Shown here: positions 1 through 64,000 of the stretch, one piece after another
How positions within the stretch are numbered: position 1 is the first letter of the stretch
Layout: the number at the start of each line of letters is the position of its first letter
Assembly: GCA_024998755.1 (NCBI GenBank)
Contig: JACEUU010000002.1
Location: 76,783 to 140,782, forward strand
Source of the DNA: Vampirovibrio sp.
GTDB lineage: Bacteria; Cyanobacteriota; Vampirovibrionia; Vampirovibrionales; JAJTHC01
Length of the DNA: 64,000 nt
Reading direction: 5' to 3'
Notes under the pieces: generated by a model
Told to the model about the DNA's origin: nothing
The model's database searches: none
What the model saw: the letters and a program-made list of their open reading frames with translations, nothing else
Made by a program: the position numbers and the translations under genes

Positions 1-2271
1 AGAGGCTTAAAAGAGTTTGCTATTTTTGGAACAGAGGGATTATCAGCATCCTACGCCAAGGAGGTATACTTTTCCAAAAATAGCTGTGGCGACTCATCGT
101 ATACTCCTTGGTTGGCTCTGATCGTCCCTACTATTCGTGACAATGTAGAGATCAGCAGTTGGGCAGATTTTGATATTTGTACTCCTTTGTATAATAATAA
201 TGTTCATGGTGTTTATCCAAGTGTCAATAACGATAAATGGTGGAAATCAGACCCTAAAAATACTACCGTTACTGTTATAGAAGATGTACCTTTCAATATT
301 AAAAAAGTTGGTCTGTTTCCCTTAAAGAAGCTCACAATTAAAGGTAAGCTTGAGAGGCAAAGCTCAAACAAGTTCTATGTTAACAGTTTAACGGCACTTA
401 CGAATATCCCTGATGTTCAAGTTTCTTGGACTTATCCTTTACCCAATAATATACTTCCGAATTCTTGGGCTATTTGGTCAAGCAATCCCTATTATCTTGA
501 CAAAGCGAAACCGTTCAAGATTTTTGATAATGATTATGGAACCGTTCCTATAATTCAAGTTAATTCAAGGTACTTTCTAGAGTTAAATAATAGTACAGAA
601 CCAAATCCAGTAAACCCTAGTTCCTGGAACGCACAACCTTGTGAATTGATTGCGGATGATGGTTCTTTTGATTCTCCTAATGAAAGCGTTACCTGTAATT
701 TTATTTCCACTGGTCTTGAACCTTGGCGTTATTCCGATGATTATACTCAGTATAACATTGAATTTAAGGAACAGGGCTTAACTAAAAAGAAATTCCTTTC
801 TCAACGCAACACTTTCATACGATCTGACTGGGCAACTGTACCTGTTAAAAAGTATGTTAACCCCACACCTATTGCTGGGGCTGATACCATTAACGCTGAC
901 AGTTTTTCCAGACCTTATGTTATTAGAGATAATAGTGAAAACTATCTCTTCTACAACCTGATTAAAACCAACGGGCTTAATCGAACTAATCAACTTTACA
1001 GTTTTAATCCAACCAATCAACAAGTAGTCGCTGGTCCGGTGGTTAATTTGTATTGGGGCGATGTTGCAACACTTCGGTTAGCACAGGGTAAACGCGTCCT
1101 TTCTTATTCACCTCATAATAAGGTAGCGGTTACGGGTAATACCAGTACATATGGTAATGTTTATGCTTGGTATTATGATCGTGTAGATCAACCAGTGGCT
1201 ACGCTTAAAACAGGGGGTGTTGGTTTTAATTCTGCACAAGCTAACAATGCCAATGCAAACTACATTGCAGACCCTACAAGTACCTTAAATGCTTATCAAA
1301 CGAATCTAACTGCGGTTACTTCAGAAGGGTCTACGTTATACACGTTAAATTCAGTTACTGGTACATTAACACGGTATGTAACGCGCCTTGGTCAATATAA
1401 CCATGTACGCCAAAGTGAAACCAAACTAACTAGTGGCATTGTTAATGCAAGTAGTGCTATAGCGGTTTCACCTATGGACGATGGTCTTTATTTGCTAGAT
1501 GCGGCGAATAGAACCGTTCGGTATTACGCCGATAGACGGATGGGAGACGTAGCAACAACTACTTCTGTGGCAACCTTGGGGGCTAAGTTAGGGTCTACTG
1601 CGGGTGCTTATGCCAAAATTTTATCGAACAATATGAGAGACTTTGAAGCATTGTTAGATACTAGTTCGAATCCACCGCCCTTTGATGACGTTGCCTCTTT
1701 CGGTGAATTGCAGGCTTGTATCACTAGCTGTACAAATCCAAGTGTGAATGAAGCTGCACAATATTTTGTTAATAATAAGGCTACAGTGTTTACACCAATG
1801 GAATCGATTTCTGACCCAGTACCCAATGATATATTTCATGTGAACGACTTAAATGCTTATGTAACTCAGCAAAATACAGGGGGGCTATCCGCAACACAAA
1901 CAACGGTAACCATTCCAACACAAGGTGTTGCACGTTCATTTACAACACCACAAGCAACTACGCCTACAGGGTTAGCGGTTTCAAAAGCAACAGGGCTGGT
2001 TTATGTGTTAGATTCTACTCTCGGCACAGTTACCGTGGGTACAACGGTTACTAGAACCTTAAATATTCACGTTTACAATCCAAATGGAACTTTCATTGAA
2101 ACCTTGGCATTAAATGTTTCCGACGACCAATTTGTCAATGATGATGATCGATTAGTGCCACAAAGCGGACAAATTATGCGTTTGACTTTAGATGAGAAAA
2201 AATCTCAGTTTTATGTTCACGTTGAAAATAATGGTAGAACTTACCAGTTTGGTGTAGACAGACAAATTTAA
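1..2271 (+). CDS. Large hypothetical secreted or surface protein, 5'-truncated by the window. Repeated Thr/Val/Tyr-rich beta-strand motifs (LYTLNSVTGTL, GLYLLDAANRTVRYY, LVYVLDSTLGTVTV) suggest an NHL/beta-propeller-like fold.
   Basis: The frame is open from nt 1 with no in-frame stop, so the TTG at 112 is unlikely to be the true start. Stop at 2269-2271. No family confidently recognised. Confidence 0.5.
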   Translation, partial: RGLKEFAIFGTEGLSASYAKEVYFSKNSCGDSSYTPWLALIVPTIRDNVEISSWADFDICTPLYNNNVHGVYPSVNNDKWWKSDPKNTTVTVIEDVPFNIKKVGLFPLKKLTIKGKLERQSSNKFYVNSLTALTNIPDVQVSWTYPLPNNILPNSWAIWSSNPYYLDKAKPFKIFDNDYGTVPIIQVNSRYFLELNNSTEPNPVNPSSWNAQPCELIADDGSFDSPNESVTCNFISTGLEPWRYSDDYTQYNIEFKEQGLTKKKFLSQRNTFIRSDWATVPVKKYVNPTPIAGADTINADSFSRPYVIRDNSENYLFYNLIKTNGLNRTNQLYSFNPTNQQVVAGPVVNLYWGDVATLRLAQGKRVLSYSPHNKVAVTGNTSTYGNVYAWYYDRVDQPVATLKTGGVGFNSAQANNANANYIADPTSTLNAYQTNLTAVTSEGSTLYTLNSVTGTLTRYVTRLGQYNHVRQSETKLTSGIVNASSAIAVSPMDDGLYLLDAANRTVRYYADRRMGDVATTTSVATLGAKLGSTAGAYAKILSNNMRDFEALLDTSSNPPPFDDVASFGELQACITSCTNPSVNEAAQYFVNNKATVFTPMESISDPVPNDIFHVNDLNAYVTQQNTGGLSATQTTVTIPTQGVARSFTTPQATTPTGLAVSKATGLVYVLDSTLGTVTVGTTVTRTLNIHVYNPNGTFIETLALNVSDDQFVNDDDRLVPQSGQIMRLTLDEKKSQFYVHVENNGRTYQFGVDRQI

Positions 2272-2384
2272 AGTGCCACAAGGCTTTTAACCTTAAAAAA
2301 AACTTACAGGCAGATTCTCTCTTTCTTGGAAATGAGCGGTCTGCCTGTAAGTTTTGGTATCAAACAATACTAGTTCAAAGCTTA

Positions 2385-2528
2385 AATAGCGTAAAATCTT
2401 GGAGCGGGAGACCACGAGGGTCTCCCCTACAAATCCCCCTCTCCTCTTGGGAGAGGGTTGGGGTGAGGGTTTTTCCCTTTATGGGCGAACCCTTGTGGTC
2501 GCACGACGATGATGTAAATCTAAACACG
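2385..2528. repeat. GC-rich palindromic intergenic repeat (family 2). Contains ccctctcc-tctt-gggagaggg and ggggtgagggttttt modules and ends in aaacacgctattt.
   Basis: Near-identical modules recur at 16900-17217, 28697-28773 and 54476-54567. Confidence 0.5.
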
Positions 2529-2675
2529 CTATTTAAGCTTTTAGTTGGTAATTAATAGCCCATACCAATCTTCCCCTCTAAATAGACGATGTTGAAACCC
2601 ATCACTTTTGCCGATACTTTACATATCTACTGCGATAGCAATACAAGCATTAAGCAATAAGGCGGTTTTAAGTAT

Positions 2676-3398
2676 ATGAATATCATTAAAACATTCACTT
2701 GGTTTCTTAAAGCAACAGCCATTGGTAGCTTCACGTTAGCCTTATTACTTATTGTGGTGGCTTATCGTCCTGAACCGCTAGAAGCCAATGCTCAAGCATG
2801 GCTCAAGCAATCTTCTCTTGGGCTTATTTCTCAGGAAGAACACGCATCAAACAAAACGGCTTCAAAGCCCACAGAAGATAATTGGGTTTTCGCTTCCATT
2901 GAACGCCTAAAAGGCTGGATGGAAAGTTTGCCAACAGCCATTCCCTCTGAAACGGATAAATCCGCTGTTGTGTTAAGCGTTCCTACTGCAACTGGGGTTA
3001 CCCACGCCGTAGTACCGATGGATTTGCAACCTAAAGCTTTATTTGTTACGGCAAACATTAATAATCGGCAAGATGGTAACTTTATTTTAGATACTGGTGC
3101 TACCTATATGTCTATTTCTAAAGAAATGGCGGAAGAATTGGGGTTGGATTTAACCCGCACTGAAATGGTGCCAATCACCACGGCTAACGGAAAGATTGAA
3201 GTACCGAAGGTGGTTTTGAAATCCGTCAAAGTCAATGGGTTAGAAGCCAAAAATGTGGAAGCGACCGTCATGAATTTTAAAAAAGATGCGTCATTTGCTG
3301 GGTTGTTGGGGTTAAGTTTTATTAACCAGTTTAAATTGACCATTGACCCCAATAAAGGGCATTTAATGTTTGAACCGTTGAAAACGTCTCAACGATAA
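2676..3398 (+). CDS. Retropepsin-like (clan AA, TIGR02281-type) aspartic protease with an N-terminal transmembrane segment.
   Basis: N-terminal hydrophobic helix, then the D-T-G-A active-site motif (FILDTGATYMSIS). Size is ~240 aa. Confidence 0.55.
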   Translation: MNIIKTFTWFLKATAIGSFTLALLLIVVAYRPEPLEANAQAWLKQSSLGLISQEEHASNKTASKPTEDNWVFASIERLKGWMESLPTAIPSETDKSAVVLSVPTATGVTHAVVPMDLQPKALFVTANINNRQDGNFILDTGATYMSISKEMAEELGLDLTRTEMVPITTANGKIEVPKVVLKSVKVNGLEAKNVEATVMNFKKDASFAGLLGLSFINQFKLTIDPNKGHLMFEPLKTSQR

Positions 3399-3596
3399 TT
3401 GCATCAAATAAGGCCAATAAAAATTAGAATTTAACCCATCGGCTTAAACCTTTTTGCCAATGAAGTGTTAATCGTCATTCGTTAATATAACATATATACT
3501 ATACAATTTAAATTATTTTGACTATCTACAAACCCAGAACATCCATCGAAGAATAAAGAGAGTTACATTAAAATAAAAAAAAGAGGACTTTCTGCT

Positions 3597-4397
3597 TTGA
3601 CCAATAGAACCACCAGACAATCTAACATTTCAACACCCCAGCAGCCTCAATTTACCGGTGCATCAGAACCACTTCAAGCCATAATTTTAGCAGGAGGTAA
3701 GGGGTCTAGGCTACAACCGCTAACCCAACATTGCCCAAAACCATTAATGCCTATTGAAGGTAAACCCATTTTGGAATGGTTATTATTGCAGCTAAAAGAC
3801 CAAGGGTTTTTAACGGTTACCTTAGCGTTAGGGCATCAAGCCCAGCAAATTCAAGATTATTTTGGGTCTGGCGAACGCTTAGGCATGACTATTGCGTATT
3901 GTTTTGAAACTGAACCGTTGGGTACGGCAGGTCCTTTAAGATTAGTTGAAAAATTACCCGAAAACTTTTTGGTGCTGAATGCAGATATTTTAACCACGCT
4001 TAATTTTAAAGCCTTAATGGTAGAACATATGGTGAATGGTCAGGTTGCTACGGTGGCGGTGCACCGGCATTTGGTGAAAAGTGAATTTGGGGTGGTGCAT
4101 TTCTCAGAAAATGATAATGAAATCATTCAATTTGAAGAAAAGCCAACACATACTCAATTTGTAAACATGGGGGTTTATGCTTTTAATAAGCAGGTATTAT
4201 CTGCGTTACCTAACAGAAAATGTTGTGGTATTGATGATTTGTTGAAAGGGTTACAAGCCCAGGCTATTGCCATTCATGCTTTTCCTTTTGAAGGGTATTG
4301 GTTGGATATTGGTAGGCCCACCGCTTACCAGCAAGCACAAATAGATGCTCCGACTATTTTGCCTGTGCATCAGGAAATGGCGATTGCCGTTAGTTAA
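3597..4397 (+). CDS. Sugar-1-phosphate nucleotidyltransferase (MurU/HddC/GlmU-N-like NTP-transferase fold).
   Basis: IILAGGKGSRLQPLT...PKPLMPIEGKPIL is the signature G-loop of NTP_transferase. The start is uncertain (TTG at 3597); there is no C-terminal hexapeptide domain. Confidence 0.55.
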   Translation: MTNRTTRQSNISTPQQPQFTGASEPLQAIILAGGKGSRLQPLTQHCPKPLMPIEGKPILEWLLLQLKDQGFLTVTLALGHQAQQIQDYFGSGERLGMTIAYCFETEPLGTAGPLRLVEKLPENFLVLNADILTTLNFKALMVEHMVNGQVATVAVHRHLVKSEFGVVHFSENDNEIIQFEEKPTHTQFVNMGVYAFNKQVLSALPNRKCCGIDDLLKGLQAQAIAIHAFPFEGYWLDIGRPTAYQQAQIDAPTILPVHQEMAIAVS

Positions 4398-4494
4398 GAC
4401 CCATATTAGTATCTGACACAAAAATTAACGTTTAAGTTTGTTAGTTCTCTTGGTTATTTATAGCTTCGAACCATATGCAGTTGGAGATAGTCTC

Positions 4495-4690
4495 GTGCGA
4501 GCGTAGCGAAGCAGAGCATTTAGGAAGCCTCTAGCTTCCGCTCAAGCCTATTTTCAACGTGCTAGCCAACCAATCAACCAGTTGTTCCCCTGGGGATTAT
4601 TAAGGGGGCGGCGAGCAGCCCTTTAATTTTGCGGGGGGTTTGGGGGGTACTCAAATAGTACCCCCCATGAAGCCCTAGCCCGAAGCGGTA
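4495..4690. repeat. Composite intergenic repeat (family 4) with poly-G/C blocks. It is an inverted copy of 19700-19925.
   Basis: gcgagcgtagcgaagcagagcatttaggaagcctctagcttccgctcaagcctattttcaacgtgc matches the reverse complement of 19845-19915 at about 85% identity. Both copies carry gggattattaaggggg-like G-runs. Confidence 0.45.
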
Positions 4691-4728
4691 ACTTTAAGAA
4701 GAATGAGTCATAAACTTTTAAAAACTCT

Positions 4729-6702
4729 TTATGCGTGGGTTGAAAACGTGGTGCTAGCTGAATGCTGTTTGGCAACAGGATTAATAAATAACTTGCCATT
4801 TCTGGGGTATAACGGAATTTTTCCTAACCGCAATAATGAAGGTAATTGGTTAGGCACAGGCTCATTGGGTTGTTTTTCTTGCAATTTTTTCTTAATGGCT
4901 TCAGCCACAATTTCGTTTTTAATAGCTTCTTTATCTACATTGGGCTTTAAGCGTTCAGGTATTGCTTCTCCAGAAAAATGACTAGCAGCCCAGTGTTGTA
5001 ATTTAGGCGAAGCCACCCCTAAAATGGCATAACTAACCACTAATGAACCGACTAAAGCAAAGGCTTTAGCCCCCATGCCTTTGTTAATTATTTTCGTTAC
5101 TTGGGCTTGGTCTTCGTACTGTGCCAGTTGGTTTAGTTTATGGAAGACGCCTTCCACTGTTTTGAAATTATCTAAAATGCCTTGTTTTGGGTTATTAAAC
5201 CCAAAGAAGGTTTTCACATGGTTGCTAAAACCTTTGACCGGCTCGTTTTTAATATCTGCCGCTTGGTTGAGGGGCTTTGAAATATCTTGCCCTAAAATTC
5301 TTTTTTCGTGGAACGGATTCAGATGCTCTAGCTTAAAGTTTTCATGCCAAACGGGTAATGTGCCATTGGCTATCAGTGTATCTATAATGACGTTTTCGCC
5401 TTTTTTGTAGGGCGTTTTTGCCATGTAGGTTTGAATGGCTTCTGCCACTTGGTCTTTTTTATTTAGCAGTACTTTAGCGTAATAGTTTTCATTGGGTTCA
5501 ATGGTGAATTTAGCGTGTTCTAACACATCTTGAGTCATACCCTTTGCCCATGAGGGTATTGGGGTGTTAATAGCATTTTGTTGAACCCTTTTCTCCGCTT
5601 CAGCACTTTGCAAGTGGGCTAAATCACCTAACTTAAGAGCATTGAGGCTTTCAATGTATGATTTTCTGAAATTTTGATTGGGCATGCCATAGTTTTGCCG
5701 TAAACTGGCAACGGCATCAAAGGAAAGTTCGCTAATGGGGGTGGCTTTCCCAAAGGTTTGCGATTCAAAAATGGTCTTTTTTAGGGCGTCATTCAGTAGC
5801 TGAGACCCAAAGTACACCATAAACACCAATATGGCTTCGTTTACTGCCCAACTTAATCTATCATAATTGCCTTCACTTTTCGTTAGTCTTCCGCCTGTAA
5901 TAAAGCCATCTACACCTAAATTGGTGAATGCAGGGTGGGTGTTTAAGAAGTCTACCGCTGCAATGGCATTGGTGGCTAAATCGGCTCCTTTTCTAGGGGC
6001 TGGGTTAGCGGTTGTGTTCTTCTTCTCTTCTTTTGTTGCTTTGGTGGTGTAGGTATTCGGTTCTTCGCTGGCATCTAAGGCAAACAGGCTAGGTTGCCAC
6101 TGTTTGGCTATATGTTGATAGAGTGCTTCTCGCTTGGCGTCGGACTTATTATGCGTCCGATGGTGTGCAAATTCCTGTAGTTTAACGCCAACCAAGTAGG
6201 AAGGTAAAATAACGGAAAGACCAATACCCACGGCTTGGGCAATTTTTCTGGTACTGGGGGGTATTTTGTCAAAACTTTTGCCGAGTGCTTCAAACCGTTG
6301 ATTGAGTTGCTTTTGCAGAACGGGTATATCTGCAAATTTTGATTGGCTGGTTTGTTTGATTGTTTGAAGCAAGCTTTTTTGTTCGGGCGAACCATCGGCA
6401 TTAATAAAGGGAAGCACGTTGGTTTGGTGTAATGCCCCTTCATACAGGTGTTTTAGTAAGAAAGAACCACCGCCCCAAATAAAGGCAGTACCCCACATAA
6501 TCAAGCTCATTTCCTGACCAAATTCAGGCGATTTTTGCTTGGCTTCGCTAATCATCCCAAAGTTTTGAAGGCTATCACGCACAATAAGCCCTGCTGGGTG
6601 GTTGGGGTTATCTAACGCAGCGGCAGCAGAAATAGCAGGCTTTGAAAAAGCCCAGTTTGCTAGTTGTGTTCCGCTGTTTGCTAGTGTAGAAACCATGTTC
6701 AT
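4729..6702 (-). CDS. Large hypothetical protein (~657 aa), possibly membrane-associated or an effector-like protein.
   Basis: Long ORF. The probable start is the ATGAACATG at 6702; the ORF track extends to 6765. No recognisable catalytic motifs. Confidence 0.45.
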   Translation of the reverse strand: MNMVSTLANSGTQLANWAFSKPAISAAAALDNPNHPAGLIVRDSLQNFGMISEAKQKSPEFGQEMSLIMWGTAFIWGGGSFLLKHLYEGALHQTNVLPFINADGSPEQKSLLQTIKQTSQSKFADIPVLQKQLNQRFEALGKSFDKIPPSTRKIAQAVGIGLSVILPSYLVGVKLQEFAHHRTHNKSDAKREALYQHIAKQWQPSLFALDASEEPNTYTTKATKEEKKNTTANPAPRKGADLATNAIAAVDFLNTHPAFTNLGVDGFITGGRLTKSEGNYDRLSWAVNEAILVFMVYFGSQLLNDALKKTIFESQTFGKATPISELSFDAVASLRQNYGMPNQNFRKSYIESLNALKLGDLAHLQSAEAEKRVQQNAINTPIPSWAKGMTQDVLEHAKFTIEPNENYYAKVLLNKKDQVAEAIQTYMAKTPYKKGENVIIDTLIANGTLPVWHENFKLEHLNPFHEKRILGQDISKPLNQAADIKNEPVKGFSNHVKTFFGFNNPKQGILDNFKTVEGVFHKLNQLAQYEDQAQVTKIINKGMGAKAFALVGSLVVSYAILGVASPKLQHWAASHFSGEAIPERLKPNVDKEAIKNEIVAEAIKKKLQEKQPNEPVPNQLPSLLRLGKIPLYPRNGKLFINPVAKQHSASTTFSTHA

Positions 6703-7234
6703 TGTGGATAAAATAACCTTGTTACAGTTGAAAAAGCTTAGACGATGATAGAACAACCCCCCCATTTAATCCCCTTGCTTTATGCTGGTTCTTCAGTAAC
6801 TGAAAAGAACCGGCATCAAAAAGAAAGGGTTCGGGGAAACCGCTACCTAGCTTTGTAACTAAACACTTGGATATGAAGAAATTAAGAGATGAAAAATAGG
6901 TGGTAACAGCAATGGGTGATTGATTATACTGAGAAAATAGGTGGTTAGAAAAGCCGTAGATCAATGAAAAGTGGGTTATTGAATTGCTGTTAGCGTCGTT
7001 TTTTTACTGGTTAATTCCCTATACTCTAGCATTGTTTGAAGCTAGGTAGGGCATTGTTCGTCGTTTTGATTGGATATTATTCATTAAAAAGCAAAACATA
7101 ATAAGTGAAAAACCTTCATTTGTAAAATGGTGTCTAATCGACACTTTTTAATTGTTACTTAGTAACTTACCATGCGAATAAAACGATTTCAAGCTTTTTT
7201 TGTGCTAGGCTTTTAATTAAGATTTTACCCTTTC

Positions 7235-7380
7235 ATACCATTTTCAAATTGGAATAGCGTTAGATGGATACTAGGCACTGTCAAGTAAAAAACCGCAGGC
7301 GTACACAGACGACCATTGAGGATTTTTTGCTTGACGGTAACAACGTAGACGCTGACGATAGTTCTATTTAAAATTGGTAT
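7235..7380. repeat. MITE-like element (family 1, copy A), ~146 bp with ~17-bp terminal inverted repeats (ataccattttcaaat.. / ..atttaaaattggtat) and an internal 13-bp-stem hairpin.
   Basis: About 90% identical to 37585-37731. It sits immediately 5' of the pentapeptide-repeat gene. Confidence 0.6.
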
Positions 7381-7406
7381 CAGTTGCTTTGGAGTTTTTT
7401 CCTCTT

Positions 7407-8018
7407 ATGTCTACAAACCCCATGTCGAATGCTCAAGTATTTACCCCCGAAGCGTTGGCTAATTTACCGTTGAAAGACCAGTTGTTTCGGTTGATTTTAG
7501 AACAACCGGATGGGGTTACCCGCTTTAATGCGTGGCGACAATCTACTGGGTTTCATGTGTTAGATTTATCGGAGCTTGATTTTACGGGCTGTAATCTTTC
7601 GGGTATTAATTTTTCTAATTGCAATTTGCTCAATTGCCAGTTTGAAGAAACCTTGTTGCATGAAGCTAAATTGGTTTTTGCGGTGTTGACGGGGTCGTTT
7701 TGTTTTAATGCTCAATTTTTTCAGGCTTCTATGGAAGAGGCTGATTTTAAGAATTGTGATTTAACAGGGGCTATTTTAACGGGGGTAGATGCGACGGAAG
7801 CCAGTTTTGAAGGGGCTACCTTGGTTGATGTTCAGGCTCAAGATGCGGACTTTACCTTGGCAACGTTTAAAAATTCAACGGTTCGGGATGTTGATTTTAC
7901 GGGGGCTATTTTGAAGCAGGCAAATTTCAAGGAAGCTACCTGCGTTGAATATTTGCAACTAGAAACCGCCATCATGGATGATACTACCCAATGGCCCGCA
8001 GGGTTTATTGCTCGGTAA
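7407..8018 (+). CDS. Pentapeptide-repeat protein.
   Basis: Tandem A(D/N)LxG-type pentapeptides (CNLSGINFSNCNLLNCQFEET...ADFKNCDLTGAILTGVDATEASFEGATL...). GGAG lies 12 nt upstream of the ATG at 7407; the track's TTG at 7374 lies inside the MITE. Confidence 0.65.
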   Translation: MSTNPMSNAQVFTPEALANLPLKDQLFRLILEQPDGVTRFNAWRQSTGFHVLDLSELDFTGCNLSGINFSNCNLLNCQFEETLLHEAKLVFAVLTGSFCFNAQFFQASMEEADFKNCDLTGAILTGVDATEASFEGATLVDVQAQDADFTLATFKNSTVRDVDFTGAILKQANFKEATCVEYLQLETAIMDDTTQWPAGFIAR

Positions 8019-8252
8019 AAGTGGGTTATGAAACTAATCGGTGTAAATTCATGTGAACGATAGAATCAAATCCTAACTGTCTCATACCAATGCACACTTT
8101 CGGAATGCTCGTAAAGATTGACCGAAGGTTGTCTTGTTCATGCCATGCTTTTTTTGTACAACGTCCCACGCAATCGCACCTTGAGACTCTGCCAGTTTAT
8201 CGAACCCGGTAGTCATGTGGGGTTATCTCATCAACTTGAATAGCAAAGGGAA

Positions 8253-9842
8253 CTAGGTGATGCTTTTTTCATAGCTGTGTAGGCTATGAACGCCCCCTTC
8301 AATGTTGGCGGCAATGCTACGCCGCTCAAACCGAAGTTCCCCACTATGCAGGGTTTCATGCAGTTGAGGTATGGATTGTATACCCAAATCTTGCAAGCCA
8401 TGCTTCATTCCCTGAATAATATAAGGCAAATACTGACGTAACGACCCTTTATCCATTACCGAACCCGTTACCCCTTGAGCCACCAAAATTTTCGATTGTT
8501 CACCAAAATACCGAACGCTAGACCCTTTGGTCATGGCTTCTTGCGAACCCATTCCTCTGTACTTCTTCAACCGAATGCCATCTTTGTAGAAGTATTCACC
8601 TGGAGCTTCAGCCGTACCAGCTAACAATGAACCCACCATCACGCAAGAGGCCCCAACGGCTAACGCCTTGGTTATTTGCCCCATGTTGGCAATACCACCA
8701 TCTGCAATAACCGGAATGCCAAACTGGCTAGCATACTTGGCTACATTATAAACGGCTGTTGCTTGCGGACGCCCAACGGCGGTTACTTCCTGCGTGGTGC
8801 AGATTGAGCCAACGCCCATGCCAACCCGTAACCCATCTACCCCAGCTTGAATTAGGTGATGAGCTTGCAGTTTGGTAACAATGTTACCGCCAATAATTTG
8901 TAATTGTGGGTGTGCTACTTTTAAGCGTTTAACCATGTTAATTTGAAAGGTGCTATCGCCTTGAGAAGAATCTATCACCAATACATCAACGCCTGCTTTC
9001 ACTAAAGCGTTGGCTCGTTCCCAGTCAGATTCTCTGGTACCAACAGCCGCCCCAACCCGAAGTCGGTCTTGGTCGTCTTTGGTGGCTTGCGGATAGTTTT
9101 GACTTTTCAGCAAATCGTTTCTTGAAATCAGTGCAACCAATTCGCCGTTGGCATTAACAATAGGTAGCTTGCCTTTTTTGCTAGCCTGCAATAAATGAAA
9201 CGCCTCACTAAGTGAAGAGCTTTCGTTGGCGGTAATAAGGTCTGTGGTCATTACTGCGTGAAGTGGGGTTTGCCTATCGGTTACAAAGTCAATATCTCTG
9301 TTAGTAACCATGCCTAGCAGTTTACCGCCCATTTTGCCTGTATCGGTAATGGGTACACTACTAAAGCCGTTGTTTTGCTTCATAATATCCATATCTGCAA
9401 TGGTATGATGAGACGTTAACACTTCAGGGTCTGTAATAAAGCCATTTTTGAAGCGTTTCACTTTGCGTACTTCAGCCACTTGTTCTTCAATGGTATTGTT
9501 ATAATGAATGAAGCCTAAGCCCCCTAGCAGAGCCATGTGTATTGCCATGGTGCTTTCAGTAACCGTATCCATAGGCGAACTTACTATAGGTATTGCCAAG
9601 GTTAGGTTGCGGGTTAATTTACTATTGAGTTTTACATCATTCACCCCAAAATCAATATGCCTTGGGTGCAGAATTAAGTCGTTATAAGTAAGCCCTTCAC
9701 CTTGGTTGAAAATGGTTTCGGCTGTGAAGCCATCGTCAAACGAAAAGGCATCGCAATGAAGCTTTTCTACAGGAAGGGCGGTATTAAAAGGGGTGTTATT
9801 AGGCATTGTGAGGGTTGGGTTTTCAGTTGAAACAAGTGGCAT
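8253..9842 (-). CDS. guaB: Inosine-5'-monophosphate dehydrogenase, eukaryote-type sequence, with CBS domains.
   Basis: Resembles animal/fungal IMPDH along its whole length (GLTYND..ILP, KVKR/KFxxGFITDP, [12 protein letters not shown]-terminus), with the catalytic GSICxT loop. The N-terminus carries ~30 extra residues; an alternative start is at 9806. Confidence 0.85.
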
Positions 9843-10040
9843 AGGGACAAATAAAATCCTAAGATATGAAAAAAGAAAGCGAAAAGTGGTGGAGCCATCG
9901 TCAAGAAAAGTGGGTGGATAATGGTTTTAAATGACTAAGCCTATTAGCTAACAGAACAAGATACAATAATAACATATCATTAGCTTATTTCAAAGTATAT
10001 CATCTAAAAAAAATATGGCTATACCTTTACAGCTTAACTT

Positions 10041-10847
10041 TTAAATGCCATTATTTTGAATAAATTTAAGTAAGTCTGGCAACGAAGCAGAGGAATTACT
10101 GGTAACATTGTAACTATTGGCTAGCCCACCGCCCAAACCTAAGGCTTGAGCCTTTAATACATCATTTACCGAAACCCCTTGTTGCTGACGCGGCTGGTTT
10201 AGCGGTTGAACTTGTATTTGCCCTGTTTGAAACGGCATATTGGTGCCCAGCGGAGACCCTGCGGGAAATTGTGCTAAGGCGGTATTATTAGCTGTATCTG
10301 CAGCGGTATAAAAGGGTAAAATACTTTGTAGCCCCATAAAATTGAGTGCTTCTGGTGGGAAGTTTGAAAAATGAGGAATAACCGTTCCGCCTTGGATGGT
10401 GTTGACTAAATCAACAGGAATGGTGAGGTTTTTACCAAAATTTGGCGAAAGTACTTCGTTAAACAGGTTGGCTGAACGCCCTAAATAATCCAAGGCATTA
10501 TCTGTACCCGCATTATACAGCTTCGGGGCGATAAGTTGTTCGGTTAAGCCTGTGTGTTCAAAGGGTTTGGTGGCGTCTTGAAGATGGTTGCCCATTTTAG
10601 TGAGCCTTACAGGTGAAAAGAACGAACTAGAGCGAAGAAAACTGCTTTCAACATCATGGGTATAATTGTTGTTAAAGGCTATTTGTTGTTGCCATTGTGG
10701 AATATTGGTTGGAATTTTGCTGTTACCACGGCTAAACGTATCTTCTAGCCCTGTTAGCCACCCCATCCGTAAATTACCGAAGCCATTGGCTCCGTTAAGC
10801 CCTGCTCCGCCTGTGCCAAACCCTAAATTACCGCCTACAATGCCCAT
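10041..10847 (-). CDS. Hypothetical Gly/Asn/Gln-rich protein.
   Basis: ORF only; low-complexity N-terminus (GGNLGFGTGGAGLNGANGFGNL). Confidence 0.35.
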   Translation of the reverse strand: MGIVGGNLGFGTGGAGLNGANGFGNLRMGWLTGLEDTFSRGNSKIPTNIPQWQQQIAFNNNYTHDVESSFLRSSSFFSPVRLTKMGNHLQDATKPFEHTGLTEQLIAPKLYNAGTDNALDYLGRSANLFNEVLSPNFGKNLTIPVDLVNTIQGGTVIPHFSNFPPEALNFMGLQSILPFYTAADTANNTALAQFPAGSPLGTNMPFQTGQIQVQPLNQPRQQQGVSVNDVLKAQALGLGGGLANSYNVTSNSSASLPDLLKFIQNNGI

Positions 10848-10932
10848 GGTCTTTCCCTTTACTAGCTTTGCTACTGTAGGGGGTTTCGACTGATAGTGGG
10901 GTTGACCTTAGGTTTGTAACAGCTTTGTTGCA

Positions 10933-11646
10933 TTACCCTCGTTCTTGTAGCACCCCTTGAATAGCCAACACATCCTTGACGGTGGTAATGGCTTGCCCTT
11001 GTTGACGCAATTTTTCAACCAACGCAAACAAAATAGCGGCAGACATCCGCACATCTGCTTCAGCCCGGTGCGGATTGTTATTGTGGTAGCCGCATTGGGT
11101 GGCTACTACAATACCTTCATAGCTGGGTAAGCCGGGCATTACTTTTTGGGCTAACACCTTGGTGCAAAACGCTTTGCTGATATCAATGCGTTGTTCTAGC
11201 CCAACTAGCCCGCATTCTAGGCATTTTTCCCGTAAGAATTGAATATCAAATGAAACGTTATGCCCTACCAATAGCGGAGCAGGCCCCATAAAGCTGATTA
11301 AATCATTGAGCACCATCATCAGGGGCGGTGCGTTTTCGACCATTTCGTTGGAAATACCGGTTAGGCTTTCCACTTCATAAGGAATGGGTTCTTTGGGCTG
11401 CACGAGGGTTGAAAAAATATCGATGGCTTGACCGTTTACAAACTGGATGGCGGTTATTTCCGTAATGCTATTACGCTTGGCGTTAAGACCAGTTGTTTCT
11501 AAATCTATTACCGTGAATGTGGCGGTATCAAAGGCTTGTGCCATTAAGGTTTTTGAAGAAGGGGCAGCTTCAGATTCTTGGCTAAATAACGAGGAAAAAA
11601 GCGATGTTTGTAGGGTTTCAGATGCGTTAAGTAGGCTACTGTTCAT
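10933..11646 (-). CDS. DEDDh 3'-5' exonuclease (DnaQ/DNA polymerase III epsilon-like).
   Basis: Exo I motif VIDLETTGL, Exo II HNVSFDIQFL and Exo III HRAEADV. Confidence 0.65.
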   Translation of the reverse strand: MNSSLLNASETLQTSLFSSLFSQESEAAPSSKTLMAQAFDTATFTVIDLETTGLNAKRNSITEITAIQFVNGQAIDIFSTLVQPKEPIPYEVESLTGISNEMVENAPPLMMVLNDLISFMGPAPLLVGHNVSFDIQFLREKCLECGLVGLEQRIDISKAFCTKVLAQKVMPGLPSYEGIVVATQCGYHNNNPHRAEADVRMSAAILFALVEKLRQQGQAITTVKDVLAIQGVLQERG

Positions 11647-12431
11647 GAGGTGTTAATGCCTTTAATGGGGGGGGCTGTTATTTTACAGCGGGGAAGGATA
11701 TAAAAAAATAAAGGAGCAATCCGACTTGCCTGTGGAATAGTGTTTCCATTGGGCTTGGGGTGTTGCTCCTGTTTAGTTTCTAATGCAATGTTATCTCGTT
11801 TGTTTTCTTGTTTGTATTTTACAGTGTAAAAGCTTTTAGTCTATAAAACTAGGTAAGTTCACACGACCCTATTCAATTGTATCAATTAATGTTCTAGAAT
11901 AAGTGCCAGTATTCATAAAATACTCGGTTTTAACGCTACACAGTAGGCTTTTGTTTCAACTATTTCACATTCCTCCCTTCATCTGATGAACAACTAGCAG
12001 ATTAACATTGTAATCTGGCAACAGATTTTAAAGGTACTAACACACGAATAACAAAGGTCATAAAATTCCTAAAAATTAGTGTTCACTCAACACCAACAGC
12101 AGGAAGAATTACATCTTACCGAGACCATGCCCCCAATGCAAGTACGAGCTTTATTGTTCACACAAAAATTGTTCAATAATATGTGTATTATTTCGTTTCT
12201 TTGCTTGTAAAAAATTGGTATATAACGCTATTTTCACTTACTTTTAAAAAACAGGCAATTTCTTTGGGCAGATTGTTTTTATTAATACACAAGCTGGTTG
12301 CAACCAAGCAAACCCGCTTACCTCCCGCAAAAATAGCATTGTAACAATTTAGTCAACTGGTCTGTCTAAGCATTTAGACAAAAATGAAAAAACGAAAATC
12401 TTCGATTTGGTCGTCGAATTTTTTCACCATA

Positions 12432-12468
12432 CCGTCGAAGTTTGGTCGCTTCGACGGTTTTTTATTTT
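12432..12468 (+). terminator. Hairpin plus T-tract (ccgtcgaag-tttggtcg-cttcgacgg-tttttt), part of direct-repeat module B.
   Basis: Perfect 9-bp stem followed by a T-run. A near-identical copy lies at 14942-14978. Confidence 0.45.
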
Positions 12469-12554
12469 GAGATGGTTGGGTTTAATTCTCGGTACATTTA
12501 ACGTATACTAATAATTGCCGTATTTACTCTCTGTTGTTAGAAAAGATAATCCTT

Positions 12555-13775
12555 ATGACCACTTCTACCTTGCTTAAACCTAACACCGCTTATACCTTAA
12601 GCCAATTAGCTACCCTCATGCCAGATGCTACCGTTCGAGGCAATGCCTCGTTACAGGTTACGTCATTGGTGCACCCTCGGTTTGCTAAAACGCCGACTGA
12701 AATGATTTACATCGCCACAGAATCTGCCTTTGCTGCCTTGGAAAAAGGCGTGGCTAAAGTGGGCTTGCTTGAAGAAAGCTTACCCATTCCTGAAGCCTTG
12801 TTGCAGAATAACCAGTTGGGATTTTTGGTTGTAAAACGGGGCAAAGTAGGGCTGGCTCATGCCTTAAAAATATTTGAAAAACCGGCATTTATTACTTCAG
12901 GCATTCACCCAACGGCTCAAGTAGATGAGTCTGCAACAGTCGGTGAAAACGTTACCATCGGGGCTTTTTGCGTGGTGGGTGAAAATGCGGTTATTGGGGC
13001 GGGTAGCATTTTACATCCTCATGTGTTGGTGGGGGCTAAGGTTACCATGGGCGAAAATTGCTTGCTTCATAAGGGCGTTTTTATTGGTGATTGCTCCCAG
13101 CTGGGTAACAGGGTCATCATCCAACCCAACGCCGTTATTGGGGCAGATGGCTTTAGTTATGTAACCCCTGAGGTTGCCAAACATGAAAAATCGACCGATG
13201 AAGCTAAAACCGTTAGCGAAGTAACGGATTTGATTCGGATTAATTCCGTAGGTTGGGTCGTGCTGGAAGATGATGTCGAAGTGGGGGCTTGCACCACCAT
13301 TGACCGTGGCACCTTGGCGGAAACCCGTGTTAAAAAAGGCACTAAAATTGATAACTTGGTGATGATTGGTCATAACAATACGATTGGTAAACATTGTTTA
13401 ATTGTGTCCCAAGTGGGTTTGGCGGGTAGCTGCCATATTGGCGATGGCGTTGTTATAGCAGGGCAAGCAGGCTTGGCAGACCATTTAACTATTGGCGATA
13501 ACGCCATTATTATGGCACGCTCTGCGGTAATGAGGGATGTTGAACCTAGCCAAGTGGTGGTGGGTATGCCTGCTATGCCGACTCGTCAGTATATGGAACA
13601 AATTTTGTATATGGGTAAATTGAAAGAAATGGCGAAAGCCTTTAAATCCCTTCAAAAGGAAATGCTAGCCATGAAGGAAAAGGCCAGCCAGTTTGAAGCC
13701 TTTTTTGCCTCTGTTGCTTCGACAGATGGGGCTGACGCTGATGCAGATGACGCTGCACTGAAAAAGGGTGTTTAA
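12555..13775 (+). CDS. lpxD: UDP-3-O-acylglucosamine N-acyltransferase with an unusual ~60-aa acidic/helical C-terminal extension.
   Basis: Left-handed beta-helix hexapeptide repeats and an LpxD-like N-terminal domain. An alternative TTG start is at 12534. Confidence 0.75.
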
Positions 13776-14630
13776 ATGTCTCTGTCATCGGTTATTACTC
13801 TTTCGGGGGTTGGCTTAATTTCTGGTAAACCGGTTAGTGTTCGATTAGAACAAGGTTTGCAGGGGCAGGGTGTTCGGTTTGTGTTTGCTTCAACTGGGGC
13901 TATTTTGCCTGCTTCTGCTGATTTTATTGTGGATACTCAACGGGGCGTAACCCTCATGCACCCTGAAACCAAGCAATTGCTGTCTATTGTGGAACATTTT
14001 TTGGCTGCCGTTTCCTTCAGTGGTTTTCACGATGTTACCGCTACCATTGAAGGCGATGCCCCAGAATTGCCGTTGTTAGATGGGTCTGCGTTGCCTTGGT
14101 ATCAAGCGATTGTTTCCCAGTGGGGCAAGCCGGAACCGTCAGTTAATAAGCCACTGTATACGCTGAATAAGCCAGTTTTTATGCAGCGTTCTACCCTTAA
14201 AACGGCGATGTATGCGTTGCCATCGGATAAATTTTCTCTGACTTATACGTTGGATTATGCTCATGCGGGCTTTCAACGGGATTGGGCAACTTGGCAGGGC
14301 AGGGCGGATAGGGTGGTTTCTGTAGACCAATTGCTTTCGGCTCAAACGTTTGGGTTGGTGGCGGAATTGCCGGTTTTACAGGCGAAGGGGTTGGCTTTGG
14401 GTGTAACGTTGGAAAATACGTTGGGGTTATGTGAAGATGGGTTTGGCTATACTCGGGCGTTGAAGTTTCCGAAAGAACCATTTTTTCATAAGATGTTGGA
14501 TTTAGTGGGCGATTTTCATCTTTGTGGCTTGCCGGTGGAATGCCTTCAAATGGCGATAGTGGCGGTGAATGCGGGGCATACTAGCCATGTGGCGTTTGCC
14601 AAACAGTTGAAACAGCAGTTAGAACAATAA
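13776..14630 (+). CDS. lpxC: UDP-3-O-acyl-N-acetylglucosamine deacetylase.
   Basis: Matches E. coli LpxC motifs (TVEHxLAA, LLDGSA, HKMLDxVGD, HxSH). Its start is translationally coupled to the lpxD stop (TAAATG). Confidence 0.8.
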   Translation: MSLSSVITLSGVGLISGKPVSVRLEQGLQGQGVRFVFASTGAILPASADFIVDTQRGVTLMHPETKQLLSIVEHFLAAVSFSGFHDVTATIEGDAPELPLLDGSALPWYQAIVSQWGKPEPSVNKPLYTLNKPVFMQRSTLKTAMYALPSDKFSLTYTLDYAHAGFQRDWATWQGRADRVVSVDQLLSAQTFGLVAELPVLQAKGLALGVTLENTLGLCEDGFGYTRALKFPKEPFFHKMLDLVGDFHLCGLPVECLQMAIVAVNAGHTSHVAFAKQLKQQLEQ

Positions 14631-14941
14631 AACTTATCTAAAAATATAAAAACAAGCAATTTATTGGTATAGATTGTTTTTATTACTATGTGAGCGATAC
14701 ACACGCCGCCCACAAAAACCGCTTCCTTGCTACACAGTCTGTTTTGGGTTTACCCACCAGCCGTGGTTATCTGGTTTTTGATGAACTACTGGTCGGCACT
14801 TTTGAAGAAGCGTTTACTGGAAGACGAACGCTTTTTCATTCCTTTCTATTTCGCTACACGCCCCTGCCATTTGTTAAATTTACCTGAAAAAAGAGAGAGA
14901 GAAAAAAAGTGCCAATTTGGTCTTTGGTCTTTTTTTCCATA

Positions 14942-14978
14942 CCGTCGAAGTTGGTCGCTTCGGCGGTTTTATTTTTTG
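14942..14978 (+). terminator. Hairpin plus T-tract (repeat module B'), downstream of lpxC and abutting the purQ 3' end.
   Basis: ccgtcgaagttggtcgcttcggcggttttatttttt. Confidence 0.45.
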
Positions 14979-14982
14979 AATA

Positions 14983-15732
14983 TTATACAGCGACGGCTTG
15001 TTTTTTCGCCAAACACGCTTGGGCTAACGATTCAAACACCAATCGTCCCAGCCCTGTGCGTTGAACCGTCTCGTCTGCCCACCAGTTGCGTTCAGGGTGT
15101 GGCATTAAGCCTAGAACATTGCCGGCTTCATTACAAATACCCGCAATCCCATTAGCAGACCCATTAACTGTAGCCCCCGCCTCATACCGAAAAACCACTT
15201 GTCCGTTGCCTTCTAGTTGAGCTAGGGTTTCTTCATCGGCGGTGTAGCAGCCTTCCCCGTGTGCAATGGGGAAATCCACCAGTTGATTTTTTTGATACGC
15301 ACTGGTAAAGGGGGCTTTCACCTGCTCCACCCGAAGTTGCGTGTGTTGTTCACACAAAAATTGCTGATGATGATTTGCCACCAACGCACCGGGTAACAGA
15401 CCGCTTTCGGTTAAAACTTGAAACCCATTGCAAATGCCTAATACGGGAAAACCATTGTTGGCAAAGGCTTTAATTCTTCCCATCAGTGGCGAACGGTTTG
15501 CCATAGCACCGCACCGCAAATAATCGCCATAGCTAAACCCACCGGGAATAATTACGGCATCCACCAAGGTTTCTAACGGTTGCGGATTTTCCTCATCTTG
15601 CCAAAGAAAAACGGTAGTGGCGTTCATTACATTACGCACGGCTTCTGCACAATCTTCATCGCAATTGCTTCCTAAAAACCGAGCAATCCCGATGGTTAAA
15701 GCCTGTTTGTTGATAGTCATCATCATCATCAT
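14983..15732 (-). CDS. purQ: Phosphoribosylformylglycinamidine synthase subunit PurQ (glutaminase).
   Basis: GGFSYGDYLRCGAMA...ICNGFQ..HGEG class-I glutamine amidotransferase motifs. It starts with five consecutive ATG codons. Confidence 0.8.
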   Translation of the reverse strand: MMMMMTINKQALTIGIARFLGSNCDEDCAEAVRNVMNATTVFLWQDEENPQPLETLVDAVIIPGGFSYGDYLRCGAMANRSPLMGRIKAFANNGFPVLGICNGFQVLTESGLLPGALVANHHQQFLCEQHTQLRVEQVKAPFTSAYQKNQLVDFPIAHGEGCYTADEETLAQLEGNGQVVFRYEAGATVNGSANGIAGICNEAGNVLGLMPHPERNWWADETVQRTGLGRLVFESLAQACLAKKQAVAV

Positions 15733-15750
15733 TTTGGGTCGATTCCTATT

Positions 15751-16800
15751 CTAAGCTTGAAGCGATTCGAGTGATTCAAGGCAATAGGTTTCAATCACCA
15801 AGTTGGCTAGTAAACTATCACACATTTGTAGGCAATAGGCTTGGGCTTGCACTCGGTTGGTGGCTTGTAGCTGAATTTCAAAGCGTTTGCCTGCTTTTAC
15901 TCGTTGTACGGTGGGAAAACCGTGGGTTTGCAATGCTTCCGTAATGGCTCGGCTTTCAGGATGCAACACGTTTGGTTTGTATTGCACTTGCACGGTAGCA
16001 AAATACGTTACCAATGGCGATTCTACCGTTGCTTCTTGCGTTTTCAAATTAATAGGGCTAGCGGAAAGCACTTGGGTTAAGCGGTTTTCCACCGTGCTGT
16101 AGGCGGTGTTAATATCCCCTAAATCTAACCGAAAAACGTCTTTATCTAGCACTTGCCCTGTGGTAGCATCTCTTAAGCGGAAGTTGTCAGGGCTCATTTC
16201 ATCAGCTATTTTTAACTGACCGTTGGCGTTTAACCCCATTTCCAACTTGTAGTCTGCACAATCAATGTTGCAGGCGGAAAATAAGGCTAAAAACGAATCA
16301 TTCACGGCTAGGGCGATATGCTTAATTTGGTCGATGGTTACCCCTGTTGGCAACAAGCCGAGTGTGTTGATGGCGTCGTCTGGCAAGGCGGGGTCGTTTA
16401 ATTCGTCGCTTTTGTAGAAGAATTCGACGATGGGTTGTTTTAGTTTTTCACCTTCTTTAAACAGAGGGATTCTTTTGGGCAGGCTACCGAGGGCGATGTT
16501 GCGTACCACAATTTCGATGGGCAACATGGCGAGTGCTTCGTATACTAGCTGGTTGGGTTCAGCCCCTTTGCCAATGTAGCAGGTGGCTAGCCCTTGGGCT
16601 TCTAGGTAGGTGAAGAGTTGGGCGGTAATGTTGGCGTTCAATGCCCCTTTGCCAGCAATTTCTTCGCTTTTTTGGGCGTTGAAGGCGGTGGCTCTGTTTT
16701 TGAAGGTGGCTAATAGCTGGTTGGCTTGCCCTGCTATGGGCGATAAAATTTTGGTTTTGCCTTCACGGCTGGGGGCGGTTGTTATTGTGGCGGTGGTCAT
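15751..16800 (-). CDS. purC-purS: Fused SAICAR synthetase (PurC) and FGAM synthase PurS subunit.
   Basis: N-terminal ~250 aa align to PurC (EGKTK, MLPIEIVVRNIALGSLPKR, DYKLEMGL, SPDNFRLRD). The C-terminal ~85 aa align to PurS (VTYFATVQVQYKPNVLHPES...CDSLLANLVIETY). There is no stop between the two parts, and purQ follows directly. Confidence 0.7.
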   Translation of the reverse strand: MTTATITTAPSREGKTKILSPIAGQANQLLATFKNRATAFNAQKSEEIAGKGALNANITAQLFTYLEAQGLATCYIGKGAEPNQLVYEALAMLPIEIVVRNIALGSLPKRIPLFKEGEKLKQPIVEFFYKSDELNDPALPDDAINTLGLLPTGVTIDQIKHIALAVNDSFLALFSACNIDCADYKLEMGLNANGQLKIADEMSPDNFRLRDATTGQVLDKDVFRLDLGDINTAYSTVENRLTQVLSASPINLKTQEATVESPLVTYFATVQVQYKPNVLHPESRAITEALQTHGFPTVQRVKAGKRFEIQLQATNRVQAQAYCLQMCDSLLANLVIETYCLESLESLQA

Positions 16801-16899
16801 TGTGTGGGGTCTTTCTGTGGCGTGGCGGTTGGTTTTATCCATTGAATGCCGTTATTATACCGCTAATGTATTTTGGTTTCAATCGATGGGTTTTGGGCG

Positions 16900-17217
16900 T
16901 TGCGGTTTTCAACCGCCGTTGCCCCCTGCTTCGCACTCAACCCCGCCTTTCCCTCACCCTAGCCCTCTCCCAGAGGGAGAGGGGACGGTAAACCTAGGTA
17001 AACGGCGGGTTTTCGCCCTATGGGTGGGGCAACTAACGCTTTATTGCCCCCTCTCCCGCTGGGAGAGGGCTGGGGTGAGGGTTTTTAGAAACGGGAGGGT
17101 TTGAAACCCTTCCCTACACAATAGCCTAAATCTCGTCATGTTGAGCGTAGTCGAAACATCCCCCCAGACGCTAAGGAGATTCCTCGGCTACGCTCGGAAT
17201 GACAAAACACGCTATTT
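16900..17217. repeat. Cluster of family-2 GC-rich palindromic repeats, including the gtcatgttgagcg...gaatgacaaaacacgctattt module.
   Basis: ccctctccc-aga-gggagaggg and ccctctcccgctgggagagggctggggtgagggttttt match 2437-2478. The terminal module matches 28697-28773 and 54476-54567. Confidence 0.5.
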
Positions 17218-17314
17218 CTACTTGAATCCGCCTATAAAAATACCGATTAATCGGTTGTTATCTTTGTAATCCTAGTTAAAAGTTCTTGTAATTCTGCTTG
17301 ACGGTTCGACATTA

Positions 17315-18476
17315 TGAAGTTACGGAAAAAGGGCAAGGTAAAATAGAAGGGACATTATTCCACCTCTCATAGGATACCCCACCCCCATGACTACCTTTGC
17401 CGACATCCAAATTCAACAAGCCACCCCCACTCACAAATTCCTAGAGGAAATGAACCAAACCCTACCATGGCAACTATTTGAAACCATCCTCAAAACACAC
17501 ATCCACCACAAACCCAACGGCAGACCACCCTACAAACGCCTACTACTGCTCAAAATGAACCTCCTCAAAATATGGTTCAATCTCTCCTATGAACAAACCG
17601 AATTTCAATGCCACGACAGACTCTCCTTCCGAAAGTTTCTCGGCTTCTCCTTAGAATCCCCCATCCCTGAAGCCACGACACTCGAAAACTTCCAACACGA
17701 ACTGCAAAACACCCCAGCCCAAGAAGCCCTTTTCTTAGCCTTAGACACCTTCTTCCAAGAGAACAACCTCATTCTTAAAGAAGGCAACTTGGTAGATGCC
17801 ACCTTTATTAAAGCCAATAGCAAACAGAGAAAAAAGCCTGAAGACCAGAGCGACCCTGATGCCACTTATGGCTACAAAGGCTTTGGTTACAGTGCCACGG
17901 TTAATGTGGATGCTAAAAGCAAGTTGATTCGCAAGGTGGTTGTTACTGGTGCCAATGTGCATGACAGTCAGAGTTTACTGCCTGTACTGGTGGGCGATGA
18001 GCAGACTGTTGGTGCGGATAGTGGGTATGTGGGTAAGGAGAAGGATTTGAAGGCGTTGGGGATACAGCCGAGGATTATTAAGCGTCGTGTTCGGGGTAAG
18101 CAGCATGAACCAACGCCTGAGTTGACGGCTTCGCAGAAGCGGTTTAATGGGTTGGTTTCTAAGGTTCGGGCAAGAGTGGAGCATGTGTTTGCGGGTTGGA
18201 AGACGGTGTTTAAGAAGGTTCGTGTGTCTTGTCGTGGGTTAGTGCGTGTTTCTGCGGAGATTTTGGGCTTGGCATTTGGGTATAATTGTCGTCGGTATGG
18301 TTTTTTGGTGAGGAGGGGGGTAGGTTTTAGTGGATTCTTGTATGGTTTTTAGGTAATTATGATCCGAAAAGAGTGGAAACAAGGGGTATTGTTCTGTTTT
18401 TTGAGCATTTTTGGTTGAATTTTATTAAAAAACACTCACTACTCCCACCTGCACACCCTTATTCCGTAACTTCATT
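17315..18476 (+). mobile_element. IS5-family insertion sequence, copy 1 (~1.16 kb) with TIR tgaagttacgg...ccgtaacttca.
   Basis: The whole transposase is duplicated at 19961-21122 (inverted) and again at 63446 onward. The flanks tta|IS|tta suggest a 3-bp target-site duplication. Confidence 0.8.
17387..18352 (+). CDS. IS5-family DDE transposase (321 aa).
   Basis: DDE_Tnp_1-like organisation. Identical protein copies are at 20085-21050 (-) and 63518 onward (+). Confidence 0.8.
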   Translation: MTTFADIQIQQATPTHKFLEEMNQTLPWQLFETILKTHIHHKPNGRPPYKRLLLLKMNLLKIWFNLSYEQTEFQCHDRLSFRKFLGFSLESPIPEATTLENFQHELQNTPAQEALFLALDTFFQENNLILKEGNLVDATFIKANSKQRKKPEDQSDPDATYGYKGFGYSATVNVDAKSKLIRKVVVTGANVHDSQSLLPVLVGDEQTVGADSGYVGKEKDLKALGIQPRIIKRRVRGKQHEPTPELTASQKRFNGLVSKVRARVEHVFAGWKTVFKKVRVSCRGLVRVSAEILGLAFGYNCRRYGFLVRRGVGFSGFLYGF

Positions 18477-18499
18477 AATAAAAAGGGCAAGGTTTTTCA

Positions 18500-19270
18500 A
18501 TGGAAAAATATCCAGTAAAAGGCGAAGTGGATAGAATTAGTTTTTTAGATCAATTAACCACTGAAGAACTCAGTCTATTTCATCAAAATGGCACCCTGTT
18601 AACCATGAAAAAAAACGAACCGCTTGATTTGGATGACCCCAGCCACAAAAACAGTGCTTTTTTAGTAACTGAAGGCTTTGTTAAATTAACCACACTAAAC
18701 CTTGAAGGTAAAAAATTTTCGCTCAGCTTATTGCAAACAGGAGATTTGTCTGATTGGTTCTACAACCAAACTGGTGAAGAAAAGCCCTTCTTACAAACTG
18801 GGCATTGTAAGTTTTTAGAATCTATTACTGGCGTTTCGCAAGTCTTACGAATGAATGAAACGGTCTTTCAAGACCTGTTAGATAAAAAGCCCTCCCTCTA
18901 TGTAACCTTATGACGCGTAATGCAATGTAGAGTTTACACCGTGCAACGCCAATTAAGCGATGTTGTTTTTAAAGATGTACACGCCAGAATAGCCCAAACC
19001 TTGTTAGATATGGTGTTCCATTATGCGGAACTTTGCCCTTATGCCTTTGGCGTTGTAAGAGATGTTTGCCTAACCCACCAAGAAATTTCTGAATTGATTG
19101 GGGCTTCAAGACCTGTAACCTCATTAGCGTTGAACGATTTTAGTAGGGCTGATTTAGTTCATAAACACGACCGTTTTTTATGTCTGCAAAATATACCTGG
19201 TTTAGAAATAGTTGCTCAAGAAGGGTATCAAGCCCTTAAAAAAATAAGTAGTGCCTTGGTTGTTAGCTAG
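18500..19270 (+). pseudogene. Crp/Fnr-family transcriptional regulator interrupted by an in-frame TGA at 18914-18916 (cNMP-binding half 18500-18913, HTH half 18920-19270).
   Basis: The two ORFs are in the same frame, 6 nt apart. The first has the beta-roll cNMP-binding fold; the second has the Crp-type HTH (HQEISELIGASRPVTS). TGA is a genuine stop elsewhere in this window (48863-48865). Confidence 0.6.
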
Positions 19271-19388
19271 CTAACAGATATGTGTGAAACAATCTGTTAC
19301 GATAAGTTTAACGAGTTCGGAAAAAAGTATTTTTTCAGTTCGTTTGTTTGTTATCCCTCTTAGTTTCTACTTTTGGAGTATTGAATTC

Positions 19389-19508
19389 ATGAATCTTTCT
19401 ATCGCTAAATTGGCATTAGTTGCCGCTGTTATGTTACAAGGTGCAAGTTTCGCTAACCCTGCTAACACAGATATGTTCCAAATGACCGAAGCCACCAATA
19501 TGTCTTAA
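19389..19508 (+). CDS. Small secreted peptide: a Sec signal peptide plus 18 aa. It continues in frame past a TAA stop into a Cys/Lys-rich segment ending at 19631.
   Basis: GGAG lies 11 nt upstream of the ATG. MNLSIAKLALVAAVMLQGASFA is a classic signal peptide. The in-frame continuation is SNTLIANKKCGSGSCGGKETTKKCAAKKCAAKKCGASEKK*, followed by a terminator hairpin. Confidence 0.45.
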   Translation: MNLSIAKLALVAAVMLQGASFANPANTDMFQMTEATNMS

Positions 19509-19649
19509 TCAAACACACTCATTGCTAACAAAAAATGTGGTTCTGGCTCTTGTGGTGGTAAAGAAACAACCAAGAAATGTGCGGCTAAAAAGTGTGCAGC
19601 TAAAAAATGTGGTGCTTCTGAAAAGAAATAATCGAACCCCTTTCGTTAC

Positions 19650-19690
19650 AGGCGGCTCTGCAAAAGAGCCGTCTGTTTTAAAGATTATTG
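19650..19690 (+). terminator. Rho-independent terminator candidate after the Cys-rich frame.
   Basis: aggcggctct-gcaaa-agagccgtct hairpin followed by gtttta. Confidence 0.45.
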
Positions 19691-19699
19691 CTTCGGACT

Positions 19700-19925
19700 A
19701 TGATGGATGCGTTAGGGGGACTGGCGTCAGCCCCCCCTAACAACCCCCCACCGCTTAAGGGGAAAGGTGGCATTAGCATGCGTCCTCCCCCCTTAAGAAT
19801 CCCCCCTCCCTACCGCTAAGGGCTGACTTGTTTACACGCACGTTGAAAACAGGCTTGACCGGAAGCTAGAAGCTCCCTAATTGGTCTGCTTCACTACGTT
19901 CGCACCAGCCTATTTCCAACTGGGT
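19700..19925. repeat. Family-4 composite repeat; inverted copy of 4495-4690.
   Basis: See the 4495-4690 entry. It is rich in G6-7 and C6-7 tracts. Confidence 0.45.
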
Positions 19926-19960
19926 ATGATTTAAAACTAAAAATCATAAGAAACAGTTCA

Positions 19961-21122
19961 AATGAAGTTACGGAATAAGGGTGTGCAGGTGGGAGTAGTG
20001 AGTGTTTTTTAATAAAATTCAACCAAAAATGCTCAAAAAACAGAACAATACCCCTTGTTTCCACTCTTTTCGGATCATAATTACCTAAAAACCATACAAG
20101 AATCCACTAAAACCTACCCCCCTCCTCACCAAAAAACCATACCGACGACAATTATACCCAAATGCCAAGCCCAAAATCTCCGCAGAAACACGCACTAACC
20201 CACGACAAGACACACGAACCTTCTTAAACACCGTCTTCCAACCCGCAAACACATGCTCCACTCTTGCCCGAACCTTAGAAACCAACCCATTAAACCGCTT
20301 CTGCGAAGCCGTCAACTCAGGCGTTGGTTCATGCTGCTTACCCCGAACACGACGCTTAATAATCCTCGGCTGTATCCCCAACGCCTTCAAATCCTTCTCC
20401 TTACCCACATACCCACTATCCGCACCAACAGTCTGCTCATCGCCCACCAGTACAGGCAGTAAACTCTGACTGTCATGCACATTGGCACCAGTAACAACCA
20501 CCTTGCGAATCAACTTGCTTTTAGCATCCACATTAACCGTGGCACTGTAACCAAAGCCTTTGTAGCCATAAGTGGCATCAGGGTCGCTCTGGTCTTCAGG
20601 CTTTTTTCTCTGTTTGCTATTGGCTTTAATAAAGGTGGCATCTACCAAGTTGCCTTCTTTAAGAATGAGGTTGTTCTCTTGGAAGAAGGTGTCTAAGGCT
20701 AAGAAAAGGGCTTCTTGGGCTGGGGTGTTTTGCAGTTCGTGTTGGAAGTTTTCGAGTGTCGTGGCTTCAGGGATGGGGGATTCTAAGGAGAAGCCGAGAA
20801 ACTTTCGGAAGGAGAGTCTGTCGTGGCATTGAAATTCGGTTTGTTCATAGGAGAGATTGAACCATATTTTGAGGAGGTTCATTTTGAGCAGTAGTAGGCG
20901 TTTGTAGGGTGGTCTGCCGTTGGGTTTGTGGTGGATGTGTGTTTTGAGGATGGTTTCAAATAGTTGCCATGGTAGGGTTTGGTTCATTTCCTCTAGGAAT
21001 TTGTGAGTGGGGGTGGCTTGTTGAATTTGGATGTCGGCAAAGGTAGTCATGGGGGTGGGGTATCCTATGAGAGGTGGAATAATGTCCCTTCTATTTTACC
21101 TTGCCCTTTTTCCGTAACTTCA
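19961..21122 (-). mobile_element. IS5-family insertion sequence, copy 2, inverted relative to copy 1.
   Basis: Reverse complement of copy 1 end to end. Its flanking triplets do not match each other (ata vs ttt). Confidence 0.8.
20085..21050 (-). CDS. IS5-family DDE transposase (copy 2).
   Basis: Identical 321-aa product. Confidence 0.8.
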   Translation of the reverse strand: MTTFADIQIQQATPTHKFLEEMNQTLPWQLFETILKTHIHHKPNGRPPYKRLLLLKMNLLKIWFNLSYEQTEFQCHDRLSFRKFLGFSLESPIPEATTLENFQHELQNTPAQEALFLALDTFFQENNLILKEGNLVDATFIKANSKQRKKPEDQSDPDATYGYKGFGYSATVNVDAKSKLIRKVVVTGANVHDSQSLLPVLVGDEQTVGADSGYVGKEKDLKALGIQPRIIKRRVRGKQHEPTPELTASQKRFNGLVSKVRARVEHVFAGWKTVFKKVRVSCRGLVRVSAEILGLAFGYNCRRYGFLVRRGVGFSGFLYGF

Positions 21123-21138
21123 TATAAGGAACTCAATG

Positions 21139-21524
21139 AGATGCAATCATTATTGCGTGTTACTTTTGCTGGTTTTCAGCCAGCAGTTTTGGGTACCAAG
21201 CATCAGGCTACTGGCGTTCAGCAACCCAGTGCTGTTGGGCAGTTAGCTCAAACACAAACCACAGATGTTTTAGGTGCTATGCCACACTACCGTCCATTAC
21301 CTATAGGGGTACGTTCTGGTAATAATGTAGACAAACTAGTTAGGCAGGAACTAGCTGAACTTGGAAAAGATATTGAAGCTGGTGAACGAAAAATCGCGCA
21401 ACTTGAAGAAGCTGTACAGAAAGATCATCTATCAGAGGAGCTTATTACTCGGGTAGAAGAGGTGATAGCAGACTTACAAGAAGAATTGGGAACAAAGAAG
21501 GTACAAAAGGACAGACTAAGTTAA
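21139..21524 (+). CDS. Hypothetical protein, paralog 1 of a pair that shares a near-identical 60-aa N-terminal module. Its C-terminus is coiled-coil-like.
   Basis: Nt 21139-21320 are ~97% identical to 21858-22040. The track ORF start at 21003 lies inside IS copy 2, so the real start is taken as the ATG at 21139. Confidence 0.5.
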
Positions 21525-21857
21525 CTGGTTCCTAACCAAATTGTGGAACGTTCATTACTGCTAGCTTTTACCGAAAATATTAGCTTTAAATCATATACAG
21601 TTGAAGATAGACTGGTACAAGAGTAGCGAATCAGACCAAAATGAATTCATAGGGGCAGATGCAATCCACCCCCTACAGTTGGTTAAATTTTTAAGCTACT
21701 AGACCTCATGAACACTGCTTACTTGAATTCGCTTTGAGGATTTTTATTTACAAAAAATTATTTTACTGCTAAAATAAATTTTTAATATGACTTTACTTAA
21801 CTAATGATTCGCTTTTAACTTAATCTTTCTATAAAAAATGATGTAAGGGACTAAGTA

Positions 21858-22460
21858 ATGCAATCATTATCGCATGTTACTTTTGCTGGTTTTCAGCCAG
21901 CAGTTTTGGGTACCAAGCATCAGGCTACTGGCGTTCAGCAACCCAGTGCTGTTGGGCAGTTAGCTCAAACACAAACCACAGATGTTTTAGGTGCCATGCC
22001 CCACTACCGTCCATTACCGATAGGGGTACGTTCTGGTACTGGAGACATTGAAAAACTACTGGCACATCTTCATCAAGAAATAAACGAGAAAACTATTGAA
22101 GGCCTGCTGGCAGATCTTGAAAAAGCAGAACGATTAAAAGATGTTACTGCATCAATGAAAAAAATAGACACTGTTGTGGAGAATTTGTTGGATCGTGCAT
22201 TAGCATCTACACCCGATGTTTTTATGCTTAATAGATTAGAGGCAATAGCAAAATTAGTTGATGAACTGAAACAGAACCAAGCAAATCGGGAAGCTACCAC
22301 TGCATCAATCCAAAAGCTCAACACAGTTGTAACCGTTTTTTTAAGCCATATAGAAGCATGTAATGAACGTTACTATGCCAGTTACGATACTTTAACTGTT
22401 AATGCACTAACTATGTTAAAAGAATTAGCAGCAGAATTAGCTGGCATTTTAAAAAAATAA
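21858..22460 (+). CDS. Hypothetical protein, paralog 2: the same N-terminal 60 aa with a different all-helical C-terminal domain.
   Basis: MQSLSHVTFAGFQPAVLGTKHQATGVQQPSAVGQLAQTQTTDVLGAMPHYRPLPIGVRSG is shared with 21139-21524. Confidence 0.5.
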   Translation: MQSLSHVTFAGFQPAVLGTKHQATGVQQPSAVGQLAQTQTTDVLGAMPHYRPLPIGVRSGTGDIEKLLAHLHQEINEKTIEGLLADLEKAERLKDVTASMKKIDTVVENLLDRALASTPDVFMLNRLEAIAKLVDELKQNQANREATTASIQKLNTVVTVFLSHIEACNERYYASYDTLTVNALTMLKELAAELAGILKK

Positions 22461-22502
22461 AAGAAGGTAATTAGGGCCTGTTTTAAAATAAAACCTCTGG
22501 CT

Positions 22503-24278
22503 CTAGACCTCTTCCAAGGTAGAAGTATCGCCTTCAGGCAAGCCCAACGCCCGAGCCTTCAATACCCGACGCATAATTTTCCCAGACCGAGTTTTCGGTA
22601 AACTCTCAATGACCTCAATTTCCCGAGGCATTGCATGAGCCGCTAGCTTAGACCGAACAAACAACGCAATTTCTTTCAGTAATTCAGGGGTTTCCACAAA
22701 ACCCGTTTTCAACGAAATATACGCCTTAATCACTTCCATCCGTTCTGGGCATGGCAAGCCAATCACGCCCGCTTCGGCTACGGCAGGATGATGCACCAAC
22801 GCAGATTCCACTTCAAAAGGCCCTACCAAATGCCCCGCCGTGTTGATAACATCATCTTCACGCCCGACAAACCAAAAATAGCCATCCGTATCCACACTGG
22901 CACGGTCGCCTGTTAAGTACCAGCCGTTTTTAAATCGGCTTTCGTACTTGCTTTGATTATTCCAATAAGTTTTAAACATGGAAGGTGCGGCAGATTTCAA
23001 TGCCAACGCCCCTTCGCTACCCAAAGGTAACGGCGTAAACGTATCATCCAGCACGCAAGCTTCCACCCCAGGGAAAGGCTTACCCATAGAACCCAACCGA
23101 ACAGGCAACCCGATGCGGTTGGTAATGTGAATAGACCCTGTTTCGGTTTGCCACCAAGTATCGTAAATTTCTTGGTCGAATACATCCCGCCCCCAAACAA
23201 TGGCTTCAGGGTTGAGGGGTTCGCCCACACTACAAATATGCCGAAGAGCTTTAAATTGATAACTTTTTGGCAGGTCTGACCCATGCTTCATCAGCATTCT
23301 TAACGCAGTAGGGGCGGTATACCAAACCGAAACATTAAAGCGTTCCAATATGCTATACCATGTTTCAGGCTTAAAAGCCCCTTCAAACACCAATTGCGTA
23401 ACCCCCAACGCCCACGGGCCAAATATCCCGTAGGAAGTACCTGTTACCCAACCGGGGTCTGCAGTGCACCAGTAAACGTCGTTGACAGATAAATCTAACA
23501 CCCATTGGGCGGTAGCTGCTTGAGCGATACACGCCCCATGCTGATGCAATGCTCCTTTGGGTTTACCTGTTGTACCCGAAGTGTAGTGCATAATTGAAGG
23601 CGTTTCCGCAGGGGTATGGGCAACCGTGAATTGACGAGATTGCGGGGCTATCCACTGGTAATAATCCAGTTCTTGAACGCTAGCAGATGGGTTGGGTTGC
23701 CATTGGTGGGCTCTATCCACCACCACGATAGTTTTTAAGCTGGGCACTTGGCTTGCAATCGCATCAATTCTTGGTTTTAGGGCGGGGCTAGTAAATACAA
23801 TGCTAGCTTCAGCGTCTTGCAACCTATCTAAAAGGGCTTCAGGCCCGAATGCGGGGAAGATAGGGCAAAGAATGGCGTGGCATTTTAGCCCGCCAAAAAA
23901 CGACACATACAATTCCGGAATACGTTCTAAAAATAGAAAAATGCGGTCTTGTGGGTTTGTGCCTAAGGCGGTTAGGGCATTGGCAACTTGATTAGAAGCT
24001 AAGCTTAACTCTAAAAACGAATGATGTTCAACTTCGTGCGTAGCGGAAACCCAAAGCAGGGCGGTTTTATTGAGGATAGCATCGGGGTGTCCGTCTAGGC
24101 ATACGGTAGATTGGTTGTAGCCAGTGGCTTTGGGTAAGTTTAGTTGGGTGTGCATGGCATCCCAACTGGGGGGATTTTTTTCGCAATCCCACGGATTCAT
24201 GGGGGACGTGAGGTGAGCGGTTTCAACCACGCCAATAGCAGGAACAACGGATTGTTTTTGGGTGAAATCAATAGACAT
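22503..24278 (-). CDS. AMP-forming acyl-CoA synthetase (acetyl/propionyl-CoA synthetase-like).
   Basis: AMP-binding motif YTSGTTGKPKG, a Gly-rich core and the C-terminal PKTRSGKIMRR motif typical of Acs-family enzymes. Confidence 0.7.
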   Translation of the reverse strand: MSIDFTQKQSVVPAIGVVETAHLTSPMNPWDCEKNPPSWDAMHTQLNLPKATGYNQSTVCLDGHPDAILNKTALLWVSATHEVEHHSFLELSLASNQVANALTALGTNPQDRIFLFLERIPELYVSFFGGLKCHAILCPIFPAFGPEALLDRLQDAEASIVFTSPALKPRIDAIASQVPSLKTIVVVDRAHQWQPNPSASVQELDYYQWIAPQSRQFTVAHTPAETPSIMHYTSGTTGKPKGALHQHGACIAQAATAQWVLDLSVNDVYWCTADPGWVTGTSYGIFGPWALGVTQLVFEGAFKPETWYSILERFNVSVWYTAPTALRMLMKHGSDLPKSYQFKALRHICSVGEPLNPEAIVWGRDVFDQEIYDTWWQTETGSIHITNRIGLPVRLGSMGKPFPGVEACVLDDTFTPLPLGSEGALALKSAAPSMFKTYWNNQSKYESRFKNGWYLTGDRASVDTDGYFWFVGREDDVINTAGHLVGPFEVESALVHHPAVAEAGVIGLPCPERMEVIKAYISLKTGFVETPELLKEIALFVRSKLAAHAMPREIEVIESLPKTRSGKIMRRVLKARALGLPEGDTSTLEEV

Positions 24279-24361
24279 TGGCAGAAAAAGCTTTCAAATT
24301 GAGGATTCGCAATGAGACAAGCTTTTATTCTAGCAATGAACGTTATTTTTTGGCAAGTAGC

Positions 24362-25537
24362 TTATTTGCCAAATAGCGAAATCGAAGTGGCTTCACCGCC
24401 GTTCAGCTTAACAAGAAATTCGTGAAGTTCATTCATTAATTGAGCCGTTTCTGGCTCAATTGAAAAATGATTGTCTCTACAATCTACAAAACTTTCAATT
24501 CGCCCTTCTATTGACGGGTTTTTTTTAATGAACTGCTTTTCTTCCTCTGTGAATAATGAGGTTCGAGTTTCATATTGATGAATGGCTTCCTTGTATATTT
24601 TTAGTTCACGCACAGCAAAAGTTATTTGATTTGGTTCTACCGATTTGAGGTTAGGTAAGTTGCTTACTTCTTCTAAAACTTCACAAGTTTCTCTTAACAA
24701 CACTTGCAAAATAAGTGGATTTACTTTTTCCTTTTCTGATAAGGATTGAATCAACAACAACAGGGGTTCGCAAGGCTTGGTAGGTGCGTCTGGATAGAGA
24801 TTTCTTGTTAGGGTTTCTCTCTGTTCATGTTTTGCTTTGATTTCAGCTAAAGTTTTTTCAATTTTAGGTACTATTTCTTTATTTTTAGACATATAAGCTT
24901 CAATAAAACCTTCTTTTCCTCCTCGTATAAAGTTAATGCTAATTTGGTGTTCTGCTTCTTTTCTAGCATTAAATTGAATACGATTCATAGCATTACCAAT
25001 ATAATTTGCAAACACCATGAGTTTATCCATTTTTTCATCTAACTGATTTATTTGATGGGACTGTAAACTAGATTGCTTATATAAAAAAAAGAGATCGCTT
25101 TTCGCCTCCAGTAACAATCGTCGCATCTCGGAAAGTCCAGACTCCAAATCTTCGCCATTCGTTCTGTTTTTGAGTTGCTTTTCTAATCTATCCAACTTTT
25201 TTTCCATCTGGGCTAGTGCCGTCTGCACTTCGTGCAACGCTCCCTTGTTTGCATGGTTCATTTTTGAATAAAGTAAACCCACCCCAAAAACAGCACACAA
25301 ACTAGCAATAAAGCCCATGGTAGCCAAAACAACAGACGTTTTATCTGCTACCGGCACTTCCCTAATAACAACCTTCGGTGGCACGGATGGCTTTTCAGAA
25401 GATTTTTTCTCAAAGCTATCGACTACTTCAATCGGGTTGTCTTTTCCCGCATCTCGTGGGCTTGCCAGTTTCTTCCCCTGCCCAAGCGGAGGATAAGAAT
25501 TGCTGAAGGTTAAAGCGGTAGGCACTATTGTCATCAT
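24362..25537 (-). CDS. Hypothetical membrane-anchored coiled-coil protein.
   Basis: One transmembrane helix (VVLATMGFIASLCAVFGVGLLY) followed by long heptad-rich helical sequence. Confidence 0.4.
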   Translation of the reverse strand: MMTIVPTALTFSNSYPPLGQGKKLASPRDAGKDNPIEVVDSFEKKSSEKPSVPPKVVIREVPVADKTSVVLATMGFIASLCAVFGVGLLYSKMNHANKGALHEVQTALAQMEKKLDRLEKQLKNRTNGEDLESGLSEMRRLLLEAKSDLFFLYKQSSLQSHQINQLDEKMDKLMVFANYIGNAMNRIQFNARKEAEHQISINFIRGGKEGFIEAYMSKNKEIVPKIEKTLAEIKAKHEQRETLTRNLYPDAPTKPCEPLLLLIQSLSEKEKVNPLILQVLLRETCEVLEEVSNLPNLKSVEPNQITFAVRELKIYKEAIHQYETRTSLFTEEEKQFIKKNPSIEGRIESFVDCRDNHFSIEPETAQLMNELHEFLVKLNGGEATSISLFGK

Positions 25538-25692
25538 TTTTCAGGATCGTTCCATTCACTTTCAGAAGCAAGCCAAAGCCTCTAAGATCATTATCTAACA
25601 AACACATTAACGTGCGAACAACCGCTTTTGTGCTAAAATAGCACCAACGAATTTAACCGCTACTGGATTTTAGAAAAGACACCGAATTTGCG

Positions 25693-27537
25693 ATGATGAT
25701 GAAAATTTCCACCCTGTTTGCCTCTACCTTACGAGACGTTCCTGCTGACGCCGAAGTGGTCAGCCACCAACTGCTATTGCGGGCGGGCTACATTCGCCGT
25801 ATTACCAGTGGCGTCTACAGTTACCTACCCCTCATGTGGCGAACCCTACAAAAAATTAGCACCATCGTACGGGAAGAAATGAATCGTGCCAATGCTCAAG
25901 AATTGCTGATGCCCATTCTACAACCTCGGGAATTATGGGAATCTTCAGGACGGTGGAGCGTTTATGGCGACGAACTAATGCGGCTAAAAGACCGCCACCA
26001 AAGAGATTTCTGTCTTGCCCCAACAGGTGAAGAGGTCATCACCCAACTAGCTCAAATTGAAGTAAAATCTTACCGGCAATTGCCACTCAACCTCTATCAA
26101 GTTTCTAATAAATATCGCGATGAGCGTCGCCCTCGGTTTGGGCTATTGCGTGGGCGTGAATTTATTATGAAGGATGCTTATAGCTTTCACGCCAACCAAG
26201 CCTGCTTAGACCGTGAATACGAAGTAATGGCAGAAGCCTACACCGCTATTTTTAACCGATGCGGTGTAAAAACCAAGATGGTTGCCAGTGATTCTGGGGC
26301 AATTGGCGGAGCAGTAAGCCACGAATTTATGATGTTGACAGGCTATCAAGCCGAAGCCCAACAATCAGGCGAAAACGATGTGGTTCATTGTGAAACTTCG
26401 GGGTATGCGGCTAATAGCGAAAAAGCGGTGTCCATTCCGCAACCGCAAGCCGTAGATGGTGCTGATACATTCAGCCAATATAACGCCACAACCAACGTAG
26501 AAACCCCTTACACTGATACGATTGAAAAATTGTGTAAAAAGCTAAAATGTTCTGCAGAAGTGATTTGCAAAACACTGTTATATGTAAAAGATGAAACGGA
26601 TTTTATCGCCGTGTTGATGCGGGGCGATTATGATGTGGAAGAAACCAAGCTGAAGAACGCCTTGGGTGCATTAACCCTTCGTATGGCGACAGAAGAAGAA
26701 TTGACAAGGCTTTACGAAACCAAAAAAGGCTTCGTTGGTTATTATGAGGCTTTATGTTCAGGTGAAACTGTTGATTTAACTAGCGTTAAAGGCAAAGATG
26801 GCACACCCGTTAGCCTGTTGGTGGATAAAACGGTAGTATCAATGAAAAACTTTGTCATAGCCAATATGGAAGCCCACGTTCATTGGGTTAACGCCAATTG
26901 GGCAGGCAATTGTTGCCAAGCTGAAGGCATCACTGTGGCGGATGTTCGCACCGTGAAAGCAGGCGATCTATGCGTTGAAAGCAATCAACCGTTGAGTATT
27001 ACTCGAGGGATTGAAGTCGGCAATATTTTCCAATTGGGCACGAAGTATTCCGAAAGTATGCAAGCCACTTACACCGCTGAAGATGGCACAGAACAACCGT
27101 TTGTGATGGGTTGCTACGGTATTGGCGTTAGCCGTGTAGCTGCTTCCGCCGTGGAACGCTACCACGATGCGAACGGTATTATCTGGCCTACAGCGATTGC
27201 CCCGTATCAAGTGATTATTGTACCTGCCAACGTAAAAGATGAAACCCAGTGGGCATTGGCAAATCAGCTTTACGCCGAACTTAAAACCGTTTTGGGCGAT
27301 GAGGTGTTGCTAGATGACCGTGATGAGCGGGCAGGCGTGAAGTTTAAAGATGCGGATTTAATGGGCTTCCCGTTAAGAATTACGGTTGGTAAATTAGCGG
27401 GTGAAGGCAAGGTAGAAGCCAAACTTCGGGCATCAAAAGACCTCATTATTTTAGATGCCAGTGATGTTGCCACCCAAGCAAAAACCCTATTAGCCCAGTG
27501 GGACGCCCTTTCGTGGGAACCGCCTGTAACCCCATAA
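25693..27537 (+). CDS. proS: Prolyl-tRNA synthetase, bacterial type with an INS editing domain.
   Basis: Class II aaRS motifs plus the inserted editing domain, ~600 aa. It starts ATGATGATG. Confidence 0.8.
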   Translation: MMMKISTLFASTLRDVPADAEVVSHQLLLRAGYIRRITSGVYSYLPLMWRTLQKISTIVREEMNRANAQELLMPILQPRELWESSGRWSVYGDELMRLKDRHQRDFCLAPTGEEVITQLAQIEVKSYRQLPLNLYQVSNKYRDERRPRFGLLRGREFIMKDAYSFHANQACLDREYEVMAEAYTAIFNRCGVKTKMVASDSGAIGGAVSHEFMMLTGYQAEAQQSGENDVVHCETSGYAANSEKAVSIPQPQAVDGADTFSQYNATTNVETPYTDTIEKLCKKLKCSAEVICKTLLYVKDETDFIAVLMRGDYDVEETKLKNALGALTLRMATEEELTRLYETKKGFVGYYEALCSGETVDLTSVKGKDGTPVSLLVDKTVVSMKNFVIANMEAHVHWVNANWAGNCCQAEGITVADVRTVKAGDLCVESNQPLSITRGIEVGNIFQLGTKYSESMQATYTAEDGTEQPFVMGCYGIGVSRVAASAVERYHDANGIIWPTAIAPYQVIIVPANVKDETQWALANQLYAELKTVLGDEVLLDDRDERAGVKFKDADLMGFPLRITVGKLAGEGKVEAKLRASKDLIILDASDVATQAKTLLAQWDALSWEPPVTP

Positions 27538-27624
27538 AGACCTAGGACGTGATGCAACGCATAGACCGCTAGGGCTAATAAATCACGCCCCTACAAATAC
27601 CCCTATATAGAAAAGGATTTTTTC

Positions 27625-28689
27625 ATGATGATGAGTATTTCCCTATTTGAAACCATTGCCCAACACGGGCACGAAAGCGTCCTAACTTGCTACGATTTTA
27701 AATCTGGCTTAAAAGGCTTTATTGGGTTGCACAATACCACATTAGGTCCTGGTTTGGGCGGGTGTCGTGTGATGCGATACCCTTCCGAAGCGGCTGCCTT
27801 CCAAGATATGCTTGCTCTTTCCGAAGCAATGACTTATAAAAACAGCTTGGCTGGCTTACCTTATGGTGGCGGTAAAGCCGTTATTTGGTTGCAAGAAGGG
27901 CAAGAAAAAACACCGGAACTGATTGACGCCATGGGGCGGTGCATTAAATCGCTCAACGGTAGTTATTTCACCGCAACAGATATTGGTTCTACCAGTGCAG
28001 ATATGAAACGCATGAGAGCTATTTCCCCTTACGTTTCAGCTCTTTCGCCTGAAGACGGAGGACTGGGCGATTCTGCTATTTTAACAGGCTTGGGCGTTTA
28101 CCAAGGCATTCGGGCAGCGGTGAAACATCGGTTAGGTAAAACCTCATTAGATGGCGTAAAAATTGCCATTCAAGGAGCTGGAAAAGTAGCCTACCATATG
28201 TTAAGCCACCTAACCCAAGAAGATGTAACCGTTTACCTAACAGATACGAATGAAGAAGCCATTGCAAAATGCCAAGCAGCTTATCCAACCATCAAGGTTG
28301 TTGCCCCTTCGGAAATTTGGCATCAGCCCGTAGATATTCTTTCCCCTAACGCCATTGGCGGAACAATTACTGATGAAGTCATTGCCAATTCAACGGCAAC
28401 CATTATTGCTGGCGGTGCTAATAACCCCTTGCGTGATAGAGGCGTTGCCACAACCGCAGCAACAGCAGAAGTTTTGTTCGCTCCGGATTTTGCGATTAAT
28501 TCAGGGGGCGTCATTGTGCTAAGCACGGAACTAGCCAAAGGCACAATTGAAGAAGCAAAAACTAAAACATTGGGTATTTATGATACGGCGTTGCGGGTGT
28601 TTGAAGTAGCTAAAGCTAGAAAAATCAACACATTAGAAGCAGCTATTGCCCTAGCCAAAGAAAATATCACTAATAACGCTAAAGGCTAA
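27625..28689 (+). CDS. Glu/Leu/Phe/Val dehydrogenase-family amino-acid dehydrogenase (Leu/Phe-DH-like).
   Basis: GLPYGGGKAV catalytic-lysine motif and an NAD Rossmann GxGxVA. Size is ~354 aa. Confidence 0.65.
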   Translation: MMMSISLFETIAQHGHESVLTCYDFKSGLKGFIGLHNTTLGPGLGGCRVMRYPSEAAAFQDMLALSEAMTYKNSLAGLPYGGGKAVIWLQEGQEKTPELIDAMGRCIKSLNGSYFTATDIGSTSADMKRMRAISPYVSALSPEDGGLGDSAILTGLGVYQGIRAAVKHRLGKTSLDGVKIAIQGAGKVAYHMLSHLTQEDVTVYLTDTNEEAIAKCQAAYPTIKVVAPSEIWHQPVDILSPNAIGGTITDEVIANSTATIIAGGANNPLRDRGVATTAATAEVLFAPDFAINSGGVIVLSTELAKGTIEEAKTKTLGIYDTALRVFEVAKARKINTLEAAIALAKENITNNAKG

Positions 28690-28696
28690 AACTAAT

Positions 28697-28773
28697 CACG
28701 TCATGTTGAGCGTAGTCGAAACATCCCCTTAGACAGCTCGGGAGATTCCTCGAATTCGCTCAACATGACATGA
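28697..28773. repeat. Family-2 palindromic element (gtcatgttgagcg ... cgctcaacatgac).
   Basis: A 13-bp perfect terminal inverted repeat. Relatives are at 17133-17217 and 54476-54567. Confidence 0.5.
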
Positions 28774-28780
28774 ATTAGTA

Positions 28781-29761
28781 TTAAATCGAAAAATTTTCGT
28801 CTGCTTGATTTAAATGCGTTAGCGTTACAAACACATCTTCTAACGAAGGTTCTATTTCACGAACCCCTCTCGCATCAATTTCCGCTTGGCGTAAATCCAA
28901 CAATAATTGTTCCTTTGGTATCGTATCTGGCATGGTAACGTGCAAAGCCTGCCCAAAAATCGTTACATCCTGCACATACGGGAACGCCTTCACCTTATTA
29001 AATGAAGCAACCAAGGGTCTGCAGACCAATTCATACCGAGAAACGCCTTCGCCAACCACGGCTCTTAAATGTTTTAATTCATCTGGCCCGCCGGAAACAA
29101 TGAGTTTAGAATTATAAATATAGCCTACGCTACTGCAGCGTTCCGCTTCATCCATGTAATGAGTGGTTACAAACAACGTAACGCCACTGCTGGCAAGGGT
29201 AAACAACAAATCCCACAAATGCCGACGGGCAACTGGGTCCATTGCAGCAGTGGGCTCATCTAAAAAAATGATATCGGGGGAATGCACCAAAGCACAACAC
29301 AACGCCAACCGTTGCTTCCAGCCACCAGAAAGTTGCTTGGCCAAATAATTAGCGTAAGGTTCAATACCGACCAATTCCTTTACTGCCCGCTTACTGGCTT
29401 CACCTGTTTTACCCGTAACGCCATAAAGCCCTGCATAGAAATCTAAATTTTCAGAAACCGTTAAATCTTCATACAAGCTGAATTTCTGAGGCATATAGCC
29501 TATATAACGTCGAATTAATTCTGGTTCTTGCTCAACATCAATACCACAAACTAACGCTTTACCTGAGGTTGGTGGCATTAATCCACAAAGCATCTTAATG
29601 GTGGTAGATTTCCCTGAACCATTGGGGCCTAGAAAGCCATAAATTTCGCCCTTACCCACCCGTAAATCCAATGAATCAACCGCAATTCGGTCGCCAAATT
29701 TACGCACTAATTTTTCGGTTACAATCACATTGTCATTGGGTGCTGAAGCGTCAAAAATCAT
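28781..29761 (-). CDS. ABC transporter ATP-binding protein (ABC-2 / DrrA-like).
   Basis: Walker A GPNGSGKST, the LSGG signature and Walker B DEPT. It is translationally coupled to the upstream HlyD gene. Confidence 0.75.
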   Translation of the reverse strand: MIFDASAPNDNVIVTEKLVRKFGDRIAVDSLDLRVGKGEIYGFLGPNGSGKSTTIKMLCGLMPPTSGKALVCGIDVEQEPELIRRYIGYMPQKFSLYEDLTVSENLDFYAGLYGVTGKTGEASKRAVKELVGIEPYANYLAKQLSGGWKQRLALCCALVHSPDIIFLDEPTAAMDPVARRHLWDLLFTLASSGVTLFVTTHYMDEAERCSSVGYIYNSKLIVSGGPDELKHLRAVVGEGVSRYELVCRPLVASFNKVKAFPYVQDVTIFGQALHVTMPDTIPKEQLLLDLRQAEIDARGVREIEPSLEDVFVTLTHLNQADENFSI

Positions 29762-29763
29762 TG

Positions 29764-30957
29764 CTAAGTAGCGTCCTGATTCACAACTATTTGTACAGAC
29801 ATTCCTGGAAACAACCGAATTACATTGATATCCGCTGCTGGGGAAACTTCAATTCTGATTCTAAAAGTAGCTTCTGTACCAGTGGAAGCATCTGCTGTAG
29901 CACCAGAACCAGAAGGAACAAACTCACTTTTAGGACTAATAAACGCTACTTCTCCGGAAAATTTAGCATTAGGATAAGCCTTACTTTTAATGTTTACTTT
30001 TTGCAGACGATGTAGAAATTGGAGCTTGGATTCTGGCACGAATAAATCCACCCATAAATGGTTACTATCTAAAATATTGACGGCTGGCACATCTGGTGGC
30101 ACAACCTGCCCTAACGAAACAGTCAACAAATTAACCGTACCTTTAATGGGGGAAAGTACAGTAGACTCTTCCATTTTAACTTTTAACCCTTGCACAATAC
30201 TGGCAGCACGTTGGATTTCAGCATCGGCAATTTTTAATTCAGCAGGATTAACTTTTTCCTTCAGCTTGCTTAGCTGGGCTGTTGCCCCTGACCGTTCCGC
30301 CTTGGCGATACCAATTTCTTCCATTCTAGCCCCTTTTCGCACGAGTGAAACTCTCGCTTTGGCTGCTAATAACGCACTTTGGGCCGATTCTAAATTGTTT
30401 TGAATTTCGTCTACTTTTTGTTGGGAAATAATACCACTAGCCAGTACTTGTTTCGCTTGTTCTAATTGATTTTTACAGACCCTTACTTTGGCTTCTACTT
30501 CACGCACCTTGGCTTGAGCTTCCGCTAATTCTTCAGGGCGTCCGCCATTGACTAACAAGGCAATACGTTCGTTCGATTGCTGTACTTTGGCTTGTGCCTG
30601 TTGAATGTCATTGGGGGAAATGGCGGTCAGCAACAATTCTTTTTTAGCTTTTACTTGGGCTAAACTCGCTTCGGCTTCCATCAGCTTAGCTAAAATTTCC
30701 TTATTTTCAAACCGAAGTAATGGTGTACCGGCCTGCACTTCCATGCCCTCTTTTACAAGAACGGCGGAAACACGCCCCCCTAATCGAGAACCATTTTTAA
30801 CTTCTTCCGCTTGTAAAACACCATTAAATAATAGTGGGCTATTAAACCACCCAGACCACCATGGTTTCGCCAATAAAACAGCCCCTAATAATAAGGCTAA
30901 TAACAATAATAGCTTTAACTGGTTGGTTGTAACCCATTTAATGAATTTAATCGTCAT
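29764..30957 (-). CDS. HlyD-family membrane-fusion (secretion/efflux) protein.
   Basis: N-terminal transmembrane anchor, a long coiled-coil and a beta-barrel C-terminus typical of HlyD/EmrA. Confidence 0.7.
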   Translation of the reverse strand: MTIKFIKWVTTNQLKLLLLLALLLGAVLLAKPWWSGWFNSPLLFNGVLQAEEVKNGSRLGGRVSAVLVKEGMEVQAGTPLLRFENKEILAKLMEAEASLAQVKAKKELLLTAISPNDIQQAQAKVQQSNERIALLVNGGRPEELAEAQAKVREVEAKVRVCKNQLEQAKQVLASGIISQQKVDEIQNNLESAQSALLAAKARVSLVRKGARMEEIGIAKAERSGATAQLSKLKEKVNPAELKIADAEIQRAASIVQGLKVKMEESTVLSPIKGTVNLLTVSLGQVVPPDVPAVNILDSNHLWVDLFVPESKLQFLHRLQKVNIKSKAYPNAKFSGEVAFISPKSEFVPSGSGATADASTGTEATFRIRIEVSPAADINVIRLFPGMSVQIVVNQDAT

Positions 30958-30991
30958 AAAATAACAGTGTTTCTAGCAAAAGTAGCAATGG

Positions 30992-33355
30992 TTAAGAACC
31001 TTGATATAACTTAGAATAAACCCAAATGCCTTCAAAAACGTGTTCAACATAATGGCGTGTTTGGTCATAAGGAATGGTTTCAACAAACAAATCCGGTGAT
31101 TGTGCGAACACTTCCTGCCGAACATTAACCCATTCCGCAACGGCACCTGGGCCAGCATTATACGCCGCCACAACCAATAACGGATGCTGTTGAAGCTGAT
31201 TATTTAAATACTGCAAATAAGCCGAACCCAAGGTAATATTCGTCTTCGGATCCATTAATTGAAGCGATGAAACGGGTGGTTGCTTTAAACTTCTAGCCAT
31301 ATCATTAGCAGTAGAGGGCAATAACTGCATCAAACCAACCGCCTTGGCAGGGCTCACTACCATGGGGTTAAAGGAACTTTCCTGACGCATAAGTGCCATG
31401 GTCAAATAGGGGCTAATTTTTTCACGTTCAGCTTGGACTTGAACAATCGCAGGGTAATGTAGCGGAAATAACAATTGATACAACGTTTTAGGGGCATGAT
31501 ACCGAGATTCAACCGTATGCGGTACATCTAAGCTCGACAAATAATCCCGAATAACCCGTAAGCTGGCATCATACTGGTCTTGTTCCACCTTAGACCAAGC
31601 GGAAAGCACCACTTGTTCCACCGAATTTTCAGGGAGGGTTTGGCTAATTAACAAATCTACATCATCAAAGGCTTGTATCTCATTCAGCTCGCGAACTTGA
31701 GAAGATAACTGCTTGGGTACTCGGGAAGATTTCGCTAAATAATCTTCCAGCCAAGCATCTGGATTCGACGGATTTTTTTCCAGTAGTGGTAATCCTCCCG
31801 CCATGTTGCCTAAACCAAAGCCACTGGCTTCTTTAATGTTATTAAGGTAGGCATTTGCCCTAAACGCATAATAGGTGTAAGGGTATTTTGATTGAATGAC
31901 TTCAAACGCATCAGTAGCATCTAGGTTTTGCCCCATTAATTGATGAGAAACGGCCTTCCAAAACAGCACGGCAGGGGCTTCAATACTAGCGGGATACTGT
32001 GCCAAAAACGCATCTGCTTGGCTAATAACTTTACCAAACGATTTGGTAATAAATTGGTGGCGAATGACTTCAGAACTAGCAAACGGTGCAACTCTATCTT
32101 TAGGAAACTGGGTGGCAATTTTTTCATAAGCAGGAAGAGCCAATTTGTCATCTGCTTGGCTTATAAACCATGCCAAACCCAATTTGTTTTGTTGACTGGT
32201 ATTGCCTAATGCCACTAATTGAGGAATTGCTTTTGCTTTCCCTATTTTGGCTACATATTGTTCTAGTACGGGTTGTAAAGCTTTCACAGGAAAGTCTACC
32301 GTATTCAACCAACTGGTTAAATTCACCTTAAACGAATCCATTTTACCTTGATGTAGCAACAATTCCAAGTAAACTAGCCCTGCAGAATTAGCACGGAAGC
32401 CTTTTTTCAAAATAGTATCAACCATTGCCCAATCATTAGCTTTAGCAAAAACATTGGCAACTAAAGCCCGTTGCTCAAAATTCAGGATATCATTTACTTT
32501 AGCTAATTGCTTGGCAATTTCTAAGCTGTAAGTACCGTCAGGCGATTGCTTTAAGTAAGTAATCCAAGCTTGTTGGGTTTCTTTTCCCAAACTATTGCCT
32601 TGCGAAGAAAGCGACAGTTGCTGATAAATTTGACCTAAAAAGTAGTTCGCCCCAATAGCGTAATTAGATTGTGGGAACGTTTTCTGCAATTGCAATAGCG
32701 TTTCTAACGATTTTTCCCACTGTTTTGCCCGTACTTGGGATAATCCTAATTCATACATGGCAACAGCAGCCAACGCATTACCTTCAGTGCCTCTATCAAT
32801 GACTTTTTTTAGGCGGATTTGCGTTAAATCTTCCCGAGGCACTTGGCTATAAAGATCTGCTAAATGAAGTGAAATGCTAGATTCTAAACCAGGGTAATAA
32901 GGCTCTACTTTTAAAAACAAGTCAATAGCCCGTTTGGTTTGCCCCGCTTTTTTGGCAACTAAGGCTTGTTTAAACAAGCTTTGCACTTGCGAACGAGAAT
33001 ACCCATCTGCCCCAGCATTAGGCTGAAAAATAGTAACCGCTCCTCTACCAAACAGCCCAGCCAAAGGTCCATTACCGGAAACACCCACATTCCAAAGCCA
33101 ATAAACACCCGCTAAAATAATAGCTCCAGCTACAACAAATGGGAATAATGAAAAACTAGGTGGACGCTGACCACCTCTTCTTCCCATGTGCTGACGATTT
33201 GAATTCACAAATGGAGATTTAGGGGATTGCTTAAAAGGGTTTGACATAAATAAGCCTTGTAAAAAACCAAAAGTAGAAGCGGTTCTAGCTGATGTAACCA
33301 ATGAGCGACGCCCTGTATTATGGGGTGGTGATTGCAATCTGGTCATCATCATCAT
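30992..33355 (-). CDS. slt: Soluble lytic murein transglycosylase (Slt-like).
   Basis: C-terminal SLT domain (LMRQESSFNPMVVSPAKAVGLMQLLPSTA) preceded by a long superhelical region. It starts ATGATGATGATG. Confidence 0.7.
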   Translation of the reverse strand: MMMMTRLQSPPHNTGRRSLVTSARTASTFGFLQGLFMSNPFKQSPKSPFVNSNRQHMGRRGGQRPPSFSLFPFVVAGAIILAGVYWLWNVGVSGNGPLAGLFGRGAVTIFQPNAGADGYSRSQVQSLFKQALVAKKAGQTKRAIDLFLKVEPYYPGLESSISLHLADLYSQVPREDLTQIRLKKVIDRGTEGNALAAVAMYELGLSQVRAKQWEKSLETLLQLQKTFPQSNYAIGANYFLGQIYQQLSLSSQGNSLGKETQQAWITYLKQSPDGTYSLEIAKQLAKVNDILNFEQRALVANVFAKANDWAMVDTILKKGFRANSAGLVYLELLLHQGKMDSFKVNLTSWLNTVDFPVKALQPVLEQYVAKIGKAKAIPQLVALGNTSQQNKLGLAWFISQADDKLALPAYEKIATQFPKDRVAPFASSEVIRHQFITKSFGKVISQADAFLAQYPASIEAPAVLFWKAVSHQLMGQNLDATDAFEVIQSKYPYTYYAFRANAYLNNIKEASGFGLGNMAGGLPLLEKNPSNPDAWLEDYLAKSSRVPKQLSSQVRELNEIQAFDDVDLLISQTLPENSVEQVVLSAWSKVEQDQYDASLRVIRDYLSSLDVPHTVESRYHAPKTLYQLLFPLHYPAIVQVQAEREKISPYLTMALMRQESSFNPMVVSPAKAVGLMQLLPSTANDMARSLKQPPVSSLQLMDPKTNITLGSAYLQYLNNQLQQHPLLVVAAYNAGPGAVAEWVNVRQEVFAQSPDLFVETIPYDQTRHYVEHVFEGIWVYSKLYQGS

Positions 33356-33445
33356 CTAGATAAATCCTTCTGGGTAACGGTAATAAATGGGTACAAGCTA
33401 ATAAACTAAATTATCACGAACAAGGTAAAACCACAGTCAGTATAA

Positions 33446-34651
33446 TTAATGCCCTAGCAACGATTCTTTTAATTTAGCGAAAAAACCACTTGGGTGCGGT
33501 GCTTCTTCGCCCGCTTTGGTAGGTTCAGCCTTTGGTTTTTTTGCCATACGTTCTTGTTCTAATTGACGTAATTGTTGCAACAAGTCTCGTTCAGCAGAAG
33601 ATAATTTTTGAGGAATTTGAACTTCCAACTGTAAGCGAAATTCACCCCGACGTTGGGGCTGATTAATTTGGGGAATACCTTCGCCTTTCAGCGTAATAAC
33701 TGTGCCATTAGCTGAACCTGCTGGAATTTTAACGGATTGCACGCCTTTCAGTAAGGGAATTTCAACCGTATCACCCAACGCTAACTGGCTAAAGCTAACC
33801 GGAATTTTCGATAATACATCGTACCCATCTCTCACAAAATGAGCATCTGCGGCAACATTAAGCACCACATACAAATCGCCATTAGGGCCGCTCTTCCAGC
33901 CCGCATCGCCTTCATTTGAAACGCGCAACCGTGTGCCAGAATCTACTCCAGCAGGAATGGTTAATTCCAATGGTTTGGTTTGTTCTTTGCGTCCTTCGCC
34001 TTGGCAATCAGGGCAAGGGTGGGGCATTACCTGCCCAGACCCATTACAATGAGGGCAAGTAACTACTTGGGTAAATTGCCCAAACATGGTTTGTGCCGTT
34101 TGTCGAATTTGTCCGTGCCCGTTACAGTGGGTACAGGTTTCAGGACTCGTGCCTGGGGCTGCACCGCTACCATGGCAAGTGGTACAGGTATCTAACCGAC
34201 GCACTTCAATCGTTTTTTCACACCCAAAGGCAGCTTCCATAAAGGTTAGCTTCAAGGAAACACGCAAATCGCTACCACGGGCAGGGCTATTAGCAGACCC
34301 CCGACCACCACCGCCGGAAAACCCGCCATTGAAGAAGGCTGAAAAAATATCTGACAAATCAGTAAAATCATCCATAAAGCCCCATGAAGATGCCCCACCA
34401 CCCATACCAGATGAGCCTTTTAAACCTTCATGCCCGTAGGCATCGTAAGTACGGCGTTTTGTCTCATCGCTTAAAACGGCGTAAGCTTCGCCTAATTCTT
34501 TAAATTGAGATTCCGCTGTGGGGCTTTTATTGGTATCTGGGTGCAATTCTTTCGCCTTTTGACGAAAAGCTTTTTTAATAGCAGCAGCGTCGGCGGATTT
34601 TGCCACGCCTAATACGTCATAATAATCTCTTTGTTGTTGTTGCTGGCTCAT
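33446..34651 (-). CDS. dnaJ: Chaperone DnaJ.
   Basis: J-domain with HPD, a G/F region and four CxxCxGxG zinc-finger repeats. Confidence 0.85.
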   Translation of the reverse strand: MSQQQQQRDYYDVLGVAKSADAAAIKKAFRQKAKELHPDTNKSPTAESQFKELGEAYAVLSDETKRRTYDAYGHEGLKGSSGMGGGASSWGFMDDFTDLSDIFSAFFNGGFSGGGGRGSANSPARGSDLRVSLKLTFMEAAFGCEKTIEVRRLDTCTTCHGSGAAPGTSPETCTHCNGHGQIRQTAQTMFGQFTQVVTCPHCNGSGQVMPHPCPDCQGEGRKEQTKPLELTIPAGVDSGTRLRVSNEGDAGWKSGPNGDLYVVLNVAADAHFVRDGYDVLSKIPVSFSQLALGDTVEIPLLKGVQSVKIPAGSANGTVITLKGEGIPQINQPQRRGEFRLQLEVQIPQKLSSAERDLLQQLRQLEQERMAKKPKAEPTKAGEEAPHPSGFFAKLKESLLGH

Positions 34652-34713
34652 AATCTAAAAAAAAGTTCCCTAATGCTTAAAAAATAAAGAATTTAAATGA
34701 ATTGAAATAGCGA

Positions 34714-35271
34714 TTACTCTGGGTTTGTAGCTACAATAACTTGTGCTGCACGAATTACTTTATCATGCAGTTGGTAACCCGCCAGTTGTTCTGCAATCAC
34801 AGAATTTTCAGGGGCAGCAGGCATGGCTAGTTGGCTAACCGCTTCATGAATAGCAGGGTCAAACTGTTGACCGACTGTTTCCATCCGCTTTACACCTAAT
34901 GCTTCAAGTGCTTGTTTCAATTGCTGGTGCATCATTAACAACCCTTGGTACAACACTTTAGATTCTGATGTTTCAGTTAAAGATTGTTTAGCACGGTCTA
35001 AATTATCCAATACCGGTAATAAGTTTGAAGCAAACGGTTCTGCCCCGTACTTGCGATGTTGTTCTAATTCCGCCAACCGACGCTTACGAAAATTGTCAAA
35101 ATCTGCTGCTAACCGCAAGTGCTGATTTTGCAATTCCTGATAAGCTTCTACCTGCACCGCCAATGCTTCTTCAGGAGTTAAGGCTTTTTCTTCTTCCGCT
35201 TCAACAGCAGGGGTTGGTTCAATCAATTGTTCTTCAAGTTGTTCAGATGAGGAGGGGTTTGTGGTGGTCAT
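34714..35271 (-). CDS. grpE: Nucleotide exchange factor GrpE.
   Basis: GrpE signature and size. It lies directly upstream of dnaJ with no dnaK between them. Confidence 0.8.
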   Translation of the reverse strand: MTTTNPSSSEQLEEQLIEPTPAVEAEEEKALTPEEALAVQVEAYQELQNQHLRLAADFDNFRKRRLAELEQHRKYGAEPFASNLLPVLDNLDRAKQSLTETSESKVLYQGLLMMHQQLKQALEALGVKRMETVGQQFDPAIHEAVSQLAMPAAPENSVIAEQLAGYQLHDKVIRAAQVIVATNPE

Positions 35272-35440
35272 GGTAATTTATTGATACTTTCTAATTCATT
35301 CAAAGGGGTAAGGCTTTGCAAAAATACCCATACAAAGTTTAAAACGTTATTATAATACCCAAAAAGCACCCTGTACACAACCATTAGGCAAATAAAAAGG
35401 GGGCTAGTTTATATAACTTTAATAAAAGTACCTGTAACGC

Positions 35441-35989
35441 CTATTCAGCCCTTTTGTCAACCACTTTAGCCGGTACGCCTTGAGCAAAACAATGCGGTGG
35501 AATACTTTTCGTAACAATACTGCCTGATTCTATTACACACCCCTCACCCAAAGTAACACCCCCTAAAATCAACACATTAGAGCCAATATAAACGGCATCT
35601 TCCACCAAAATGGGCGGCATTGAAATATTCGGACGCAGAATTTTAAAATCAGATTGCAACTCATGCGAACTGTTAACAAATTTAGTACCATTACCAATTG
35701 TAACACAGTTACCAATGGTTACTAAATTTGGGGCATCAAAATAAATATTACGCCCTATGGTTACATTATTGCCAATTTTAATAGGGGTTTTGGTGGAATG
35801 AATATAAACCCCAGTACCAACAGAACAACCCGAACCTAAATCAAACCCAGCCCACGCTAGTAGTTTTGCCCTAAGCCTATTCGCACCTACACCAAACCCT
35901 AAACAATCAATCCATCTGAAAACCCAAAAGGCATAAACATCCCTCAATTCTGAGAATAGTTTTTCTTTCAGTTTGTTTAATACAGACAT
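35441..35989 (-). CDS. Hexapeptide-repeat acyl/acetyltransferase (WcaF/LbH family).
   Basis: Left-handed beta-helix hexapeptide repeats. It is paralogous to 36074-36664. Confidence 0.6.
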   Translation of the reverse strand: MSVLNKLKEKLFSELRDVYAFWVFRWIDCLGFGVGANRLRAKLLAWAGFDLGSGCSVGTGVYIHSTKTPIKIGNNVTIGRNIYFDAPNLVTIGNCVTIGNGTKFVNSSHELQSDFKILRPNISMPPILVEDAVYIGSNVLILGGVTLGEGCVIESGSIVTKSIPPHCFAQGVPAKVVDKRAE

Positions 35990-36073
35990 GGCTTAGGCTC
36001 CATTCTCAAAGTAAATAGCTTTTTCAATGATAATAACAAAGAAACAACGATTATGGCGAAAAACTTCCATACG

Positions 36074-36664
36074 CTAATTTGAAGGTGGGGTTAATTGCCT
36101 AACCACCTTGGCAGGGTTACCCACCGCAAAACAATGAGGCGGAATATCCGCATCTACCAAGCTACCCGCCCCAATAACAGACCCTTCGCCAATGGTAACC
36201 CCACTTAAAATAGTTACATCACAAGCAATCCACACAAAAGGTTCTACAACAGTGGGTTTACTGGTAACAACGTCTGTTTCAGCATTTGTATTTCGGGGGC
36301 GTTTCATAAATTTAACACCATGCCCAATGCCAATATAGTCGCCTACAATAACGGGGTTATCTTCATCAAAGCAGACATCAATATTAATAAAAACGTGTTT
36401 ACCAATTTTAACAGGGGCATGCACCGAATAAATATAAGAATACGGACGAATGACTGTTCCCCAACCTATATCAAACCCAGCCAATTTTAACAACATGGCA
36501 CGTAGCCTGCTACCAATGGCACTATAGCCTAGTAAATCTAGCAGTTTAAACACCCAAAAAGCGTAAAATCCACCCCATTCAGCGGTTAGTTTTGAAAAAA
36601 CGGTAATTTTATTCATACCATTCAACCATATAATATCCCGATAAAATAACGACTGCATTATCAT
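36074..36664 (-). CDS. Hexapeptide-repeat acyl/acetyltransferase, a tandem paralog.
   Basis: Same architecture and a conserved YAFWVF motif. Alignment with its paralog suggests the ATG at 36616 as an alternative start. Confidence 0.6.
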   Translation of the reverse strand: MIMQSLFYRDIIWLNGMNKITVFSKLTAEWGGFYAFWVFKLLDLLGYSAIGSRLRAMLLKLAGFDIGWGTVIRPYSYIYSVHAPVKIGKHVFINIDVCFDEDNPVIVGDYIGIGHGVKFMKRPRNTNAETDVVTSKPTVVEPFVWIACDVTILSGVTIGEGSVIGAGSLVDADIPPHCFAVGNPAKVVRQLTPPSN

Positions 36665-36751
36665 AACACAAATGAAGCTTGTTCAAGGTTTTATAAAGAC
36701 AAGTACAATTTAGAAGCTTCCTAGCATTGGAAGAAAAGGTGTGTTCACTTC

Positions 36752-37519
36752 ATGCTAAGTATAGCCAACAACCGCATTAACCCATCGTTGCTACTAGGCG
36801 TTAAGCCTAGAGAAAGTTCGCTTTCTTTTGAAGAGCAAGTGTTGGCTGACGTTGAAACCCCTGTTTTAAAACCCTCTTCACCCGATACCTTTGAACAACT
36901 AACCGATGATGATGAAGATAAACCACCTGTTCCAGACCCTACAACTGATGACGACTATTACTTGTCTGAAGCCGCTGAATACCCTAAGCATAACCTTCCC
37001 CAAAAATCAGACGCTGAAATGAAAGTCCAATTTTTAAAAGATGCTACTGAACTGCATGAAGTAAAAGTTTCAACCGCTTTAATGACTGCCATACCTGTTT
37101 TAGGCCCAATTATTGCCAGTATTAGTACCTTTCTTTCAAACCCAGAAACGCTCGCTGAAAAACGCTTAGACGTAAAGACGGGTGAACGATCAGTGGAAGA
37201 AGGTATCGACCAAGAAGCCAAGGTAAAAAAAGCGAAAACAAAAGCACTGTTAGTAACGTCCGTTCCACAAGTAGCCAGCCTGGGCGTTATCATAGCCCAT
37301 CAACTGGTGGTGGAAAACTTACTAAAAGAAGCAAAAATAAAGCTTTCTGATGCGAAGGCAGTTACAGACTTTTTGGCTAAAGCCATCGATCCAAGGGTAC
37401 AAAGAAGCCATGCCCTGCTAGGGTTGGGTATTGTATTAGGGGCTAGTTCGTTTCTAGCCCCTATAGGGTATTTGTTTTTAGAAAAGCCTGAAGACGCCAA
37501 TTTTAATAAATTGGCTTAA
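36752..37519 (+). CDS. Hypothetical protein with an acidic disordered N-terminus and a conserved C-terminal domain containing two hydrophobic segments (paralog A).
   Basis: Its C-terminal ~140 aa align with those of 37761-38441 (KKAKTKALLVTSVPQV / KTAKIKAALVTAVPQV; LGIVLGASSFLAPIGYLFLEKPEDANFNK / GTIIGTTCGLTTLGYWLGEKPASKDFNK). Confidence 0.5.
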   Translation: MLSIANNRINPSLLLGVKPRESSLSFEEQVLADVETPVLKPSSPDTFEQLTDDDEDKPPVPDPTTDDDYYLSEAAEYPKHNLPQKSDAEMKVQFLKDATELHEVKVSTALMTAIPVLGPIIASISTFLSNPETLAEKRLDVKTGERSVEEGIDQEAKVKKAKTKALLVTSVPQVASLGVIIAHQLVVENLLKEAKIKLSDAKAVTDFLAKAIDPRVQRSHALLGLGIVLGASSFLAPIGYLFLEKPEDANFNKLA

Positions 37520-37584
37520 TCTTTAACACAAAAAAACGAATTGAGGTTTTTATGCTTTCAAGTAATAGTATTATAACCGTGTGT

Positions 37585-37731
37585 AATACCATTTTCAAAT
37601 AGGAATAGCGTTAGATGGATACTAGGCACTGGCAAGTAAAAAACCGCAGGCGTACACAGACGTACGTTGAGGATTTTTTGCTTGACTGTAACAACGTAGA
37701 CGCTGACGATATTTCTATTTGAAAATGGTAT
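37585..37731. repeat. MITE-like element (family 1, copy B) with perfect 17-bp TIRs (ataccattttcaaatag).
   Basis: About 90% identical to 7235-7380. It sits immediately 5' of paralog B. Confidence 0.6.
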
Positions 37732-37760
37732 AAACCGTAATTTAAAAGGATTTAATAAAA

Positions 37761-38441
37761 ATGCCCATCAATCCGTTCATAAATAATTTATCTTCAGCTT
37801 TTTCAGCACACCCACCCACACCAAGGAAAAGTAGTCCTCGGGAAGAACTAGACGACGACTTTGCTACTGCCAATGATGATAACAATGGTGATACGGTAGA
37901 GTTTTCAAATAAATCTGCCAGTAAAATTTCAAAAAAAATAGACAAGCTTCAAGAAGCCCAAGATAACGCTGATGAATTGCAAGAACTAAAAGAACAACAG
38001 CAATTGCTTCAGCAGTTGGATAAAGAAGAAATTCACGCCGCTAAAGTGAAAGCGTCATTTTGGGGGTCTATTCCTTATATCGGTCCGTTTATTGGTATTT
38101 TTAGCAACGTCTTTGTTTCGCCTGAAAGCAATGTGGCTAACAGAACGGATGTTCGGTTAAATGGCAGAGACGAAGACGACGCCTTGAAACAAGAAAAGCG
38201 AATTAAAACGGCTAAAATTAAAGCAGCCTTAGTAACTGCCGTTCCGCAAGTAATTGGGTTTACCTTAACCACTATTGGTGGGTTTATGACTAAACACGCT
38301 GAAGAAAACAAGAAAAGTACCTCGTTAGCAAAGGCTCTGATGTTAGCTGGAACGATTATAGGTACCACCTGTGGTTTAACAACCTTAGGCTATTGGTTAG
38401 GCGAAAAACCAGCGTCTAAAGACTTCAACAAAACTTTGTAG
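37761..38441 (+). CDS. Hypothetical protein, paralog B of 36752-37519.
   Basis: See paralog A; it has the MITE upstream. Confidence 0.5.
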   Translation: MPINPFINNLSSAFSAHPPTPRKSSPREELDDDFATANDDNNGDTVEFSNKSASKISKKIDKLQEAQDNADELQELKEQQQLLQQLDKEEIHAAKVKASFWGSIPYIGPFIGIFSNVFVSPESNVANRTDVRLNGRDEDDALKQEKRIKTAKIKAALVTAVPQVIGFTLTTIGGFMTKHAEENKKSTSLAKALMLAGTIIGTTCGLTTLGYWLGEKPASKDFNKTL

Positions 38442-38454
38442 AAGCGACGACCTT

Positions 38455-41400
38455 TTAAGCCTCTTCTTCTGTTGCGGTGGCTTGGGTAGCGGGGCAAATA
38501 GCGGAAAAACTGCAAGTATCACAATAGCCACCAGCAGGATTCGGTAAAAAGTCTGCGTCGTTTTTTAATCTATCTACAACCGAAACTTTAAGGCTTTCAA
38601 GCACGGTTTGCCTCGCATCCAAAACCGAATCCGCATCTAAAAACAACCCGATAGACCCCGTCTCAAATTTCGTTTGTTCCCGTTGCGGACGAACCAACTG
38701 TAGCCCTACCTTCGCCAACCGCTGATGAGCATCTTTCAAGCTAACATCCTGCAAGCCATAAGCATACAACGCCAATTGGTAATGCCTATGCTCCATCACT
38801 GCCTTGGCAAACCCTGTTTCACCGGCTTCTAATGGTGGCAAGGGTTCTAGCACACTTTGTAAATGTTCTAACGATTTTCCCTTTGATGAGCTATACCGAC
38901 CAGCCCCATAGGCTTTATAATCCACCAGTGTCAGCGATTCATCAGGGTGATGCAACACGGCATCCAACATCATTTTAAACCGAACACCCGGTAAGCCTTT
39001 CAGCTCAACATCAGGCAACTCCAATTCGGGTTGAACGTGGGTAATGGGTTTTGAAAAATACCCTTGTACCCGCAAATTTTCAAAACCAGCTAAACACTCT
39101 TGCTGTAGCTGAAACCGCAATAGCCGAGGCAATTTAACGTATGCCTGATAATGTTCGTTTTCTAAAATACTGGCTATTGGCGGGTTATGCCGATGGGTTT
39201 CCACACTGAGCAACTGGTTCGCTATGGCTAACAAGTATTCAGGCGTATGGGTTTCAGGCGTGGCTTGTAGGTTAAACTGCTCCATAATTAGGTGAATTAA
39301 ATTCCCCTTCAGCAACGCATCGGAAGGGTCTGAAGGCAAGCGTAACACCCTGCTATAGTAAAAGCGTTTCGGGCACTTCAGGTATTCTTCCAGCCCACTA
39401 ACCGAAAGATAAAGCGGTTTTTCCGATGGTGTTAACAACGGTAAGTTGGATGATTCTAACGGCAGTACCGGTGAAAAATGAACACTTTTAGAGGCATCAT
39501 CCGTCATATCATCTGGTATTACAGGGGGCAAAACAGGATAAATGCCCAAAGCGGTTTCTAAAACAGGTACGACCAATTGTTGGGTTAAAAACACCGCTTT
39601 TGCAGACTCTTCCGTTACACTGCCCAGCTCGTGGGCATCCGTAACAGGAACATATTCCAGCAACCACAAGCATGTTTCCGCCGTAGCCCAAGCCCCCAAC
39701 ACGTCATTCAAAACCGTTTTGGGTAGCCATTGTTCTAAAGATGATGTTGGCGAAACGGCATCAAACGCCCCTGCATCATAGGCGGAACGCACGTCAGGCA
39801 AATTCCGCCAATGCGGGCAAAACACCCCATCAAACCGATGCCCAATGGCTTCTTGATACGTCAAAACTATCGGTAAACCAACTTGTTCAGTCGCTGTGGA
39901 GCGTTTTGCGGGCAACGTCCACGGCAATAAAAAGGATTCTACCCACGCAGGCAAATGGTGGCTTGAACTTGCTAACGTTTCAACCCCAAGCCGTTGTTCT
40001 AGGCTTTGCAGTTCTTTTAACAGGGGTAAGTAAAGGCGTTGCCACGCAAACGATGCTTGTTGTTTTAACAACAACGGAAATAACGCCTTAACCCAAGCCG
40101 TTAACCAATGGCTAACCAGCGGTTCTGTTTGCCAAGTAGGTAGCAACACATCTTGCCAAAAAGCGTGCCATTCTGGCTGGGTGCAAAAGGGTTGAATGGC
40201 TTCCGTTACATCTACTTCCCACTGTTGCAAAGCATCTGCCCATTCGGGGTGTTCTACCCACAGCCAACTAGAAAGCAGGGGTTGATTTTGCGAAGTTTGT
40301 TGCCACGGAAACGATAAAGTCGGCTCTAATTGTTTGCCTTGCACTGCAAGATGCCACCCCGCCAAGCAAAGCGTCAATAACCGCATCCAAGTGGCTTCTA
40401 GGGGATCATAAATTGAAAGTAGATGGGCTTGCCACTGGGCTTTCAATTTGTTGGAAGGGACTAACACACCGACGGATTGCCCTTGTTCCACGGCTTGCAT
40501 AGCGGCAGATTTTAACCAATCAGTTAGGGCGGTTTCCGCATCAAACGGAAGCCTCACAATCGTATTTGTTTTGGGTGGGTCAACTATTATGGGTTGTTCG
40601 GTTAACAAAGAAGCCAATGCGGTTTGAACAGGTGCTATGATTCGTTTTTTTGCACTGCTTCGTTGCCAGCCATCCATCAACGTGTAGTGCCAGTCCCATT
40701 GTTGAAGTGTGGTTAGCACGGCGGGTGTTGTTTGCGTATAGAAGGAAGTATCCGCTGCTTCAGCGTTGGCTTCTAGGCTAAAGGGGTCTAGTTTGACGCC
40801 CAGCCAAACAGGCGTCGTTTGAACCCCCACCGCCATCAACAACGAATTCAGTTCCGCCGAGGGCATTTGCTGAACATCATCAATCACCAGCAATTTGACC
40901 TGTTGAGCAATACCCGAAAAAGCGATATTGGTTGAAGAAAGCTGAACCAGTAAACAATCATAAAGCAAAGCAATCCACGGTTTGGGTAGCCACCCCTTAG
41001 CGACGGTTTGTTCAAATAGCCACAGTCTAACCTGTTGTAATAGGTCAACTGAAACGATGGAAGCTAACTTGTCTGGTAATGCGGTGTTCGCCATAGTCGC
41101 TTCTAAAATCGTTGCCCAATCTGATAAGGTGAAGTTATCGGTTAACCCCTCACCCAGCAAAGGGCAGGTTTTCAACAACCACACTAACGAAGCCTGCCCC
41201 ACGGTTTCCCATCGGCTTTGAAGGACTTCCCACTGGGTTGATTCTTCAGCAGGAATCCACGCGATAACTAATTTTTTGGCCAATAAGGAAGCCATCGGGG
41301 TGGCTAACATAAAATATTGATTCAACCAGTGCAATTGCCATTCAAACTGGGTTAATACCCGCACCCCAAAGCTAGAAGATATACCGTGTTGCTGAGCAAC

Positions 41401-41601
41401 CCGTTGCCATTGTTGCTTCCAAGGGGCTACCAACGCTTGCTGGGGCAATAACACCCAAGCAGATTCTGCCAGTAGCCCCCCTTCTGTAATGGCTTTGGCA
41501 AGAGTTTCCATTAGTGCCATGCTAACACCAGCCCCCGCTTCGCCTGCCCAAACGGCATGAAAAGGGGTTGTTAAGAAGGAGGATGATTGGCAAGCAGTCA
41601 T
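38455..41601 (-). CDS. AddB-like PD-(D/E)XK nuclease-family protein (~1048 aa) with a C-terminal Fe-S Cys cluster.
   Basis: C-terminal RecB-type nuclease motifs (GNLIHLIMEQF, LTLVDYK) and terminal CDTCSFSAIC cysteines. No adjacent AddA/UvrD-like partner. Confidence 0.55.
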   Translation of the reverse strand: MTACQSSSFLTTPFHAVWAGEAGAGVSMALMETLAKAITEGGLLAESAWVLLPQQALVAPWKQQWQRVAQQHGISSSFGVRVLTQFEWQLHWLNQYFMLATPMASLLAKKLVIAWIPAEESTQWEVLQSRWETVGQASLVWLLKTCPLLGEGLTDNFTLSDWATILEATMANTALPDKLASIVSVDLLQQVRLWLFEQTVAKGWLPKPWIALLYDCLLVQLSSTNIAFSGIAQQVKLLVIDDVQQMPSAELNSLLMAVGVQTTPVWLGVKLDPFSLEANAEAADTSFYTQTTPAVLTTLQQWDWHYTLMDGWQRSSAKKRIIAPVQTALASLLTEQPIIVDPPKTNTIVRLPFDAETALTDWLKSAAMQAVEQGQSVGVLVPSNKLKAQWQAHLLSIYDPLEATWMRLLTLCLAGWHLAVQGKQLEPTLSFPWQQTSQNQPLLSSWLWVEHPEWADALQQWEVDVTEAIQPFCTQPEWHAFWQDVLLPTWQTEPLVSHWLTAWVKALFPLLLKQQASFAWQRLYLPLLKELQSLEQRLGVETLASSSHHLPAWVESFLLPWTLPAKRSTATEQVGLPIVLTYQEAIGHRFDGVFCPHWRNLPDVRSAYDAGAFDAVSPTSSLEQWLPKTVLNDVLGAWATAETCLWLLEYVPVTDAHELGSVTEESAKAVFLTQQLVVPVLETALGIYPVLPPVIPDDMTDDASKSVHFSPVLPLESSNLPLLTPSEKPLYLSVSGLEEYLKCPKRFYYSRVLRLPSDPSDALLKGNLIHLIMEQFNLQATPETHTPEYLLAIANQLLSVETHRHNPPIASILENEHYQAYVKLPRLLRFQLQQECLAGFENLRVQGYFSKPITHVQPELELPDVELKGLPGVRFKMMLDAVLHHPDESLTLVDYKAYGAGRYSSSKGKSLEHLQSVLEPLPPLEAGETGFAKAVMEHRHYQLALYAYGLQDVSLKDAHQRLAKVGLQLVRPQREQTKFETGSIGLFLDADSVLDARQTVLESLKVSVVDRLKNDADFLPNPAGGYCDTCSFSAICPATQATATEEEA

Positions 41602-41610
41602 GATGTTTTA

Positions 41611-42606
41611 CTACAACACGACTTTAGGCAAAACTATCAGCAAAATAGTACCGGTAATCCAACAGTAAAGAGAAAAAACGGTCAATGAAACTTTGCTAAT
41701 TAGCTTAATGAACCAAGCGATGCACAAATATCCCACAATAGCCGAACTGGCAACACCGGCAATCATCACCAACCAAGGTAAGCCTTCAAAGCTAACACCA
41801 GATTTGGCTAATTTTAAAAATTCATAAACCGCTGCTGAAACAAATATGGGCACGCTCAACAAAAAGGAATAACGGGCAGCCTGTTGCCTAGTTAACCCCA
41901 CCAACAAAGAAGAAGCCATGGTTGACCCAGACCGTGAAATACCCCTAAAAATAGCCGAGCACGCTTGAAAAAATCCAATTGTAACCGCTTGTTTTAGGGT
42001 TAATGCCATAGGCGTATCAGGGTCTAGTTCTTCTTCTCCGTTGAAAAAGGCTTCTTCTTGTTTTTTACGTGCTACATCGCTCCGCCATTCTGAAAACCAT
42101 AGTAAACAGCCTGTAATTAACAGGTTAACGGCAACCCATTCAGGATGTAGCCTATAAAAAGCACTAATATCGCCCATTAACGGGGTTGCCCAACCCATGG
42201 CTGAAAATAAAATTTCAGACCCCTTAATGCCACCAACAGAAACCACCGCCGTTACCAAAAATGAGAGTGCTAACCCACGCACCAACGAAGCAGACAACCA
42301 CTTAGACCCATCTTGCATGGTAACAACGGCTTGAGGAGCATCCGGTTCGGGGGTTTTCAATAACAAGGGTAAGGCTTTAATAATAGCCATTACTTCGGTT
42401 CTAAAATAAACGACCACCGCTGTTAGTGTGCCCAAATGCAACAAAATATCGAAAAACTCTTCCACCACGGGCGATTGCCGATGTTCCACCAAGCCAAAAA
42501 AATGGCAAAACACATCAAACAACACCAAGTGAGCGGAACTAGAAACGGGCAAAAATTCTGTTAAACCTTGTAAAGCACCTTTAAGTAGGGCGTACCAAAA
42601 ATCCAT
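41611..42606 (-). CDS. uppP: Undecaprenyl-diphosphate phosphatase (BacA/UppP) with an internal insertion.
   Basis: N-terminal GLTEFLPVSSSAHL motif, the C-terminal conserved SRSGxT region and a polytopic membrane profile. Confidence 0.65.
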   Translation of the reverse strand: MDFWYALLKGALQGLTEFLPVSSSAHLVLFDVFCHFFGLVEHRQSPVVEEFFDILLHLGTLTAVVVYFRTEVMAIIKALPLLLKTPEPDAPQAVVTMQDGSKWLSASLVRGLALSFLVTAVVSVGGIKGSEILFSAMGWATPLMGDISAFYRLHPEWVAVNLLITGCLLWFSEWRSDVARKKQEEAFFNGEEELDPDTPMALTLKQAVTIGFFQACSAIFRGISRSGSTMASSLLVGLTRQQAARYSFLLSVPIFVSAAVYEFLKLAKSGVSFEGLPWLVMIAGVASSAIVGYLCIAWFIKLISKVSLTVFSLYCWITGTILLIVLPKVVL

Positions 42607-42634
42607 CTTGGGTAGGGTCTTTCTTTGTTATGGT

Positions 42635-43507
42635 TTAAGGTTGAATGAGGGGTTGATAAGTTTCAGGACGACGGTCTCTGTAAAATTGCCATAAATTTCG
42701 GGCTTCTCGCACTTGTTGCATGTCAACATCGGCAACCAGCATAAAATCTCCTTCCCTAGGGGCTTTAGCGATGACATCACCATACGGATTAACAATGTAA
42801 GACGTACCGTAAAATTGCCCAATATTCCAAGGGGCTTCCGTACCAACCCTATTAATAGCGGCAACAAAATACCCATTGGCTATAGCGTGCCCCACTTGTT
42901 CCTTTTGCCAAAGAGATTCAGACAAGCCCGCCACGGTAGCTGATGGATTGAAAACGATTTCCGCACCCGCCAAACCTAAGGCTCTTGCTCCTTCGGGGAA
43001 GTGGCGGTCGTAGCAAATGTACACGCCAATCGTACCAAATTTGGTCTTAAAAACAGGGTATCCCAAATTCCCAGGGCGAAAGAAGAATTTTTCCCAAAAC
43101 CCAGCCACTTGGGGCAGATGGTTTTTTCGATATTTCCCCAAATAAGTCCCGTCAGCATCTATAACGGCTACAGTGTTATAGTAAAGCCCCGCCATTTCTT
43201 CTTCGTACAGAGGCAGTAGCATCACCATGCCGTATTGTTTAGCTAAGGCTTGAAATTGTTGAACCGTTTCACCTTCGGGAATGCGTTCGGCTAAATCATA
43301 CCATTTCGGATCTTGCGAAGGGGGGAAGTAAGGACCCGTGAAAATTTCCTGAAAACAAAGAATATTGACACCTTGCTGAGTCGCTTGTTCCACATAGGGC
43401 AAATGGGCTTCTATCATCGTTTGACGATGTTGGGAACAAGGAGCATCTGCTGGCGTTTTGCTGGCTAGTTGAACCAGTCCTATTTTAACTGAATGGGTTG
43501 AAGGCAT
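42635..43507 (-). CDS. Carbon-nitrogen hydrolase (nitrilase superfamily; N-carbamoylputrescine amidase / beta-ureidopropionase-like).
   Basis: Glu-Lys-Cys catalytic-triad context (ICYDRHFPE) and a size of ~290 aa. Confidence 0.65.
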   Translation of the reverse strand: MPSTHSVKIGLVQLASKTPADAPCSQHRQTMIEAHLPYVEQATQQGVNILCFQEIFTGPYFPPSQDPKWYDLAERIPEGETVQQFQALAKQYGMVMLLPLYEEEMAGLYYNTVAVIDADGTYLGKYRKNHLPQVAGFWEKFFFRPGNLGYPVFKTKFGTIGVYICYDRHFPEGARALGLAGAEIVFNPSATVAGLSESLWQKEQVGHAIANGYFVAAINRVGTEAPWNIGQFYGTSYIVNPYGDVIAKAPREGDFMLVADVDMQQVREARNLWQFYRDRRPETYQPLIQP

Positions 43508-43654
43508 GAAACGAGAGGATTTCTAAAAATTAAGGCAGTCTTATATTACTGCAAAATTTAACCACGAAAATGACTAAGCTTCAAGAGGCTTTTACTAGCT
43601 CAAAAGCTAAAAACAAGGGTTTTATACCCTATTAAAGAATAGGGGAATTGCCTA

Positions 43655-43861
43655 ATGATGGGTAGTAATGTGAATGGAAGTAATGGTGCAATATTAACAG
43701 GCACATTAATTGGGGCAGGTTTTGGGTTAAAAGGGATGTCAGACCAACAAGCCAACAAGGTTATCTCCAGCACAACAATAGGTTTAACAGCAAGCAAAAC
43801 ACCCCTAGTTAACCAACCAGTTAAACAGGGGTGTTTTGATATAGTAAAAACGCTAAACTAA
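43655..43861 (+). CDS. Small hypothetical Gly-rich protein (68 aa) with a Gly-zipper-like hydrophobic segment.
   Basis: AGGGGA lies ~9 nt upstream of an ATGATG start. GAILTGTLIGAGFGLKG. Confidence 0.3.
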   Translation: MMGSNVNGSNGAILTGTLIGAGFGLKGMSDQQANKVISSTTIGLTASKTPLVNQPVKQGCFDIVKTLN

Positions 43862-44142
43862 CTAACGGCTATAGAAGAAGCAAACGCTCCTCTAGTCAAC
43901 GTGCTGCTTGTTCTAACCAAAGAAACCGTGGTTCTCTTTTGAAACTGAAAGACCACTGCTTTTTCAGGAAAAAAGCTAGAAGCTAGCCTATTTTCCGCAA
44001 CAATTAACGTAGAACCGGCTGGTTGCTTGGTTGAACGAGCTAATGAAACAGAATCCAGAATAGAAGTAACAGGGGGAAAGCTAGCCAAACCCAACAAATT
44101 GGACTGCATGGCATTAGCTGGGGAAAGTAACATCATCATCAT
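43858..44142 (-). CDS. Hypothetical protein downstream of the flagellin gene (possibly FlaG-like).
   Basis: Its position 3' of the flagellin gene and its size (~94 aa). It starts ATGATGATGATG. No strong motif. Confidence 0.3.
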   Translation of the reverse strand: MMMMLLSPANAMQSNLLGLASFPPVTSILDSVSLARSTKQPAGSTLIVAENRLASSFFPEKAVVFQFQKRTTVSLVRTSSTLTRGAFASSIAVS

Positions 44143-44473
44143 AGTTTATCCAATCTTAACAATCAGTAAGCGTAATTAAAGGTTTGACAATATTTTTTAC
44201 AGAAAAAAGTTCGTCAAAGAATATAAAACACCCATAGTATTCCCTACGTTTGTGAGAAACGTTCTCTCAAGCCGTGTTAAGTAATTGCGAGAGAGAGGAG
44301 AAAGTAAAGCTGGTTTTGCTGTTTGTTTAAATAAGACGTTGTTCAATAAATAACCTATACCATTCTCTGCAACTAAAACACATCAAGTTTTAGCAGAAAA
44401 ACAAGAAAATAAAGGCCTGAAAGAACGCATCACACAAACGCAAGGGGGGGTATATACTGTTTTGACTAACTTG

Positions 44474-45346
44474 TTATTGTTGTAATAATTGTAACGCTAA
44501 CTGAGGAATTTGATTGGCTTGCGAAAGAATTTGAGCAGATGCCTGTTGCAATACTTGGTTACGGGTTAATTCTGCACTTTCTTTGGCTACATCGGTATTA
44601 CGAATACGAGATTCCGACGCTGATTGACTTTCAATGTTTAAGCTCAGGTTGTTAAACGTACCATCTAACCGGTTAATCATAGCACCTAAGGAAGCCCTGC
44701 GGTTGTTCACCTTCTGCAATGCAGAATCCAACCGTTCTAACACCTTCAAAGAAGAGCCACTATTCATAACGTTTAAGGTTGTTGTTGTGCCAGTTAACCC
44801 TACTAAATCACGGATATTAACTGAATCAAAAGGGTTAACCCCACCAATATTAGCCAAATCAATACGGTCTACAGCACTGTTATAATTGGCACCAACTTGC
44901 ATATAGTAGTTGGAAATACTACCATCTAACAATGACCGACCATTAAATTGTGTACCCGCAGCAATACGGTTAATATCTACAGCTAACTGAGAAATTTCAG
45001 AAGTAATAGCACTACGTTGGCCTGTAGAGTATGTATCGTTAGCAGCCTGAACGGTTAATTCCCGCATCCGTTGAAGGTTGTCGGTCAAGGCTTGCATCGT
45101 ACCATCCATAATGTTTAGTACGTTAATACCGTCTTGTACGTTGTTACCAGCCTGTTGAGACCCTCTAATTTGCGTTCTTAACGATTCTGAAATTTGCAAA
45201 CCAGCAGCATCATCGCTAGCTTTGTTGATTTTAAATCCAGACGCCAATTTCTCGTAGGATTTTGACTGCATTCTGGTATTTTTAGACAATAAACGCTGAG
45301 CGTTTAATGACTGAATGTTGGTGTTAATAATGATACCCATCATCAT
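44474..45346 (-). CDS. fliC: Flagellin (short, ~290 aa).
   Basis: Conserved flagellin N-terminus (IINTNIQSLNAQRLL..., INKASDDAAGLQIS) and C-terminus (QANQIPQLALQLLQQ). GGAG lies upstream of the ATGATGATG start. Confidence 0.8.
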   Translation of the reverse strand: MMMGIIINTNIQSLNAQRLLSKNTRMQSKSYEKLASGFKINKASDDAAGLQISESLRTQIRGSQQAGNNVQDGINVLNIMDGTMQALTDNLQRMRELTVQAANDTYSTGQRSAITSEISQLAVDINRIAAGTQFNGRSLLDGSISNYYMQVGANYNSAVDRIDLANIGGVNPFDSVNIRDLVGLTGTTTTLNVMNSGSSLKVLERLDSALQKVNNRRASLGAMINRLDGTFNNLSLNIESQSASESRIRNTDVAKESAELTRNQVLQQASAQILSQANQIPQLALQLLQQ

Positions 45347-46136
45347 AATAAAGGTTCTCCGTGATGTTCCGTCATCAGCTTGAGAGTCAAAATAAGAGAA
45401 TTAATCAGCATCTTAAAGTCAACAAGCCCTAATATCTTAATTTTTTGAATACTGTTTTTTTTCATTCGAGATAGACGCACTTTTTGTCGATGAATCAACA
45501 AAAAATAGCAAACTGGTTTCGGATGAATGGACACCAATCAAAAAAACAAGAAATTGTCGTTCCTAACGCTTAGCATCCATGCTAGTTTAGGGAAGCAGCA
45601 AGGCGGTTAGCCTTTGCTTTTTTGAACGATTTGACTATCGCTTCAAGAAGCTTTCTCTTGCTTGCTCGGTATTGTGTACTACTTAACTACTACTACTCAA
45701 TTACTTCACTGCTTTTACTTAACACATATGAAAGAAAAGTTAGATTTATTCATTGCCGTTAAAGGCTTCTCGCTTATTCTCCTTTCTCTATCATTCCCAA
45801 TTCCAGGAAGTTAATCTCTGTTGCACTCTCTGTTTGTGCGGATATTAAAGGTTTCGACAAGTAGCTAACACACCTTAGCAAGCCCCTCTATTTAGAGGAG
45901 GAAGTCATGGGATGGATATAACAAATAGAATATTTTCGTTTTGTCTTGACCTGTACATCGTGTTTTTGGTACGCTAATATAAAACAAATTTGTTGTTGTG
46001 CTGGGCTAGCTCTCGACGCTTTACCACTCCTCTCGTTTTTAACCGTTACCCGACTCATTCACTGCTGTCAAATTTTAATTTCAACCCAAATAGCAGTCTG
46101 TTCGAGCTTTATTTTTGAGAACAATAAGATAACAAT

Positions 46137-47447
46137 ATGATGATGATGACTCACTTAATTGTAGTTGGTGCCCAATGGGGCGATGAAGGCAAAGCCAAAG
46201 TGGTAGACCAACTAGCAGAATTTGCAGATATGGTTATACGCTCGCAAGGTGGTAGTAATGCAGGGCATACCGTCAAATTTAAAGGCGAAACCTTTAAATT
46301 TCATCACCTCCCTTCTGGTTTGCTTTATGAAGATAAAACTTGTATAATTGGTACAGGGGTCGTGTTAGCACCAGATTTTTTGCAGGAAGAATTAGATAGC
46401 ATTCACGCCAAAGGCTATTCTACCCAAAATCTTAAAATTAGCGACCGTTGCCATCTTACTTTCCCCTACCACATTGCTCAAGACAAGCAACAGGAAACAC
46501 TACGTTCTACCTGTACTAACGGTACAAAAATAGGCACTACGGGTAAAGGCATCGGGCCTACCTACATGGACAAAGTAGGCAGAATGGGCATTCGGGTAGC
46601 CGATTTATTTGAACCTGAAACCGTCTTAAAAGAACAATTAGCCTCTATACTCACGCAAAAAGAACTTCAGCAGCTATTTACCCTTGAAGAACTATACACA
46701 TTAGCTATGCGGTATAAAACCATTTTAGCCCCGTATGCGTGCGATACATTAGCCATACTACAAAATGCCTTAAAAGCCGGCAAGCAATTGCTATTTGAGG
46801 GGGCTCAAGGTACGTTGCTTGATATCGATTTTGGTACTTATCCTTATGTGACCAGTTCTAACGCTACAGCGGGTGGTGCTTGTACTGGCACCGGCGTAGG
46901 CCCCAGTAAAATTGACGCTACATTAGGCGTAATGAAAGCCTATTTAACCAGAGTAGGCGAAGGTCCTTTCCCGACAGAACTTTCAGACACCGTGATTGGT
47001 GAACGCATTTGTGAAATTGGGGTAGAATACGGTACTACCACAGGGCGTAAACGTAGGGTAGGCTGGTTTGATGCTGTTATAGCTAGGTTTGGTGTTGAAG
47101 TAAATGGGTTAGATGGCATTGCCTTAACAAAGCTAGATGTCTTAGATTCTTTTGAAACCATTGATGTTTGTACGGGCTATGTACATATAGAAACAGGTCA
47201 ACATTATGATCGGTTACCTACCAGCTTAACGCTTTTAAGCCAATTAAAACCGATTTATGAAACCCATGCCGGCTGGCTTACGGATACAACCGATTGTAAA
47301 ACGTTTCAAGCATTACCTGCTAATTGCCAAGCCTATGTAAAACGTTTAGAACAACTGATGGATTGTCCCGTTTGGATGGTTTCCGTTGGGCCAGACCGTG
47401 AACAAACGTTTATGCGTCGGCACCCATTTTCGTTGGAAACGGTTTAA
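46137..47447 (+). CDS. purA: Adenylosuccinate synthetase.
   Basis: VVGAQWGDEGKAK P-loop and GxGPTY, ~435 aa. It starts ATGATGATGATG. Confidence 0.85.
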   Translation: MMMMTHLIVVGAQWGDEGKAKVVDQLAEFADMVIRSQGGSNAGHTVKFKGETFKFHHLPSGLLYEDKTCIIGTGVVLAPDFLQEELDSIHAKGYSTQNLKISDRCHLTFPYHIAQDKQQETLRSTCTNGTKIGTTGKGIGPTYMDKVGRMGIRVADLFEPETVLKEQLASILTQKELQQLFTLEELYTLAMRYKTILAPYACDTLAILQNALKAGKQLLFEGAQGTLLDIDFGTYPYVTSSNATAGGACTGTGVGPSKIDATLGVMKAYLTRVGEGPFPTELSDTVIGERICEIGVEYGTTTGRKRRVGWFDAVIARFGVEVNGLDGIALTKLDVLDSFETIDVCTGYVHIETGQHYDRLPTSLTLLSQLKPIYETHAGWLTDTTDCKTFQALPANCQAYVKRLEQLMDCPVWMVSVGPDREQTFMRRHPFSLETV

Positions 47448-47480
47448 TTTTTAATTTAACAGTCCCTGATTTGAAATCAG

Positions 47481-47668
47481 AGGTCTGTCATGAAACAGAC
47501 CTCTTGCATGACTTGATAGGTGGGTGCAGATTTAAGGAATACGGAACGGACTGAGGACGTTTACATAAGGTAAATAACTATTGATTGCTCTGCAATCACT
47601 CCGCTTCTAGCGGGGAGTGCCGTAAATGAAAAAAAGATGCCCCAGATATCGAATCATGAAAGAGGTCT
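47481..47668. repeat. MITE-like element (family 3) with TIR agacctcttgcatgac... / ...aagaggtct. It includes a perfect 9-bp hairpin at the purA 3' end.
   Basis: An inverted copy is at 61170-61313. This copy ends 3 nt before the start of 47672. Confidence 0.5.
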
Positions 47669-47671
47669 AAT

Positions 47672-48865
47672 ATGATTTATTTGGATTTTGCGGCTACCAG
47701 CCCTGTTCACCCCGAAGTTTGGGAGACAATGACCCCCTACGCCTTGGCAAATTTCGGCAACCCAGCTAGCCAACATGAACTGGGACAGTCTGCGAAAATA
47801 GCCTTGGAACAAGCTAGAACGACGCTTCTTCATTTACTAGAGTCTATGCAAGAAACGCATCAACTACTGTTTACTTCTGGGGGAACGGAAGCCAATAACT
47901 TAGCTCTTCAAGGGGTGGTTCGCAACTGGTGGAAGGAACATCCTGAAGCTAAAAAACCGCCGCACCTTGTTATTTCAGCGATAGAACACGCTGCTGTGTT
48001 TGAAGTAGCCCAATGGCTTGCAGCACAACACTGTATTGATTTAACGGTACTTTACCCCCACCCTGAAAACGAAGGATTAATAACCCCTGAACAAGTAGTG
48101 GAAGCCTTAACCCCTGAAACGATTCTTTGTTCCATTATGCACGCCAACAATGAAACAGGGGTACTTCAACCAATTGAAGCGATGGTAAAAGCAGTGAAAG
48201 CCCATCTGCCTAGCTGCTTATTTCATTGTGATATGGTGCAAACCATTGGGAAAATGCCCATTAATTTAACCCAATTACCCGTTGATTTTGCCACCGCTTC
48301 AGGGCATAAATTTCAAGCCCCTAAAGGGTGTGGCTTTTTGGTGTGTAGCCCTGCAGGGTTTGAAGCCCTAGCCCCCATCACCTACGGCGGTGGGCAAGAA
48401 TTTGGGCTTCGTCCCGGAACAGTATCGGTTGCGAATGCTGTAGGGTTGGCGTCGGCTTTAACCCTTAAGCATAAAACGCTGTCAGAAAACCCTCTCCACT
48501 TAAGTAGGCTAACGACTTGGTTAATTGAGCAATTACAAACCACGTTTGGTGCTATGGGCGAAATTAACACACCGTTAAACCCTGAACACAGGTTAGCTGG
48601 TATTGTGAATGTTTCATTCGCATCCCATTTAGGTGAAAAACTGGTGCTAAAGTTAGATTTACGAGGCATCTGCGTTTCTTCGGGGTCTGCTTGCCATGCA
48701 GGGCTAGCAGTAGAACCTTCAAAGGTTTTATTGGCAATGGGAAAACAGAAATCTATCGCTGAAAGTAGCATACGGGTTTCAATGGGAGCCTCCACGACCC
48801 AAGCAGAACTACACACTTTAATGGAAGCCCTCCAGGCCATCATCCAAGTGAAAGATAAGTCGTGA
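47672..48865 (+). CDS. Class-V aminotransferase-fold cysteine desulfurase (NifS/IscS-like).
   Basis: PLP-lysine motif SGHKF and the active-site loop SSGSACHAG. Confidence 0.7.
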   Translation: MIYLDFAATSPVHPEVWETMTPYALANFGNPASQHELGQSAKIALEQARTTLLHLLESMQETHQLLFTSGGTEANNLALQGVVRNWWKEHPEAKKPPHLVISAIEHAAVFEVAQWLAAQHCIDLTVLYPHPENEGLITPEQVVEALTPETILCSIMHANNETGVLQPIEAMVKAVKAHLPSCLFHCDMVQTIGKMPINLTQLPVDFATASGHKFQAPKGCGFLVCSPAGFEALAPITYGGGQEFGLRPGTVSVANAVGLASALTLKHKTLSENPLHLSRLTTWLIEQLQTTFGAMGEINTPLNPEHRLAGIVNVSFASHLGEKLVLKLDLRGICVSSGSACHAGLAVEPSKVLLAMGKQKSIAESSIRVSMGASTTQAELHTLMEALQAIIQVKDKS

Positions 48866-50142
48866 AATTTAACGCAAACTCACCCGACCGCTACAACGAC
48901 TTCAAAAAAGCTGTGGTTACAGATTTAGACGATACGTTATTACCCAAACGCGAAGGTGAAACTGGCAAACTAACACCCTACTTACCTAAAACAACGCAAG
49001 ATTATTTATCAATTGAAAACAATTCTTTTCCTGCCAATGTAGCATTGATTGGCTCTACAGGTAGAACGGCAGAGTCTGCTGGTAAATTAGCCAAACAAAT
49101 TGGGAAAGAAACGCTTAATAGTGTTCGCCCATTGGATGGGTTAATGGTGCTAAACGGGGCGTCTCTCTACTTGAATGCAGACAAAGACCATAATGGAGCC
49201 CCCTACCCCAATGCAGATTTTTTCCAGAAAGTAGGCAAGCATCAACTACCCGCTTTCATACCTTACAATACCTATTTAAAAGAAAAAAACACTTCCGAAA
49301 ATGCTGAAGTTTGGGCTTCCACTGAATTAGTAAACAAGGTATGCCAGTGGCTGGTAAAGTCTGCAGATAAGAAAAACCTTACTTTTGAAGAAATTGAGAA
49401 AGAAACGCCTGTATTTTCTGAAATTGCTGAGAACATCAAACAAAACAGAAGCGACGCCCCAGAAATTATTCGGTTATTGATAGCAACGGTTGTTCGTCCA
49501 GCTGACAGTAAAGAGGATGTATCCCATCAATTTACGATAATTTTCTTTAGCGATGGGGATGAAGACATTGACCCCAAACCAATGATTATAGCCCTACCAG
49601 CCAATAATGAGGAAAACACCCTTTATAAAACTAACGATTTTGAACGAATAGAAGCATCCGTATTATCCGCTTTTAAGAAGTTTACGGTGGGCTATGATGA
49701 AACCGAAGGTGCTTACCCTCAAGCCGAAGTGGGATTAAACCAAAAACGAACGCCCCTTAAAAATAATAAGCACTATGGAATGGCAAACCTCACCAACCGT
49801 TCTTACATTGAAGCCACACCTTACAATAAAAGCCAAGCCGTTGCAGCTTTATTGGCAACTTTATTACCCAATGTAGTGCGGGTTGTAACAGCGGGCGATG
49901 CAGACAACGACTTGAAAGCTTTATTGTCATCAAACTACTCCATCAATGAAGGCCGAATCGTTCCCAATAGCGGGGTAGCCATCAAGTTACTAAAGGGTAA
50001 AAATTTATCATTTTTAGAAAAACTAGGGTTGACTGAAGATTCAGATATAGATGGTTATAGCGATGACCGACCCCATATCCAGCTACAAGTTCCTGAAACG
50101 TGGGCTGAAGGCATTCAAAAAGCGTTAGAAATAGAAGCCTAA
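48862..50142 (+). CDS. HAD-superfamily (subfamily IIB / Cof-like) hydrolase with a large cap insertion.
   Basis: Motif I VVTDLDDTLL and motif IV TAGDADNDLKAL. Its GTG start overlaps the upstream TGA stop (GTGA). Confidence 0.55.
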   Translation: MKFNANSPDRYNDFKKAVVTDLDDTLLPKREGETGKLTPYLPKTTQDYLSIENNSFPANVALIGSTGRTAESAGKLAKQIGKETLNSVRPLDGLMVLNGASLYLNADKDHNGAPYPNADFFQKVGKHQLPAFIPYNTYLKEKNTSENAEVWASTELVNKVCQWLVKSADKKNLTFEEIEKETPVFSEIAENIKQNRSDAPEIIRLLIATVVRPADSKEDVSHQFTIIFFSDGDEDIDPKPMIIALPANNEENTLYKTNDFERIEASVLSAFKKFTVGYDETEGAYPQAEVGLNQKRTPLKNNKHYGMANLTNRSYIEATPYNKSQAVAALLATLLPNVVRVVTAGDADNDLKALLSSNYSINEGRIVPNSGVAIKLLKGKNLSFLEKLGLTEDSDIDGYSDDRPHIQLQVPETWAEGIQKALEIEA

Positions 50143-50181
50143 CCCATGATTTTATCAATCGCTTGGGGTAAATTGCATTCG

Positions 50182-51012
50182 CTATTTTCGATAAATTGAA
50201 ATCAATGGTAAGCTAGGGGCTTTTTCTTTGATGAGCTGTTCAATATGATCCGCTTCCGTTTCGGAAATGGTTCGTAATTGTTGACTTTTCACTAGCGGTT
50301 CACTGTGGTTACCGCGTGAATCTACCACCCATTCCATCGGGTACGGACGCTTAGGCGTGTTCAGCTGAACTTCATCAGGAGCAATTCTAGCAATTAAACT
50401 GGTTAAGGCATCCACATCTTCCGTATTGGTGGGCATAAACATACATTGCAACGAAAGTTTGCCTTTGTACACCTGCCGAAATGCTTCAATACCGCTAATA
50501 ATCCCCTCAAGAGAAATACCCTCAACAGGTCTATTCATCCGCTGAAGGACGCTATCGGTTGCAGCATCTAGCTTGCACGCTACTTGGTCTGCTAGCCTTA
50601 AATCTTGTTGAACGGCAGGATCGTTTAACAAGGTGGCGTTGGTTAACACCATTACGGGCTTGCCAGTATAGTCTTTTATAAACCGAATCACTTCCCCTAA
50701 GTTCAACGCTAAAGTGGGTTCGCCATTACCGCTTAGGGTAATAATATCGGCTTTTTCCCAATCGCTTAAGCGTAAGTCTCGTTCCAATTTATCGGTAGAA
50801 ACATATATAGCCCGAGTGGCGGTTTTTAGCTGAATATCGCCTAATTGGCAGTAAACGCAATTAAATGAGCAAGTAGAAGTATTCAACAATAAATCTATCC
50901 CAAGAGACCACCCTAACCGCCATGAATGGACTGGTCCGTAAACGGAAGACTCAAACCCTCCGTTGGATGCGGGTTTTTCAGCATTTTGAATGCTATCTGC
51001 AATGGTCATCAT
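50182..51012 (-). CDS. Radical SAM protein.
   Basis: CSFNCVYC (CxxxCxxC) and a GNGEPTL glycine-rich SAM motif. The real start ATGATG is at 51012; the track ORF extends artefactually across the tRNA. Confidence 0.6.
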   Translation of the reverse strand: MMTIADSIQNAEKPASNGGFESSVYGPVHSWRLGWSLGIDLLLNTSTCSFNCVYCQLGDIQLKTATRAIYVSTDKLERDLRLSDWEKADIITLSGNGEPTLALNLGEVIRFIKDYTGKPVMVLTNATLLNDPAVQQDLRLADQVACKLDAATDSVLQRMNRPVEGISLEGIISGIEAFRQVYKGKLSLQCMFMPTNTEDVDALTSLIARIAPDEVQLNTPKRPYPMEWVVDSRGNHSEPLVKSQQLRTISETEADHIEQLIKEKAPSLPLISIYRK

Positions 51013-51071
51013 GAAAGAAAACGTGCTTTCGTTTAGGTAGACAGAAACGGCACAAAATAAAAAGGGCGTTA

Positions 51072-51148
51072 CTACCAATGATGGGGCGGCTGATGGGAAT
51101 TGAACCCACGAATGCCGGTACCACAAACCGGAGCCTTAACCACTTGGC
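51072..51148 (-). tRNA. tRNA-His (anticodon GTG) with an encoded G-1 and the CCA end.
   Basis: Cloverleaf folded by eye: G-1 plus a 7-bp acceptor stem, anticodon arm ccggt-TTGTGGT-accgg, T-arm gtggg-TTCAATT-cccat, discriminator C and CCA. The 3' half resembles E. coli tRNA-His. Confidence 0.8.
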
Positions 51149-51397
51149 TACAACCGCCACATCGTTGATAGTAACGCTCAACACCTTTATTTATAACCAA
51201 AACATGGTAGGCGTGCAAGTGTTTTTTGAAATTATCCCAAAGTTTCCTGAATTTTATGATGTTGTTGTCTCTATGGCAGTCTTCTGCTTGAAGCTTAAGC
51301 ATTTCTAGGGTAAAGTTTTATAAGCGTTATTTTATTTTCCCATACTTATTTCCCGTATTAACGTGTTTCTTATTCTAACTGGCACGTTAACAGCATA

Positions 51398-52669
51398 ATG
51401 GCGACCTTTTTTCCTATGATGATGCCCAGCACAACAACTTCTATCCCTTCTGCTACAACTACATTTAAAGGCTTGCCAGAACCAGCCAAACAAACTGGTC
51501 AACTACCCCTTTATGTATTTGCCCAACTGAGCGTTCTAAAACAAGCCGTAAAAGAGTCTGGCATTTCTTTGGTAGATTTAGGTATGGGCAACCCAGACCA
51601 ACCCACACCAAGCTTAATTGTTGATGCGATGGCAGAAGCGGTTCGTTTACCAGCGAACCATTTTTACCCAGATTTTGATGGGAAGGCCTCATTTCGGCAA
51701 GCTATTGCCAGCTTTATGCACCGCAGGCATAAAATTGAAGGCTTAAACCCTGATACGCAAGTGCAACCCCTTATTGGGTCAAAAGAGGGGATAGCTAACC
51801 TAATTTTGGGATATTTAGATGCCGATAGCGTTTGCCTTGTGCCTTCCCTGTATTATCCTGTTTATATGCGGGCTACTACCATTGTGAATGGTACGCCTTA
51901 TTATATGCCGTTGCTTGAAGAAAACGACTTTTTGCCAGATTTAGACGCCATTCCCGCCGATGTGTTGGCAAAATCCAAAATGTTATTACTAAACTATCCG
52001 AATAATCCTACTGGGCGGGAAGCTCCTCGGTGGTTTTATGAAAAAGCAGTCGCTTTTGCTAGGCAACATGGGTTGGTTTTAGTGAGCGATTTAGCTTACG
52101 GCGAAATTGCTTACGATGGCTTCAAACCACTATCAATCTTTGAAATTGAAGGAGCAATGGATGTTGCCATTGAATTCCATTCGTTTTCAAAAACCTTTAA
52201 CATGGCGGGTTTTAGACTAGGTTTTGCTATTGGTAATGCTGCTATCATTAAGGTGTTATACAAAGCAAAAACAACTATTGATTACGGCGTTTGCAATGCC
52301 ATTCAAGATGGCGGTACGGTAGCACTCAACAATGCGGAAAGCCTCGTACCCCCTATTGTAACTGAATATCAAAAACGCAGAGATTATTTAGTGCCTCAAC
52401 TCAAAGCATTGGGCTGGGATTGCACATTACCTAAAGGTGGTTTTTATCTTTGGTTGAAAGTACCGCCGTGTTTTGACGGGTCTTCTTATGCGTGGGTAGA
52501 ATTTTTAATGAAACGCACGGGCGTTGTAGTAACTCCTGGTTTGGCGTTTGGTAAAGATGGCGACAATTACTTCCGTGTTTCCTTGGTTTCGCCAGTTGAA
52601 ACCTTGAAAGAAGCAATTAAAAGACTTTGCGAAGTGGATATTCATTACGATATGCCCTTACCCGTCTAA
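51398..52669 (+). CDS. PLP-dependent class I/II aminotransferase (LL-DAP, alanine or aspartate aminotransferase family).
   Basis: NYPNNPTG and SFSKTFNMAGFRLG (lysine and arginine motifs). An alternative ATGATGATG start is at 51416. Confidence 0.65.
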   Translation: MATFFPMMMPSTTTSIPSATTTFKGLPEPAKQTGQLPLYVFAQLSVLKQAVKESGISLVDLGMGNPDQPTPSLIVDAMAEAVRLPANHFYPDFDGKASFRQAIASFMHRRHKIEGLNPDTQVQPLIGSKEGIANLILGYLDADSVCLVPSLYYPVYMRATTIVNGTPYYMPLLEENDFLPDLDAIPADVLAKSKMLLLNYPNNPTGREAPRWFYEKAVAFARQHGLVLVSDLAYGEIAYDGFKPLSIFEIEGAMDVAIEFHSFSKTFNMAGFRLGFAIGNAAIIKVLYKAKTTIDYGVCNAIQDGGTVALNNAESLVPPIVTEYQKRRDYLVPQLKALGWDCTLPKGGFYLWLKVPPCFDGSSYAWVEFLMKRTGVVVTPGLAFGKDGDNYFRVSLVSPVETLKEAIKRLCEVDIHYDMPLPV

Positions 52670-52690
52670 AAAAAAGAAACCTGCTTCAAA

Positions 52691-53212
52691 ATGCTGATTC
52701 ACCCCCCCCATACCCAGCACCCCCTATCTATTTGGTTAGCAGCTAAAAACATTCAATTGCTAGCGACTGATGTTGATGGCGTTTTAACGCCTAGCACCAT
52801 TATTTGGGATGCGAATCGAACTGAACAAAAAGTGTTTAATGTGAAAGATGGCTTGGGCTTGCGTCGCATACGGAAAATTGGCGTGAAAACAGCGATTATT
52901 ACCGGCAGACAAAGCGATATTGTTGATTTGCGAGGTGCGGAATTGGATTTCGATTTTATTTACCAAGCAGTCCCTGATAAATCGGTGGTGTTGGATGAGT
53001 TATTGGCGAAAACAGGTTTAACCCTTGCAAAAGTGGCTTATATGGGTGATGATTTGCCTGATTTACCCGTGCTTAAGCGTGTGGGTTTAGCGGTTTGCCC
53101 TGCAGATGCTCCGTTGGAAGTACAACGCCATTGCCATTGGGTGGCACCCTTAGCAGGGGGTGAAGGGTGTATGCGGGCGTTGGTGGATTTGATTCAATCC
53201 GCCCAAGGTTAG
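52691..53212 (+). CDS. kdsC: 3-deoxy-D-manno-octulosonate 8-phosphate phosphatase (HAD-IIIA).
   Basis: DVDGVLT motif I, GDDLPDL motif III and a size of ~173 aa. Confidence 0.7.
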   Translation: MLIHPPHTQHPLSIWLAAKNIQLLATDVDGVLTPSTIIWDANRTEQKVFNVKDGLGLRRIRKIGVKTAIITGRQSDIVDLRGAELDFDFIYQAVPDKSVVLDELLAKTGLTLAKVAYMGDDLPDLPVLKRVGLAVCPADAPLEVQRHCHWVAPLAGGEGCMRALVDLIQSAQG

Positions 53213-53270
53213 TAAGTTCAATAACGGTTGTGATATGATGATATCATCCAGTTTAGCTTTTTAATAAAGG

Positions 53271-54458
53271 ATGCAGATCACGTTGGGAAATACCACCTTA
53301 TTAAACCGTGTTTTACCTTGGGAAACGCTTTCAGCCATTGTTCAAGGCGAATCTGTTGTTGATTTATCGACCATGCCCATACGGTCTGCCCAAGAAGCGT
53401 ATCGCTTTGTACAGGGCTATGGGTATGATTTACATAACCCTGCGGATGCACAAGATGTTAAGCACTTGCTTCATCAAGTCTTTCATTTTATGGAAACTTC
53501 GTTACTGCGTCCTCGTGTAGGGGAAACAGAATTTTCTGAACTACGACTAGCTATTCCTGAAGGGCTCAAAAAACGGTGCGATGTCATTGAATTGCTTTTA
53601 TTAGCTTCCCAGCCCACTAAAAGCACTGCTAGCTTGTGGTCTTGTGCGTTTTTGAAGGTATTACATACGTTGGTTCATATTGAAAATGCCCCTAAAATTC
53701 AGTATGCCCATTTGGCTCAAGACCAAATTTGCAAGCAGTTTAAGGCATATTTGTATACAGAAAAATATACAGGTAGTTTGATGTTAGGCAACCCCAATGG
53801 GGGTTCTCAAAAACAGCTCAAGCTGGTAGCAGTTGATTTCAAAACAATGAAAAGCAGAGATAGCTTGCTGATTAAATTGCTTTCTAAAAAAACCAATATG
53901 ATGGATGAAATTGATGATTTAATTGGCTTTAGAATTGTAACGGAAACCCCTGCTGATGTGCTTTTAGCACTCGATATTTTGCAGGAAAACCAACAAATGG
54001 TGTTTACCAACATTAACGCCAACAGGTCGAGAAATTCGCTTATTCAGTTGGAAGATTTTAAGCAAATTTGGGAACTTTTTGCTCATCCTACGGATATTCA
54101 AGATTTATTGCCTACCCATATTCAAAGTTGGGATGAATTGGTAACCAATTTGAAGCAGTTAAGCCAATCGGAACAACCGTCTATTCCTAACCTCACGTTT
54201 CAGGCACATAACCCGATGAGTGCGTCTGATTATCGTTCGTTACACATTACTTGCCGGCATTTGTTGCGGTTGCGTAGGGTGGGCAGCACGAAGGATGAGC
54301 GGGTGTTTTTTCCGTTTGAATTGCAGTTTTTGGACAAGGAAACGTATCTAAAAAACCAAGAGGGTGATACGGCTCATACGCAGTATAAACACAGACAATT
54401 GGTGCGTAGCCGAAGGCGGGTATTGGGGGCCTTGTTGCCAAGGCATTTCCATAATTAA
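53271..54458 (+). CDS. RelA/SpoT-homolog (RSH) synthetase-fold nucleotidyltransferase of unknown function. It carries ~180-aa N-terminal and Arg-rich C-terminal extensions.
   Basis: G-loop-like KTMKSRDSLLIKLLSKK, then DLIGFRIVTETPADVLLALDIL (compare RelA DLxAxRII..DCY) and a downstream E-L-Q motif (compare EIQIRT). Confidence 0.5.
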   Translation: MQITLGNTTLLNRVLPWETLSAIVQGESVVDLSTMPIRSAQEAYRFVQGYGYDLHNPADAQDVKHLLHQVFHFMETSLLRPRVGETEFSELRLAIPEGLKKRCDVIELLLLASQPTKSTASLWSCAFLKVLHTLVHIENAPKIQYAHLAQDQICKQFKAYLYTEKYTGSLMLGNPNGGSQKQLKLVAVDFKTMKSRDSLLIKLLSKKTNMMDEIDDLIGFRIVTETPADVLLALDILQENQQMVFTNINANRSRNSLIQLEDFKQIWELFAHPTDIQDLLPTHIQSWDELVTNLKQLSQSEQPSIPNLTFQAHNPMSASDYRSLHITCRHLLRLRRVGSTKDERVFFPFELQFLDKETYLKNQEGDTAHTQYKHRQLVRSRRRVLGALLPRHFHN

Positions 54459-54475
54459 TATCAATTAAACGATTA

Positions 54476-54567
54476 AATAGCGTCATGTTGAGCGAAAGCA
54501 AAACATCTCCTGTACTTGTCTTTGGGGATTCTTCACATTCGTTCAGGATGACAAAACACCCTATTTA
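54476..54567. repeat. Family-2 palindromic element (cgtcatgttgagcg ... ggatgacaaaacaccctattt).
   Basis: Shares the termini and internal gattc core with 17133-17217 and 28697-28773. Confidence 0.5.
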
Positions 54568-54571
54568 AATT

Positions 54572-55870
54572 TTAATTGATAGGTGGCTTTAAATATTTCT
54601 TGCCCAACAACGCTTCGGGCATAAAGGTTTGAGGCACGTCAGGGGCATCATGCGAATAAACGTACCCAGCCCCATGCCCTAAGGTTTTCGCCCCCGAACA
54701 ATGCCCAGACCGCAAATGGAGCGGCACAGGGAACGCCTTGCCACCCGTGGTAACATCCGCCAACGCTGCATCCAACGCCTTATAAGTCGCATTGCTTTTA
54801 GGGGCTTTCGCCACATACGCCGTAACCATCGCCAACGGAATACGGGCTTCAGGCATACCCAGTTGTTCGACGGCTTGTAAGGCGTGCGAAGCCAACACAA
54901 AGGCTTGAGGGTCTGCCAACCCAACATCTTCCGCCGAACAAACCAACAACCGCCTAGCAATAAACCGAGGGTCTTCACCGCCAGCTATCATTTTCGCAAG
55001 CCAGTAGAGTGCCGCATCAGCATCAGACCCCCGAAGGCTTTTTTGAAACGCCGAAGCGTGGTCAAAATGGTCGTCTGCCCCTTTGTCATACGAAAGTCGT
55101 GTTTGGTGCTGGGCTAAGGTTTGAAAGACTTCCAACGTTAGTAATATTTCCGTCCCTTTTTCTGATTTTTCAACCCGAGGAGCCACCCAAAAGCCTGCCT
55201 CTAATAACGTCAACAACGCCCTTGCATCGCCATTAGCGTACTGCACCAAAAATTCTAGGGCATCTTTTTGCAGCAGACAAGTGCCTTGGTTGGCAGCATT
55301 TAAGGTGTGGAGCGATTTCTTCACCAGCTGACGCAAATTTTCGGTGGATAAAGCTTCCAGCTTAAATAACAATACCCGAGAAAGGAGGGCTTTGTTGACC
55401 GAAAAATAAGGGTTTTCCGTGGTGGCACCCAATAGTACGAACGTCCCTACTTCCACATGGGGGAGTAACGCATCCTGCTGAGATTTGGAAAATCGGTGGA
55501 TTTCATCGAGGAATAAAACCGTGCGTTGTTGCTGGTATGCCAAGCGTTGGGTGGCATCTTCCACGCAAGCCCGAATCTCCTTGACGCCGGCGGTAACGGC
55601 ACTGAGCGAAACCCAAAAATAACCTGATTTTTGCGATAAAAGCCGAGCCAGCGTGGTTTTTCCCACCCCTGGTGGCCCCCATAGAATGAGGGAGCGTAAT
55701 TGCCCTGAATTAGCCAGTTGCCGTAGCGGAGCGGTTTCTCCGTGTAGGAGGGATTCTTGCCCCAACACATCTGCTAGGGTTTTGGGGCGTAGCAAATCTG
55801 CCAGCGGTCGAGCAGTGAGGGAACAATCATCCGTGGCGGCTTGGGTTTGCTGGTAGCTAAATAAATCCAT
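54572..55870 (-). CDS. rarA: Recombination factor RarA/MgsA (AAA+ ATPase).
   Basis: Walker A GPPGVGKTT, sensor motifs and the MgsA C-terminal domain, ~430 aa. Confidence 0.8.
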   Translation of the reverse strand: MDLFSYQQTQAATDDCSLTARPLADLLRPKTLADVLGQESLLHGETAPLRQLANSGQLRSLILWGPPGVGKTTLARLLSQKSGYFWVSLSAVTAGVKEIRACVEDATQRLAYQQQRTVLFLDEIHRFSKSQQDALLPHVEVGTFVLLGATTENPYFSVNKALLSRVLLFKLEALSTENLRQLVKKSLHTLNAANQGTCLLQKDALEFLVQYANGDARALLTLLEAGFWVAPRVEKSEKGTEILLTLEVFQTLAQHQTRLSYDKGADDHFDHASAFQKSLRGSDADAALYWLAKMIAGGEDPRFIARRLLVCSAEDVGLADPQAFVLASHALQAVEQLGMPEARIPLAMVTAYVAKAPKSNATYKALDAALADVTTGGKAFPVPLHLRSGHCSGAKTLGHGAGYVYSHDAPDVPQTFMPEALLGKKYLKPPIN

Positions 55871-55948
55871 GGGGTGGTGTAAGCTTTATCGTTTTTTTTG
55901 AGAAGCATTTAACCTTTAGTCTACTACAAACAGGTCAAGTCATTTTAA

Positions 55949-56497
55949 TTAGGACAGATGCTTCTTTTTCTTTTTTGACGATTTGTTTTTTTTAGGGTCA
56001 TAGAACCATAAAAGGAGACTAAAAAAGCCCACCACAACGCTAGCCCCAACTACTAAACAGAAATCAAACAGAGCATCTTTCTCGCCTCCCTCTGTATAAG
56101 GATCTAAAAATGCGTGCAGGTTATCATCGCTAACGTAAACCGTAAAAGAAGCGTTGCTAGCAAACCTTGTTTTCAACATCGTTTCAGCTTCATCTTTTTC
56201 AATACGATGCCTAATAACTACTTTTGTTTTTTTGCAGGCTTGTATGGCATTAGACGTACCGTCAATTTTTAACACTACGCAAGGGTTATAATAAGTACGA
56301 GAATGTTTGCTACCAACCGTAATTTTGGATATAGACTCTCCTACTTTAGTGAATGAGGTAATTTGCTTAAAATACTTTGAGTCTTTTTCTAGGATATACT
56401 TTTGAAACAGTGTGTAGCTAAAGTAAATCAAAATAACCGCAAATAATGCAGACCATAAGAAGAATCCTTTAAAAACCATTTTCTCTGTTATTTTCAT
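55949..56497 (-). CDS. Small membrane protein (DUF3592-like: TM, beta domain, TM) with a poly-Lys tail.
   Basis: Hydrophobic segments at both ends and a KKKKKH C-terminus. Confidence 0.4.
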   Translation of the reverse strand: MKITEKMVFKGFFLWSALFAVILIYFSYTLFQKYILEKDSKYFKQITSFTKVGESISKITVGSKHSRTYYNPCVVLKIDGTSNAIQACKKTKVVIRHRIEKDEAETMLKTRFASNASFTVYVSDDNLHAFLDPYTEGGEKDALFDFCLVVGASVVVGFFSLLLWFYDPKKNKSSKKKKKHLS

Positions 56498-56513
56498 ACC
56501 TTCAAATCCTTCT

Positions 56514-57464
56514 TTAATACGCAGGGATTGCCCTTCGCACGAATGCCCGAAACTGCCAGTGGCGTTGGGTGATTTCCAACGTCAACCATTCATCATTCTT
56601 GGCAAAACTATGAAACGTGGGGCGGGCATAGGTTTCATTCTTCCTAGCACGGAAATTTTCCACAACCGTCAACTTCCCCCACTGCTGGTTATAAGTTGAA
56701 TACTGTTGCGTCGGCACTGGCACGGTCTCAAACCGCTTTTCCCCAGCAATAAAGGTTTTTTCATCAATAGGAATCACCGCCATCACCTTGCCCATGTTAA
56801 TGAGGATTAAGACATCAATCGGTTTCTGCATCGCCTTTTGCTGAGCCAAATTTTTCGGCTGATGGTTCTTCGCCTCACTCAACCCTTTGGGTTTATAAAT
56901 GGGCGATTCCACTTGCCGTGCCCCTGCCCCTTGCTTCATCGCTTGGGTTTGTTGGGCATTGCTTTTAGCTACATCCGCTTTCAGCTGATTCAAATTCGTG
57001 TTGAGTGAGCCATCTTGCCACTGCCCCAACTTCACTTGGTAAAACCCCTTAGGTACAATCGTCTTGCCTAGTTTAACATCCGTAACCAACATCCCTAACG
57101 CATAAGGCGTGTAATTATGACGAAGGTATTCGGCGGAAGCTTCTAAATCCAGATCTTCAAAATGGCGTTTGTCCGGCAACCAGTATTCTTGAATACGATC
57201 ACCTTCTTTAATACCCGACTTCATTTCGCTACTTTTTTCGTCTTTCCAGTCATACTTATACCCCAAGGTTCCCCTGTTATAGGGTTCATCTTCCCAAAAA
57301 TCGGGCTTTTGAAAAATCGGGTCGACTGCTTCATTATCTGTCGAAAAACAAACCCCTTGCCCCCAAACAATCATGCTAAAAAGCAGAAAAAATCCAGCCC
57401 CTAGCAACCGCCAGCTTGTGGCAGTTCGGCAGGTTTTCCGGTTAGTTGTTGCCGATTTTGCCAT
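56514..57464 (-). CDS. Hypothetical secreted protein.
   Basis: Signal-peptide-like N-terminus. The start is uncertain because the ORF overlaps the rpe 3' end by 64 nt. Confidence 0.4.
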   Translation of the reverse strand: MAKSATTNRKTCRTATSWRLLGAGFFLLFSMIVWGQGVCFSTDNEAVDPIFQKPDFWEDEPYNRGTLGYKYDWKDEKSSEMKSGIKEGDRIQEYWLPDKRHFEDLDLEASAEYLRHNYTPYALGMLVTDVKLGKTIVPKGFYQVKLGQWQDGSLNTNLNQLKADVAKSNAQQTQAMKQGAGARQVESPIYKPKGLSEAKNHQPKNLAQQKAMQKPIDVLILINMGKVMAVIPIDEKTFIAGEKRFETVPVPTQQYSTYNQQWGKLTVVENFRARKNETYARPTFHSFAKNDEWLTLEITQRHWQFRAFVRRAIPAY

Positions 57465-58204
57465 GCTATAGGCAATTCCTTGGTTAAAAACGGAATGGTG
57501 GGTTTGCTACCCTTCTTACTGCCTAGGGGTGAACGCAACTGGGCGATGGTTTCTGCAGGATTAGGGCTATTAAACACGGCAGAACCAGCCACCAACGTAT
57601 TAGCCCCCGCTTTTATAATATCGGTGCAATTTTGCACACCTACACCGCCATCCACTTGAATGTGGAGAGGGGCTAAGGCTGGGTTACGATGCGTTTGAAT
57701 CAACGCCGTCAGTTTTATAAGTTTTTCCAGCGTTTGTGGAATAAACGATTGTCCGCCAAAGCCTGGATTGACGCTCATTAGCAGAATTAAATCAACCTCG
57801 TTAATCACATCTTCCAACACGGAAACAGGAGTAGCAGGGTTGAGCGAAACACCCGCTAAACAACCCAACGCTTTAATGGCTTGAAGCGTGCGGTGCAAAT
57901 GGGGGCAAGCTTCCCAATGGACGGTTAATGTATCAGCACCCGCTTTGGCGAAGGCTTCAAGGTAGCGATCAGCGTTTTCAATCATTAAATGGACGTCAAA
58001 GGGCAAAGTGGTTTCCTTGCGAAGATGGGCAACAATAGGGGCTCCAAGCGTCATGTTGGGAACAAAATGTCCGTCCATTACATCCACATGAATCCAATCA
58101 GCTCCGTTGGCTTCAAGCTGTTTGAGTGCATCACCCAAATAGGCAAAATCTGCCGATAAAATGGAGGGAGCTATATAGATTGGCGTTGCAGAGGTGGCAA
58201 ACAT
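57401..58204 (-). CDS. rpe: Ribulose-phosphate 3-epimerase with a ~45-aa C-terminal extension.
   Basis: SILSADF, HVDVMDGHFVPN and the metal-binding His/Asp pattern. Confidence 0.75.
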   Translation of the reverse strand: MFATSATPIYIAPSILSADFAYLGDALKQLEANGADWIHVDVMDGHFVPNMTLGAPIVAHLRKETTLPFDVHLMIENADRYLEAFAKAGADTLTVHWEACPHLHRTLQAIKALGCLAGVSLNPATPVSVLEDVINEVDLILLMSVNPGFGGQSFIPQTLEKLIKLTALIQTHRNPALAPLHIQVDGGVGVQNCTDIIKAGANTLVAGSAVFNSPNPAETIAQLRSPLGSKKGSKPTIPFLTKELPIAWQNRQQLTGKPAELPQAGGC

Positions 58205-58294
58205 AGTGGAAACTTCCTGAAAGGTTTTGAAAAAAAGCTGAATATCATCTATAATACTACAAATTGCTACCAGTAGAAAGAATTAACAATTTAT

Positions 58295-59008
58295 ATGGCA
58301 ACACTTTGGCAAAAAACAAAAGGGGTTACGTTAGACACCTTGGGCAATACGCTCATTCCTGCTTTTTTGAATTGGGTTAAAGGTATCTGGGAAAATCATC
58401 CGGTTGAAATTCACCCTGAAACGCAGGCGTTGATTGATGCAGGGAAACCGTTGGTTTTTATGGTTTGGCATGATGAAATGTACACGTTGTTACACAAATT
58501 TTGGCAAACTGCGTTACCTAGCATTCCGCATATTTTGATTTCTCAAAGCCGAGATGGTGATTTTATGACGGCAGCGGCTAGCAAAATTGGGTTTCCACAT
58601 ACCATTCGGGGTGCACACGGGCGGGGTGGGGCAAAAGCCGCCATGGCGATTTTGACGCATTTACGCACGCCTAATCAATCGTTACTTTGTTTGGTAGATG
58701 GGCCTCGGGGGCCGAGGCATGAGGTGAAGGAAGGTATTGTTCAGCTGGCACAAAAAACGAACGCTCCGCTGATTCCTGTAACCGGTTGGGTTTCGATATT
58801 GGCTTTTTGTCTGAATCGGTCTTGGGATAAATTCCAAATTCCATGGGTTTTTTGCCGATTTAAGTTGTGCTTAGGACAACCCATCTACGCCACAAAAACC
58901 GAGGAACAATCTGTAGAACAATCAACGCAATTGGTTACTTCAGCGTTTGTTAGCTTTTGTGAGGGTGTGCAAACTACTAACCCGAAAACGCGTCGAATTA
59001 TTCGCTAG
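58295..59008 (+). CDS. DUF374-type lysophospholipid acyltransferase-like protein.
   Basis: The HDE/MVWHDEMY-like region is typical of DUF374 proteins found near Kdo-transferase loci. Confidence 0.45.
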   Translation: MATLWQKTKGVTLDTLGNTLIPAFLNWVKGIWENHPVEIHPETQALIDAGKPLVFMVWHDEMYTLLHKFWQTALPSIPHILISQSRDGDFMTAAASKIGFPHTIRGAHGRGGAKAAMAILTHLRTPNQSLLCLVDGPRGPRHEVKEGIVQLAQKTNAPLIPVTGWVSILAFCLNRSWDKFQIPWVFCRFKLCLGQPIYATKTEEQSVEQSTQLVTSAFVSFCEGVQTTNPKTRRIIR

Positions 59009-59766
59009 ACAGCTTTTTCAGGTCTTAACATTAAAAACGACCCTTGGCGTTGCCAATCGCCCGCCCGAAATGACCAAAACCACTCCGGATTCGTATCCGT
59101 AGCAAACGGTAGTATTTCAACATTTTCAACGCCAATAGCACCCAGTTGTAAAGCGTTAACCATTGGCACACTCGCGTGCCATTTATTGGTTTCTTCATTA
59201 ATTCTTGCCCAAAATAATTGATCCGTTTTTTCAGGTAACGTAGACATTAACTGTTCTATTACTTCTTCACCTACTTCAAATCCATCAAAGCTTAAGGCAG
59301 GCCCTATAACGGCAATCAGTTCCGTTACATCTGCCCCTTGAGCAACCAGATGCTTCGCCCCTTTTGCAGCTAAACTTTGTGCCGTGCTTTTCCACCCACA
59401 ATGCAACACCATACCTTGATGAATATCCGGAGCGTAAAGCATAACGGGCGTACAATCTGCACTGAAAACAACCGCTGGTAGTTGAGGTTGGTCTAACCAA
59501 ATACCATCTGCTTCAGCGTGAACCGTTTTTGATGCTTGGAACCATTGGTCTCCGTGTACTTGGGTAGGGTAACGCAAGGTAGAAATATCGGCTGGAATGC
59601 CTAAATTCCCTAACCAATAAGCTCTGTTTTCGATGAGTTCATCTGCACTTAATTCAATACCTGCAACGGGGGTAGGTTTAACTGAAAAGCCATAAGCCAG
59701 TTTGTCGGCATAAGCATCAAACAATTTTGATCTGAGTAGTTCTGCATAATTGTATTCCATTAACAA
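59005..59766 (-). CDS. pgeF: Peptidoglycan editing factor / purine nucleoside phosphorylase YfiH (PgeF; laccase-domain, DUF152).
   Basis: ADCTPV ... HCGWKS motifs corresponding to the YfiH Cys/His triad. Confidence 0.6.
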   Translation of the reverse strand: MLMEYNYAELLRSKLFDAYADKLAYGFSVKPTPVAGIELSADELIENRAYWLGNLGIPADISTLRYPTQVHGDQWFQASKTVHAEADGIWLDQPQLPAVVFSADCTPVMLYAPDIHQGMVLHCGWKSTAQSLAAKGAKHLVAQGADVTELIAVIGPALSFDGFEVGEEVIEQLMSTLPEKTDQLFWARINEETNKWHASVPMVNALQLGAIGVENVEILPFATDTNPEWFWSFRAGDWQRQGSFLMLRPEKAV

Positions 59767-60449
59767 ACATCCTTAATCATGGTTTTTTTGATGGTAATAT
59801 TGGGGCTTTGCAAATATAAAGGGGCTAACTGTTGCCATGTAATAGGGGCATTTTCAGCCAAGCTGATAGCCTCTAACGCTAGTGGTGATAATGCTTCAAC
59901 GGTAGCATAAGAAAATCCCAGTTTGTCGACATGGGTACTCAACGTATCATTCAAGATAAATTGTTCTTTTTTCTGAATATTAACCCAGTCATCCATCAGT
60001 ATAAACTGAGGTTTTTCCCACCCAGCTTGGGGCAACCAAGTGGCGGTGTAAAGCCTGCCCTGTTTAGCATCCAACACTACTGTAAGGCTTGTTTTTTCTT
60101 CAAGGCAACCCGCTAGTTTAGCTTGAAGCCGAAGTCGTTCAAAAACGGTGATAGGGGTAATTACCAGCGAAGGTATCCATTGCCCGAGTGTTTTAACCGT
60201 CGCCAACCCAGCCCGAAGCCCCGTAAAACTGCCAGGCCCTACACAGACGGTTAATTGGGTTACTTCCGTTAGGGCAACTTTAGCCACGGTGCAGGCTTCT
60301 TGAAACAAAGGCACTAGCAACGAAGAATGAGACCGTTGGCTACTAAGCGGGGTTTCATACCGAAAAAGCCACTGGTTGGTTGTCTTGTTTTTTAGCCCAA
60401 ACAATAATTCGAAGCCGGTGGTATCAATCACCCATTGATAGGCATTCAT
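59760..60449 (-). CDS. tsaB: tRNA t6A37 biosynthesis protein TsaB (YeaZ).
   Basis: GPGSFTGLRAG motif and inactive Kae1-like fold. Confidence 0.7.
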   Translation of the reverse strand: MNAYQWVIDTTGFELLFGLKNKTTNQWLFRYETPLSSQRSHSSLLVPLFQEACTVAKVALTEVTQLTVCVGPGSFTGLRAGLATVKTLGQWIPSLVITPITVFERLRLQAKLAGCLEEKTSLTVVLDAKQGRLYTATWLPQAGWEKPQFILMDDWVNIQKKEQFILNDTLSTHVDKLGFSYATVEALSPLALEAISLAENAPITWQQLAPLYLQSPNITIKKTMIKDVC

Positions 60450-60952
60450 AATGCCAACCTCTGATGGCTGAACCAGTCATATTCCCGACTTTCTTCAGTC
60501 GATTCCTTTATTTGCAGATGATGCGAAATTAAAGGCTGAAAGGCTTCTGCAACCACACTTGCCCATTCGGCTAAAATGAGTGTGGGCACTTGGGCTTGTA
60601 ATTCTAGCAATTCTTCTACTAGCCAATTATTACCACCACTGGTTGTTTCTTTTTCACTGAGCCGATAAAAATCGACGTGTAAAACCTGCGTAATACCTGT
60701 TGGGTTAGCTGGTAGCGTATATTGGTTGAAATACACGTAAGTAGGGCTGGTCATTCGGGTTTGAATGCCTAGAGCTTGCCCAATAGTACGAATGAGCGTG
60801 GTTTTCCCTGCCCCTAGCCCACCTTCAATACTGATGATGCTGTTGGGTTGTGCTACTTGAACTAACGCCTCGGCTAAAGAAGGTAGCTGGCTTTCTGTTA
60901 GTGTGAAAGTTTGTTGGCTGGGTAGCTTGGATTCAAGAAAGGGGCTTAACAT
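60446..60952 (-). CDS. tsaE: tRNA t6A37 biosynthesis ATPase TsaE (YjeE).
   Basis: P-loop GGLGAGKTT and a size of ~168 aa. Confidence 0.7.
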   Translation of the reverse strand: MLSPFLESKLPSQQTFTLTESQLPSLAEALVQVAQPNSIISIEGGLGAGKTTLIRTIGQALGIQTRMTSPTYVYFNQYTLPANPTGITQVLHVDFYRLSEKETTSGGNNWLVEELLELQAQVPTLILAEWASVVAEAFQPLISHHLQIKESTEESREYDWFSHQRLAL

Positions 60953-61169
60953 GGCAGATTGTTTCTAGTGGGGCTTCATACCTACCCAGTTTACCCTAAA
61001 CCAATAGGATGTTCAATGTTGAACCGTAGTACTTAAGTGTTTAGAAATATGTGCCAATTGTAGTTCTACAAGTGGTGTAAAAGCACCTATAACTTTTGGG
61101 TAAGTAGAGTCATTGTAGTTTTGCATTGCAACTCTTAACCCTGTAGCTTTAGAGCCTAATTTTTCTATT

Positions 61170-61313
61170 AGACCTCTTGCATGACTCGATATCTGGGGCA
61201 TCTTCGTTGTCATTTACGGTACTCGAATTCTTATGTACTTCCGTGTACACCTCAAATTCTGCGTTCCTCATTCCTAGAATCTGCACCCACCTATTGAGTC
61301 ATGCAAGAGGTCT
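61170..61313. repeat. MITE-like element (family 3), an inverted copy of 47481-47668.
   Basis: TIR agacctcttgcatgact / agtcatgcaagaggtct. Its interior matches the reverse complement of 47600-47660. Confidence 0.5.
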
Positions 61314-61651
61314 ATTGTTAAACAAAACGGAGAAATATTAACACCAGAAATAGCCAATGCTTCTTCAGGGCCTTTCAACAGTTTGTTCAAACAGTCTGGG
61401 CTTGAAAGACTCAACTTTTTTGCTGCGTTATTTAATACTTCAATATCAGTAGAATTAACGAGCCATGCCACCATTTCTTAGGTTATGAAAGGTTTGAGGA
61501 AAGGGGTCTTCTTTTTTATTGTTGACTTAAACGAGGGTGGAACACTAACAGAAGGGCGAATAGAACATAATATAACCCTAATATAAAAGTGAATTTTTAA
61601 CGTTTGTTGTTTGAATTTAGCTTAAACATCCCCACATAACCATGGTATTTA

Positions 61652-62521
61652 TTAAACTGCAACAGACCCCACCACAATGCCAAGCGGATGCAACTGCACA
61701 CATAAAAACGATTGAAACCCTGCTTCAATAGCTGGTGTTAGTGCCATGCCATAAGCTGAACACGCTTCTTCCAACAAGACACGATAAGACTTTTTTTCAC
61801 CATGCGACTGTAACGCCAAACTTAAAAATTGCTGCACCACCCCTGAAACTTTGAAAAATCGGCAAGAAAAATCTGAATCTCTGTAAACCCATAGAATTAA
61901 AGGGTCTGCAGCGGCTGCCCATTGTGTTGGCAAATCCGTTTCAGCTTCTTTACACTGCTTTAGTTGCTCCACTATTAAATCAACCGCATAAAAACTAGAA
62001 AAGCTAGAAGAAGCTGGGTTTAAAACAGGACTTGCCGTCTCTAAATCATCTGTTAAACAAGGATTCTTTAAAATTTGAGCTTCGGCTTTCGAAATGGAGG
62101 TGGTGTCTTTTAGCAGCTGGGCTTCCAATTGTTCATAGGTTGCTAAATCTTCCAAAAAAGGAAAGGCTTCAGTCAAAGCTTCCTGTTCCGATAAAAAAGA
62201 AGGGAACGCCTTTACCACATCAAACAACTGATAAGATTGCGGCGGATGTGCCTGCAAATAAGCTGAAACCAACCCATCCCATCGGTCAGAAACGAATTGA
62301 TAAGTGTAGGGGTAAATGGCTTCTAGGGCTTCTTGATGGTTGGCGAAAACCATCCACTGGTATTGTTTTAATCGGTCTTCTTCTAGTTGAAAAAAGGCTT
62401 CAACTAACGGCGTTTTAGGCTGGTTCTTTAGGGCTTCAAACGAAGAAATTTCATGCGAAAAAGGCTGAAAGGTAATTTCTACAAATAGGGCTTGAAAGTC
62501 TTTTAGTGAAGGTGTATTCAT
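61652..62521 (-). CDS. DUF2063-family protein (MbnC / BufC / TglI-like partner of DUF692 enzymes).
   Basis: N-terminal region YQWMVFANHQEALEAIYPYTYQFVSDRWDGLVSAYLQAHPPQSYQL matches the DUF2063 signature (xVYRNNxxxSLxxALxxxYPxTxxLxGxxxFxxLAxAYxxAHP). Confidence 0.65.
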   Translation of the reverse strand: MNTPSLKDFQALFVEITFQPFSHEISSFEALKNQPKTPLVEAFFQLEEDRLKQYQWMVFANHQEALEAIYPYTYQFVSDRWDGLVSAYLQAHPPQSYQLFDVVKAFPSFLSEQEALTEAFPFLEDLATYEQLEAQLLKDTTSISKAEAQILKNPCLTDDLETASPVLNPASSSFSSFYAVDLIVEQLKQCKEAETDLPTQWAAAADPLILWVYRDSDFSCRFFKVSGVVQQFLSLALQSHGEKKSYRVLLEEACSAYGMALTPAIEAGFQSFLCVQLHPLGIVVGSVAV

Positions 62522-63405
62522 GACTTACCTCCAACTTTGCTTTTAACTGAAGCTAAAGCCACTGTTTTAACCTGTTGTAACTCCGTCATTAATGTTTTAA
62601 ACGGGGGAATGTTTGTATCTCGTTCTAATAAAACGCCTTTTAAATTAGGGCACTGCGGATAAATAGCCCCTAGTAAGGCAAAAACCTCATCGCAAATGGG
62701 TTCGCCGTGGGTGTCAATTAAAAACGATTCGGTGGCTAAATGCCCTGCAATATGAATTTCCACGACACGTTCTAGGGGTAAGCCAGCAACAAAATCTTCG
62801 ACATTTTCCTGATGATTTTGGCAGTTCACGAAAATATTATTCACATCAAGCAGAATGCCACAATCGGCGGTTTCAACAATGGTTCGCATAAAATCCGCTT
62901 CGGTATACTGGTTGATACTGGGAAAACGGGCGTAGGTTGAGGCATTTTCAATTAAAAACGGACGCTGAAATTTATCTTGTAAAACTTTGATTTTATCTGC
63001 ACAAACTTGAACGGCTTCACGGGTGAAGGGTAGGGGGATTAAATCATTTAAATACCGCCCATTAACCGAGCTAAAACTGAGGTGGTCGCTAAACCACAGT
63101 GGATTGATTGTTTCAAATAATGCGGTTAATTCAGCTAAATAAGTAGGGTTAATAGGGTCTACACTACCAAGAGAAAGACCGACACCATGCGAAGTAATGG
63201 GGTAGCCTTTGGCAATAAGGGCTTCTAGGTTTTTGGCGGTTTGCCCGCCTTTACCCATAAAATTTTCTGGGATGAGTTCAATCCATTCCAGCAAGGTAGG
63301 TGGTTGGGCGGGGGGTAGAATATCGTCATAATACTCATTTTGCATGCCAATACCAAACCCGATATTGGGGATATTTTTAATAGATTTAAAGAAGGGTGTA
63401 GACAT
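62518..63405 (-). CDS. DUF692-family TIM-barrel di-iron enzyme (MbnB / BufB / TglH-like RiPP maturase).
   Basis: WIELIPENFMGKGG...HGVGLSLGS.DP...WFSDHLSF......IPLPFTREAV...LIENASTY are all hallmark DUF692 blocks. It overlaps the DUF2063 gene by 4 nt (ATGA). Confidence 0.7.
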   Translation of the reverse strand: MSTPFFKSIKNIPNIGFGIGMQNEYYDDILPPAQPPTLLEWIELIPENFMGKGGQTAKNLEALIAKGYPITSHGVGLSLGSVDPINPTYLAELTALFETINPLWFSDHLSFSSVNGRYLNDLIPLPFTREAVQVCADKIKVLQDKFQRPFLIENASTYARFPSINQYTEADFMRTIVETADCGILLDVNNIFVNCQNHQENVEDFVAGLPLERVVEIHIAGHLATESFLIDTHGEPICDEVFALLGAIYPQCPNLKGVLLERDTNIPPFKTLMTELQQVKTVALASVKSKVGGKS

Positions 63406-63445
63406 AAGTTTTTAGTGGCTTCAACTATTTAGGGAGTTTTATATT

Positions 63446-64000
63446 TGAAGTTACGGAAAAAGGGCAAGGTAAAATAGAAGGGACATTATTCCACCTCTCA
63501 TAGGATACCCCACCCCCATGACTACCTTTGCCGACATCCAAATTCAACAAGCCACCCCCACTCACAAATTCCTAGAGGAAATGAACCAAACCCTACCATG
63601 GCAACTATTTGAAACCATCCTCAAAACACACATCCACCACAAACCCAACGGCAGACCACCCTACAAACGCCTACTACTGCTCAAAATGAACCTCCTCAAA
63701 ATATGGTTCAATCTCTCCTATGAACAAACCGAATTTCAATGCCACGACAGACTCTCCTTCCGAAAGTTTCTCGGCTTCTCCTTAGAATCCCCCATCCCTG
63801 AAGCCACGACACTCGAAAACTTCCAACACGAACTGCAAAACACCCCAGCCCAAGAAGCCCTTTTCTTAGCCTTAGACACCTTCTTCCAAGAGAACAACCT
63901 CATTCTTAAAGAAGGCAACTTGGTAGATGCCACCTTTATTAAAGCCAATAGCAAACAGAGAAAAAAGCCTGAAGACCAGAGCGACCCTGATGCCACTTAT
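63446..64000 (+). mobile_element. IS5-family insertion sequence, copy 3, truncated by the window end. Its left end lies 41 bp upstream of the DUF692 gene start.
   Basis: Nt 63446-64000 are identical to 17315-17869. Confidence 0.8.
63518..64000 (+). CDS. IS5-family DDE transposase (copy 3, 3'-partial).
   Basis: Identical N-terminal 161 aa. Confidence 0.75.
   Translation, partial: MTTFADIQIQQATPTHKFLEEMNQTLPWQLFETILKTHIHHKPNGRPPYKRLLLLKMNLLKIWFNLSYEQTEFQCHDRLSFRKFLGFSLESPIPEATTLENFQHELQNTPAQEALFLALDTFFQENNLILKEGNLVDATFIKANSKQRKKPEDQSDPDATY

Follow-up and report, generated by a model that had tools for sequence, protein, structure and literature searches.

A stop-interrupted precursor gene, very probably from a captophorin-type metallophore operon, in a Vampirovibrio-like genome

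Captophorins are copper-associated 5-thiooxazole peptides from MNIO-PME1 pairs. The class was unified recently and comprises three precursor groups, one of them characterised by a 5-mer repeat that contains Lys-Cys (PMC13097082). The HvfA precursor of nontypeable H. influenzae, known with oxazolin and grouped with fontiphorin and gonophorin, is 95 aa long. It has a 24-residue signal peptide whose cleavage has been demonstrated experimentally, a C-x4-C pair, and six Lys-Cys-repeat cysteines modified by HvfB and HvfC (PMC11252979). The oxazolin modification has since been revised to 5-thiooxazole (PMC13097082; bioRxiv 10.64898/2026.07.17.739211), and the FonBC enzymes tolerate Ala after Cys (PMC13097082). 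A survey of MNIO clusters also counts hundreds of ORFs that combine a signal peptide with Cys residues, lie upstream of such enzymes and are unclassified (PMC12452194).

We analysed a 64-kb stretch of DNA from a Vampirovibrio-like genome (64,000 nucleotides, hereafter the window). We conclude with high confidence that a small reading frame in it is a precursor gene, inactivated recently, from a RiPP metallophore operon of the captophorin type (HvfA/oxazolin-like, Lys-Cys-repeat group). HvfA and the window family both have a Sec signal peptide followed by C-G-x-G-x-C (PMC11252979, PMC13097082), and both place a Cys at each fifth residue, with Lys before it and a small residue after. One intact orthologue, P0001, matches HvfA in its 95 aa and its eight Cys, divided as two plus six. 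In the relatives, as for HvfA, the precursor stands directly upstream of an MNIO gene and a DUF2063 partner, and a DoxX/HvfX-like gene is close by.

The locus also departs from HvfA. Its repeat reads A-K-K-C-A where HvfA has E-G-K-C-G, and its scores fall far below the curated HvfA thresholds. The host is Vampirovibrio-like (Melainabacteria) rather than a member of the Pseudomonadota, and the cluster includes a Crp-family regulator. The window copy is a pseudogene and is separated from the enzyme genes.

Other described systems are less close. The bufferins Buf1 (DUF2282) and Buf2 share the signal peptide, the Cys residues, closely related MNIO and DUF2063 pairs and DoxX in their clusters (PMC11626156, PMC12452194), whereas the window peptide lacks DUF2282 and has a repeat-type core in place of a folded domain with four or six Cys. 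The "CxxxxC" precursor group and the unclassified signal-peptide ORFs (1–18 Cys) upstream of MNIO genes, compared here by description only, share the signal peptide, the C-x4-C spacing and the MNIO/DUF2063/DoxX clusters (PMC12452194). The "CxxxxC" group is often linked to Lactamase_B_2 (PMC12452194), and no Lactamase_B_2 gene was seen in three related loci (L001, L008 and L010). As a case of operon disruption and inversion by insertion sequences, the locus follows the general pattern, with identical IS5-family copies at both breakpoints and nonsense mutations in the stranded genes; nothing sets it apart except that one stranded gene encodes a RiPP precursor.

Table 1. Features of the window; positions count from its first nucleotide.
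Feature	Positions	Strand	Remarks
IS5-family copy 1	17313–18476	+	synteny break on the DoxX side
Crp/Fnr-family regulator pseudogene	18500–19270	+	in-frame TGA at 18911–18913, against TTA (Leu) in L001
HvfA-like (captophorin-type) RiPP precursor pseudogene	19389–19631	+	signal peptide, F-x-x-T-E region, KCGSGSCGG, KKCAx repeats
Predicted Sec signal peptide	19389–19454	+	22 codons, cleavage after SFA; by sequence inspection
Premature TAA (codon 40)	19506–19508	+	TCA (Ser) in orthologues
Core remnant, untranslated	19509–19628	+	5 Cys; three KKCAx repeats (45 nt) fewer than L001
Conserved terminator/attenuator hairpin	19648–19679	+	12 bp and shortened T-run; stem 19648–19676, then TTTT
281 nt absent from the orthologous spacer	19680–19960		between terminator and IS copy 2; part dispersed repeat
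IS5-family copy 2	19961–21124	−	100% identical to copy 1
Intact DUF2063/HvfC-type partner (PME1) gene	61652–62521	−	DUF2063 N-terminal domain PF09836 47 bits (cut-off 27.2); NGO1945-like C-terminal domain PF22106 25.8 bits (just under cut-off 27)
Intact MNIO (DUF692, BufB/HvfB-like) maturase gene	62518–63405	−	PF05114 302 bits (cut-off 25)
IS5-family copy 3	63446–64000	+	cut by window end; left end 40 nt upstream of MNIO start codon

The interrupted frame and its intact orthologues

The precursor frame consists of two open halves separated by a stop codon. A GGAG Shine-Dalgarno sequence (19375–19378) precedes the ATG, and the first 39 codons, MNLSIAKLALVAAVMLQGASFANPANTDMFQMTEATNMS, end at the premature TAA. 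The same frame then stays open for 40 codons, SNTLIANKKCGSGSCGGKETTKKCAAKKCAAKKCGASEKK, up to a second TAA at 19629–19631, and holds five Cys, contributed by CGSGSC, two KKCAA units and one KKCGA. The window sequence thus bears out the layout that an initial annotation had described, from the ribosome-binding site to the Cys count. No in-frame ATG, GTG or TTG follows the premature TAA within the precursor. At the stop-codon frequency of the window, an open extension of 40 codons has a chance of about 0.10, so the length of the frame proves nothing by itself, and it is homology that carries the case for a single gene. A six-frame scan of the 64-kb window for other Cys-rich stretches returned out-of-frame noise only.

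Intact orthologues establish that the two halves belong together. Searched against 5.8 billion proteins, the joined 80-aa reading matched three uninterrupted proteins over both halves (E=2e-37, 1e-30 and 1e-27), namely P0001, P0002 and P0003, of 95, 91 and 102 aa. The same search also recovered the window's truncated ORF itself, from another assembly. On this homology, positions 19389–19631 are one interrupted gene, a putative precursor pseudogene.

The signal-peptide region was recognised by inspection of the sequence: it has a lysine at position 7, a hydrophobic stretch (LALVAAVMLQGA) and S-F-A preceding N. It is nearly unchanged in the three orthologues, and a hydrophobic N-terminus is present in all aligned members of the family.

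A single substitution accounts for the internal stop. In the nucleotide alignment, the window TAA faces TCA (Ser) in all three orthologous loci, which makes it a C-to-A nonsense substitution in a real gene. Over the aligned codons, about 90% of its nucleotides agree with the intact orthologue in locus L001, relative to which the window copy is 45 nt shorter, or three KKCAx repeats. Measured against L001, dN/dS is low in every gene, both pseudogenes included: 0.125 for the precursor, 0.044 for the regulator, 0.089 for the MNIO gene and 0.158 for the partner. The dS values are 0.3–0.6 overall and 0.38–0.54 for precursor and regulator. Low dN/dS in the pseudogenes implies that the nonsense mutations are recent relative to the divergence from the L001 lineage.

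Two readings would leave the precursor functional, and the data weigh against each. That the TAA is a sequencing or consensus error, with the precursor intact in the organism, is highly improbable. The stop is one base away from the orthologous codon and the flanking sequence is under strong purifying selection, both of which suit an error. However, a 1,500-bp ENA scaffold from a separate metagenome assembly (L003) is 100% identical to window positions 18422–19921, the precursor TAA and the regulator TGA included, and two stop-creating substitution errors less than 600 nt apart would be unusual. A 74-aa truncated ORF is moreover recorded on two contigs of a contig collection, in which an exact look-up of the window MNIO protein found no record; the scaffold is therefore probably an independent assembly, and the underlying samples may be related. 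The initial annotation had left nonsense mutation, sequencing error and readthrough side by side and looked to an uninterrupted orthologue for guidance. Three such proteins (91–102 aa) keep the Cys-rich segment in frame with TCA at the critical codon, and the recurrence of the mutant base in the scaffold favours its nonsense-mutation option over an error.

Readthrough or recoding of the TAA, with the full-length precursor modified in trans by the distant MNIO and its partner, is more strained still, and we regard it as extremely improbable. In its favour, the downstream frame is open and the enzyme genes are intact. In some RiPP systems the precursor is encoded at a distance from its enzymes. 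Stand-alone precursor genes have been reported for the MNIO-modified class as well (PMC12452194). Against it stand the ordinary Ser codon at the same position in the orthologues and the different stop in the regulator, a TGA at a Leu position, which points to decay over recoding. The standard bacterial code leaves the other long ORFs of the window open. The stop context matters too: a TAA followed by T, as here, is a strong terminator context in bacteria. An alternative genetic code was considered and rejected, since the two stops replace different residues, Ser and Leu, and the long ORFs elsewhere in the window read normally.

Placement among MNIO-modified precursors

Profile comparisons connect the window peptide to HvfA at a distance. 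The joined peptide matches the NCBIfam HvfA model NF050188 over residues 9–80 with E=6.6e-7, at 29.9 bits against a curated cut-off of 95; the intact orthologues reach 14–23 bits on the same model, likewise below that cut-off. On NF050137, the KCGExKCG_twice domain (cut-off 19.5 bits), neither the joined peptide nor its orthologues give a match. A profile built from the three orthologues bridges this gap. Against 1.84 billion representative proteins it returned 15 matches at E<=0.001, most of which share the signal peptide, an F-x-x-[TS]-E segment, a nearly invariant KCGxGxCG and variable Lys-Cys or His-Lys-Cys repeats. Among them is P0157, a canonical HvfA-family protein (106.5 bits on NF050188, cut-off 95; 70.1 bits on NF050137), whose first KCGEGKCGG aligns with the KCGSGSCGG of the window family. 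P0150 also belongs to this profile family and scores 22.6 bits on NF050137.

The nearest relatives are repeat-type precursors of the HvfA/oxazolin kind, not DUF2282 bufferins. Neither the repaired window peptide nor P0003 has any Pfam match at E values up to 1, DUF2282 (PF10048) included. The domain is also absent from P0001 and P0002, whose Pfam matches are to low-complexity or unrelated families. The initial annotation had proposed a bufferin-type precursor. Its reading of a signal peptide followed by a Cys-rich core of the MNIO type agrees with the HvfA match and with the reach of the profile to P0157; the comparison to bufferins is refined to one with the HvfA/oxazolin kind.

Measured against the features of captophorin precursors, the window gene is a damaged member. 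The Lys-Cys 5-mer occurs three times in the window (KKCAA, KKCAA, KKCGA) and six times in P0001, and the C-x4-C spacing is present. The frame through the Cys-rich core is interrupted by the TAA, and the MNIO (PF05114) and DUF2063 partner genes are not adjacent: the pair lies 43 kb off on the opposite strand. Judged by these motifs and profile matches, the window gene is a divergent form within the known class of MNIO-modified, Sec-exported Lys-Cys-repeat metallophores. The text of one supplementary file of the captophorin study (PMC13097082) mentions neither the KKCAA motif nor Vampirovibrio. In the literature searched, no paper links Vampirovibrio or Melainabacteria with these enzymes or describes the Crp-containing layout.

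The enzyme genes are still full length and belong to the expected families (Table 1). The MNIO has its highest score on the BufB model and falls below the equivalog cut-offs for both BufB (288 bits against 310) and HvfB (257 against 360), and its nearest solved structure is 3BWW (E=7e-44). The partner reaches 74 bits on the HvfC equivalog model, with a cut-off of 142. The window MNIO protein is identical to MCS6266311.1 and shares 93% amino-acid identity with its L001 counterpart. Its nearest named relatives are in Vampirovibrionales and Melainabacteria genomes, at 47–52% identity, and the MNIO of a Buf1-type locus (L006) is only 36% identical. Neither the window MNIO nor an MNIO alignment recovered a relative in scans of genome collections. 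A metagenome scan with the precursor alignment gave no match, and a second metagenome scan found only the distant Buf1-type L006.

Operon order, insertion sequences and the rearrangement

The orthologous loci preserve a compact operon. In L001 and L002, at about 88–90% nucleotide identity, the order is DoxX on the minus strand, a 256-aa Crp-family regulator, a 95-aa precursor, a 295-aa MNIO and a 287-aa DUF2063 partner, followed 3' of the partner by a 235-aa ORF, TsaE, TsaB and a Cu-oxidase_4 protein. The precursor stands immediately upstream of a called MNIO gene in L001, L002 and L004, with the partner next in L001 and L002. In L004 the ORF downstream of the MNIO is cut, and L005 shows the same order by alignment. 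The pairing of precursor with DUF692 and DUF2063 genes that the initial annotation had proposed across 43 kb is thus found directly in relatives: the precursor precedes the MNIO gene in these four loci, and the partner follows in L001 and L002. Two distant loci, L008 and L010, keep the layout of DoxX (minus strand), Crp, precursor, MNIO and partner. A Crp-family gene occupies the same position in L001, L002, L008 and L010, and its retention in the distant pair makes this regulator a conserved part of the cluster type. The DoxX of L001 scores 63.8 bits against the HvfX family model, below the cut-off of 80.

A conserved hairpin separates precursor and MNIO in this layout. Its 12 pairs include four with compensatory changes across four loci, a pattern that fits a terminator or attenuator setting the ratio of precursor to enzymes. 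The initial annotation had seen a hairpin with a T-run. The hairpin stands, and the T-run is shortened at the breakpoint to 4 T, against TTTTTT in the relatives: homology ends at 19679, where the extra sequence starts. The shortened run explains why a simple terminator scan makes no call here. Promoter and terminator scans around the precursor and around the IS–MNIO junction gave nothing above shuffle expectation.

Synteny with L001 breaks precisely in the spacer between the two genes. BLAST aligns L001 5089–6331 with window 18480–19679, and L001 6346–8135 with window 63425–61635 in reverse, the reversed match running on to 55110. The break is therefore a 14-nt gap in L001 (6331–6346), in the spacer that leads from the terminator to the ribosome-binding region of the MNIO gene. 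Homology resumes inverted, adjoining IS copy 3, about 43–43.7 kb away. Between the MNIO-side homology and IS copy 3 lie 20 nt of diverged spacer, and between the precursor-side homology and IS copy 2 lie the additional 281 nt. The extra sequence is related to window positions 4456–4562 and 21580–21639 and to L001 1–184. A tblastn search of the window with L001 neighbours (DoxX, a tRNA synthetase, hyp235 and others) found none of them, and IS copy 1 is accordingly a second synteny break. The regulator keeps only about 20 nt of native upstream region before that copy.

Three copies of one IS5-family element lie at these breaks. Its transposase scores 233.6 bits on NF033581 (cut-off 140), its terminal inverted repeats read TGAAGTTACGGAA, and among plasmid records it has only about 34% identity to IS5-group elements. 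The ends can be drawn in two ways. With ends TGAAG...CTTCA, copy 1 is flanked by TTA on both sides and the ATTT match of copies 2 and 3 shrinks to 2 nt. If they are read as GAAG...CTTC, ATTT flanks copy 2 on its precursor side and copy 3 on its MNIO side, and copy 1 has no duplication. The geometry proposed in the initial annotation, a precursor bracketed by IS copies with the same element beside the DUF692 gene 43 kb away, is borne out by the positions of the three copies. Its corollary holds as well. The break maps to the 14-nt gap, with its far side lying inverted beside IS copy 3, and an exchange between copies 2 and 3 would bring precursor, IS, MNIO and partner into line on a single strand.

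How far this order reflects the chromosome depends on the copies themselves. The 42-kb inversion may not be real, or may be one of two coexisting isomers, the true order being precursor, 281 nt, one IS, MNIO and partner; we consider this unlikely, though deserving of real weight. The IS copies are identical over 1,164 nt. Recombination inside such 1.16-kb repeats leaves all four junctions between IS and unique sequence the same with or without an inversion, so contig-level data are equally compatible with an inversion, a coexisting isomer and an assembly choice. A single minus-strand IS between precursor and MNIO would yield exactly the junctions at 19960/19961 and 63445/63446, and with GAAG...CTTC ends the shared ATTT would be the 4-bp target duplication of one insertion. 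The change of sign in GC skew, +0.052 to the left of copy 1 and −0.027 in the stretch separating copies 2 and 3, agrees weakly with a flip that is either very recent or an artefact. Yet the window as assembled has the inverted order inside one contig, and with TGAAG...CTTCA ends the duplication belongs to copy 1 (TTA/TTA) and ATTT dwindles to 2 nt. Copy 1 is also a synteny break, which implies that rearrangement at IS copies occurs in the genome or in its assembly. The verdict of a pseudogene does not change if the inversion is absent. That copies 1 and 2 instead formed a composite transposon and carried the regulator–precursor fragment away is very unlikely. Two identical inverted copies do surround the 1,484-bp cargo, but the third copy lies exactly on the far side of the breakpoint, with 20 nt separating it from the resumed MNIO-upstream homology, which a composite transposon leaves unexplained, and the outer flanks lack a clear target duplication.

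Decay of the operon and what it means

By analogy with described systems, the intact relatives probably make a copper-binding peptide. In the cytoplasm, the MNIO–partner complex would convert the Cys of Lys-Cys-small-residue units to a copper-binding 5-thiooxazole; the modified peptide would then be exported by Sec, lose its signal peptide and bind Cu(I).

In the window strain, sequence and synteny show how the operon was dismantled. An IS5-family element, with the 281 nt, inserted into the spacer between terminator and MNIO. As assembled, recombination with an inverted copy flipped about 42 kb, moving MNIO and partner to their present position 43 kb off on the other strand. Another IS copy took away the regulator's upstream region and its link to DoxX. 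Single-base nonsense mutations struck both stranded genes, TCA to TAA in the precursor and TTA to TGA in the regulator, and three core repeats were lost.

By the sequence of this frame, the strain can only make a 39-residue, Cys-free product. With no Cys in it to modify, the pathway is very probably non-functional in the strain, judged from the 64-kb window, despite the intact enzyme genes.

A more elaborate reading would give the remaining parts a role. It holds that Vampirovibrio-like bacteria carry a distinct branch of captophorins and that either the retained MNIO and partner act on another substrate or the 17-residue remnant functions; we think this improbable. The Crp linkage, the single invariant KCGxGxCG anchor and the lineage-variable single Lys-Cys repeats may mark such a branch. 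The strain might then be a natural knock-out of precursor and regulator, with MNIO and partner kept for a substrate encoded elsewhere, or the exported 17-residue remnant, which keeps the conserved F-x-x-T-E segment, might itself be functional.

The preferred reading, a recently inactivated captophorin-type precursor gene, is one of ordinary operon decay: it involves no new kind of system and leaves the understanding of the class unchanged. Its interest lies in the record it keeps. A displaced, stop-interrupted small ORF was recognisable as a RiPP precursor from sequence logic alone, and the locus documents the decay of a metallophore operon stage by stage, through spacer insertion, rearrangement and nonsense mutation of precursor and regulator. 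It also modestly extends the Lys-Cys-repeat, MNIO-modified metallophores to Vampirovibrio-like (Melainabacteria) genomes, with a different repeat unit. For annotation, the 39-aa "hypothetical protein" calls for a pseudogene label, and the MNIO/partner pair of this genome should be recorded as lacking an adjacent cognate precursor.

Regulator gene and precursor promoter

The Crp/Fnr-family gene is probably the dedicated regulator of the precursor cluster, because a Crp-family gene fills the same position in two orthologous loci of relatives (L001 and L002) and in two more distant loci of the same layout (L008 and L010), and a cut ORF homologous to it holds that position in a third orthologous locus, L005. 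The window gene reads TGA at an internal codon, versus TTA (Leu) in L001. Its native upstream region is gone, taken out by copy 1 of the IS5-family element. Where the crp gene ends lies a 13-nt block that may act as a regulatory site for the precursor promoter. The block is kept in all five loci (window, L001, L005, L008 and L010), and the position of the crp stop codon relative to it differs between them.

Features of the window, with positions on the forward strand
Feature	Position	Detail
Putative tRNA-Ser(GCT)	17019-17119	101 nt
Crp/Fnr-family regulator gene	18500-19270	in-frame TGA at 18911-18913
Block GCTAnCTrACAGA	19266-19278	crp gene end
Hypothetical ORF	21003-21524	common 5' portion 21141-21321
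Hypothetical ORF, adjacent	21858-22460	common 5' portion 21858-22038
Dispersed repeat copies	4456-4562, 19680-19960, 21580-21639	80-83% identity
Non-coding repeat, 146 nt	7235-7380, 37586-37731	94% identity
ORFs directly 3' of the 146-nt repeat	7374-8018, 37761-38441	

Surroundings of the maturase gene

The left end of IS copy 3 lies only 40 nt (63406-63445) from the start codon of the MNIO (DUF692 maturase) gene. To be expressed, MNIO and its DUF2063 partner must now rely on a promoter that lies within this IS end or is formed by it; a consensus promoter scan around the IS-MNIO junction found none. Beyond the partner gene, the roughly 700 nt before TsaE (60953-61651) hold no ORF of at least 90 aa and show no similarity to the 235-aa ORF in that position in L001.

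In L008, the precursor gene lies directly 5' of MNIO. The public gene call at L008 3466-3888 is on the wrong strand: it places a 147-aa product on the minus strand. Read on the plus strand, the locus codes for a precursor of 140 aa that has a signal peptide, KCGAGACGG and seven copies of the repeat KDGAHKCGG.

Sequences around the IS copies and repeats

The tRNA called by ARAGORN is doubtful, because the overlapping ORFs are proline- and glycine-rich and the site lies just left of IS copy 1; the Rfam tRNA model scored it under its gathering score. Beside IS copy 2, two hypothetical ORFs, neither with a Pfam match, have in common a 181-nt 5' portion (97% identical) encoding the same N-terminal stretch of roughly 60 residues. 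The upstream part of the first overlaps the IS end.

Copies of a dispersed repeat, also present at L001 1-184, flank IS copy 2 on either side in opposite orientations. The copy at 19680-19960 includes C- and G-tract-rich sequence (about 19710-19830). Elsewhere, a 146-nt repeat without an Rfam match directly precedes two ORFs; it may be a promoter or leader that both have in common, or else a small mobile element.

Follow-up and report, generated by a model that had tools for sequence, protein, structure and literature searches.

Within the 64,000-nucleotide stretch of DNA analysed here (the window), two genes lie in tandem on the forward strand, namely gene A (21141..21524; 127 aa; H2174_01775 / MCS6266273.1), which joins a conserved N-terminal module (N-module) to one helical hairpin, and gene B (21858..22460; 200 aa; H2174_01780 / MCS6266274.1), which joins the same module to a four-helix tail. 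Both are ORFs; the product of A exactly matches an NCBI MAG protein, and that of B is present exactly in the NCBI MAG ("MAG: hypothetical protein H2174_01780 [Vampirovibrio sp.]") and in ENA contigs. A repeat finder returned a two-copy direct repeat at 21141-21321 and 21858-22038 (181 nt, 97% identity), each copy of which begins at the ATG of its ORF, and the five differences between the copies comprise two non-synonymous and three synonymous changes. The repeat covers the N-modules of A (codons 1-60, 21141..21320, forward strand; 97% nucleotide identity to the B module) and B (codons 1-60, 21858..22037, forward strand), whose first 60 residues agree at 58 of 60 positions (the exceptions being L5S and R6H), in keeping with an earlier note on this DNA that had described tandem paralogs with a near-identical N-terminal module of about 60 aa. 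The similarity ends abruptly past ...GVRSG, beyond which A carries an acidic helical hairpin with a net charge of -6 (21321..21521, forward strand) and B carries two helical hairpin units of ~55 aa (22038..22457, forward strand; internal repeat, AF2). No further copy of the repeat was found in the window by tblastn. A spacer of 333 nt separates A from B, and B is followed by a convergent gene for an AMP-binding enzyme. The window ORFs scanned were housekeeping genes (encoding, among others, the AMP-binding enzyme, ProRS, IMPDH, LpxC, purine synthesis, DnaJ and GrpE) together with some ORFs that had no Pfam match.

A search for other genes with this N-terminus, along the lines that the earlier note had envisaged, recovered a third paralog, C (P0003, H2174_01980, 126 aa), which is encoded on the same 696-kb MAG contig and combines the same 60-aa N-module with a third tail. 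Searching an N-module profile against 1.84 billion cluster representatives yielded six real members, and a word-indexed search with all members as queries picked out 12 among 5.8 billion clusters, so that the comparisons below draw on a sample of about 12 proteins, with DNA for only 6 loci. All named members were labelled Vampirovibrio sp., a predatory, non-photosynthetic relative of the cyanobacteria, and the family was found in Vampirovibrio-like metagenomes. Family members had no match, and nothing near the cut-off, among Pfam, NCBIfam and PDB sequences, and none of the listed titles and abstracts on Vampirovibrio secretion and effectors mentions such a family. Scanning 185,579 GTDB species genomes with N-module patterns gave two matches, a DprA-like ORF and a Kangiella ORF, both rejected as chance, the GTDB species representatives evidently lacking the source MAG; a scan of JGI metagenomes with the same patterns likewise gave two chance matches, on high-GC contigs. 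By these searches, the family is very small, unannotated and limited to one Vampirovibrio-like lineage.

Read across 8-9 family members, the N-module contains a core that is invariant in all of them, L.QTQTTDVLGA.P.YRPLP...R.G. In AF2 models, residues 1-60 of B had pLDDT values below 50, and the N-module of A remained below 50 up to residue 47 and reached about 51 at residues 51-60; the module carries a charge of +2 to +4, compared with -3 to -15 for the tails, and is thus predicted to be a basic, disordered segment of ~60 aa. Its maximal 10-residue hydropathy (0.9-1.6) was well below that of two real signal peptides from the same organisms (2.4-3.3), a comparison by which a Sec-type hydrophobic core is absent. 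Neither a twin-arginine motif nor a lipobox cysteine was seen in the N-module sequence, cysteine was absent from every N-module examined, and the module/tail junction is Gly-rich, reading RSG-T/N-G/N with no constant GG. The earlier suggestion that the conserved segment is a trafficking module therefore did not hold, given that it matched no known family, contained no Sec-type core and was predicted to be disordered.

The level at which this segment is conserved can be read from its most divergent relatives. Between B and the distant gene at locus L011, 17 of 25 differences in the core (codons 34-60) fall at third codon positions, and different codons are used at 14 of 30 identical residues. 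Because the differences follow codon positions and identical residues use different codons, constraint is placed on the peptide, and the N-module is, on this codon evidence, conserved as a protein and not as a nucleic-acid element. An RNA leader, a recombination site or a regulatory site within the conserved 180 nt would be in line with the low module dS among close copies (0.05-0.15, versus 0.27 in the tail) and with a hairpin followed by TTTT inside the module at 21166-21186 and 21883-21903. Third-position substitutions in the distant member, which indicate protein constraint, nevertheless largely refute such an element, Rfam had no match at the locus (the whole window gave only a tRNA) and the hairpin is broken in paralog C, leaving this explanation scarcely credible. 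The reading of the hairpin as an RNA element or attenuator was ruled out on the same two grounds, the broken hairpin in C and substitutions that track codon positions. The adjacent UTR, for comparison, has diverged by about 10%, and the low N-module dS does not lie significantly under that figure.

We examined the tails by structure prediction and by shuffle-tested alignment. The tail of A was modelled by AF2 as a hairpin (H62-94 and H99-126), and that of B as four helices within residues 63-199 (pLDDT about 80-95), which are predicted to form a four-helix bundle; the description of both C-termini as helical was accordingly borne out by high-confidence predictions. Alignment of the A and B tails gave no significant similarity (Smith-Waterman z = 2.1; 11 of 300 shuffles reached the score), while the B tail is an internal duplication of a hairpin unit of ~55 aa (z = 4.8; 0 of 300 shuffles) and the C tail is distantly homologous to that unit (z = 4.6; 0 of 300 shuffles). 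For a partial upstream gene in L005, links were found with C (z = 6.1) and with the P0007 class (z = 5.7), and the A tail could be linked to no other tail. The claim that the C-terminal domains are unrelated thus fails for B and C, which are distant homologs, and the tail of A alone stays unlinked. The tails, predicted to consist of one or two acidic helical hairpins and 45-140 aa in length, had fold matches to generic helical bundles only, they hold 0-1 Cys, and many of them end in Lys/Arg-rich stretches. Plant pectin-methylesterase/invertase inhibitors gave the best non-designed fold match, a weak and generic one; this match to an inhibitor-like fold stands beside a prey that is a walled alga.

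Small tandem helical hairpins that form paralogous families and pair into four-helix bundles are a feature of the WXG100 / Esx proteins. Tandem small helical hairpins are also present here, and the models suggest that single hairpins could pair into four-helix bundles resembling the covalent double hairpin of B. The conserved element of the present family is, in contrast, the N-terminal disordered arm; no tail of the family members examined has a WXG turn motif or a WXG100 match, and the window ORFs scanned included no type VII secretion genes.

Upstream of B lies a promoter/5'-UTR block of 133 nt (21710..21842, forward strand) that is common to the spacers of related arrays, being identical at 120 of 133 positions to both L004:2733-2865 and L005:376-508, which in turn agree with each other at 132 of 133. 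Both the window and L005 have the block 5' of the B-position gene, and L004 has it 3' of C. A consensus scan identified within it a sigma-70-type promoter candidate, TTTACA-17-TAAAAT with an upstream TG (21747..21775, forward strand; 10 of 12 matches), and a similar TTTACAAAAA..TTTA box lies 5' of the distant member in L012/L013. The region upstream of C resembles that of the genes with the 133-nt block only across the last ~40 nt before the ATG.

The upstream flank of A is interrupted by an insertion sequence. IS copy 2 (19961..21124, reverse strand; 1164 bp, transposase at 20085-21050) is a 100% inverted repeat of IS copy 1 (17313..18476, forward strand), the two together bracketing a segment of 1484 bp, and a third copy (63446..64000, forward strand) is cut by the window end. 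The element has the terminal repeat GAAGTTACGGAA, and its transposase matched the Pfam families DDE_Tnp_1 and DUF772 (E = 3.8e-21 and 1.5e-17); it belongs to the IS5 family, combining DDE_Tnp_1 and an N-terminal DUF772 with inverted repeats at its termini and, where the insertion site was rebuilt, a TA duplication. The IS ends at 21124 and the ATG of A begins at 21141, which agrees with the distance of 16 nt noted earlier. These 16 nt (21125..21140, forward strand; TAAGGAACTCAATGAG) represent a remnant of the A 5' UTR and ribosome-binding site from which the native promoter block is missing, and they are identical to the bases upstream of the intact L005 gene. The flanking DNA had also been described as unrelated between the two paralogs; upstream of A this is true only through displacement by the IS, and it is not true of the remaining 16 nt, which resemble the ribosome-binding region of B.

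Related loci allowed the insertion site to be rebuilt. In L004, the order is C, the 133-nt block and the right end of the IS, at ...AAAAAATGATA; in the window, TATAAGGAACTCAATGAG and the ATG of A come after the left end of IS copy 2. Joining L004:2840-2865 to window positions 21125-21140, with the TA duplication taken into account, gives the exact uninterrupted L005 sequence. The joined flanks rebuild L005, so a single IS5-family element entered the spacer between C and A, 16 nt before the A ATG, and cut A from its promoter block; A may now be silent. The accession numbers place 38 proteins between B and C (C being 39 above B), about 35-40 ORFs separate B from IS copy 3, and IS copies 2 and 3 are mutually inverted. 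On the basis of this accession numbering and of the junction sequences, and with the window ending inside IS copy 3, recombination between copies 2 and 3 probably inverted ~42 kb, which placed C a short way past the right end of the window. The proximity of the IS is best read as damage to the array and not as part of the system. Near that same end, positions 62518-63405 encode a 295-aa protein that is not on record. From the reconstructed junctions, A and B are two of the three members of a tandem array, C-A-B, in the genome from which the window derives.

Comparable arrays in relatives differ in their contents. In L005, a C-like gene precedes an A/B hybrid in which the 5' end of A sits on a B-type tail, and L010 carries a single C/B hybrid; in a distant lineage, P0017 and P0007 adjoin on one contig, and P0008 lies on a second contig from the same sample and possibly from another genome. 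Each tail in an array has the 180-nt N-module on its 5' side, and on its 3' side the 133-nt promoter/UTR block that belongs to the following gene. Since a tail is thereby enclosed between two conserved segments, homologous recombination between paralogs or alleles replaces tails and alters the size of the array, with the 133-nt block serving as the 3' homology arm for tail exchange; unequal crossing-over and cassette exchange would both be expected from this layout.

Direct comparison of strains revealed such exchanges. L004 (the C locus) and L010, from another strain, were 98.7% identical over 2286 columns, including a neighbour gene (dS = 0.02), and this identity ran to L004:2336, the last base of the N-module, beyond which the tails were unalignable. 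The L010 tail is B-type, is 88% identical to the L005 allele and is truncated by a frameshift or stop. The reverse case was observed between P0009 and P0017, which share 93% identity in their tails and only 44% in their N-modules. Cassette recombination, which had been proposed from the two window copies, was confirmed by this breakpoint exactly at the module end and by the reverse case, and the architecture of a conserved N-terminal module with variable C-terminal parts holds in the paralogs as well as in the relatives. In the close clade, N-modules are 92-98% identical and tails 23-64%; between B and its ortholog, dS and dN were 0.046 and 0.038 in the N-module, and 0.27 and 0.22 in the tail. 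Each value comes from a single pair, and the resulting tail dN/dS, about 0.8, could reflect relaxed constraint just as well as diversifying selection. By these alignments, module and tail evolve independently of each other; the tail alleles are older than the modules that carry them and have been re-assorted by recombination at the domain boundary.

The same data bear on whether A and B are simply a recent partial duplication or decaying duplicates, with the 181 nt as the youngest duplicated part, which the earlier note had foreseen should these be the only two copies and tails elsewhere be uniform. Genomes hold only 2-3 copies, the P0005 allele is frameshifted or truncated, and A is without its promoter, all of which would suit decay. 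The same genome contains the third paralog, however, and at least five tail classes occur among the relatives; the design of module plus tail has been kept, with synonymous turnover, where N-modules have fallen to 40-60% identity, the tail folds are confidently predicted, one tail class is 93% conserved on different N-modules, and breakpoints recur at the same domain boundary. We therefore consider mere duplication or decay very improbable.

Mycoplasma vsp, vlp and vsa arrays are organised in a similar manner, with a conserved 5' UTR and N-terminal block in each gene, a divergent remainder and chimeras produced by recombination, and the N-terminal block there encodes a lipoprotein signal peptide with a lipobox. 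Tandem repetition of a 5' UTR together with an N-terminal coding block was also found here, the 133-nt block and the 180-nt module recurring at the B-position gene of both the window and L005 and, as rebuilt from L004 and 21125-21140, at A. Chimeras and copy-number change through recombination are likewise shared, whereas the N-module has neither the signal peptide nor any Cys, and neither a phase-variable promoter tract nor a site-specific recombinase was seen at this locus. The organisation is thus of a known kind, built from parts without described relatives. Collectively, we regard it as highly probable that these genes form a modular orphan family, in which a translated, disordered arm with an invariant motif is joined to helical tails, recombination acts at the boundary between them, and the array has been broken by an IS.

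The earlier note had further proposed a family of polymorphic effectors or toxins with a trafficking module at the N-terminus; on this reading, the N-module would carry alternative toxic or effector C-termini into prey or competitors. Polymorphic toxins (Rhs, CDI/CdiA-CT, LXG, MafB) do share with this family a conserved N-terminus, a variable C-terminus, a breakpoint at the junction and clustering, and the modular architecture with tails swapped at the module boundary is what such a system would show. Further points in the same direction are the Lys/Arg-rich ends of many tails and a secreted alpha/beta-hydrolase, with a sub-threshold cutinase match, whose gene adjoins paralog C; in addition, a published account describes the Vampirovibrio lineage as predatory (PMC4451040). 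The trafficking domain of those toxins is large, however, and here it is replaced by a 60-aa disordered peptide in which Pfam, NCBIfam, hydropathy and AF2 revealed no recognised trafficking domain (signal peptide, Rhs/YD, LXG, PAAR, TPS or MafB-N). The toxin fold, immunity gene and orphan cassette found in those systems are likewise replaced by small helical hairpins or bundles lacking all three: no nuclease, deaminase, peptidase, pore-former or other toxin or enzyme domain was identified in the tails, which have only generic bundle matches. No small co-oriented, immunity-like ORF was found 3' of A or B, or after any copy, and no secretion apparatus was encoded among the window ORFs scanned. 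Silent tail cassettes in the window were sought with tblastn of both tails and rejected, only the genes themselves being returned. The proposal, left with no toxin domain, no downstream immunity-like gene and no silent cassette in the window, accordingly lost most of its ground, and we consider it quite unlikely.

Precursors of the prochlorosin type, with a Nif11/NHLP leader, have a conserved N-terminus of ~60 aa and hypervariable C-termini, and occur in several copies per genome in cyanobacteria. The family described here shares the conserved segment of ~60 aa, the hypervariable C-termini, the several copies and the cyanobacterial phylum, and its tandem copies and sharp, Gly-rich junction would also accord with export by a leader peptide as in bacteriocin or prochlorosin precursors, with the 60 aa being cleaved off as a leader and the tails being exported as products. 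Those precursors have short cores rich in Cys, Ser and Thr, whereas the tails here are long and are predicted to be folded, helical domains. The N-module gave no match to Nif11, NHLP or any other leader family at E <= 1 and has no consistent Gly-Gly site. No modification enzyme, export gene or peptidase-containing ABC exporter is adjacent; an ABC/HlyD pair at 28781-30957 contains ABC_tran and HlyD domains only, its ABC protein (28781-29761) being without a peptidase domain. Leader-peptide export is for these reasons highly improbable.

Neighbouring genes were also compared across the distant members, and no gene emerged as a conserved partner of the family. In P0008, P0009 and P0015, the family gene lies beside a pentapeptide-repeat gene, and in P0008 and P0009 an orphan gene of ~675 aa also follows; orthologs of the pentapeptide-repeat and ~675-aa orphan proteins are encoded at 4729-8018 of the window, with 59% and 71% identity. 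One distant contig has fliJ-fliK-flgD-flgE ~4 kb from the family gene, and none of 20 further window ORFs scanned is a flagellar gene, so that the flagellar link is a weak one, a lead only.

This neighbourhood bears on a role inside the cell, in which the proteins would be adaptors or regulators, a short linear motif in the arm tethering each paralog to one conserved cytoplasmic partner (for instance a sigma factor, a protease or the export gate of the flagellum) and the acidic tail binding clients or mimicking nucleic acid or protein. The pairing of a basic, disordered arm (+2 to +4) with an acidic tail (-3 to -15) is consistent with such a role, as are the absence of any export signal found in the N-module, the flagellar genes in distant relatives and the modelled capacity of single hairpins to pair like the bundle of B. 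Regulators with a fixed partner, however, rarely show strain-level replacement of tails or a tail dN/dS near 0.8, no flagellar neighbourhood was found among the window ORFs scanned, and no regulator family was matched. FlgM in particular had no match in any of 8 members at E <= 1, and differs in that its conserved sigma-28-binding helix region is C-terminal, where the present family is variable. We consider an adaptor or regulator role unlikely.

On balance, the best overall explanation, to which we assign a probability of about 60%, is a C-A-B array of a modular family with a shared docking arm and variable tails. The N-module would act as a docking peptide that takes every paralog to one partner, either an export route or an intracellular hub, and the helical tail would offer a variable interaction surface, whose diversity may be maintained by conflict with a changing counterpart, for example prey, phage or competitors. 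That the proteins are exported or surface-exposed is possible, though we doubt it. More specifically, the N-module might be an undescribed export or delivery signal of Vampirovibrio-like predators, perhaps acting via a flagellar-type or type IV apparatus, with a population-level repertoire of small four-helix-bundle proteins as cargo that would bind and inhibit variable prey or competitor targets, a speculative and improbable extension.

With about a dozen sequences, the family has its value as a lead, and nothing in it contradicts current understanding. The locus offers a clean natural case of cassette exchange at a domain boundary between near-identical strains, and also of an IS insertion and then, as the accession order and junctions suggest, an inversion dismantling a gene array. 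If the docking-arm reading is true, the N-module would be a compact, sequence-defined tag for a set of fast-diversifying proteins of predators that are akin to the cyanobacteria and have been little studied, and this tag would provide a handle on what these bacteria present to, or inject into, their prey.

The junctions of IS copy 2 (window 19961-21124), IS copy 3 (window 63446-64000, cut by the window end) and L004:2865-3224, at the locus carrying the third family member, paralog C, were compared. The junction sequences imply that flanks have been swapped between IS copies 2 and 3, with an inversion of approximately 42 kb as the result. The dinucleotide TT abuts the element in both the left flank of IS copy 3 and the right flank of IS copy 2, as expected if these flanks were once the two sides of one insertion. 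IS copies 1 and 2 (window 17313-21124) are inverted relative to each other and 100% identical across 1164 nt, and because of this identity and orientation they look like a composite transposon around the 1484 bp that they enclose. Within this segment, an in-frame TGA (18911-18913) splits the gene for a Crp/Fnr-like regulator, and an in-frame TAA (19506-19508) breaks a small gene whose product has a signal peptide and, after it, a repeat rich in Cys and Lys (KKCGSGSCGG...KKCAAKKCAAKKCG), reminiscent of metal-binding peptide precursors. At the other end of IS copy 2, a 173-aa ORF (21003-21524) starts at a GTG within the element (21003) and continues in frame across the IS end into gene A; this ORF is probably accidental, and its frame could allow translation of gene A from an IS-borne transcript.

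Other repeats in the window comprised dispersed REP-type repeats of about 40 nt (17129-17169, 28694-28734 and 54476-54516; 2435-2474 and 17047-17086), one set of which overlaps a tRNA-Ser call at 17019-17119 made by ARAGORN and not by Rfam, and a 55-nt inverted repeat pair (47494-47548 and 61262-61316) with 87% complementarity and 13.7 kb between copies. A 146-nt non-coding repeat (7235-7380 versus 37586-37731, 94% identity), for which Rfam gave no match, lies directly 5′ of two different genes, a pentapeptide-repeat gene (7374-8018) and an orphan (37761-38441), and includes a promoter-like stretch (TTGAC...TATTTAAAAT). This repeat may be a regulatory leader common to both.

At window 4729-8018, a 678-aa orphan on the minus strand accompanies the pentapeptide-repeat protein. 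Orthologs of these two (59% and 71% identity) flank the family gene in L011, a locus with a distant family member, and the contig of the distant member P0008 matches its gene order. The array may first have been located in this region (4729-8018), some 13 kb away from where it lies now. A low-GC (32-36%) 391-aa orphan (24362-25537, minus strand) without a Pfam match lies two genes from gene B; its N-terminus is disordered, and it has a long coiled coil as well as a single predicted membrane helix. Adjoining paralog C, L004:56-1734 encodes a secreted 346-aa alpha/beta-hydrolase, with cutinase and serine-aminopeptidase matches that are both sub-threshold, and a 158-aa Cys-rich orphan; these two could be genes linked to predation that neighboured the ancestral array.

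Follow-up and report, generated by a model that had tools for sequence, protein, structure and literature searches.

Divergent pairs of acetyltransferase genes and orphan helical-protein genes lie side by side in a Vampirovibrio clade

Do two divergently oriented gene pairs in the genome of a Vampirovibrio, a non-photosynthetic relative of the cyanobacteria, belong together, and what might their products do? A sequence-only reading of this DNA had described two hexapeptide acetyltransferase paralogues on the minus strand facing two paralogues of a novel protein family on the plus strand, with a MITE just before the last gene. ORF calling in the window (the whole analysed stretch of 64,000 nucleotides) placed all four ORFs exactly where that reading had put them. 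The features of the locus, here called AT1, AT2, A and B for the genes, are:

35441-35989, minus strand: AT1, ORF of 182 aa, predicted hexapeptide left-handed beta-helix O-acetyltransferase with the catalytic His kept (SSH109EL)
36074-36664, minus strand: AT2, mechanical ORF of 196 aa, paralogue of AT1
36665-36751, no strand: AT2-A divergent intergenic region, with putative promoters in both directions judged from its sequence
36752-37519, plus strand: A, 255 aa, A-type subfamily of an orphan Vampirovibrionales family; acidic disordered N-tail (aa 1-85) and helical domain (aa 86-250)
37064-37135, 37247-37321 and 37403-37480, within A: hydrophobic helices at aa 105-128, 166-190 and 218-243
37481-37516, within A: C-terminal tail EKPEDANFNKLA
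37586-37731, no strand: MITE of 146 nt in the A-B spacer, with 29-nt terminal inverted repeats (TIRs)
37761-38441, plus strand: B, 226 aa, same family, B-type subfamily; N-tail (aa 1-50) disordered and with PRK and DTVEF motifs, then a long helix (aa 51-102), followed by helices in the order seen in A
38403-38438, within B: C-terminal tail EKPASKDFNKTL
7235-7380, no strand: second MITE copy (blastn, 93.8% identity over 146 nt)

Pairwise comparison bore out the two divergent paralogue pairs: AT1 and AT2 are 43% identical over 178 aa (E 7e-47), and A and B are 31% identical over 157 C-terminal residues (E 2e-22). The block is flanked by housekeeping genes, slt-dnaJ-grpE on one side and addB-like-uppP on the other. 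Among the NCBI Vampirovibrio sp. MAG proteins MCS6266278-293, DnaJ, GrpE, AT1, UppP and flagellin are identical to those of the window; the AT1 entry, MCS6266284.1, is named 'acyltransferase [Vampirovibrio sp.]'. Relative to the orthologues in the close relative L001, all four genes showed dN/dS values of 0.11-0.23, and this purifying selection indicates that they are real genes; their rate of evolution is 2-7 times that of the adjacent housekeeping genes. Searches of the PADLOC (defence) and PHROGs (phage) libraries gave no match to any of the four, and Rfam found nothing in the block and a single tRNA in the whole window. All close relatives recovered (L001, L002, L003 plus two more contigs) keep the divergent order, and this leaves room for a functional link inside the clade. 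A promoter scan of the AT2-A intergenic region gave weak minus-strand matches that resemble promoters (36686/36685 to 36657).

AT1 and AT2 both passed the gathering score of 27 of the Pfam Hexapep model (PF00132), with 46.1 and 45.9 bits respectively, and by sequence are members of the hexapeptide-repeat (LbH) acyltransferase superfamily. They resemble LacA/WcaF/SACOL2570-type acetyltransferases in their hexapeptide repeats and their size of about 180 aa, align over their full length with the WcaF subfamily model, and share the C-terminal motif IPP..xA.G.PAKV with galactoside, maltose and WcaF acetyltransferases. The best PDB matches of AT1 were SACOL2570 and galactoside O-acetyltransferase (E 7e-18). 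Unlike NCBIfam equivalogs, however, the two proteins fall far below every cutoff, with 65.5 and 76.9 bits against 192 for NF007797 (the WcaF subfamily, which is the best NCBIfam match of AT1) and 45 and 59 bits against 326 for TIGR04008 (WcaF). They also stand apart from known acetyltransferases in that identity to the nearest sequences outside the pair and its orthologues does not exceed 43%. The best relative of AT2 is AT1, at 139 bits versus at most 90 bits for outsiders, and the homology search found no close relatives of the pair outside this Vampirovibrio clade. On these scores AT1 and AT2 are each other's closest relatives and O-acetyltransferases of the GAT/MAT/WcaF type; the pair would have arisen when an acetyl-CoA-dependent hexapeptide O-acetyltransferase of the galactoside/maltose/WcaF type was duplicated in tandem within this lineage.

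The two paralogues differ at the predicted active site. The His of SSH109EL in AT1 aligned with the His of T-H-P in SACOL2570 (THPLN), as in GAT/MAT-type enzymes, whose general-base histidine, His115 in E. coli LacA, follows the beta-helix coil. AT2 departs from these enzymes: its KRPRN occupies the place of THPLN, and in the orthologue alignment the catalytic column held R, Q or Y, never His. The AT2 orthologues of close relatives are 84-99% identical and 179-180 aa long, and the true start of AT2 is probably M17 (36616), which would give 180 aa, as in these orthologues and AT1, and an AT2-A intergenic region of 135 nt. As far as the alignment tells, no AT2 orthologue retains the catalytic His, yet purifying selection on AT2 persists (dN/dS 0.20, versus 0.11 for AT1, both against L001). 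AT2 would then be a non-catalytic or altered subunit, and the pair, perhaps assembled as mixed trimers, would O-acetylate a sugar or a polysaccharide of the cell surface. AT2 may instead use another base, such as the conserved His of GIGHG.

The A/B family, for which we collected 33 clusters or members, has a recognizable architecture. Its N-tail is variable, disordered and acidic, and in the nearer subfamilies carries short PR[KE] and DT[VF]xF motifs; the N-termini of A and B are predicted to be disordered (pLDDT about 50), and the acidity previously ascribed to them was confirmed by net charges of -8 in B and -13 in the A orthologue P0003. The core runs from an EIHxAK helix to a conserved charged loop (NPExxAxxRxDV...QE...K.A.LKA), followed by one to three marginally hydrophobic Gly/Ser/Thr/Pro-rich helices and a near-invariant C-terminal tail, EKPExPxFNKxL. 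Two hydrophobic segments had been noted before; A has three, and their hydrophobicity is only marginal. A, B and the 33 family members gave no match above noise in Pfam-A, NCBIfam, PADLOC, PHROGs or the PDB sequences, and no Sec signal peptide was detected in A or B. The novelty suspected earlier thus stands: judged by these searches, A and B form an undescribed family, absent from Pfam, NCBIfam and PDB, and none of the homology searches assigned the conserved C-terminal domain to a housekeeping family. Matches to T2SSK_1st (E 0.012) and to the DUF7201 coiled coil were below cutoff and in low-complexity regions, and were dropped. A FlgM anti-sigma-28 reading of the N-terminal DTVxFS motif was likewise rejected, as PF04316 matched neither nine N-terminal fragments (E up to 10) nor the full-length A/B proteins. 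Two long proteins, P0022 (4376 aa) and P0029 (888 aa), were set aside as repeat or compositional hits, since they matched the Lys/Ala-rich helix of the profile alone, many times.

Both this family and that of the acetyltransferases are lineage-restricted. A word-indexed homology search with A returned orthologues that were 85-95% identical and nothing else; the same kind of search with the family profile added P0038 among the matches listed. Genome contigs yielded no match to a profile built from A and B alone and three Vampirovibrionales MAG loci to a 12-sequence profile. Judged by its named sequences, the family appears to be confined to the order Vampirovibrionales. Within it A groups with P0010 and B with P0007 and P0008. 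Several paralogues can occur within one sample, and one metagenome sample had its A-type and B-type genes on separate scaffolds. The local duplication proposed for both pairs consequently holds for the acetyltransferases but not for A and B, which by sequence come from different old subfamilies, a recent tandem duplication being ruled out. Distant members are single genes amid housekeeping genes. Recurring neighbours were absent from the loci examined, and secretion-gene linkage was absent from all 10 loci inspected for it.

Whether A and B are membrane proteins is a matter of small margins. Kyte-Doolittle peaks reached 1.66-1.88 in A and 1.2-1.5 in B, the latter under the classical threshold of 1.6. 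An additive insertion estimate, with biological-hydrophobicity scale values after Hessa et al. (2005), came to +2 to +7 kcal/mol for every segment of both proteins. Lys and Arg residues, counted from the sequence, were equally distributed in a 3-TM model of A (11 versus 11 on the two sides), and the positive-inside rule therefore yields no topology for A. In addition, the number of hydrophobic segments varies between two and three among family members, which means that the conserved C-tail would switch membrane side. We consider it most likely that A and B are small helical proteins that reside in the cytoplasmic membrane of the bacterium itself. Their N-tail would remain cytoplasmic, given the absence of a signal peptide, the hydrophobic helices would pack as a three-helix membrane bundle, and the conserved loop and C-tail would together make up a small module beyond the membrane, on the side opposite the N-tail. 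They would act as a scaffold or adaptor rather than an enzyme; a membrane-anchored scaffold is our best guess at their function.

The MITE upstream of B is real, but it does not lie exactly 5' of the gene as had been reported: its right end is 29 nt before the ATG. Its TIRs (37586-37614 and 37703-37731, 29 nt) are 90% complementary. L001 and L002 have an empty site, at which 147 nt are inserted here between GTGTGTA and AAACCG, and in L003 the identical site holds another element that shares its termini. The element is short and non-coding, has TIRs, is present in several copies and shows presence/absence polymorphism, and is thus a MITE. Nezha-type MITEs have been described in cyanobacteria. 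Like these and other bacterial MITEs, the element is intergenic and multi-copy, measures about 146 nt, is missing from the corresponding site of relatives and gives a transcript that folds strongly (-63.5 kcal/mol, z -10.4). It is unlike them in lacking a clear multi-base target-site duplication and in that its site is filled in L003 by another element with matching termini. The 147 nt inserted, against an element of 146 nt, and the flanks of both copies fit a 1-nt duplication (A/A here, C/C at 7235-7380); an alternative TAA duplication fits the A-B spacer copy only.

It had been asked whether this MITE supplies the promoter of B. A promoter scan found no sigma-70-like plus-strand site within it, and an 11/12 promoter-like site, with TTGAAA taken from the TIR, is on the minus strand (37598 to 37570). 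The right TIR does carry TTGAAA facing outward, but the -10 (TAAAAG) looked weak by eye, and the MITE was rejected as the promoter of B. The element thus shows no convincing outward promoter toward B; its plus strand has instead a terminator-like hairpin with a T-run (37649-37668). The MITE would have entered the A-B spacer recently, and a transcript reading through it would fold into a very stable hairpin with the terminator-like element; the MITE is therefore more likely to uncouple B from A, or to attenuate B relative to A, than to provide the promoter of B.

How, then, should the block as a whole be understood? The explanation we favour, with about even confidence, combines these readings of the acetyltransferases, the A/B membrane proteins and the MITE: unrelated lineage-specific gene pairs would have been juxtaposed on the chromosome of one genus-level Vampirovibrio clade. 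The AT pair and the A/B pair most likely lie side by side by chance. We regard as improbable that the four genes are one module, in which A and B as membrane partners anchor AT1 and AT2 or present their substrate for O-acetylation of surface polysaccharide or peptidoglycan. Such a module would account for the divergent order and short shared intergenic region in every close relative recovered, for the similarly raised dN/dS of all four genes, and for the nearby genes of undecaprenyl-diphosphate phosphatase and a lytic transglycosylase. However, the orthologues in these relatives are at least 84% identical (A 85-94%, AT2 84-99%), so the shared synteny may be plain inheritance. None of nine loci of distant A/B-family members had an adjacent Hexapep gene, their neighbours being housekeeping genes, which tells against the block as a conserved module, and close relatives of the AT pair were not found outside the clade, whereas A/B-type genes are much older. 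It is also doubtful that A and B are soluble or peripheral helical bundles, possibly oligomeric, with the semi-hydrophobic helices as core rather than spanning segments. This would fit the positive insertion energies, the sub-threshold hydropathy of B, the ambiguous positive-inside counts, the Lys and Asp inside the first hydrophobic segment of several members (FKPLWD), and the best, non-significant Foldseek matches, which were to soluble four-helix bundles, among them the sensor domains of Tsr/Tar and TorS.

A further possibility is that A and B are exported effectors that insert into prey or host membranes. The disordered N-tail or conserved C-tail would be the secretion signal, and the Gly/Ser-rich helices would insert as in Inc proteins, alpha-helical translocators or pore formers. 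The cultured member of the order is an obligate algal predator with predicted T4SS protein injection (PMC4451040), and the family has been seen in Vampirovibrionales only. Like chlamydial Inc and other hydrophobic-hairpin effectors, A and B have no Sec signal, a long disordered N-terminus and hydrophobic helices paired around a loop, and like Inc proteins they are lineage-restricted with several paralogues; the one member of their order in culture feeds on eukaryotic prey. Marginal hydrophobic helices such as theirs are typical of proteins kept soluble before insertion, and A and B outpace their neighbours in evolution. Yet A and B resemble Inc proteins neither in sequence nor in fold, and differ from them also in their C-terminal rather than near-N-terminal hydrophobic helices, their third hydrophobic segment, and their highly conserved polar loop and C-tail. 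No T3SS is known in this lineage. T4SS, flagellar-export and chaperone genes adjoin no family member examined, the acidic to neutral C-tail does not resemble the Arg-rich VirB/D4 secretion signal, a dN/dS of 0.22 is ordinary constraint, and a match to AhlC-type alpha-pore-forming toxins was noise (Foldseek E about 2, probability 0.06). We therefore hold export of this kind to be unlikely. The more specific view that A and B are a new Vampirovibrionales-specific class of proteins delivered into prey-cell membranes, with the disordered N-tail, a metastable Gly/Ser-rich helical bundle and the C-terminal EKPExPxFNKxL as a recognition peptide, and a predator analogue of Inc proteins lacking any relative in sequence or fold, is very unlikely.

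Under the favoured explanation of juxtaposed gene pairs, the AT pair is routine biology apart from a conserved His-less paralogue beside a canonical one, which makes AT2 a candidate pseudoenzyme subunit. A and B are for now one among many sets of lineage-specific hypothetical membrane proteins, and an unusual mechanism is without support; the family is nevertheless compact, is predicted to fold confidently, and has no sequence or fold relative. Vampirovibrionales are a predatory sister lineage of the photosynthetic cyanobacteria whose cell biology and predation machinery are almost uncharted, and the family definition (33 clusters, motifs and two old subfamilies) offers a handle for later work. 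The MITE site is a clean natural experiment, with strains carrying an empty site, this element or a different element at the same nucleotide, and these three alleles would let the effects of insertion on downstream gene expression be compared directly.

The sequence-only reading had placed two divergent paralog pairs here, and an ORF check recovered all four genes at exactly those coordinates. Both pairings were borne out, AT1 with AT2 (43% identity across 178 residues, E 7e-47) and A with B (31% identity across ~157 C-terminal residues, E 2e-22).

Features of the block and its immediate flanks
33446-35271, minus strand: grpE and dnaJ, adjacent with no dnaK between them
35441-35989, minus strand: AT1, hexapeptide acetyltransferase, 182 aa
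36074-36664, minus strand: AT2, its paralogue, 196 aa as an ORF
36752-37519, plus strand: A, orphan-family gene, 255 aa
37761-38441, plus strand: B, orphan-family gene, 226 aa
38455-41601, minus strand: AddB-like protein, 1048 aa, with a C-terminal PD-(D/E)XK / Cas4-like nuclease motif

The block lies between slt-dnaJ-grpE on one side and the AddB-like gene, uppP and a CN-hydrolase gene on the other, with flagellin ~6 kb away. The grpE-dnaJ arrangement is kept in relatives. The AddB-like protein gives weak Cas4 matches at aa 733-777, and no AddA/helicase partner adjoins its gene, which is directly followed by uppP. No mobility genes flank the block, and its GC content (0.39-0.42) does not differ markedly from that of the surroundings (~0.43). 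The same gene order was found in five related contigs, where the orthologues are 84-99% identical; DnaJ, GrpE, AT1, UppP, flagellin and other proteins of the window are identical to NCBI 'Vampirovibrio sp.' MAG proteins within MCS6266278-MCS6266293. Comparison with orthologues at L001, a metagenome-derived locus of a close relative, yielded dN/dS values of 0.11 (AT1), 0.20 (AT2), 0.23 (A) and 0.22 (B), against 0.01-0.09 for housekeeping neighbours and 0.115 for the AddB-like gene. All four are thus under purifying selection but evolve faster than their housekeeping neighbours, which marks them as real genes with a moderately fast rate of change.

The spacer between A and B does contain a MITE upstream of B, as had been proposed, and a second copy is present elsewhere in the window.

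MITE copies
37586-37731: 146 nt, A-B spacer, with 29-nt terminal inverted repeats (TIRs) at 37586-37614 and 37703-37731
7235-7380: second copy, 94% identical to the spacer copy

In the close relatives L001 and L002 the site is empty, 147 nt being absent between ...CCGTGTGTA and AAACCGTAATTT, and just 94 nt separate A from B, so that the two genes could be co-transcribed there. The suggestion that the element supplies the promoter of B found no support: a consensus scan detected no plus-strand promoter within it, and the right inverted repeat has an outward TTGAAA followed by only a weak -10, as judged by eye. The strongest sigma-70-like site of the region (37598->37570, minus strand, TTGAAA-17-TATAAT, 11/12) combines the TTGAAA of the left TIR with a flanking TATAAT and is directed antisense into A. 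The MITE RNA is predicted to fold into a hairpin of -63.5 kcal/mol (z = -10.4), and on the plus strand a terminator-like stem with a T-run behind it lies at 37649-37668. Because of this stem, the missing plus-strand promoter and the short A-B gap when the site is empty, the insertion is more likely to insulate or attenuate B than to drive its expression. At the identical nucleotide position, a third relative carries a different palindromic MITE-like element of ~137 nt (L003:1630-1770), which shares the termini of the window MITE (ATACCA...TGGTAT) and a related TIR, with an unrelated interior; TIRs of this type are absent from the window. This suggests that the spacer position is an insertion hot spot or that the elements are site-selective.

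Additional MITE-like palindromes occur in the window, and several MITE families appear to be abundant in the genome. An inverted pair of 321-aa ORFs, both with the N-terminus MTTFADIQIQQA, is probably a gene duplication or two copies of an insertion sequence, with ~1.7 kb between them.

Further repeats in the window
61169-61314: MITE-like palindrome with the 29/88/29-nt geometry of the spacer MITE, different in sequence
16951-17081: MITE-like palindrome
2368-2550: MITE-like palindrome
17387-18352, plus strand: 321-aa ORF
20085-21050, minus strand: 321-aa ORF

Separately, an unusual start-region trait of the lineage was observed: 7/50 long ORFs, including slt, flagellin, purA and proS, start with ATG repeated two to five times in tandem (from MM to MMMMM), and MMM starts also occur in some A/B family members from other samples.

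ORFs with tandem ATG starts
14983-15732
24362-25537
25693-27537
27625-28689
30992-33355
44474-45346
46137-47447

Both acetyltransferases score above the Pfam Hexapep cutoff. Their top NCBIfam matches (a WcaF-family subfamily, LacA, EpsC and WbbJ) all fall far under the curated cutoffs, and among solved structures S. aureus SACOL2570 / galactoside O-acetyltransferase comes closest (E 7e-18 for AT1, 5e-21 for AT2). They are divergent new additions to the LbH sugar O-acetyltransferases, and by family likeness the putative substrate would be a sugar or polysaccharide. His109 of AT1 (SSHEL) aligns on the T-H-P histidine of the solved relatives; in E. coli LacA the corresponding residue is the general base His115, as Wang et al. 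are said to have reported in 2002. AT2, whose start is most likely Met17 (36616, 180 aa) by likeness to its orthologues and AT1, carries KRPRN at this position and lacks the catalytic histidine, and the same column in its orthologues holds R, Q or Y and in none His. A database search with AT2 returned orthologues of 84-99% identity and then dropped to generic hexapeptide transferases (<=43%, <=90 bits). Since AT1 matches AT2 with 139 bits, outscoring all these non-orthologous relatives, the two are a lineage-specific duplication that predates the split of the window from L001. AT2 is the copy that lost the canonical catalytic residue, yet it is still constrained (dN/dS 0.20). Since LbH enzymes form trimers whose active sites lie at the subunit interfaces, a mixed AT1/AT2 trimer, in which AT2 would play a non-catalytic part, can reasonably be inferred. 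Beside the canonical AT1, AT2 is thus a candidate for a pseudoenzyme or a regulatory subunit.

A and B, in turn, fit no family or fold described so far. Neither A, B nor any of the 33 family members, each scanned singly, matched Pfam; NCBIfam, PADLOC and PHROGs gave no match, nor did the PDB sequences when hits as weak as E 10 were admitted. The proteins thus matched no described family, housekeeping or other. A HMMER scan of 1.84 billion representative proteins with the domain profile retrieved only 33 clusters at E<=1e-3, and the named members come solely from 'Vampirovibrionales bacterium' MAGs, with three MAG loci found by contig profile search. The proposal of a novel family is therefore right, and the genes are lineage-specific.

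Local duplication, which had been proposed for both pairs, holds for AT1/AT2 and not for A/B. In a neighbour-joining tree of the domain, A groups with the family member P0010 (49% identity) and B with P0007/P0008 (55% and 49%), while A and B share only 34% identity in this comparison; they thus belong to two old subfamilies and did not arise by a recent local duplication. In metagenome sample ERZ19569863, A-type and B-type genes lie on separate scaffolds in unrelated contexts. At 9/9 distant loci the family gene is single, none has a hexapeptide transferase beside it, and the neighbours are unrelated housekeeping genes (ABC1 kinase, His-biosynthesis, AccD/AccA, ABC ATPase, MetRS, RelA/SpoT, DAHP synthases, ribosomal protein S1, nitroreductase and M10 peptidase). 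When the profile was run on the ORFs of all six frames, no further copy turned up in the 64-kb window. The four genes can therefore not be demonstrated to form a module, and the block, confined to one genus-level clade, is best read as a juxtaposition, although a functional link between the two pairs within that clade is conceivable. A small conserved ORF (~92-94 aa, no Pfam match) follows flagellin both at locus L008 (L008:1338-2817) and in the window (43858-45346), with a family member within 3-6 kb in each (P0010 and A/B, respectively); this may be a synteny remnant or coincidence.

Read from the family alignment, the architecture begins with an N-terminal region that varies across the family and is acidic in both A and B, with the short motifs PR[KE] and DT[VF]xF[ST] conserved in the nearer subfamilies. 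It continues with a helix containing EIHxAK, the first semi-hydrophobic segment, in which P..GP is conserved, and a conserved charged stretch (NPExxAxxRxDV..G.R....A..QE...K.A.LKA), then one or two more hydrophobic segments with a loop between them that differs in length, and ends in a C-terminal tail, EKPExPxFNKxL, recognisable in 30/33 members. Two hydrophobic segments had originally been described for the shared domain; A has three. With Kyte-Doolittle peaks of 1.66-1.88 for the three segments of A and only 1.2-1.5 in B, and a positive sum (+2 to +7 kcal/mol) in a simple additive biological-hydrophobicity estimate that uses scale values attributed to Hessa et al. 2005, the hydrophobic helices are marginal. 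Gly, Ser, Thr and Pro are frequent in them, and they contain small-residue packing motifs. Lys/Arg counts give no orientation to a three-TM model, and a segment number of two or three across the family sits poorly with a fixed topology. Nevertheless, 33/33 aligned members have one or more hydrophobic segments, in nearly all directly before the conserved tail, and amphipathic helix is too scarce for a soluble monomer to bury three hydrophobic helices. For these two reasons we favour, with somewhat better than even confidence, a small membrane-embedded helical bundle. The disordered N-tail, lacking a signal peptide, would then stay cytoplasmic, and the conserved loop and C-tail would lie together on the opposite membrane face.

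The missing signal peptide, disordered N-terminus, paired hydrophobic helices and lineage restriction make A and B resemble chlamydial Inc-type hydrophobic-hairpin effectors, and the one cultured member of the order, V. chlorellavorus, preys on algae (PMC4451040). The housekeeping contexts of the family genes argue against such an effector role. While pointing to no new mechanism, the analysis provides a solid description of an orphan protein family and of an acetyltransferase paralogue that lacks the catalytic histidine.

Follow-up and report, generated by a model that had tools for sequence, protein, structure and literature searches.

A chromosomal Vampirovibrio member of the TIGR04552/TIGR04562 family: an RSH synthetase-fold protein with a conserved catalytic centre and a family-specific N-terminal domain

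The window, which is the whole 64-kb stretch of DNA that was analysed, contains a complete open reading frame of 395 aa between the genes of a KdsC-family phosphatase and a RarA/MgsA ATPase (Table 1). The coordinates of the reading frame and the identity of both flanking genes agree with the initial annotation of this DNA. An upstream start is impossible, as the stop-to-stop frame opens at 53268. Comparison with L001, a relative 90% identical, gave a dN/dS of 0.09 over 345 codons; the reading frame is a real gene under purifying selection. No second RSH gene was found in the window.

Table 1. Features of the 395-aa reading frame and its two neighbours; positions are those of the window.
Feature	Position	Strand	Basis
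KdsC-family HAD phosphatase, upstream on the same strand, 58-bp gap	52691..53212	+	TIGR01670, 130.5 bits (cut-off 106.95)
Complete reading frame, 395 aa and stop codon, TIGR04552/TIGR04562 family member	53271..54458	+	Full-length profile scores, dN/dS
Family-specific all-helical acidic N-terminal domain, aa 1-160 (approximate boundary)	53271..53750	+	
Most conserved N-domain helix, TASLW123sC125afLKvlH132TlvH136IE, with W/C/H/H on one helical face	53625..53684	+	Conservation counts
RSH synthetase (SYNTH) core, basic, aa 161-395	53751..54455	+	
Syn1 ATP-phosphate-binding motif, K191..K194 S R D S198 L L I K202 L L S K206	53841..53888	+	Alignment to RelSeq K243/S247/K251 and RelP
Syn2 motif, D216-LIG-F-R221-IVT, with Mg2+-coordinating catalytic Asp	53916..53942	+	D216 = RelSeq D264
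Family-conserved basic motif after Syn2, F-x-N247-x-x-x-x-R252-S-R254-N255-x-L-I	54003..54044	+	Conservation counts
Variable insertion, aa 259-313, two helices and a low-confidence loop	54045..54209	+	Split Pfam match, pLDDT, length variation
Acceptor-binding loop and strand, N314-PMSASD-Y321-RSL-H325-I-T327-C-R329, equivalent of canonical GYxSxH	54210..54257	+	Conservation counts
Syn4 catalytic motif, F-P348-F-E350-L-Q352-F-L-D355 (canonical P-x-E-I-Q-I-R-T)	54309..54335	+	E350 = RelSeq E323, Q352 = Q325
Terminal helix, A-H369-TQ-Y372-K373-HRQLVRS-R381-R382-R383-VLGAL	54372..54434	+	AHxxYK aligns to Rel AAHWxYK; model helix 368-388
RarA/MgsA AAA+ ATPase, convergent	54572..55870	-	Pfam MgsA_C, 190 bits

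The protein had been described as having a divergent RSH synthetase fold and an N-terminal part foreign to RSH proteins, and this is borne out by the Pfam profile RelA_SpoT (PF04607) and by the structure model. PF04607 matches the protein with 40.9 bits against a gathering cut-off of 27 (E=2.7e-10), and it matches all 47 aligned homologs at E<=10, the best of them at 1.2e-10. The NCBIfam profiles give far higher scores. TIGR04562 reaches 283.2 bits against a curated cut-off of 140, with aa 16-385 aligned to profile positions 1-355 of 356, and TIGR04552 reaches 280.6 bits against a curated cut-off of 125. Together these matches cover aa 15-385 of 395 with E values of about 1e-84, at about twice the curated cut-offs. 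The family comprises 881 clusters at 50% identity, and its members share the length and architecture of the 395-aa protein. The architecture, which the initial annotation had considered possibly novel, is the standard full-length layout of TIGR04552/TIGR04562, and the protein is a typical member, with no structural difference. Two long family representatives are uninformative on function: P0195 appears to read through into an outer-membrane protein bearing a signal peptide, and P0187 carries PolX-type HHH domains in a single occurrence.

No characterised or assayed member of the family was found in the searchable literature, where it is mentioned only incidentally. Loss-of-function observations exist for two other species: a transposon insertion in the Myxococcus xanthus member MXAN_4858 is viable and has a mild developmental phenotype (bioRxiv 10.64898/2026.08.28.747804), and a small indel in the member from Bdellovibrio NC01 reached high frequency during experimental evolution (PMC9888234). 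The main texts of Atkinson 2011 and Jimmy 2020 describe no named SAS subfamily with such an architecture or taxon range. A phmmer search of the protein against the PDB sequences returned zero matches.

The RSH motifs named in the initial annotation are all present: K191-TM-K194-SRD-S198-LLI-K202-LLS-K206, D216-LIGFRIV and F-E350-L-Q352. In a profile alignment, K194/S198/K202, D216, R221, E350/Q352 and AH..YK correspond to K243/S247/K251, D264, R269, E323/Q325 and AAHWAYK of RelSeq. Conservation was counted in 219 members, which are mostly less than 50% identical to one another, and the catalytic residues proved 97-100% invariant. K194 and K202 of Syn1 are found in all 219 members, as are D216 of Syn2 and E350 of Syn4. 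The other Syn2 residues, G219 and R221, are kept in 218 and 213 members, and Q352 and D355 of Syn4 in 215 and 212. The Syn1 K/S/K residues, the Syn2 Asp-x-x-Gly-x-Arg, the acceptor-stacking Tyr and the Syn4 Glu-x-Gln of RSH synthetases are retained. Two canonical elements are not conserved, the GYxSxH His and the EIQIRT Arg-Thr, the latter replaced by x-D. The structure model is confident (pLDDT 88.6, pTM 0.85). It predicts a nucleotidyltransferase alpha/beta fold that can be superimposed on solved RSH synthetases, with the beta-sheet, D216 and E350 in place.

Some segments of the core were assigned differently in this analysis. The KxxKSxxSLxxKL segment, formerly called a G-loop, is the Syn1 ATP-phosphate-binding motif, and the acceptor loop lies further downstream, at N314...Y321-RSLH-I-T327-C-R329. 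In this loop N314 is present in 218 of 219 members and Y321 in 201, or in 218 if F, H and W are included; position 325 is occupied by Q in 138 members, by H in 55 and by K in 23. In FaRel2 the equivalent of Y321 is Y128, an essential residue that stacks on the acceptor nucleotide, and FaRel2 activity is abolished by mutating either the Mg-coordinating Asp or this Tyr (bioRxiv 10.1101/2021.04.30.441581). The basic motif that follows Syn2 (N255 in 218, R252 in 192 and R254 in 177 of 219 members) appears to replace the canonical 'PK' segment, which binds the acceptor phosphate. Between Syn2 and the acceptor loop lies an insertion of about 55 aa, which had been overlooked. It splits the PF04607 match into two stretches, the best of which aligns aa 193-247 to profile positions 3-56; the pLDDT of aa 260-320 is 55-80, and the length of the insertion differs among aligned homologs. 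The Arg-rich C-terminus, previously taken for an extension, turned out to belong to the synthetase core, whose last helix it forms (aa 368-388); in this helix the conserved AHxxYK is followed by the family-conserved RRRVLG. Y372 occurs in all 219 members, R383 in 216, H369 in 210 and R381 in 187. The catalytic half as a whole is strongly basic, with a median pI of 9.5.

The N-terminal region had been described as about 180 aa unrelated to RSH proteins. It is indeed a separate, family-specific domain, but its length is closer to 160 aa, with an approximate boundary. In its most conserved helix W123 is found in 213, C125 in 211, H132 in 215 and H136 in 189 of the 219 members. No relatives of the domain were detected by Pfam, by PDB sequence or by fold comparison. 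A degenerate HD domain, as in the pseudo-hydrolase of RelA, was considered and rejected: no HD_4 match was obtained in 47 members at E<=10, the HD_3 match in one of the 47 is at noise level (E=0.22), and a profile of the N-domain retrieved no Rel, SpoT or Mesh1 chain from the PDB. Neither in sequence nor in fold did the domain resemble HD domains. When the domain was modelled in isolation (pLDDT 79.7) its last helices were straightened, and a very remote HD kinship may still exist.

The housekeeping small alarmone synthetases of Firmicutes, RelQ (SAS1) and RelP (SAS2), share only 13-18% identity with the 395-aa protein. Compared with them, it carries two additions, the helical domain at the N-terminus (about 160 aa) and the insertion (about 55 aa), and its family shows a remodelled acceptor site, with His325 mostly Gln and EIQIRT changed to E-x-Q-x-x-D. 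The RelQ allosteric motifs KXKXKXXR, EFVT and LAMNFWAT (PMC10434055) were not evident on inspection. The long RSH enzymes Rel, RelA and SpoT carry an HD or pseudo-HD domain before SYNTH and TGS and ACT domains after it. The 395-aa protein lacks these: no significant HD, TGS or ACT match in Pfam was found in 47 members, and the protein ends at aa 395. In structure the protein is nearer to Rel, RelQ and RelP, and more distant from CapRel and Tas1; examples of the long RSH SYNTH domain are Bacillus subtilis Rel (8acu) and RelSeq (1vj7), and an example of CapRel is the Salmonella protein (7ztb). In DsRel, the SAS-TPR protein of Treponema denticola (Tde-SAS), the catalytic domain comes first and a TPR domain follows at the C-terminus (PMC10434055). 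The 395-aa protein has the opposite order and no TPR match, and its identity with DsRel is ruled out by this difference. DsRel is a precedent for a chromosomal SAS regulated by an accessory domain (PMC10434055).

For the 395-aa protein the analysis establishes family membership, the fold, the retention of the catalytic residues and purifying selection, and also that the gene has neither a conserved partner nor a mobile context; its activity, its acceptor and the role of its N-domain are what we infer. We propose that it is, on balance, probably an active stand-alone pyrophosphokinase of the RSH superfamily, of the small-alarmone-synthetase type, which is chromosomal, regulated by its N-domain and placed outside toxin-antitoxin and defence systems. 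By homology, ATP-Mg2+ would be bound by the basic C-terminal half through K191/K194/S198/K202 of Syn1, D216/R221 and E350/Q352, and the beta,gamma-pyrophosphate would pass to the acceptor, a nucleotide stacked on Y321, at its 3'-OH. The acceptor would most likely be GDP or GTP, yielding (p)ppGpp. Since the acceptor site is partly remodelled, ADP or ATP may also serve, and the product could then be (p)ppApp. The acidic N-domain and the catalytic half are predicted to pack into a single globule. Judging by its architecture and by the complementary charges of the two parts, the N-domain would most plausibly serve as an internal regulator or sensor that gates the activity.

Several features stand against a canonical (p)ppGpp synthetase. 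Gln takes the place of the GYxSxH His in 138 of 219 members, the Arg-Thr of EIQIRT is x-Asp355, the insertion splits the acceptor region, and extra basic residues termed invariant are present (R252/R254, R329 and R381-383). In the FaRel2 study, basic charge on the surface close to the active site correlated with tRNA rather than nucleotide acceptors (bioRxiv 10.1101/2021.04.30.441581), and by this correlation the strongly basic catalytic half weighs against a nucleotide acceptor. The protein could also be pictured as a pyrophosphokinase of RNA or tRNA 3' ends with the chemistry of FaRel2, PhRel2 and CapRel, acting as a chromosomal regulator of translation and not as a nucleotide-alarmone synthetase. 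In this picture the RNA backbone would be bound by the basic catalytic half together with the Arg-rich terminal helix, a surface that the acidic N-domain would cover until a signal arrives. We consider this unlikely, though it deserves to be kept in view.

A broader possibility, which seems to us quite improbable, is that TIGR04552/TIGR04562 forms a distinct RSH class, in which the unique acidic sensor gates a basic, remodelled site acting on a target other than GDP or GTP, such as an RNA or tRNA 3' end, an adenine nucleotide or another nucleotide. Its members would be non-toxic chromosomal regulatory switches, concentrated in lineages where predatory, gliding or developmental bacteria are common (Vampirovibrionales, Bdellovibrionota/Oligoflexia and Myxococcota). 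If this were true, the family would be linked to predatory, gliding and developmental lifestyles.

The initial annotation had also raised a toxSAS or CapRel-type role in toxicity or defence. The protein would then be a single-gene fusion of toxSAS and antitoxin, or a CapRel-style phage-defence protein whose N-domain would be a sensor that inhibits the protein until a phage protein releases it. It does consist of two modules, one of them an RSH catalytic module, with no separate antitoxin gene, and within one molecule its acidic and basic halves could pair in the manner of toxin and antitoxin. However, the domain order is the reverse of that in CapRel, where the toxSYNTH domain is N-terminal and a pseudo-zinc-finger antitoxin C-terminal; the 395-aa protein ends with a SYNTH helix and has no zinc-finger-like domain. 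The dN/dS of 0.09 gives no sign of the diversifying selection typical for sensors. The modules FaRel, FaRel2, PhRel, PhRel2 and CapRel form a conserved operon of two or three genes with the cognate antitoxin (PMC7229694). No such operon was found when the reading frames of 81 loci were clustered by all-against-all BLASTP, nor in the annotated contexts of four distant family members, which are all different. The absence of an adjacent antitoxin gene, noted before, held in this wider comparison: no neighbour family is common to several clades, and no small partner reading frame lies beside the gene. The only family of reading frames present in more than 18 of the 81 loci consists of antisense frames within the gene itself, and in the second-largest neighbour cluster single linkage has chained together generic signalling proteins (CHASE2-PP2C, histidine kinases and sigma54 regulators).

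Synteny around the gene extends to the clade level only. The RarA/MgsA neighbour is conserved only in L001, and the KdsC-family gene was not found beside homologs of other clades. The Vampirovibrio copies occupy syntenic positions among secDF, gatD/murT, PBP and glyS, and elsewhere the gene lies among other housekeeping genes. PADLOC gave nothing significant (best match PDC-S33, E=0.019), PHROGs gave zero matches for the protein, and no copies were found on plasmids or in the 2.9 million viral contigs of IMG/VR. Carriage by phages was rejected, as the sole match in the phage collection, MW495066.1, is chromosomal DNA of Vampirovibrio under a wrong label, with 92.8% identity across 18.3 kb. A local scan for promoters and terminators gave no signal above the shuffled expectation. 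The housekeeping neighbourhood, the clade-level synteny and the lack of PADLOC, PHROGs, plasmid and IMG/VR matches indicate that the gene is vertically inherited and chromosomal, in a Vampirovibrionales/Melainabacteria-like genome, and lies outside toxin-antitoxin and defence modules. A fused toxSAS with its own antitoxin, or a CapRel-like defence protein, is thus very unlikely. Hardly credible is a catalytically dead RSH-fold pseudoenzyme serving as a nucleotide-binding sensor or scaffold: similarity to canonical RSH proteins is very low, as seen in the empty phmmer search and the split Pfam match, but dead RSH domains typically lose their catalytic residues, and here these are kept in 97-100% of the 219 diverged members, with both Mg2+ ligands, D216 and E350, in every one.

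RSH enzymes are at the core of bacterial stress signalling, and recent work has shown the chemistries of small RSH proteins to be diverse, comprising synthesis of (p)ppGpp or (p)ppApp and pyrophosphorylation of tRNA. For annotation, the gene is an ordinary chromosomal member of its family, neither a toxin-antitoxin nor a defence locus. The Melainabacteria-like organism of the window is now placed in a catalogued RSH family with an intact catalytic centre, a partly remodelled acceptor site and a conserved N-domain without known relatives. Once defined, the product and regulation of the proposed small-alarmone-synthetase-type pyrophosphokinase would give the functional map of the RSH superfamily a further branch, and could explain growth control in the non-photosynthetic relatives of cyanobacteria and in several predatory lineages.

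The open reading frame starting at 53271 encodes a protein of 395 aa and cannot be extended upstream, since its stop-to-stop frame starts at 53268. Comparison over 345 codons with a partial copy, 90% identical, from a Lac Pavin Melainabacteria MAG (locus L001) gave a dN/dS of 0.09, which indicates that the gene is real and that purifying selection on it is strong. All of the synthetase motifs described in the initial annotation are found in the protein (K191-TM-K194-SRD-S198-LLI-K202-LLS-K206, D216-LIGFRIV and F-E350-L-Q352). The match to Pfam RelA_SpoT (PF04607) reaches 40.9 bits (E=2.7e-10), where the gathering score is 27. The NCBIfam models TIGR04562 (283.2 bits, curated cut-off 140) and TIGR04552 (280.6 bits, cut-off 125) match from residue 15/16 to 385. 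On sequence evidence, the motif resemblance to RSH synthetases is not due to chance, and the protein belongs to the known, catalogued and uncharacterised family TIGR04552/TIGR04562.

A phmmer-type search returned 82 homologs of the same length class, each with more than 90% query coverage, and their sole JGI/NCBI label is the name of this family. When 1.84 billion cluster representatives were searched exhaustively with a profile, 881 clusters passed E<=1e-3 and 298 passed E<=1e-30, nearly all of 340-480 aa with a single full-length match. Two representatives are over-long: P0187 (679 aa) carries C-terminal PolX-type HHH_8 and HHH_5 domains, and P0195 (721 aa), probably a read-through gene call, is prolonged by a segment like a signal peptide and a tail like that of an outer-membrane protein. 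One peptide pattern detected relatives in 566 species-level genomes, of which the best 80 belong to Vampirovibrionales/Melainabacteria, Sericytochromatia, Vulcanimicrobiota/Eremiobacterota/UBP9, Oligoflexia/Bdellovibrionota, Myxococcales and Kiloniella, the nearest relatives among them being Vampirovibrionales/Melainabacteria (33-90% identity). This distribution makes a genome of Melainabacteria/Vampirovibrionales type the most likely source of the window.

The AlphaFold2 model, built with a 47-sequence alignment, is confident (mean pLDDT 88.6, pTM 0.85). Residues ~17-158 form helices only. Residues ~161-395 fold into a mixed beta-sheet with helices on its flanks; within this part, aa ~260-320 make an excursion that is modelled at low confidence. 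Judging from the high pTM, both parts are packed as a single unit in the model. The top Foldseek matches in the PDB are exclusively RSH synthetases (RelP, RelQ and Rel NTDs, E~1e-4); the predicted structure thus has the nucleotidyltransferase sheet and the Asp/Glu arrangement. Together with the profile matches, this bears out the proposed RelA/SpoT synthetase fold. The N-terminal region, described earlier as unrelated, is indeed family-specific, but covers about 160 aa and not about 180: it matched zero Pfam families in 47 members, and its profile matched no PDB sequence. The supposed Arg-rich C-terminal extension is in fact the terminal helix of the synthetase domain (aa 368-388) with its AHxxYK motif. 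The best-conserved element of the N-domain is the helix W123-x-C125-...-H132-T-x-x-H136, whose residues are present in 189-215 of 219 full-length members. This helix may bind a metal or ligand, or it may belong to the acceptor pocket. A charge split, calculated from the sequences, is conserved in the family: the N-domain is acidic, with a median pI of 5.3 and a charge of -7, and the catalytic half is basic, with a median pI of 9.46 and a charge of +7.

Features of the RSH-family gene and its surroundings
Feature	Position	Strand	Remarks
Cysteine desulfurase		+	upstream
HAD-IIB-like protein	48862-50142	+	426 aa; upstream
Radical-SAM protein	within 50182-51157	-	called TTG start 51126; upstream stretch
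tRNA-His	51082-51157	-	upstream stretch
LL-diaminopimelate-aminotransferase-like enzyme		+	upstream
KdsC-family phosphatase	ends 58 bp before the 53271 start codon	+	TIGR01670 130.5 bits vs 106.95
RSH-family ORF	53271-54458	+	395 aa
W/C/H/H helix	53625-53684	+	aa 119-138; C125, H132, H136 on one helical face
RarA/MgsA		-	downstream, convergent
182-aa ORF	55949-56497	-	between rarA and rpe; predicted N-terminal hydrophobic segment
316-aa ORF	56514-57464	-	adjacent to 182-aa ORF; predicted N-terminal hydrophobic segment
Ribulose-phosphate 3-epimerase (rpe)			downstream, beyond the 182- and 316-aa ORFs

The gene lies between kdsC and rarA, as first noted, and its flanks are, by annotation, housekeeping genes. 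The HAD-IIB-like protein shows weak split matches to Hydrolase_3 and sucrose-6F-phosphate phosphohydrolase, and a long insertion separates its HAD motifs. The radical-SAM protein has no equivalog above cut-off, its best matches being weak MoaA and viperin-like ones; its call overlaps tRNA-His, so the true start codon is further downstream. The 182-aa and 316-aa ORFs, membrane or secreted proteins, match no Pfam or NCBIfam family. GC is slightly lower over the gene (0.38-0.42, flanks 0.43-0.51), with no island-like discontinuity. No promoter- or terminator-like sites above shuffled expectation were found near it, and there is no second RSH-like gene in the 64-kb window.

BLASTP clustering of all ORFs from 81 loci revealed no neighbour family common across clades; the sole cluster in more than 18 loci consists of antisense ORFs inside the family gene. 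The initial observation that no obvious antitoxin gene is adjacent agrees with the wider comparison. Synteny is clade-specific. The neighbours are gatD, a small secreted protein, secDF and PBP in Vampirovibrio, ffh and an ammonium transporter in Pseudocolwellia, and other housekeeping genes in the remaining clades. The kdsC/rarA arrangement recurs only in the closest relative, L001, and only partly: rarA adjoins the gene, and the comparison covers the rarA side. In Oligoflexus, a divergent redoxin/AhpC-like gene lies upstream and a convergent CHASE2-SpoIIE (PP2C) sensor phosphatase downstream. These flanks are consistent in Oligoflexus and related Oligoflexia (L086, L087, L030, L042, L068, L072, L080) and represent a possible regulatory link, though at the level of clade synteny only. 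Two Vampirovibrio-type loci labelled as Oculatellaceae and Coleofasciculaceae cyanobacterium MAGs (DATNQC010000183.1 and DATNPJ010000043.1) are probably Vampirovibrionales sequence that ended up in cyanobacterial genome bins.

Copies of the gene were found neither on plasmids nor in 2.9 million IMG/VR contigs, and PADLOC and PHROGs searches with the protein gave no significant match. The single match in the phage collection is 'Microcystis phage MaAM05, complete genome' (MW495066.1, 273,876 bp). Its stretch 113534-134622 carries the gene amid engB, glyS, gatD, PBP, secDF and acpS, and over 18.3 kb it shares 92.8% identity with a MAG of Vampirovibrio chlorellavorus. Phage carriage was rejected on these grounds; the entry looks, from its gene content and identity, like a chromosome fragment of the predatory bacterium deposited as phage. 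Context and mobility are thus at odds with a toxin-antitoxin pair of the toxSAS kind and with a defence gene like CapRel, and of the initial interpretation the synthetase fold is retained and the toxin or defence reading is not.

Active-site residues were assigned by aligning the family profile to PDB sequences, with RelSeq as reference, and conservation was counted in the 219 members, mostly less than 50% identical pairwise. K194, S198 and K202 correspond to RelSeq K243, S247 and K251, D216 and R221 to D264 and R269, E350 and Q352 to E323 and Q325, and the terminal-helix motif A-H369-xx-Y372-K373 to AAHWAYK. K194, K202, D216, E350 and Y372 are each present in 219/219 members, G219, N255 and N314 each in 218, Q352 in 215 and R221 in 213. 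The acceptor-stacking Y321 is found in 201 members (218 with F, H and W included). Substitution of the Mg2+-coordinating Asp or the stacking Tyr inactivates FaRel2 (bioRxiv 10.1101/2021.04.30.441581). The conservation of these residues argues for an active pyrophosphokinase and not a pseudoenzyme. In parts of its acceptor side the family differs from canonical (p)ppGpp synthetases: the GYxSxH His is Gln in 138/219 members (His in the 395-aa protein), x-Asp355 stands where EIQIRT has its Arg-Thr (Asp355 in 212/219), a variable insertion (aa 259-313) splits the acceptor region, and the conserved basic residues R252/R254, R329 and R381-R383 are its own.

We propose, as the best-supported reading and with somewhat better than even confidence, that the protein is a pyrophosphokinase of the SAS type that stands alone, is inherited with the chromosome, uses a nucleotide as acceptor and is regulated by its N-domain. 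The predicted enzyme would transfer pyrophosphate from ATP-Mg2+ to the 3'-OH of a purine nucleotide, yielding (p)ppGpp or possibly (p)ppApp, and the acidic N-terminal domain would serve as a built-in regulator of the catalytic half. A non-toxic regulatory role with an RNA or tRNA 3' end as acceptor is unlikely; what suggests it is that the catalytic half is basic, the acceptor site remodelled and additional Arg residues are present. A CapRel-like fused defence toxin is highly improbable, with genomic context, mobility and domain order all against it. Slightly less credible still is a catalytically dead protein, given catalytic residues invariant across the family. The rest of the probability falls to other acceptors or functions.

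The one characterised accessory-domain SAS is DsRel/SAS-TPR of T. denticola, in which a TPR domain acts as a brake; its domain order is opposite to that of the 395-aa protein (PMC10434055). It sets a precedent in function without being a relative. In the searched literature the family names occur only as incidental mentions. In one evolved population of Bdellovibrio sp. NC01, a small indel in its member reached high frequency (PMC9888234). In M. xanthus, MXAN_4858 adjoins the glt G1 gliding cluster, and transposon insertions in it cause a mild, glt-mutant-like aggregation phenotype (bioRxiv 10.64898/2026.08.28.747804). The search yielded nothing connecting Vampirovibrio with ppGpp or Bdellovibrio with small alarmone synthetases. 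The existence of the family itself would be no surprise to a specialist; its chemistry, orphan N-terminal domain and unusual taxon range are the grounds for biochemical interest.
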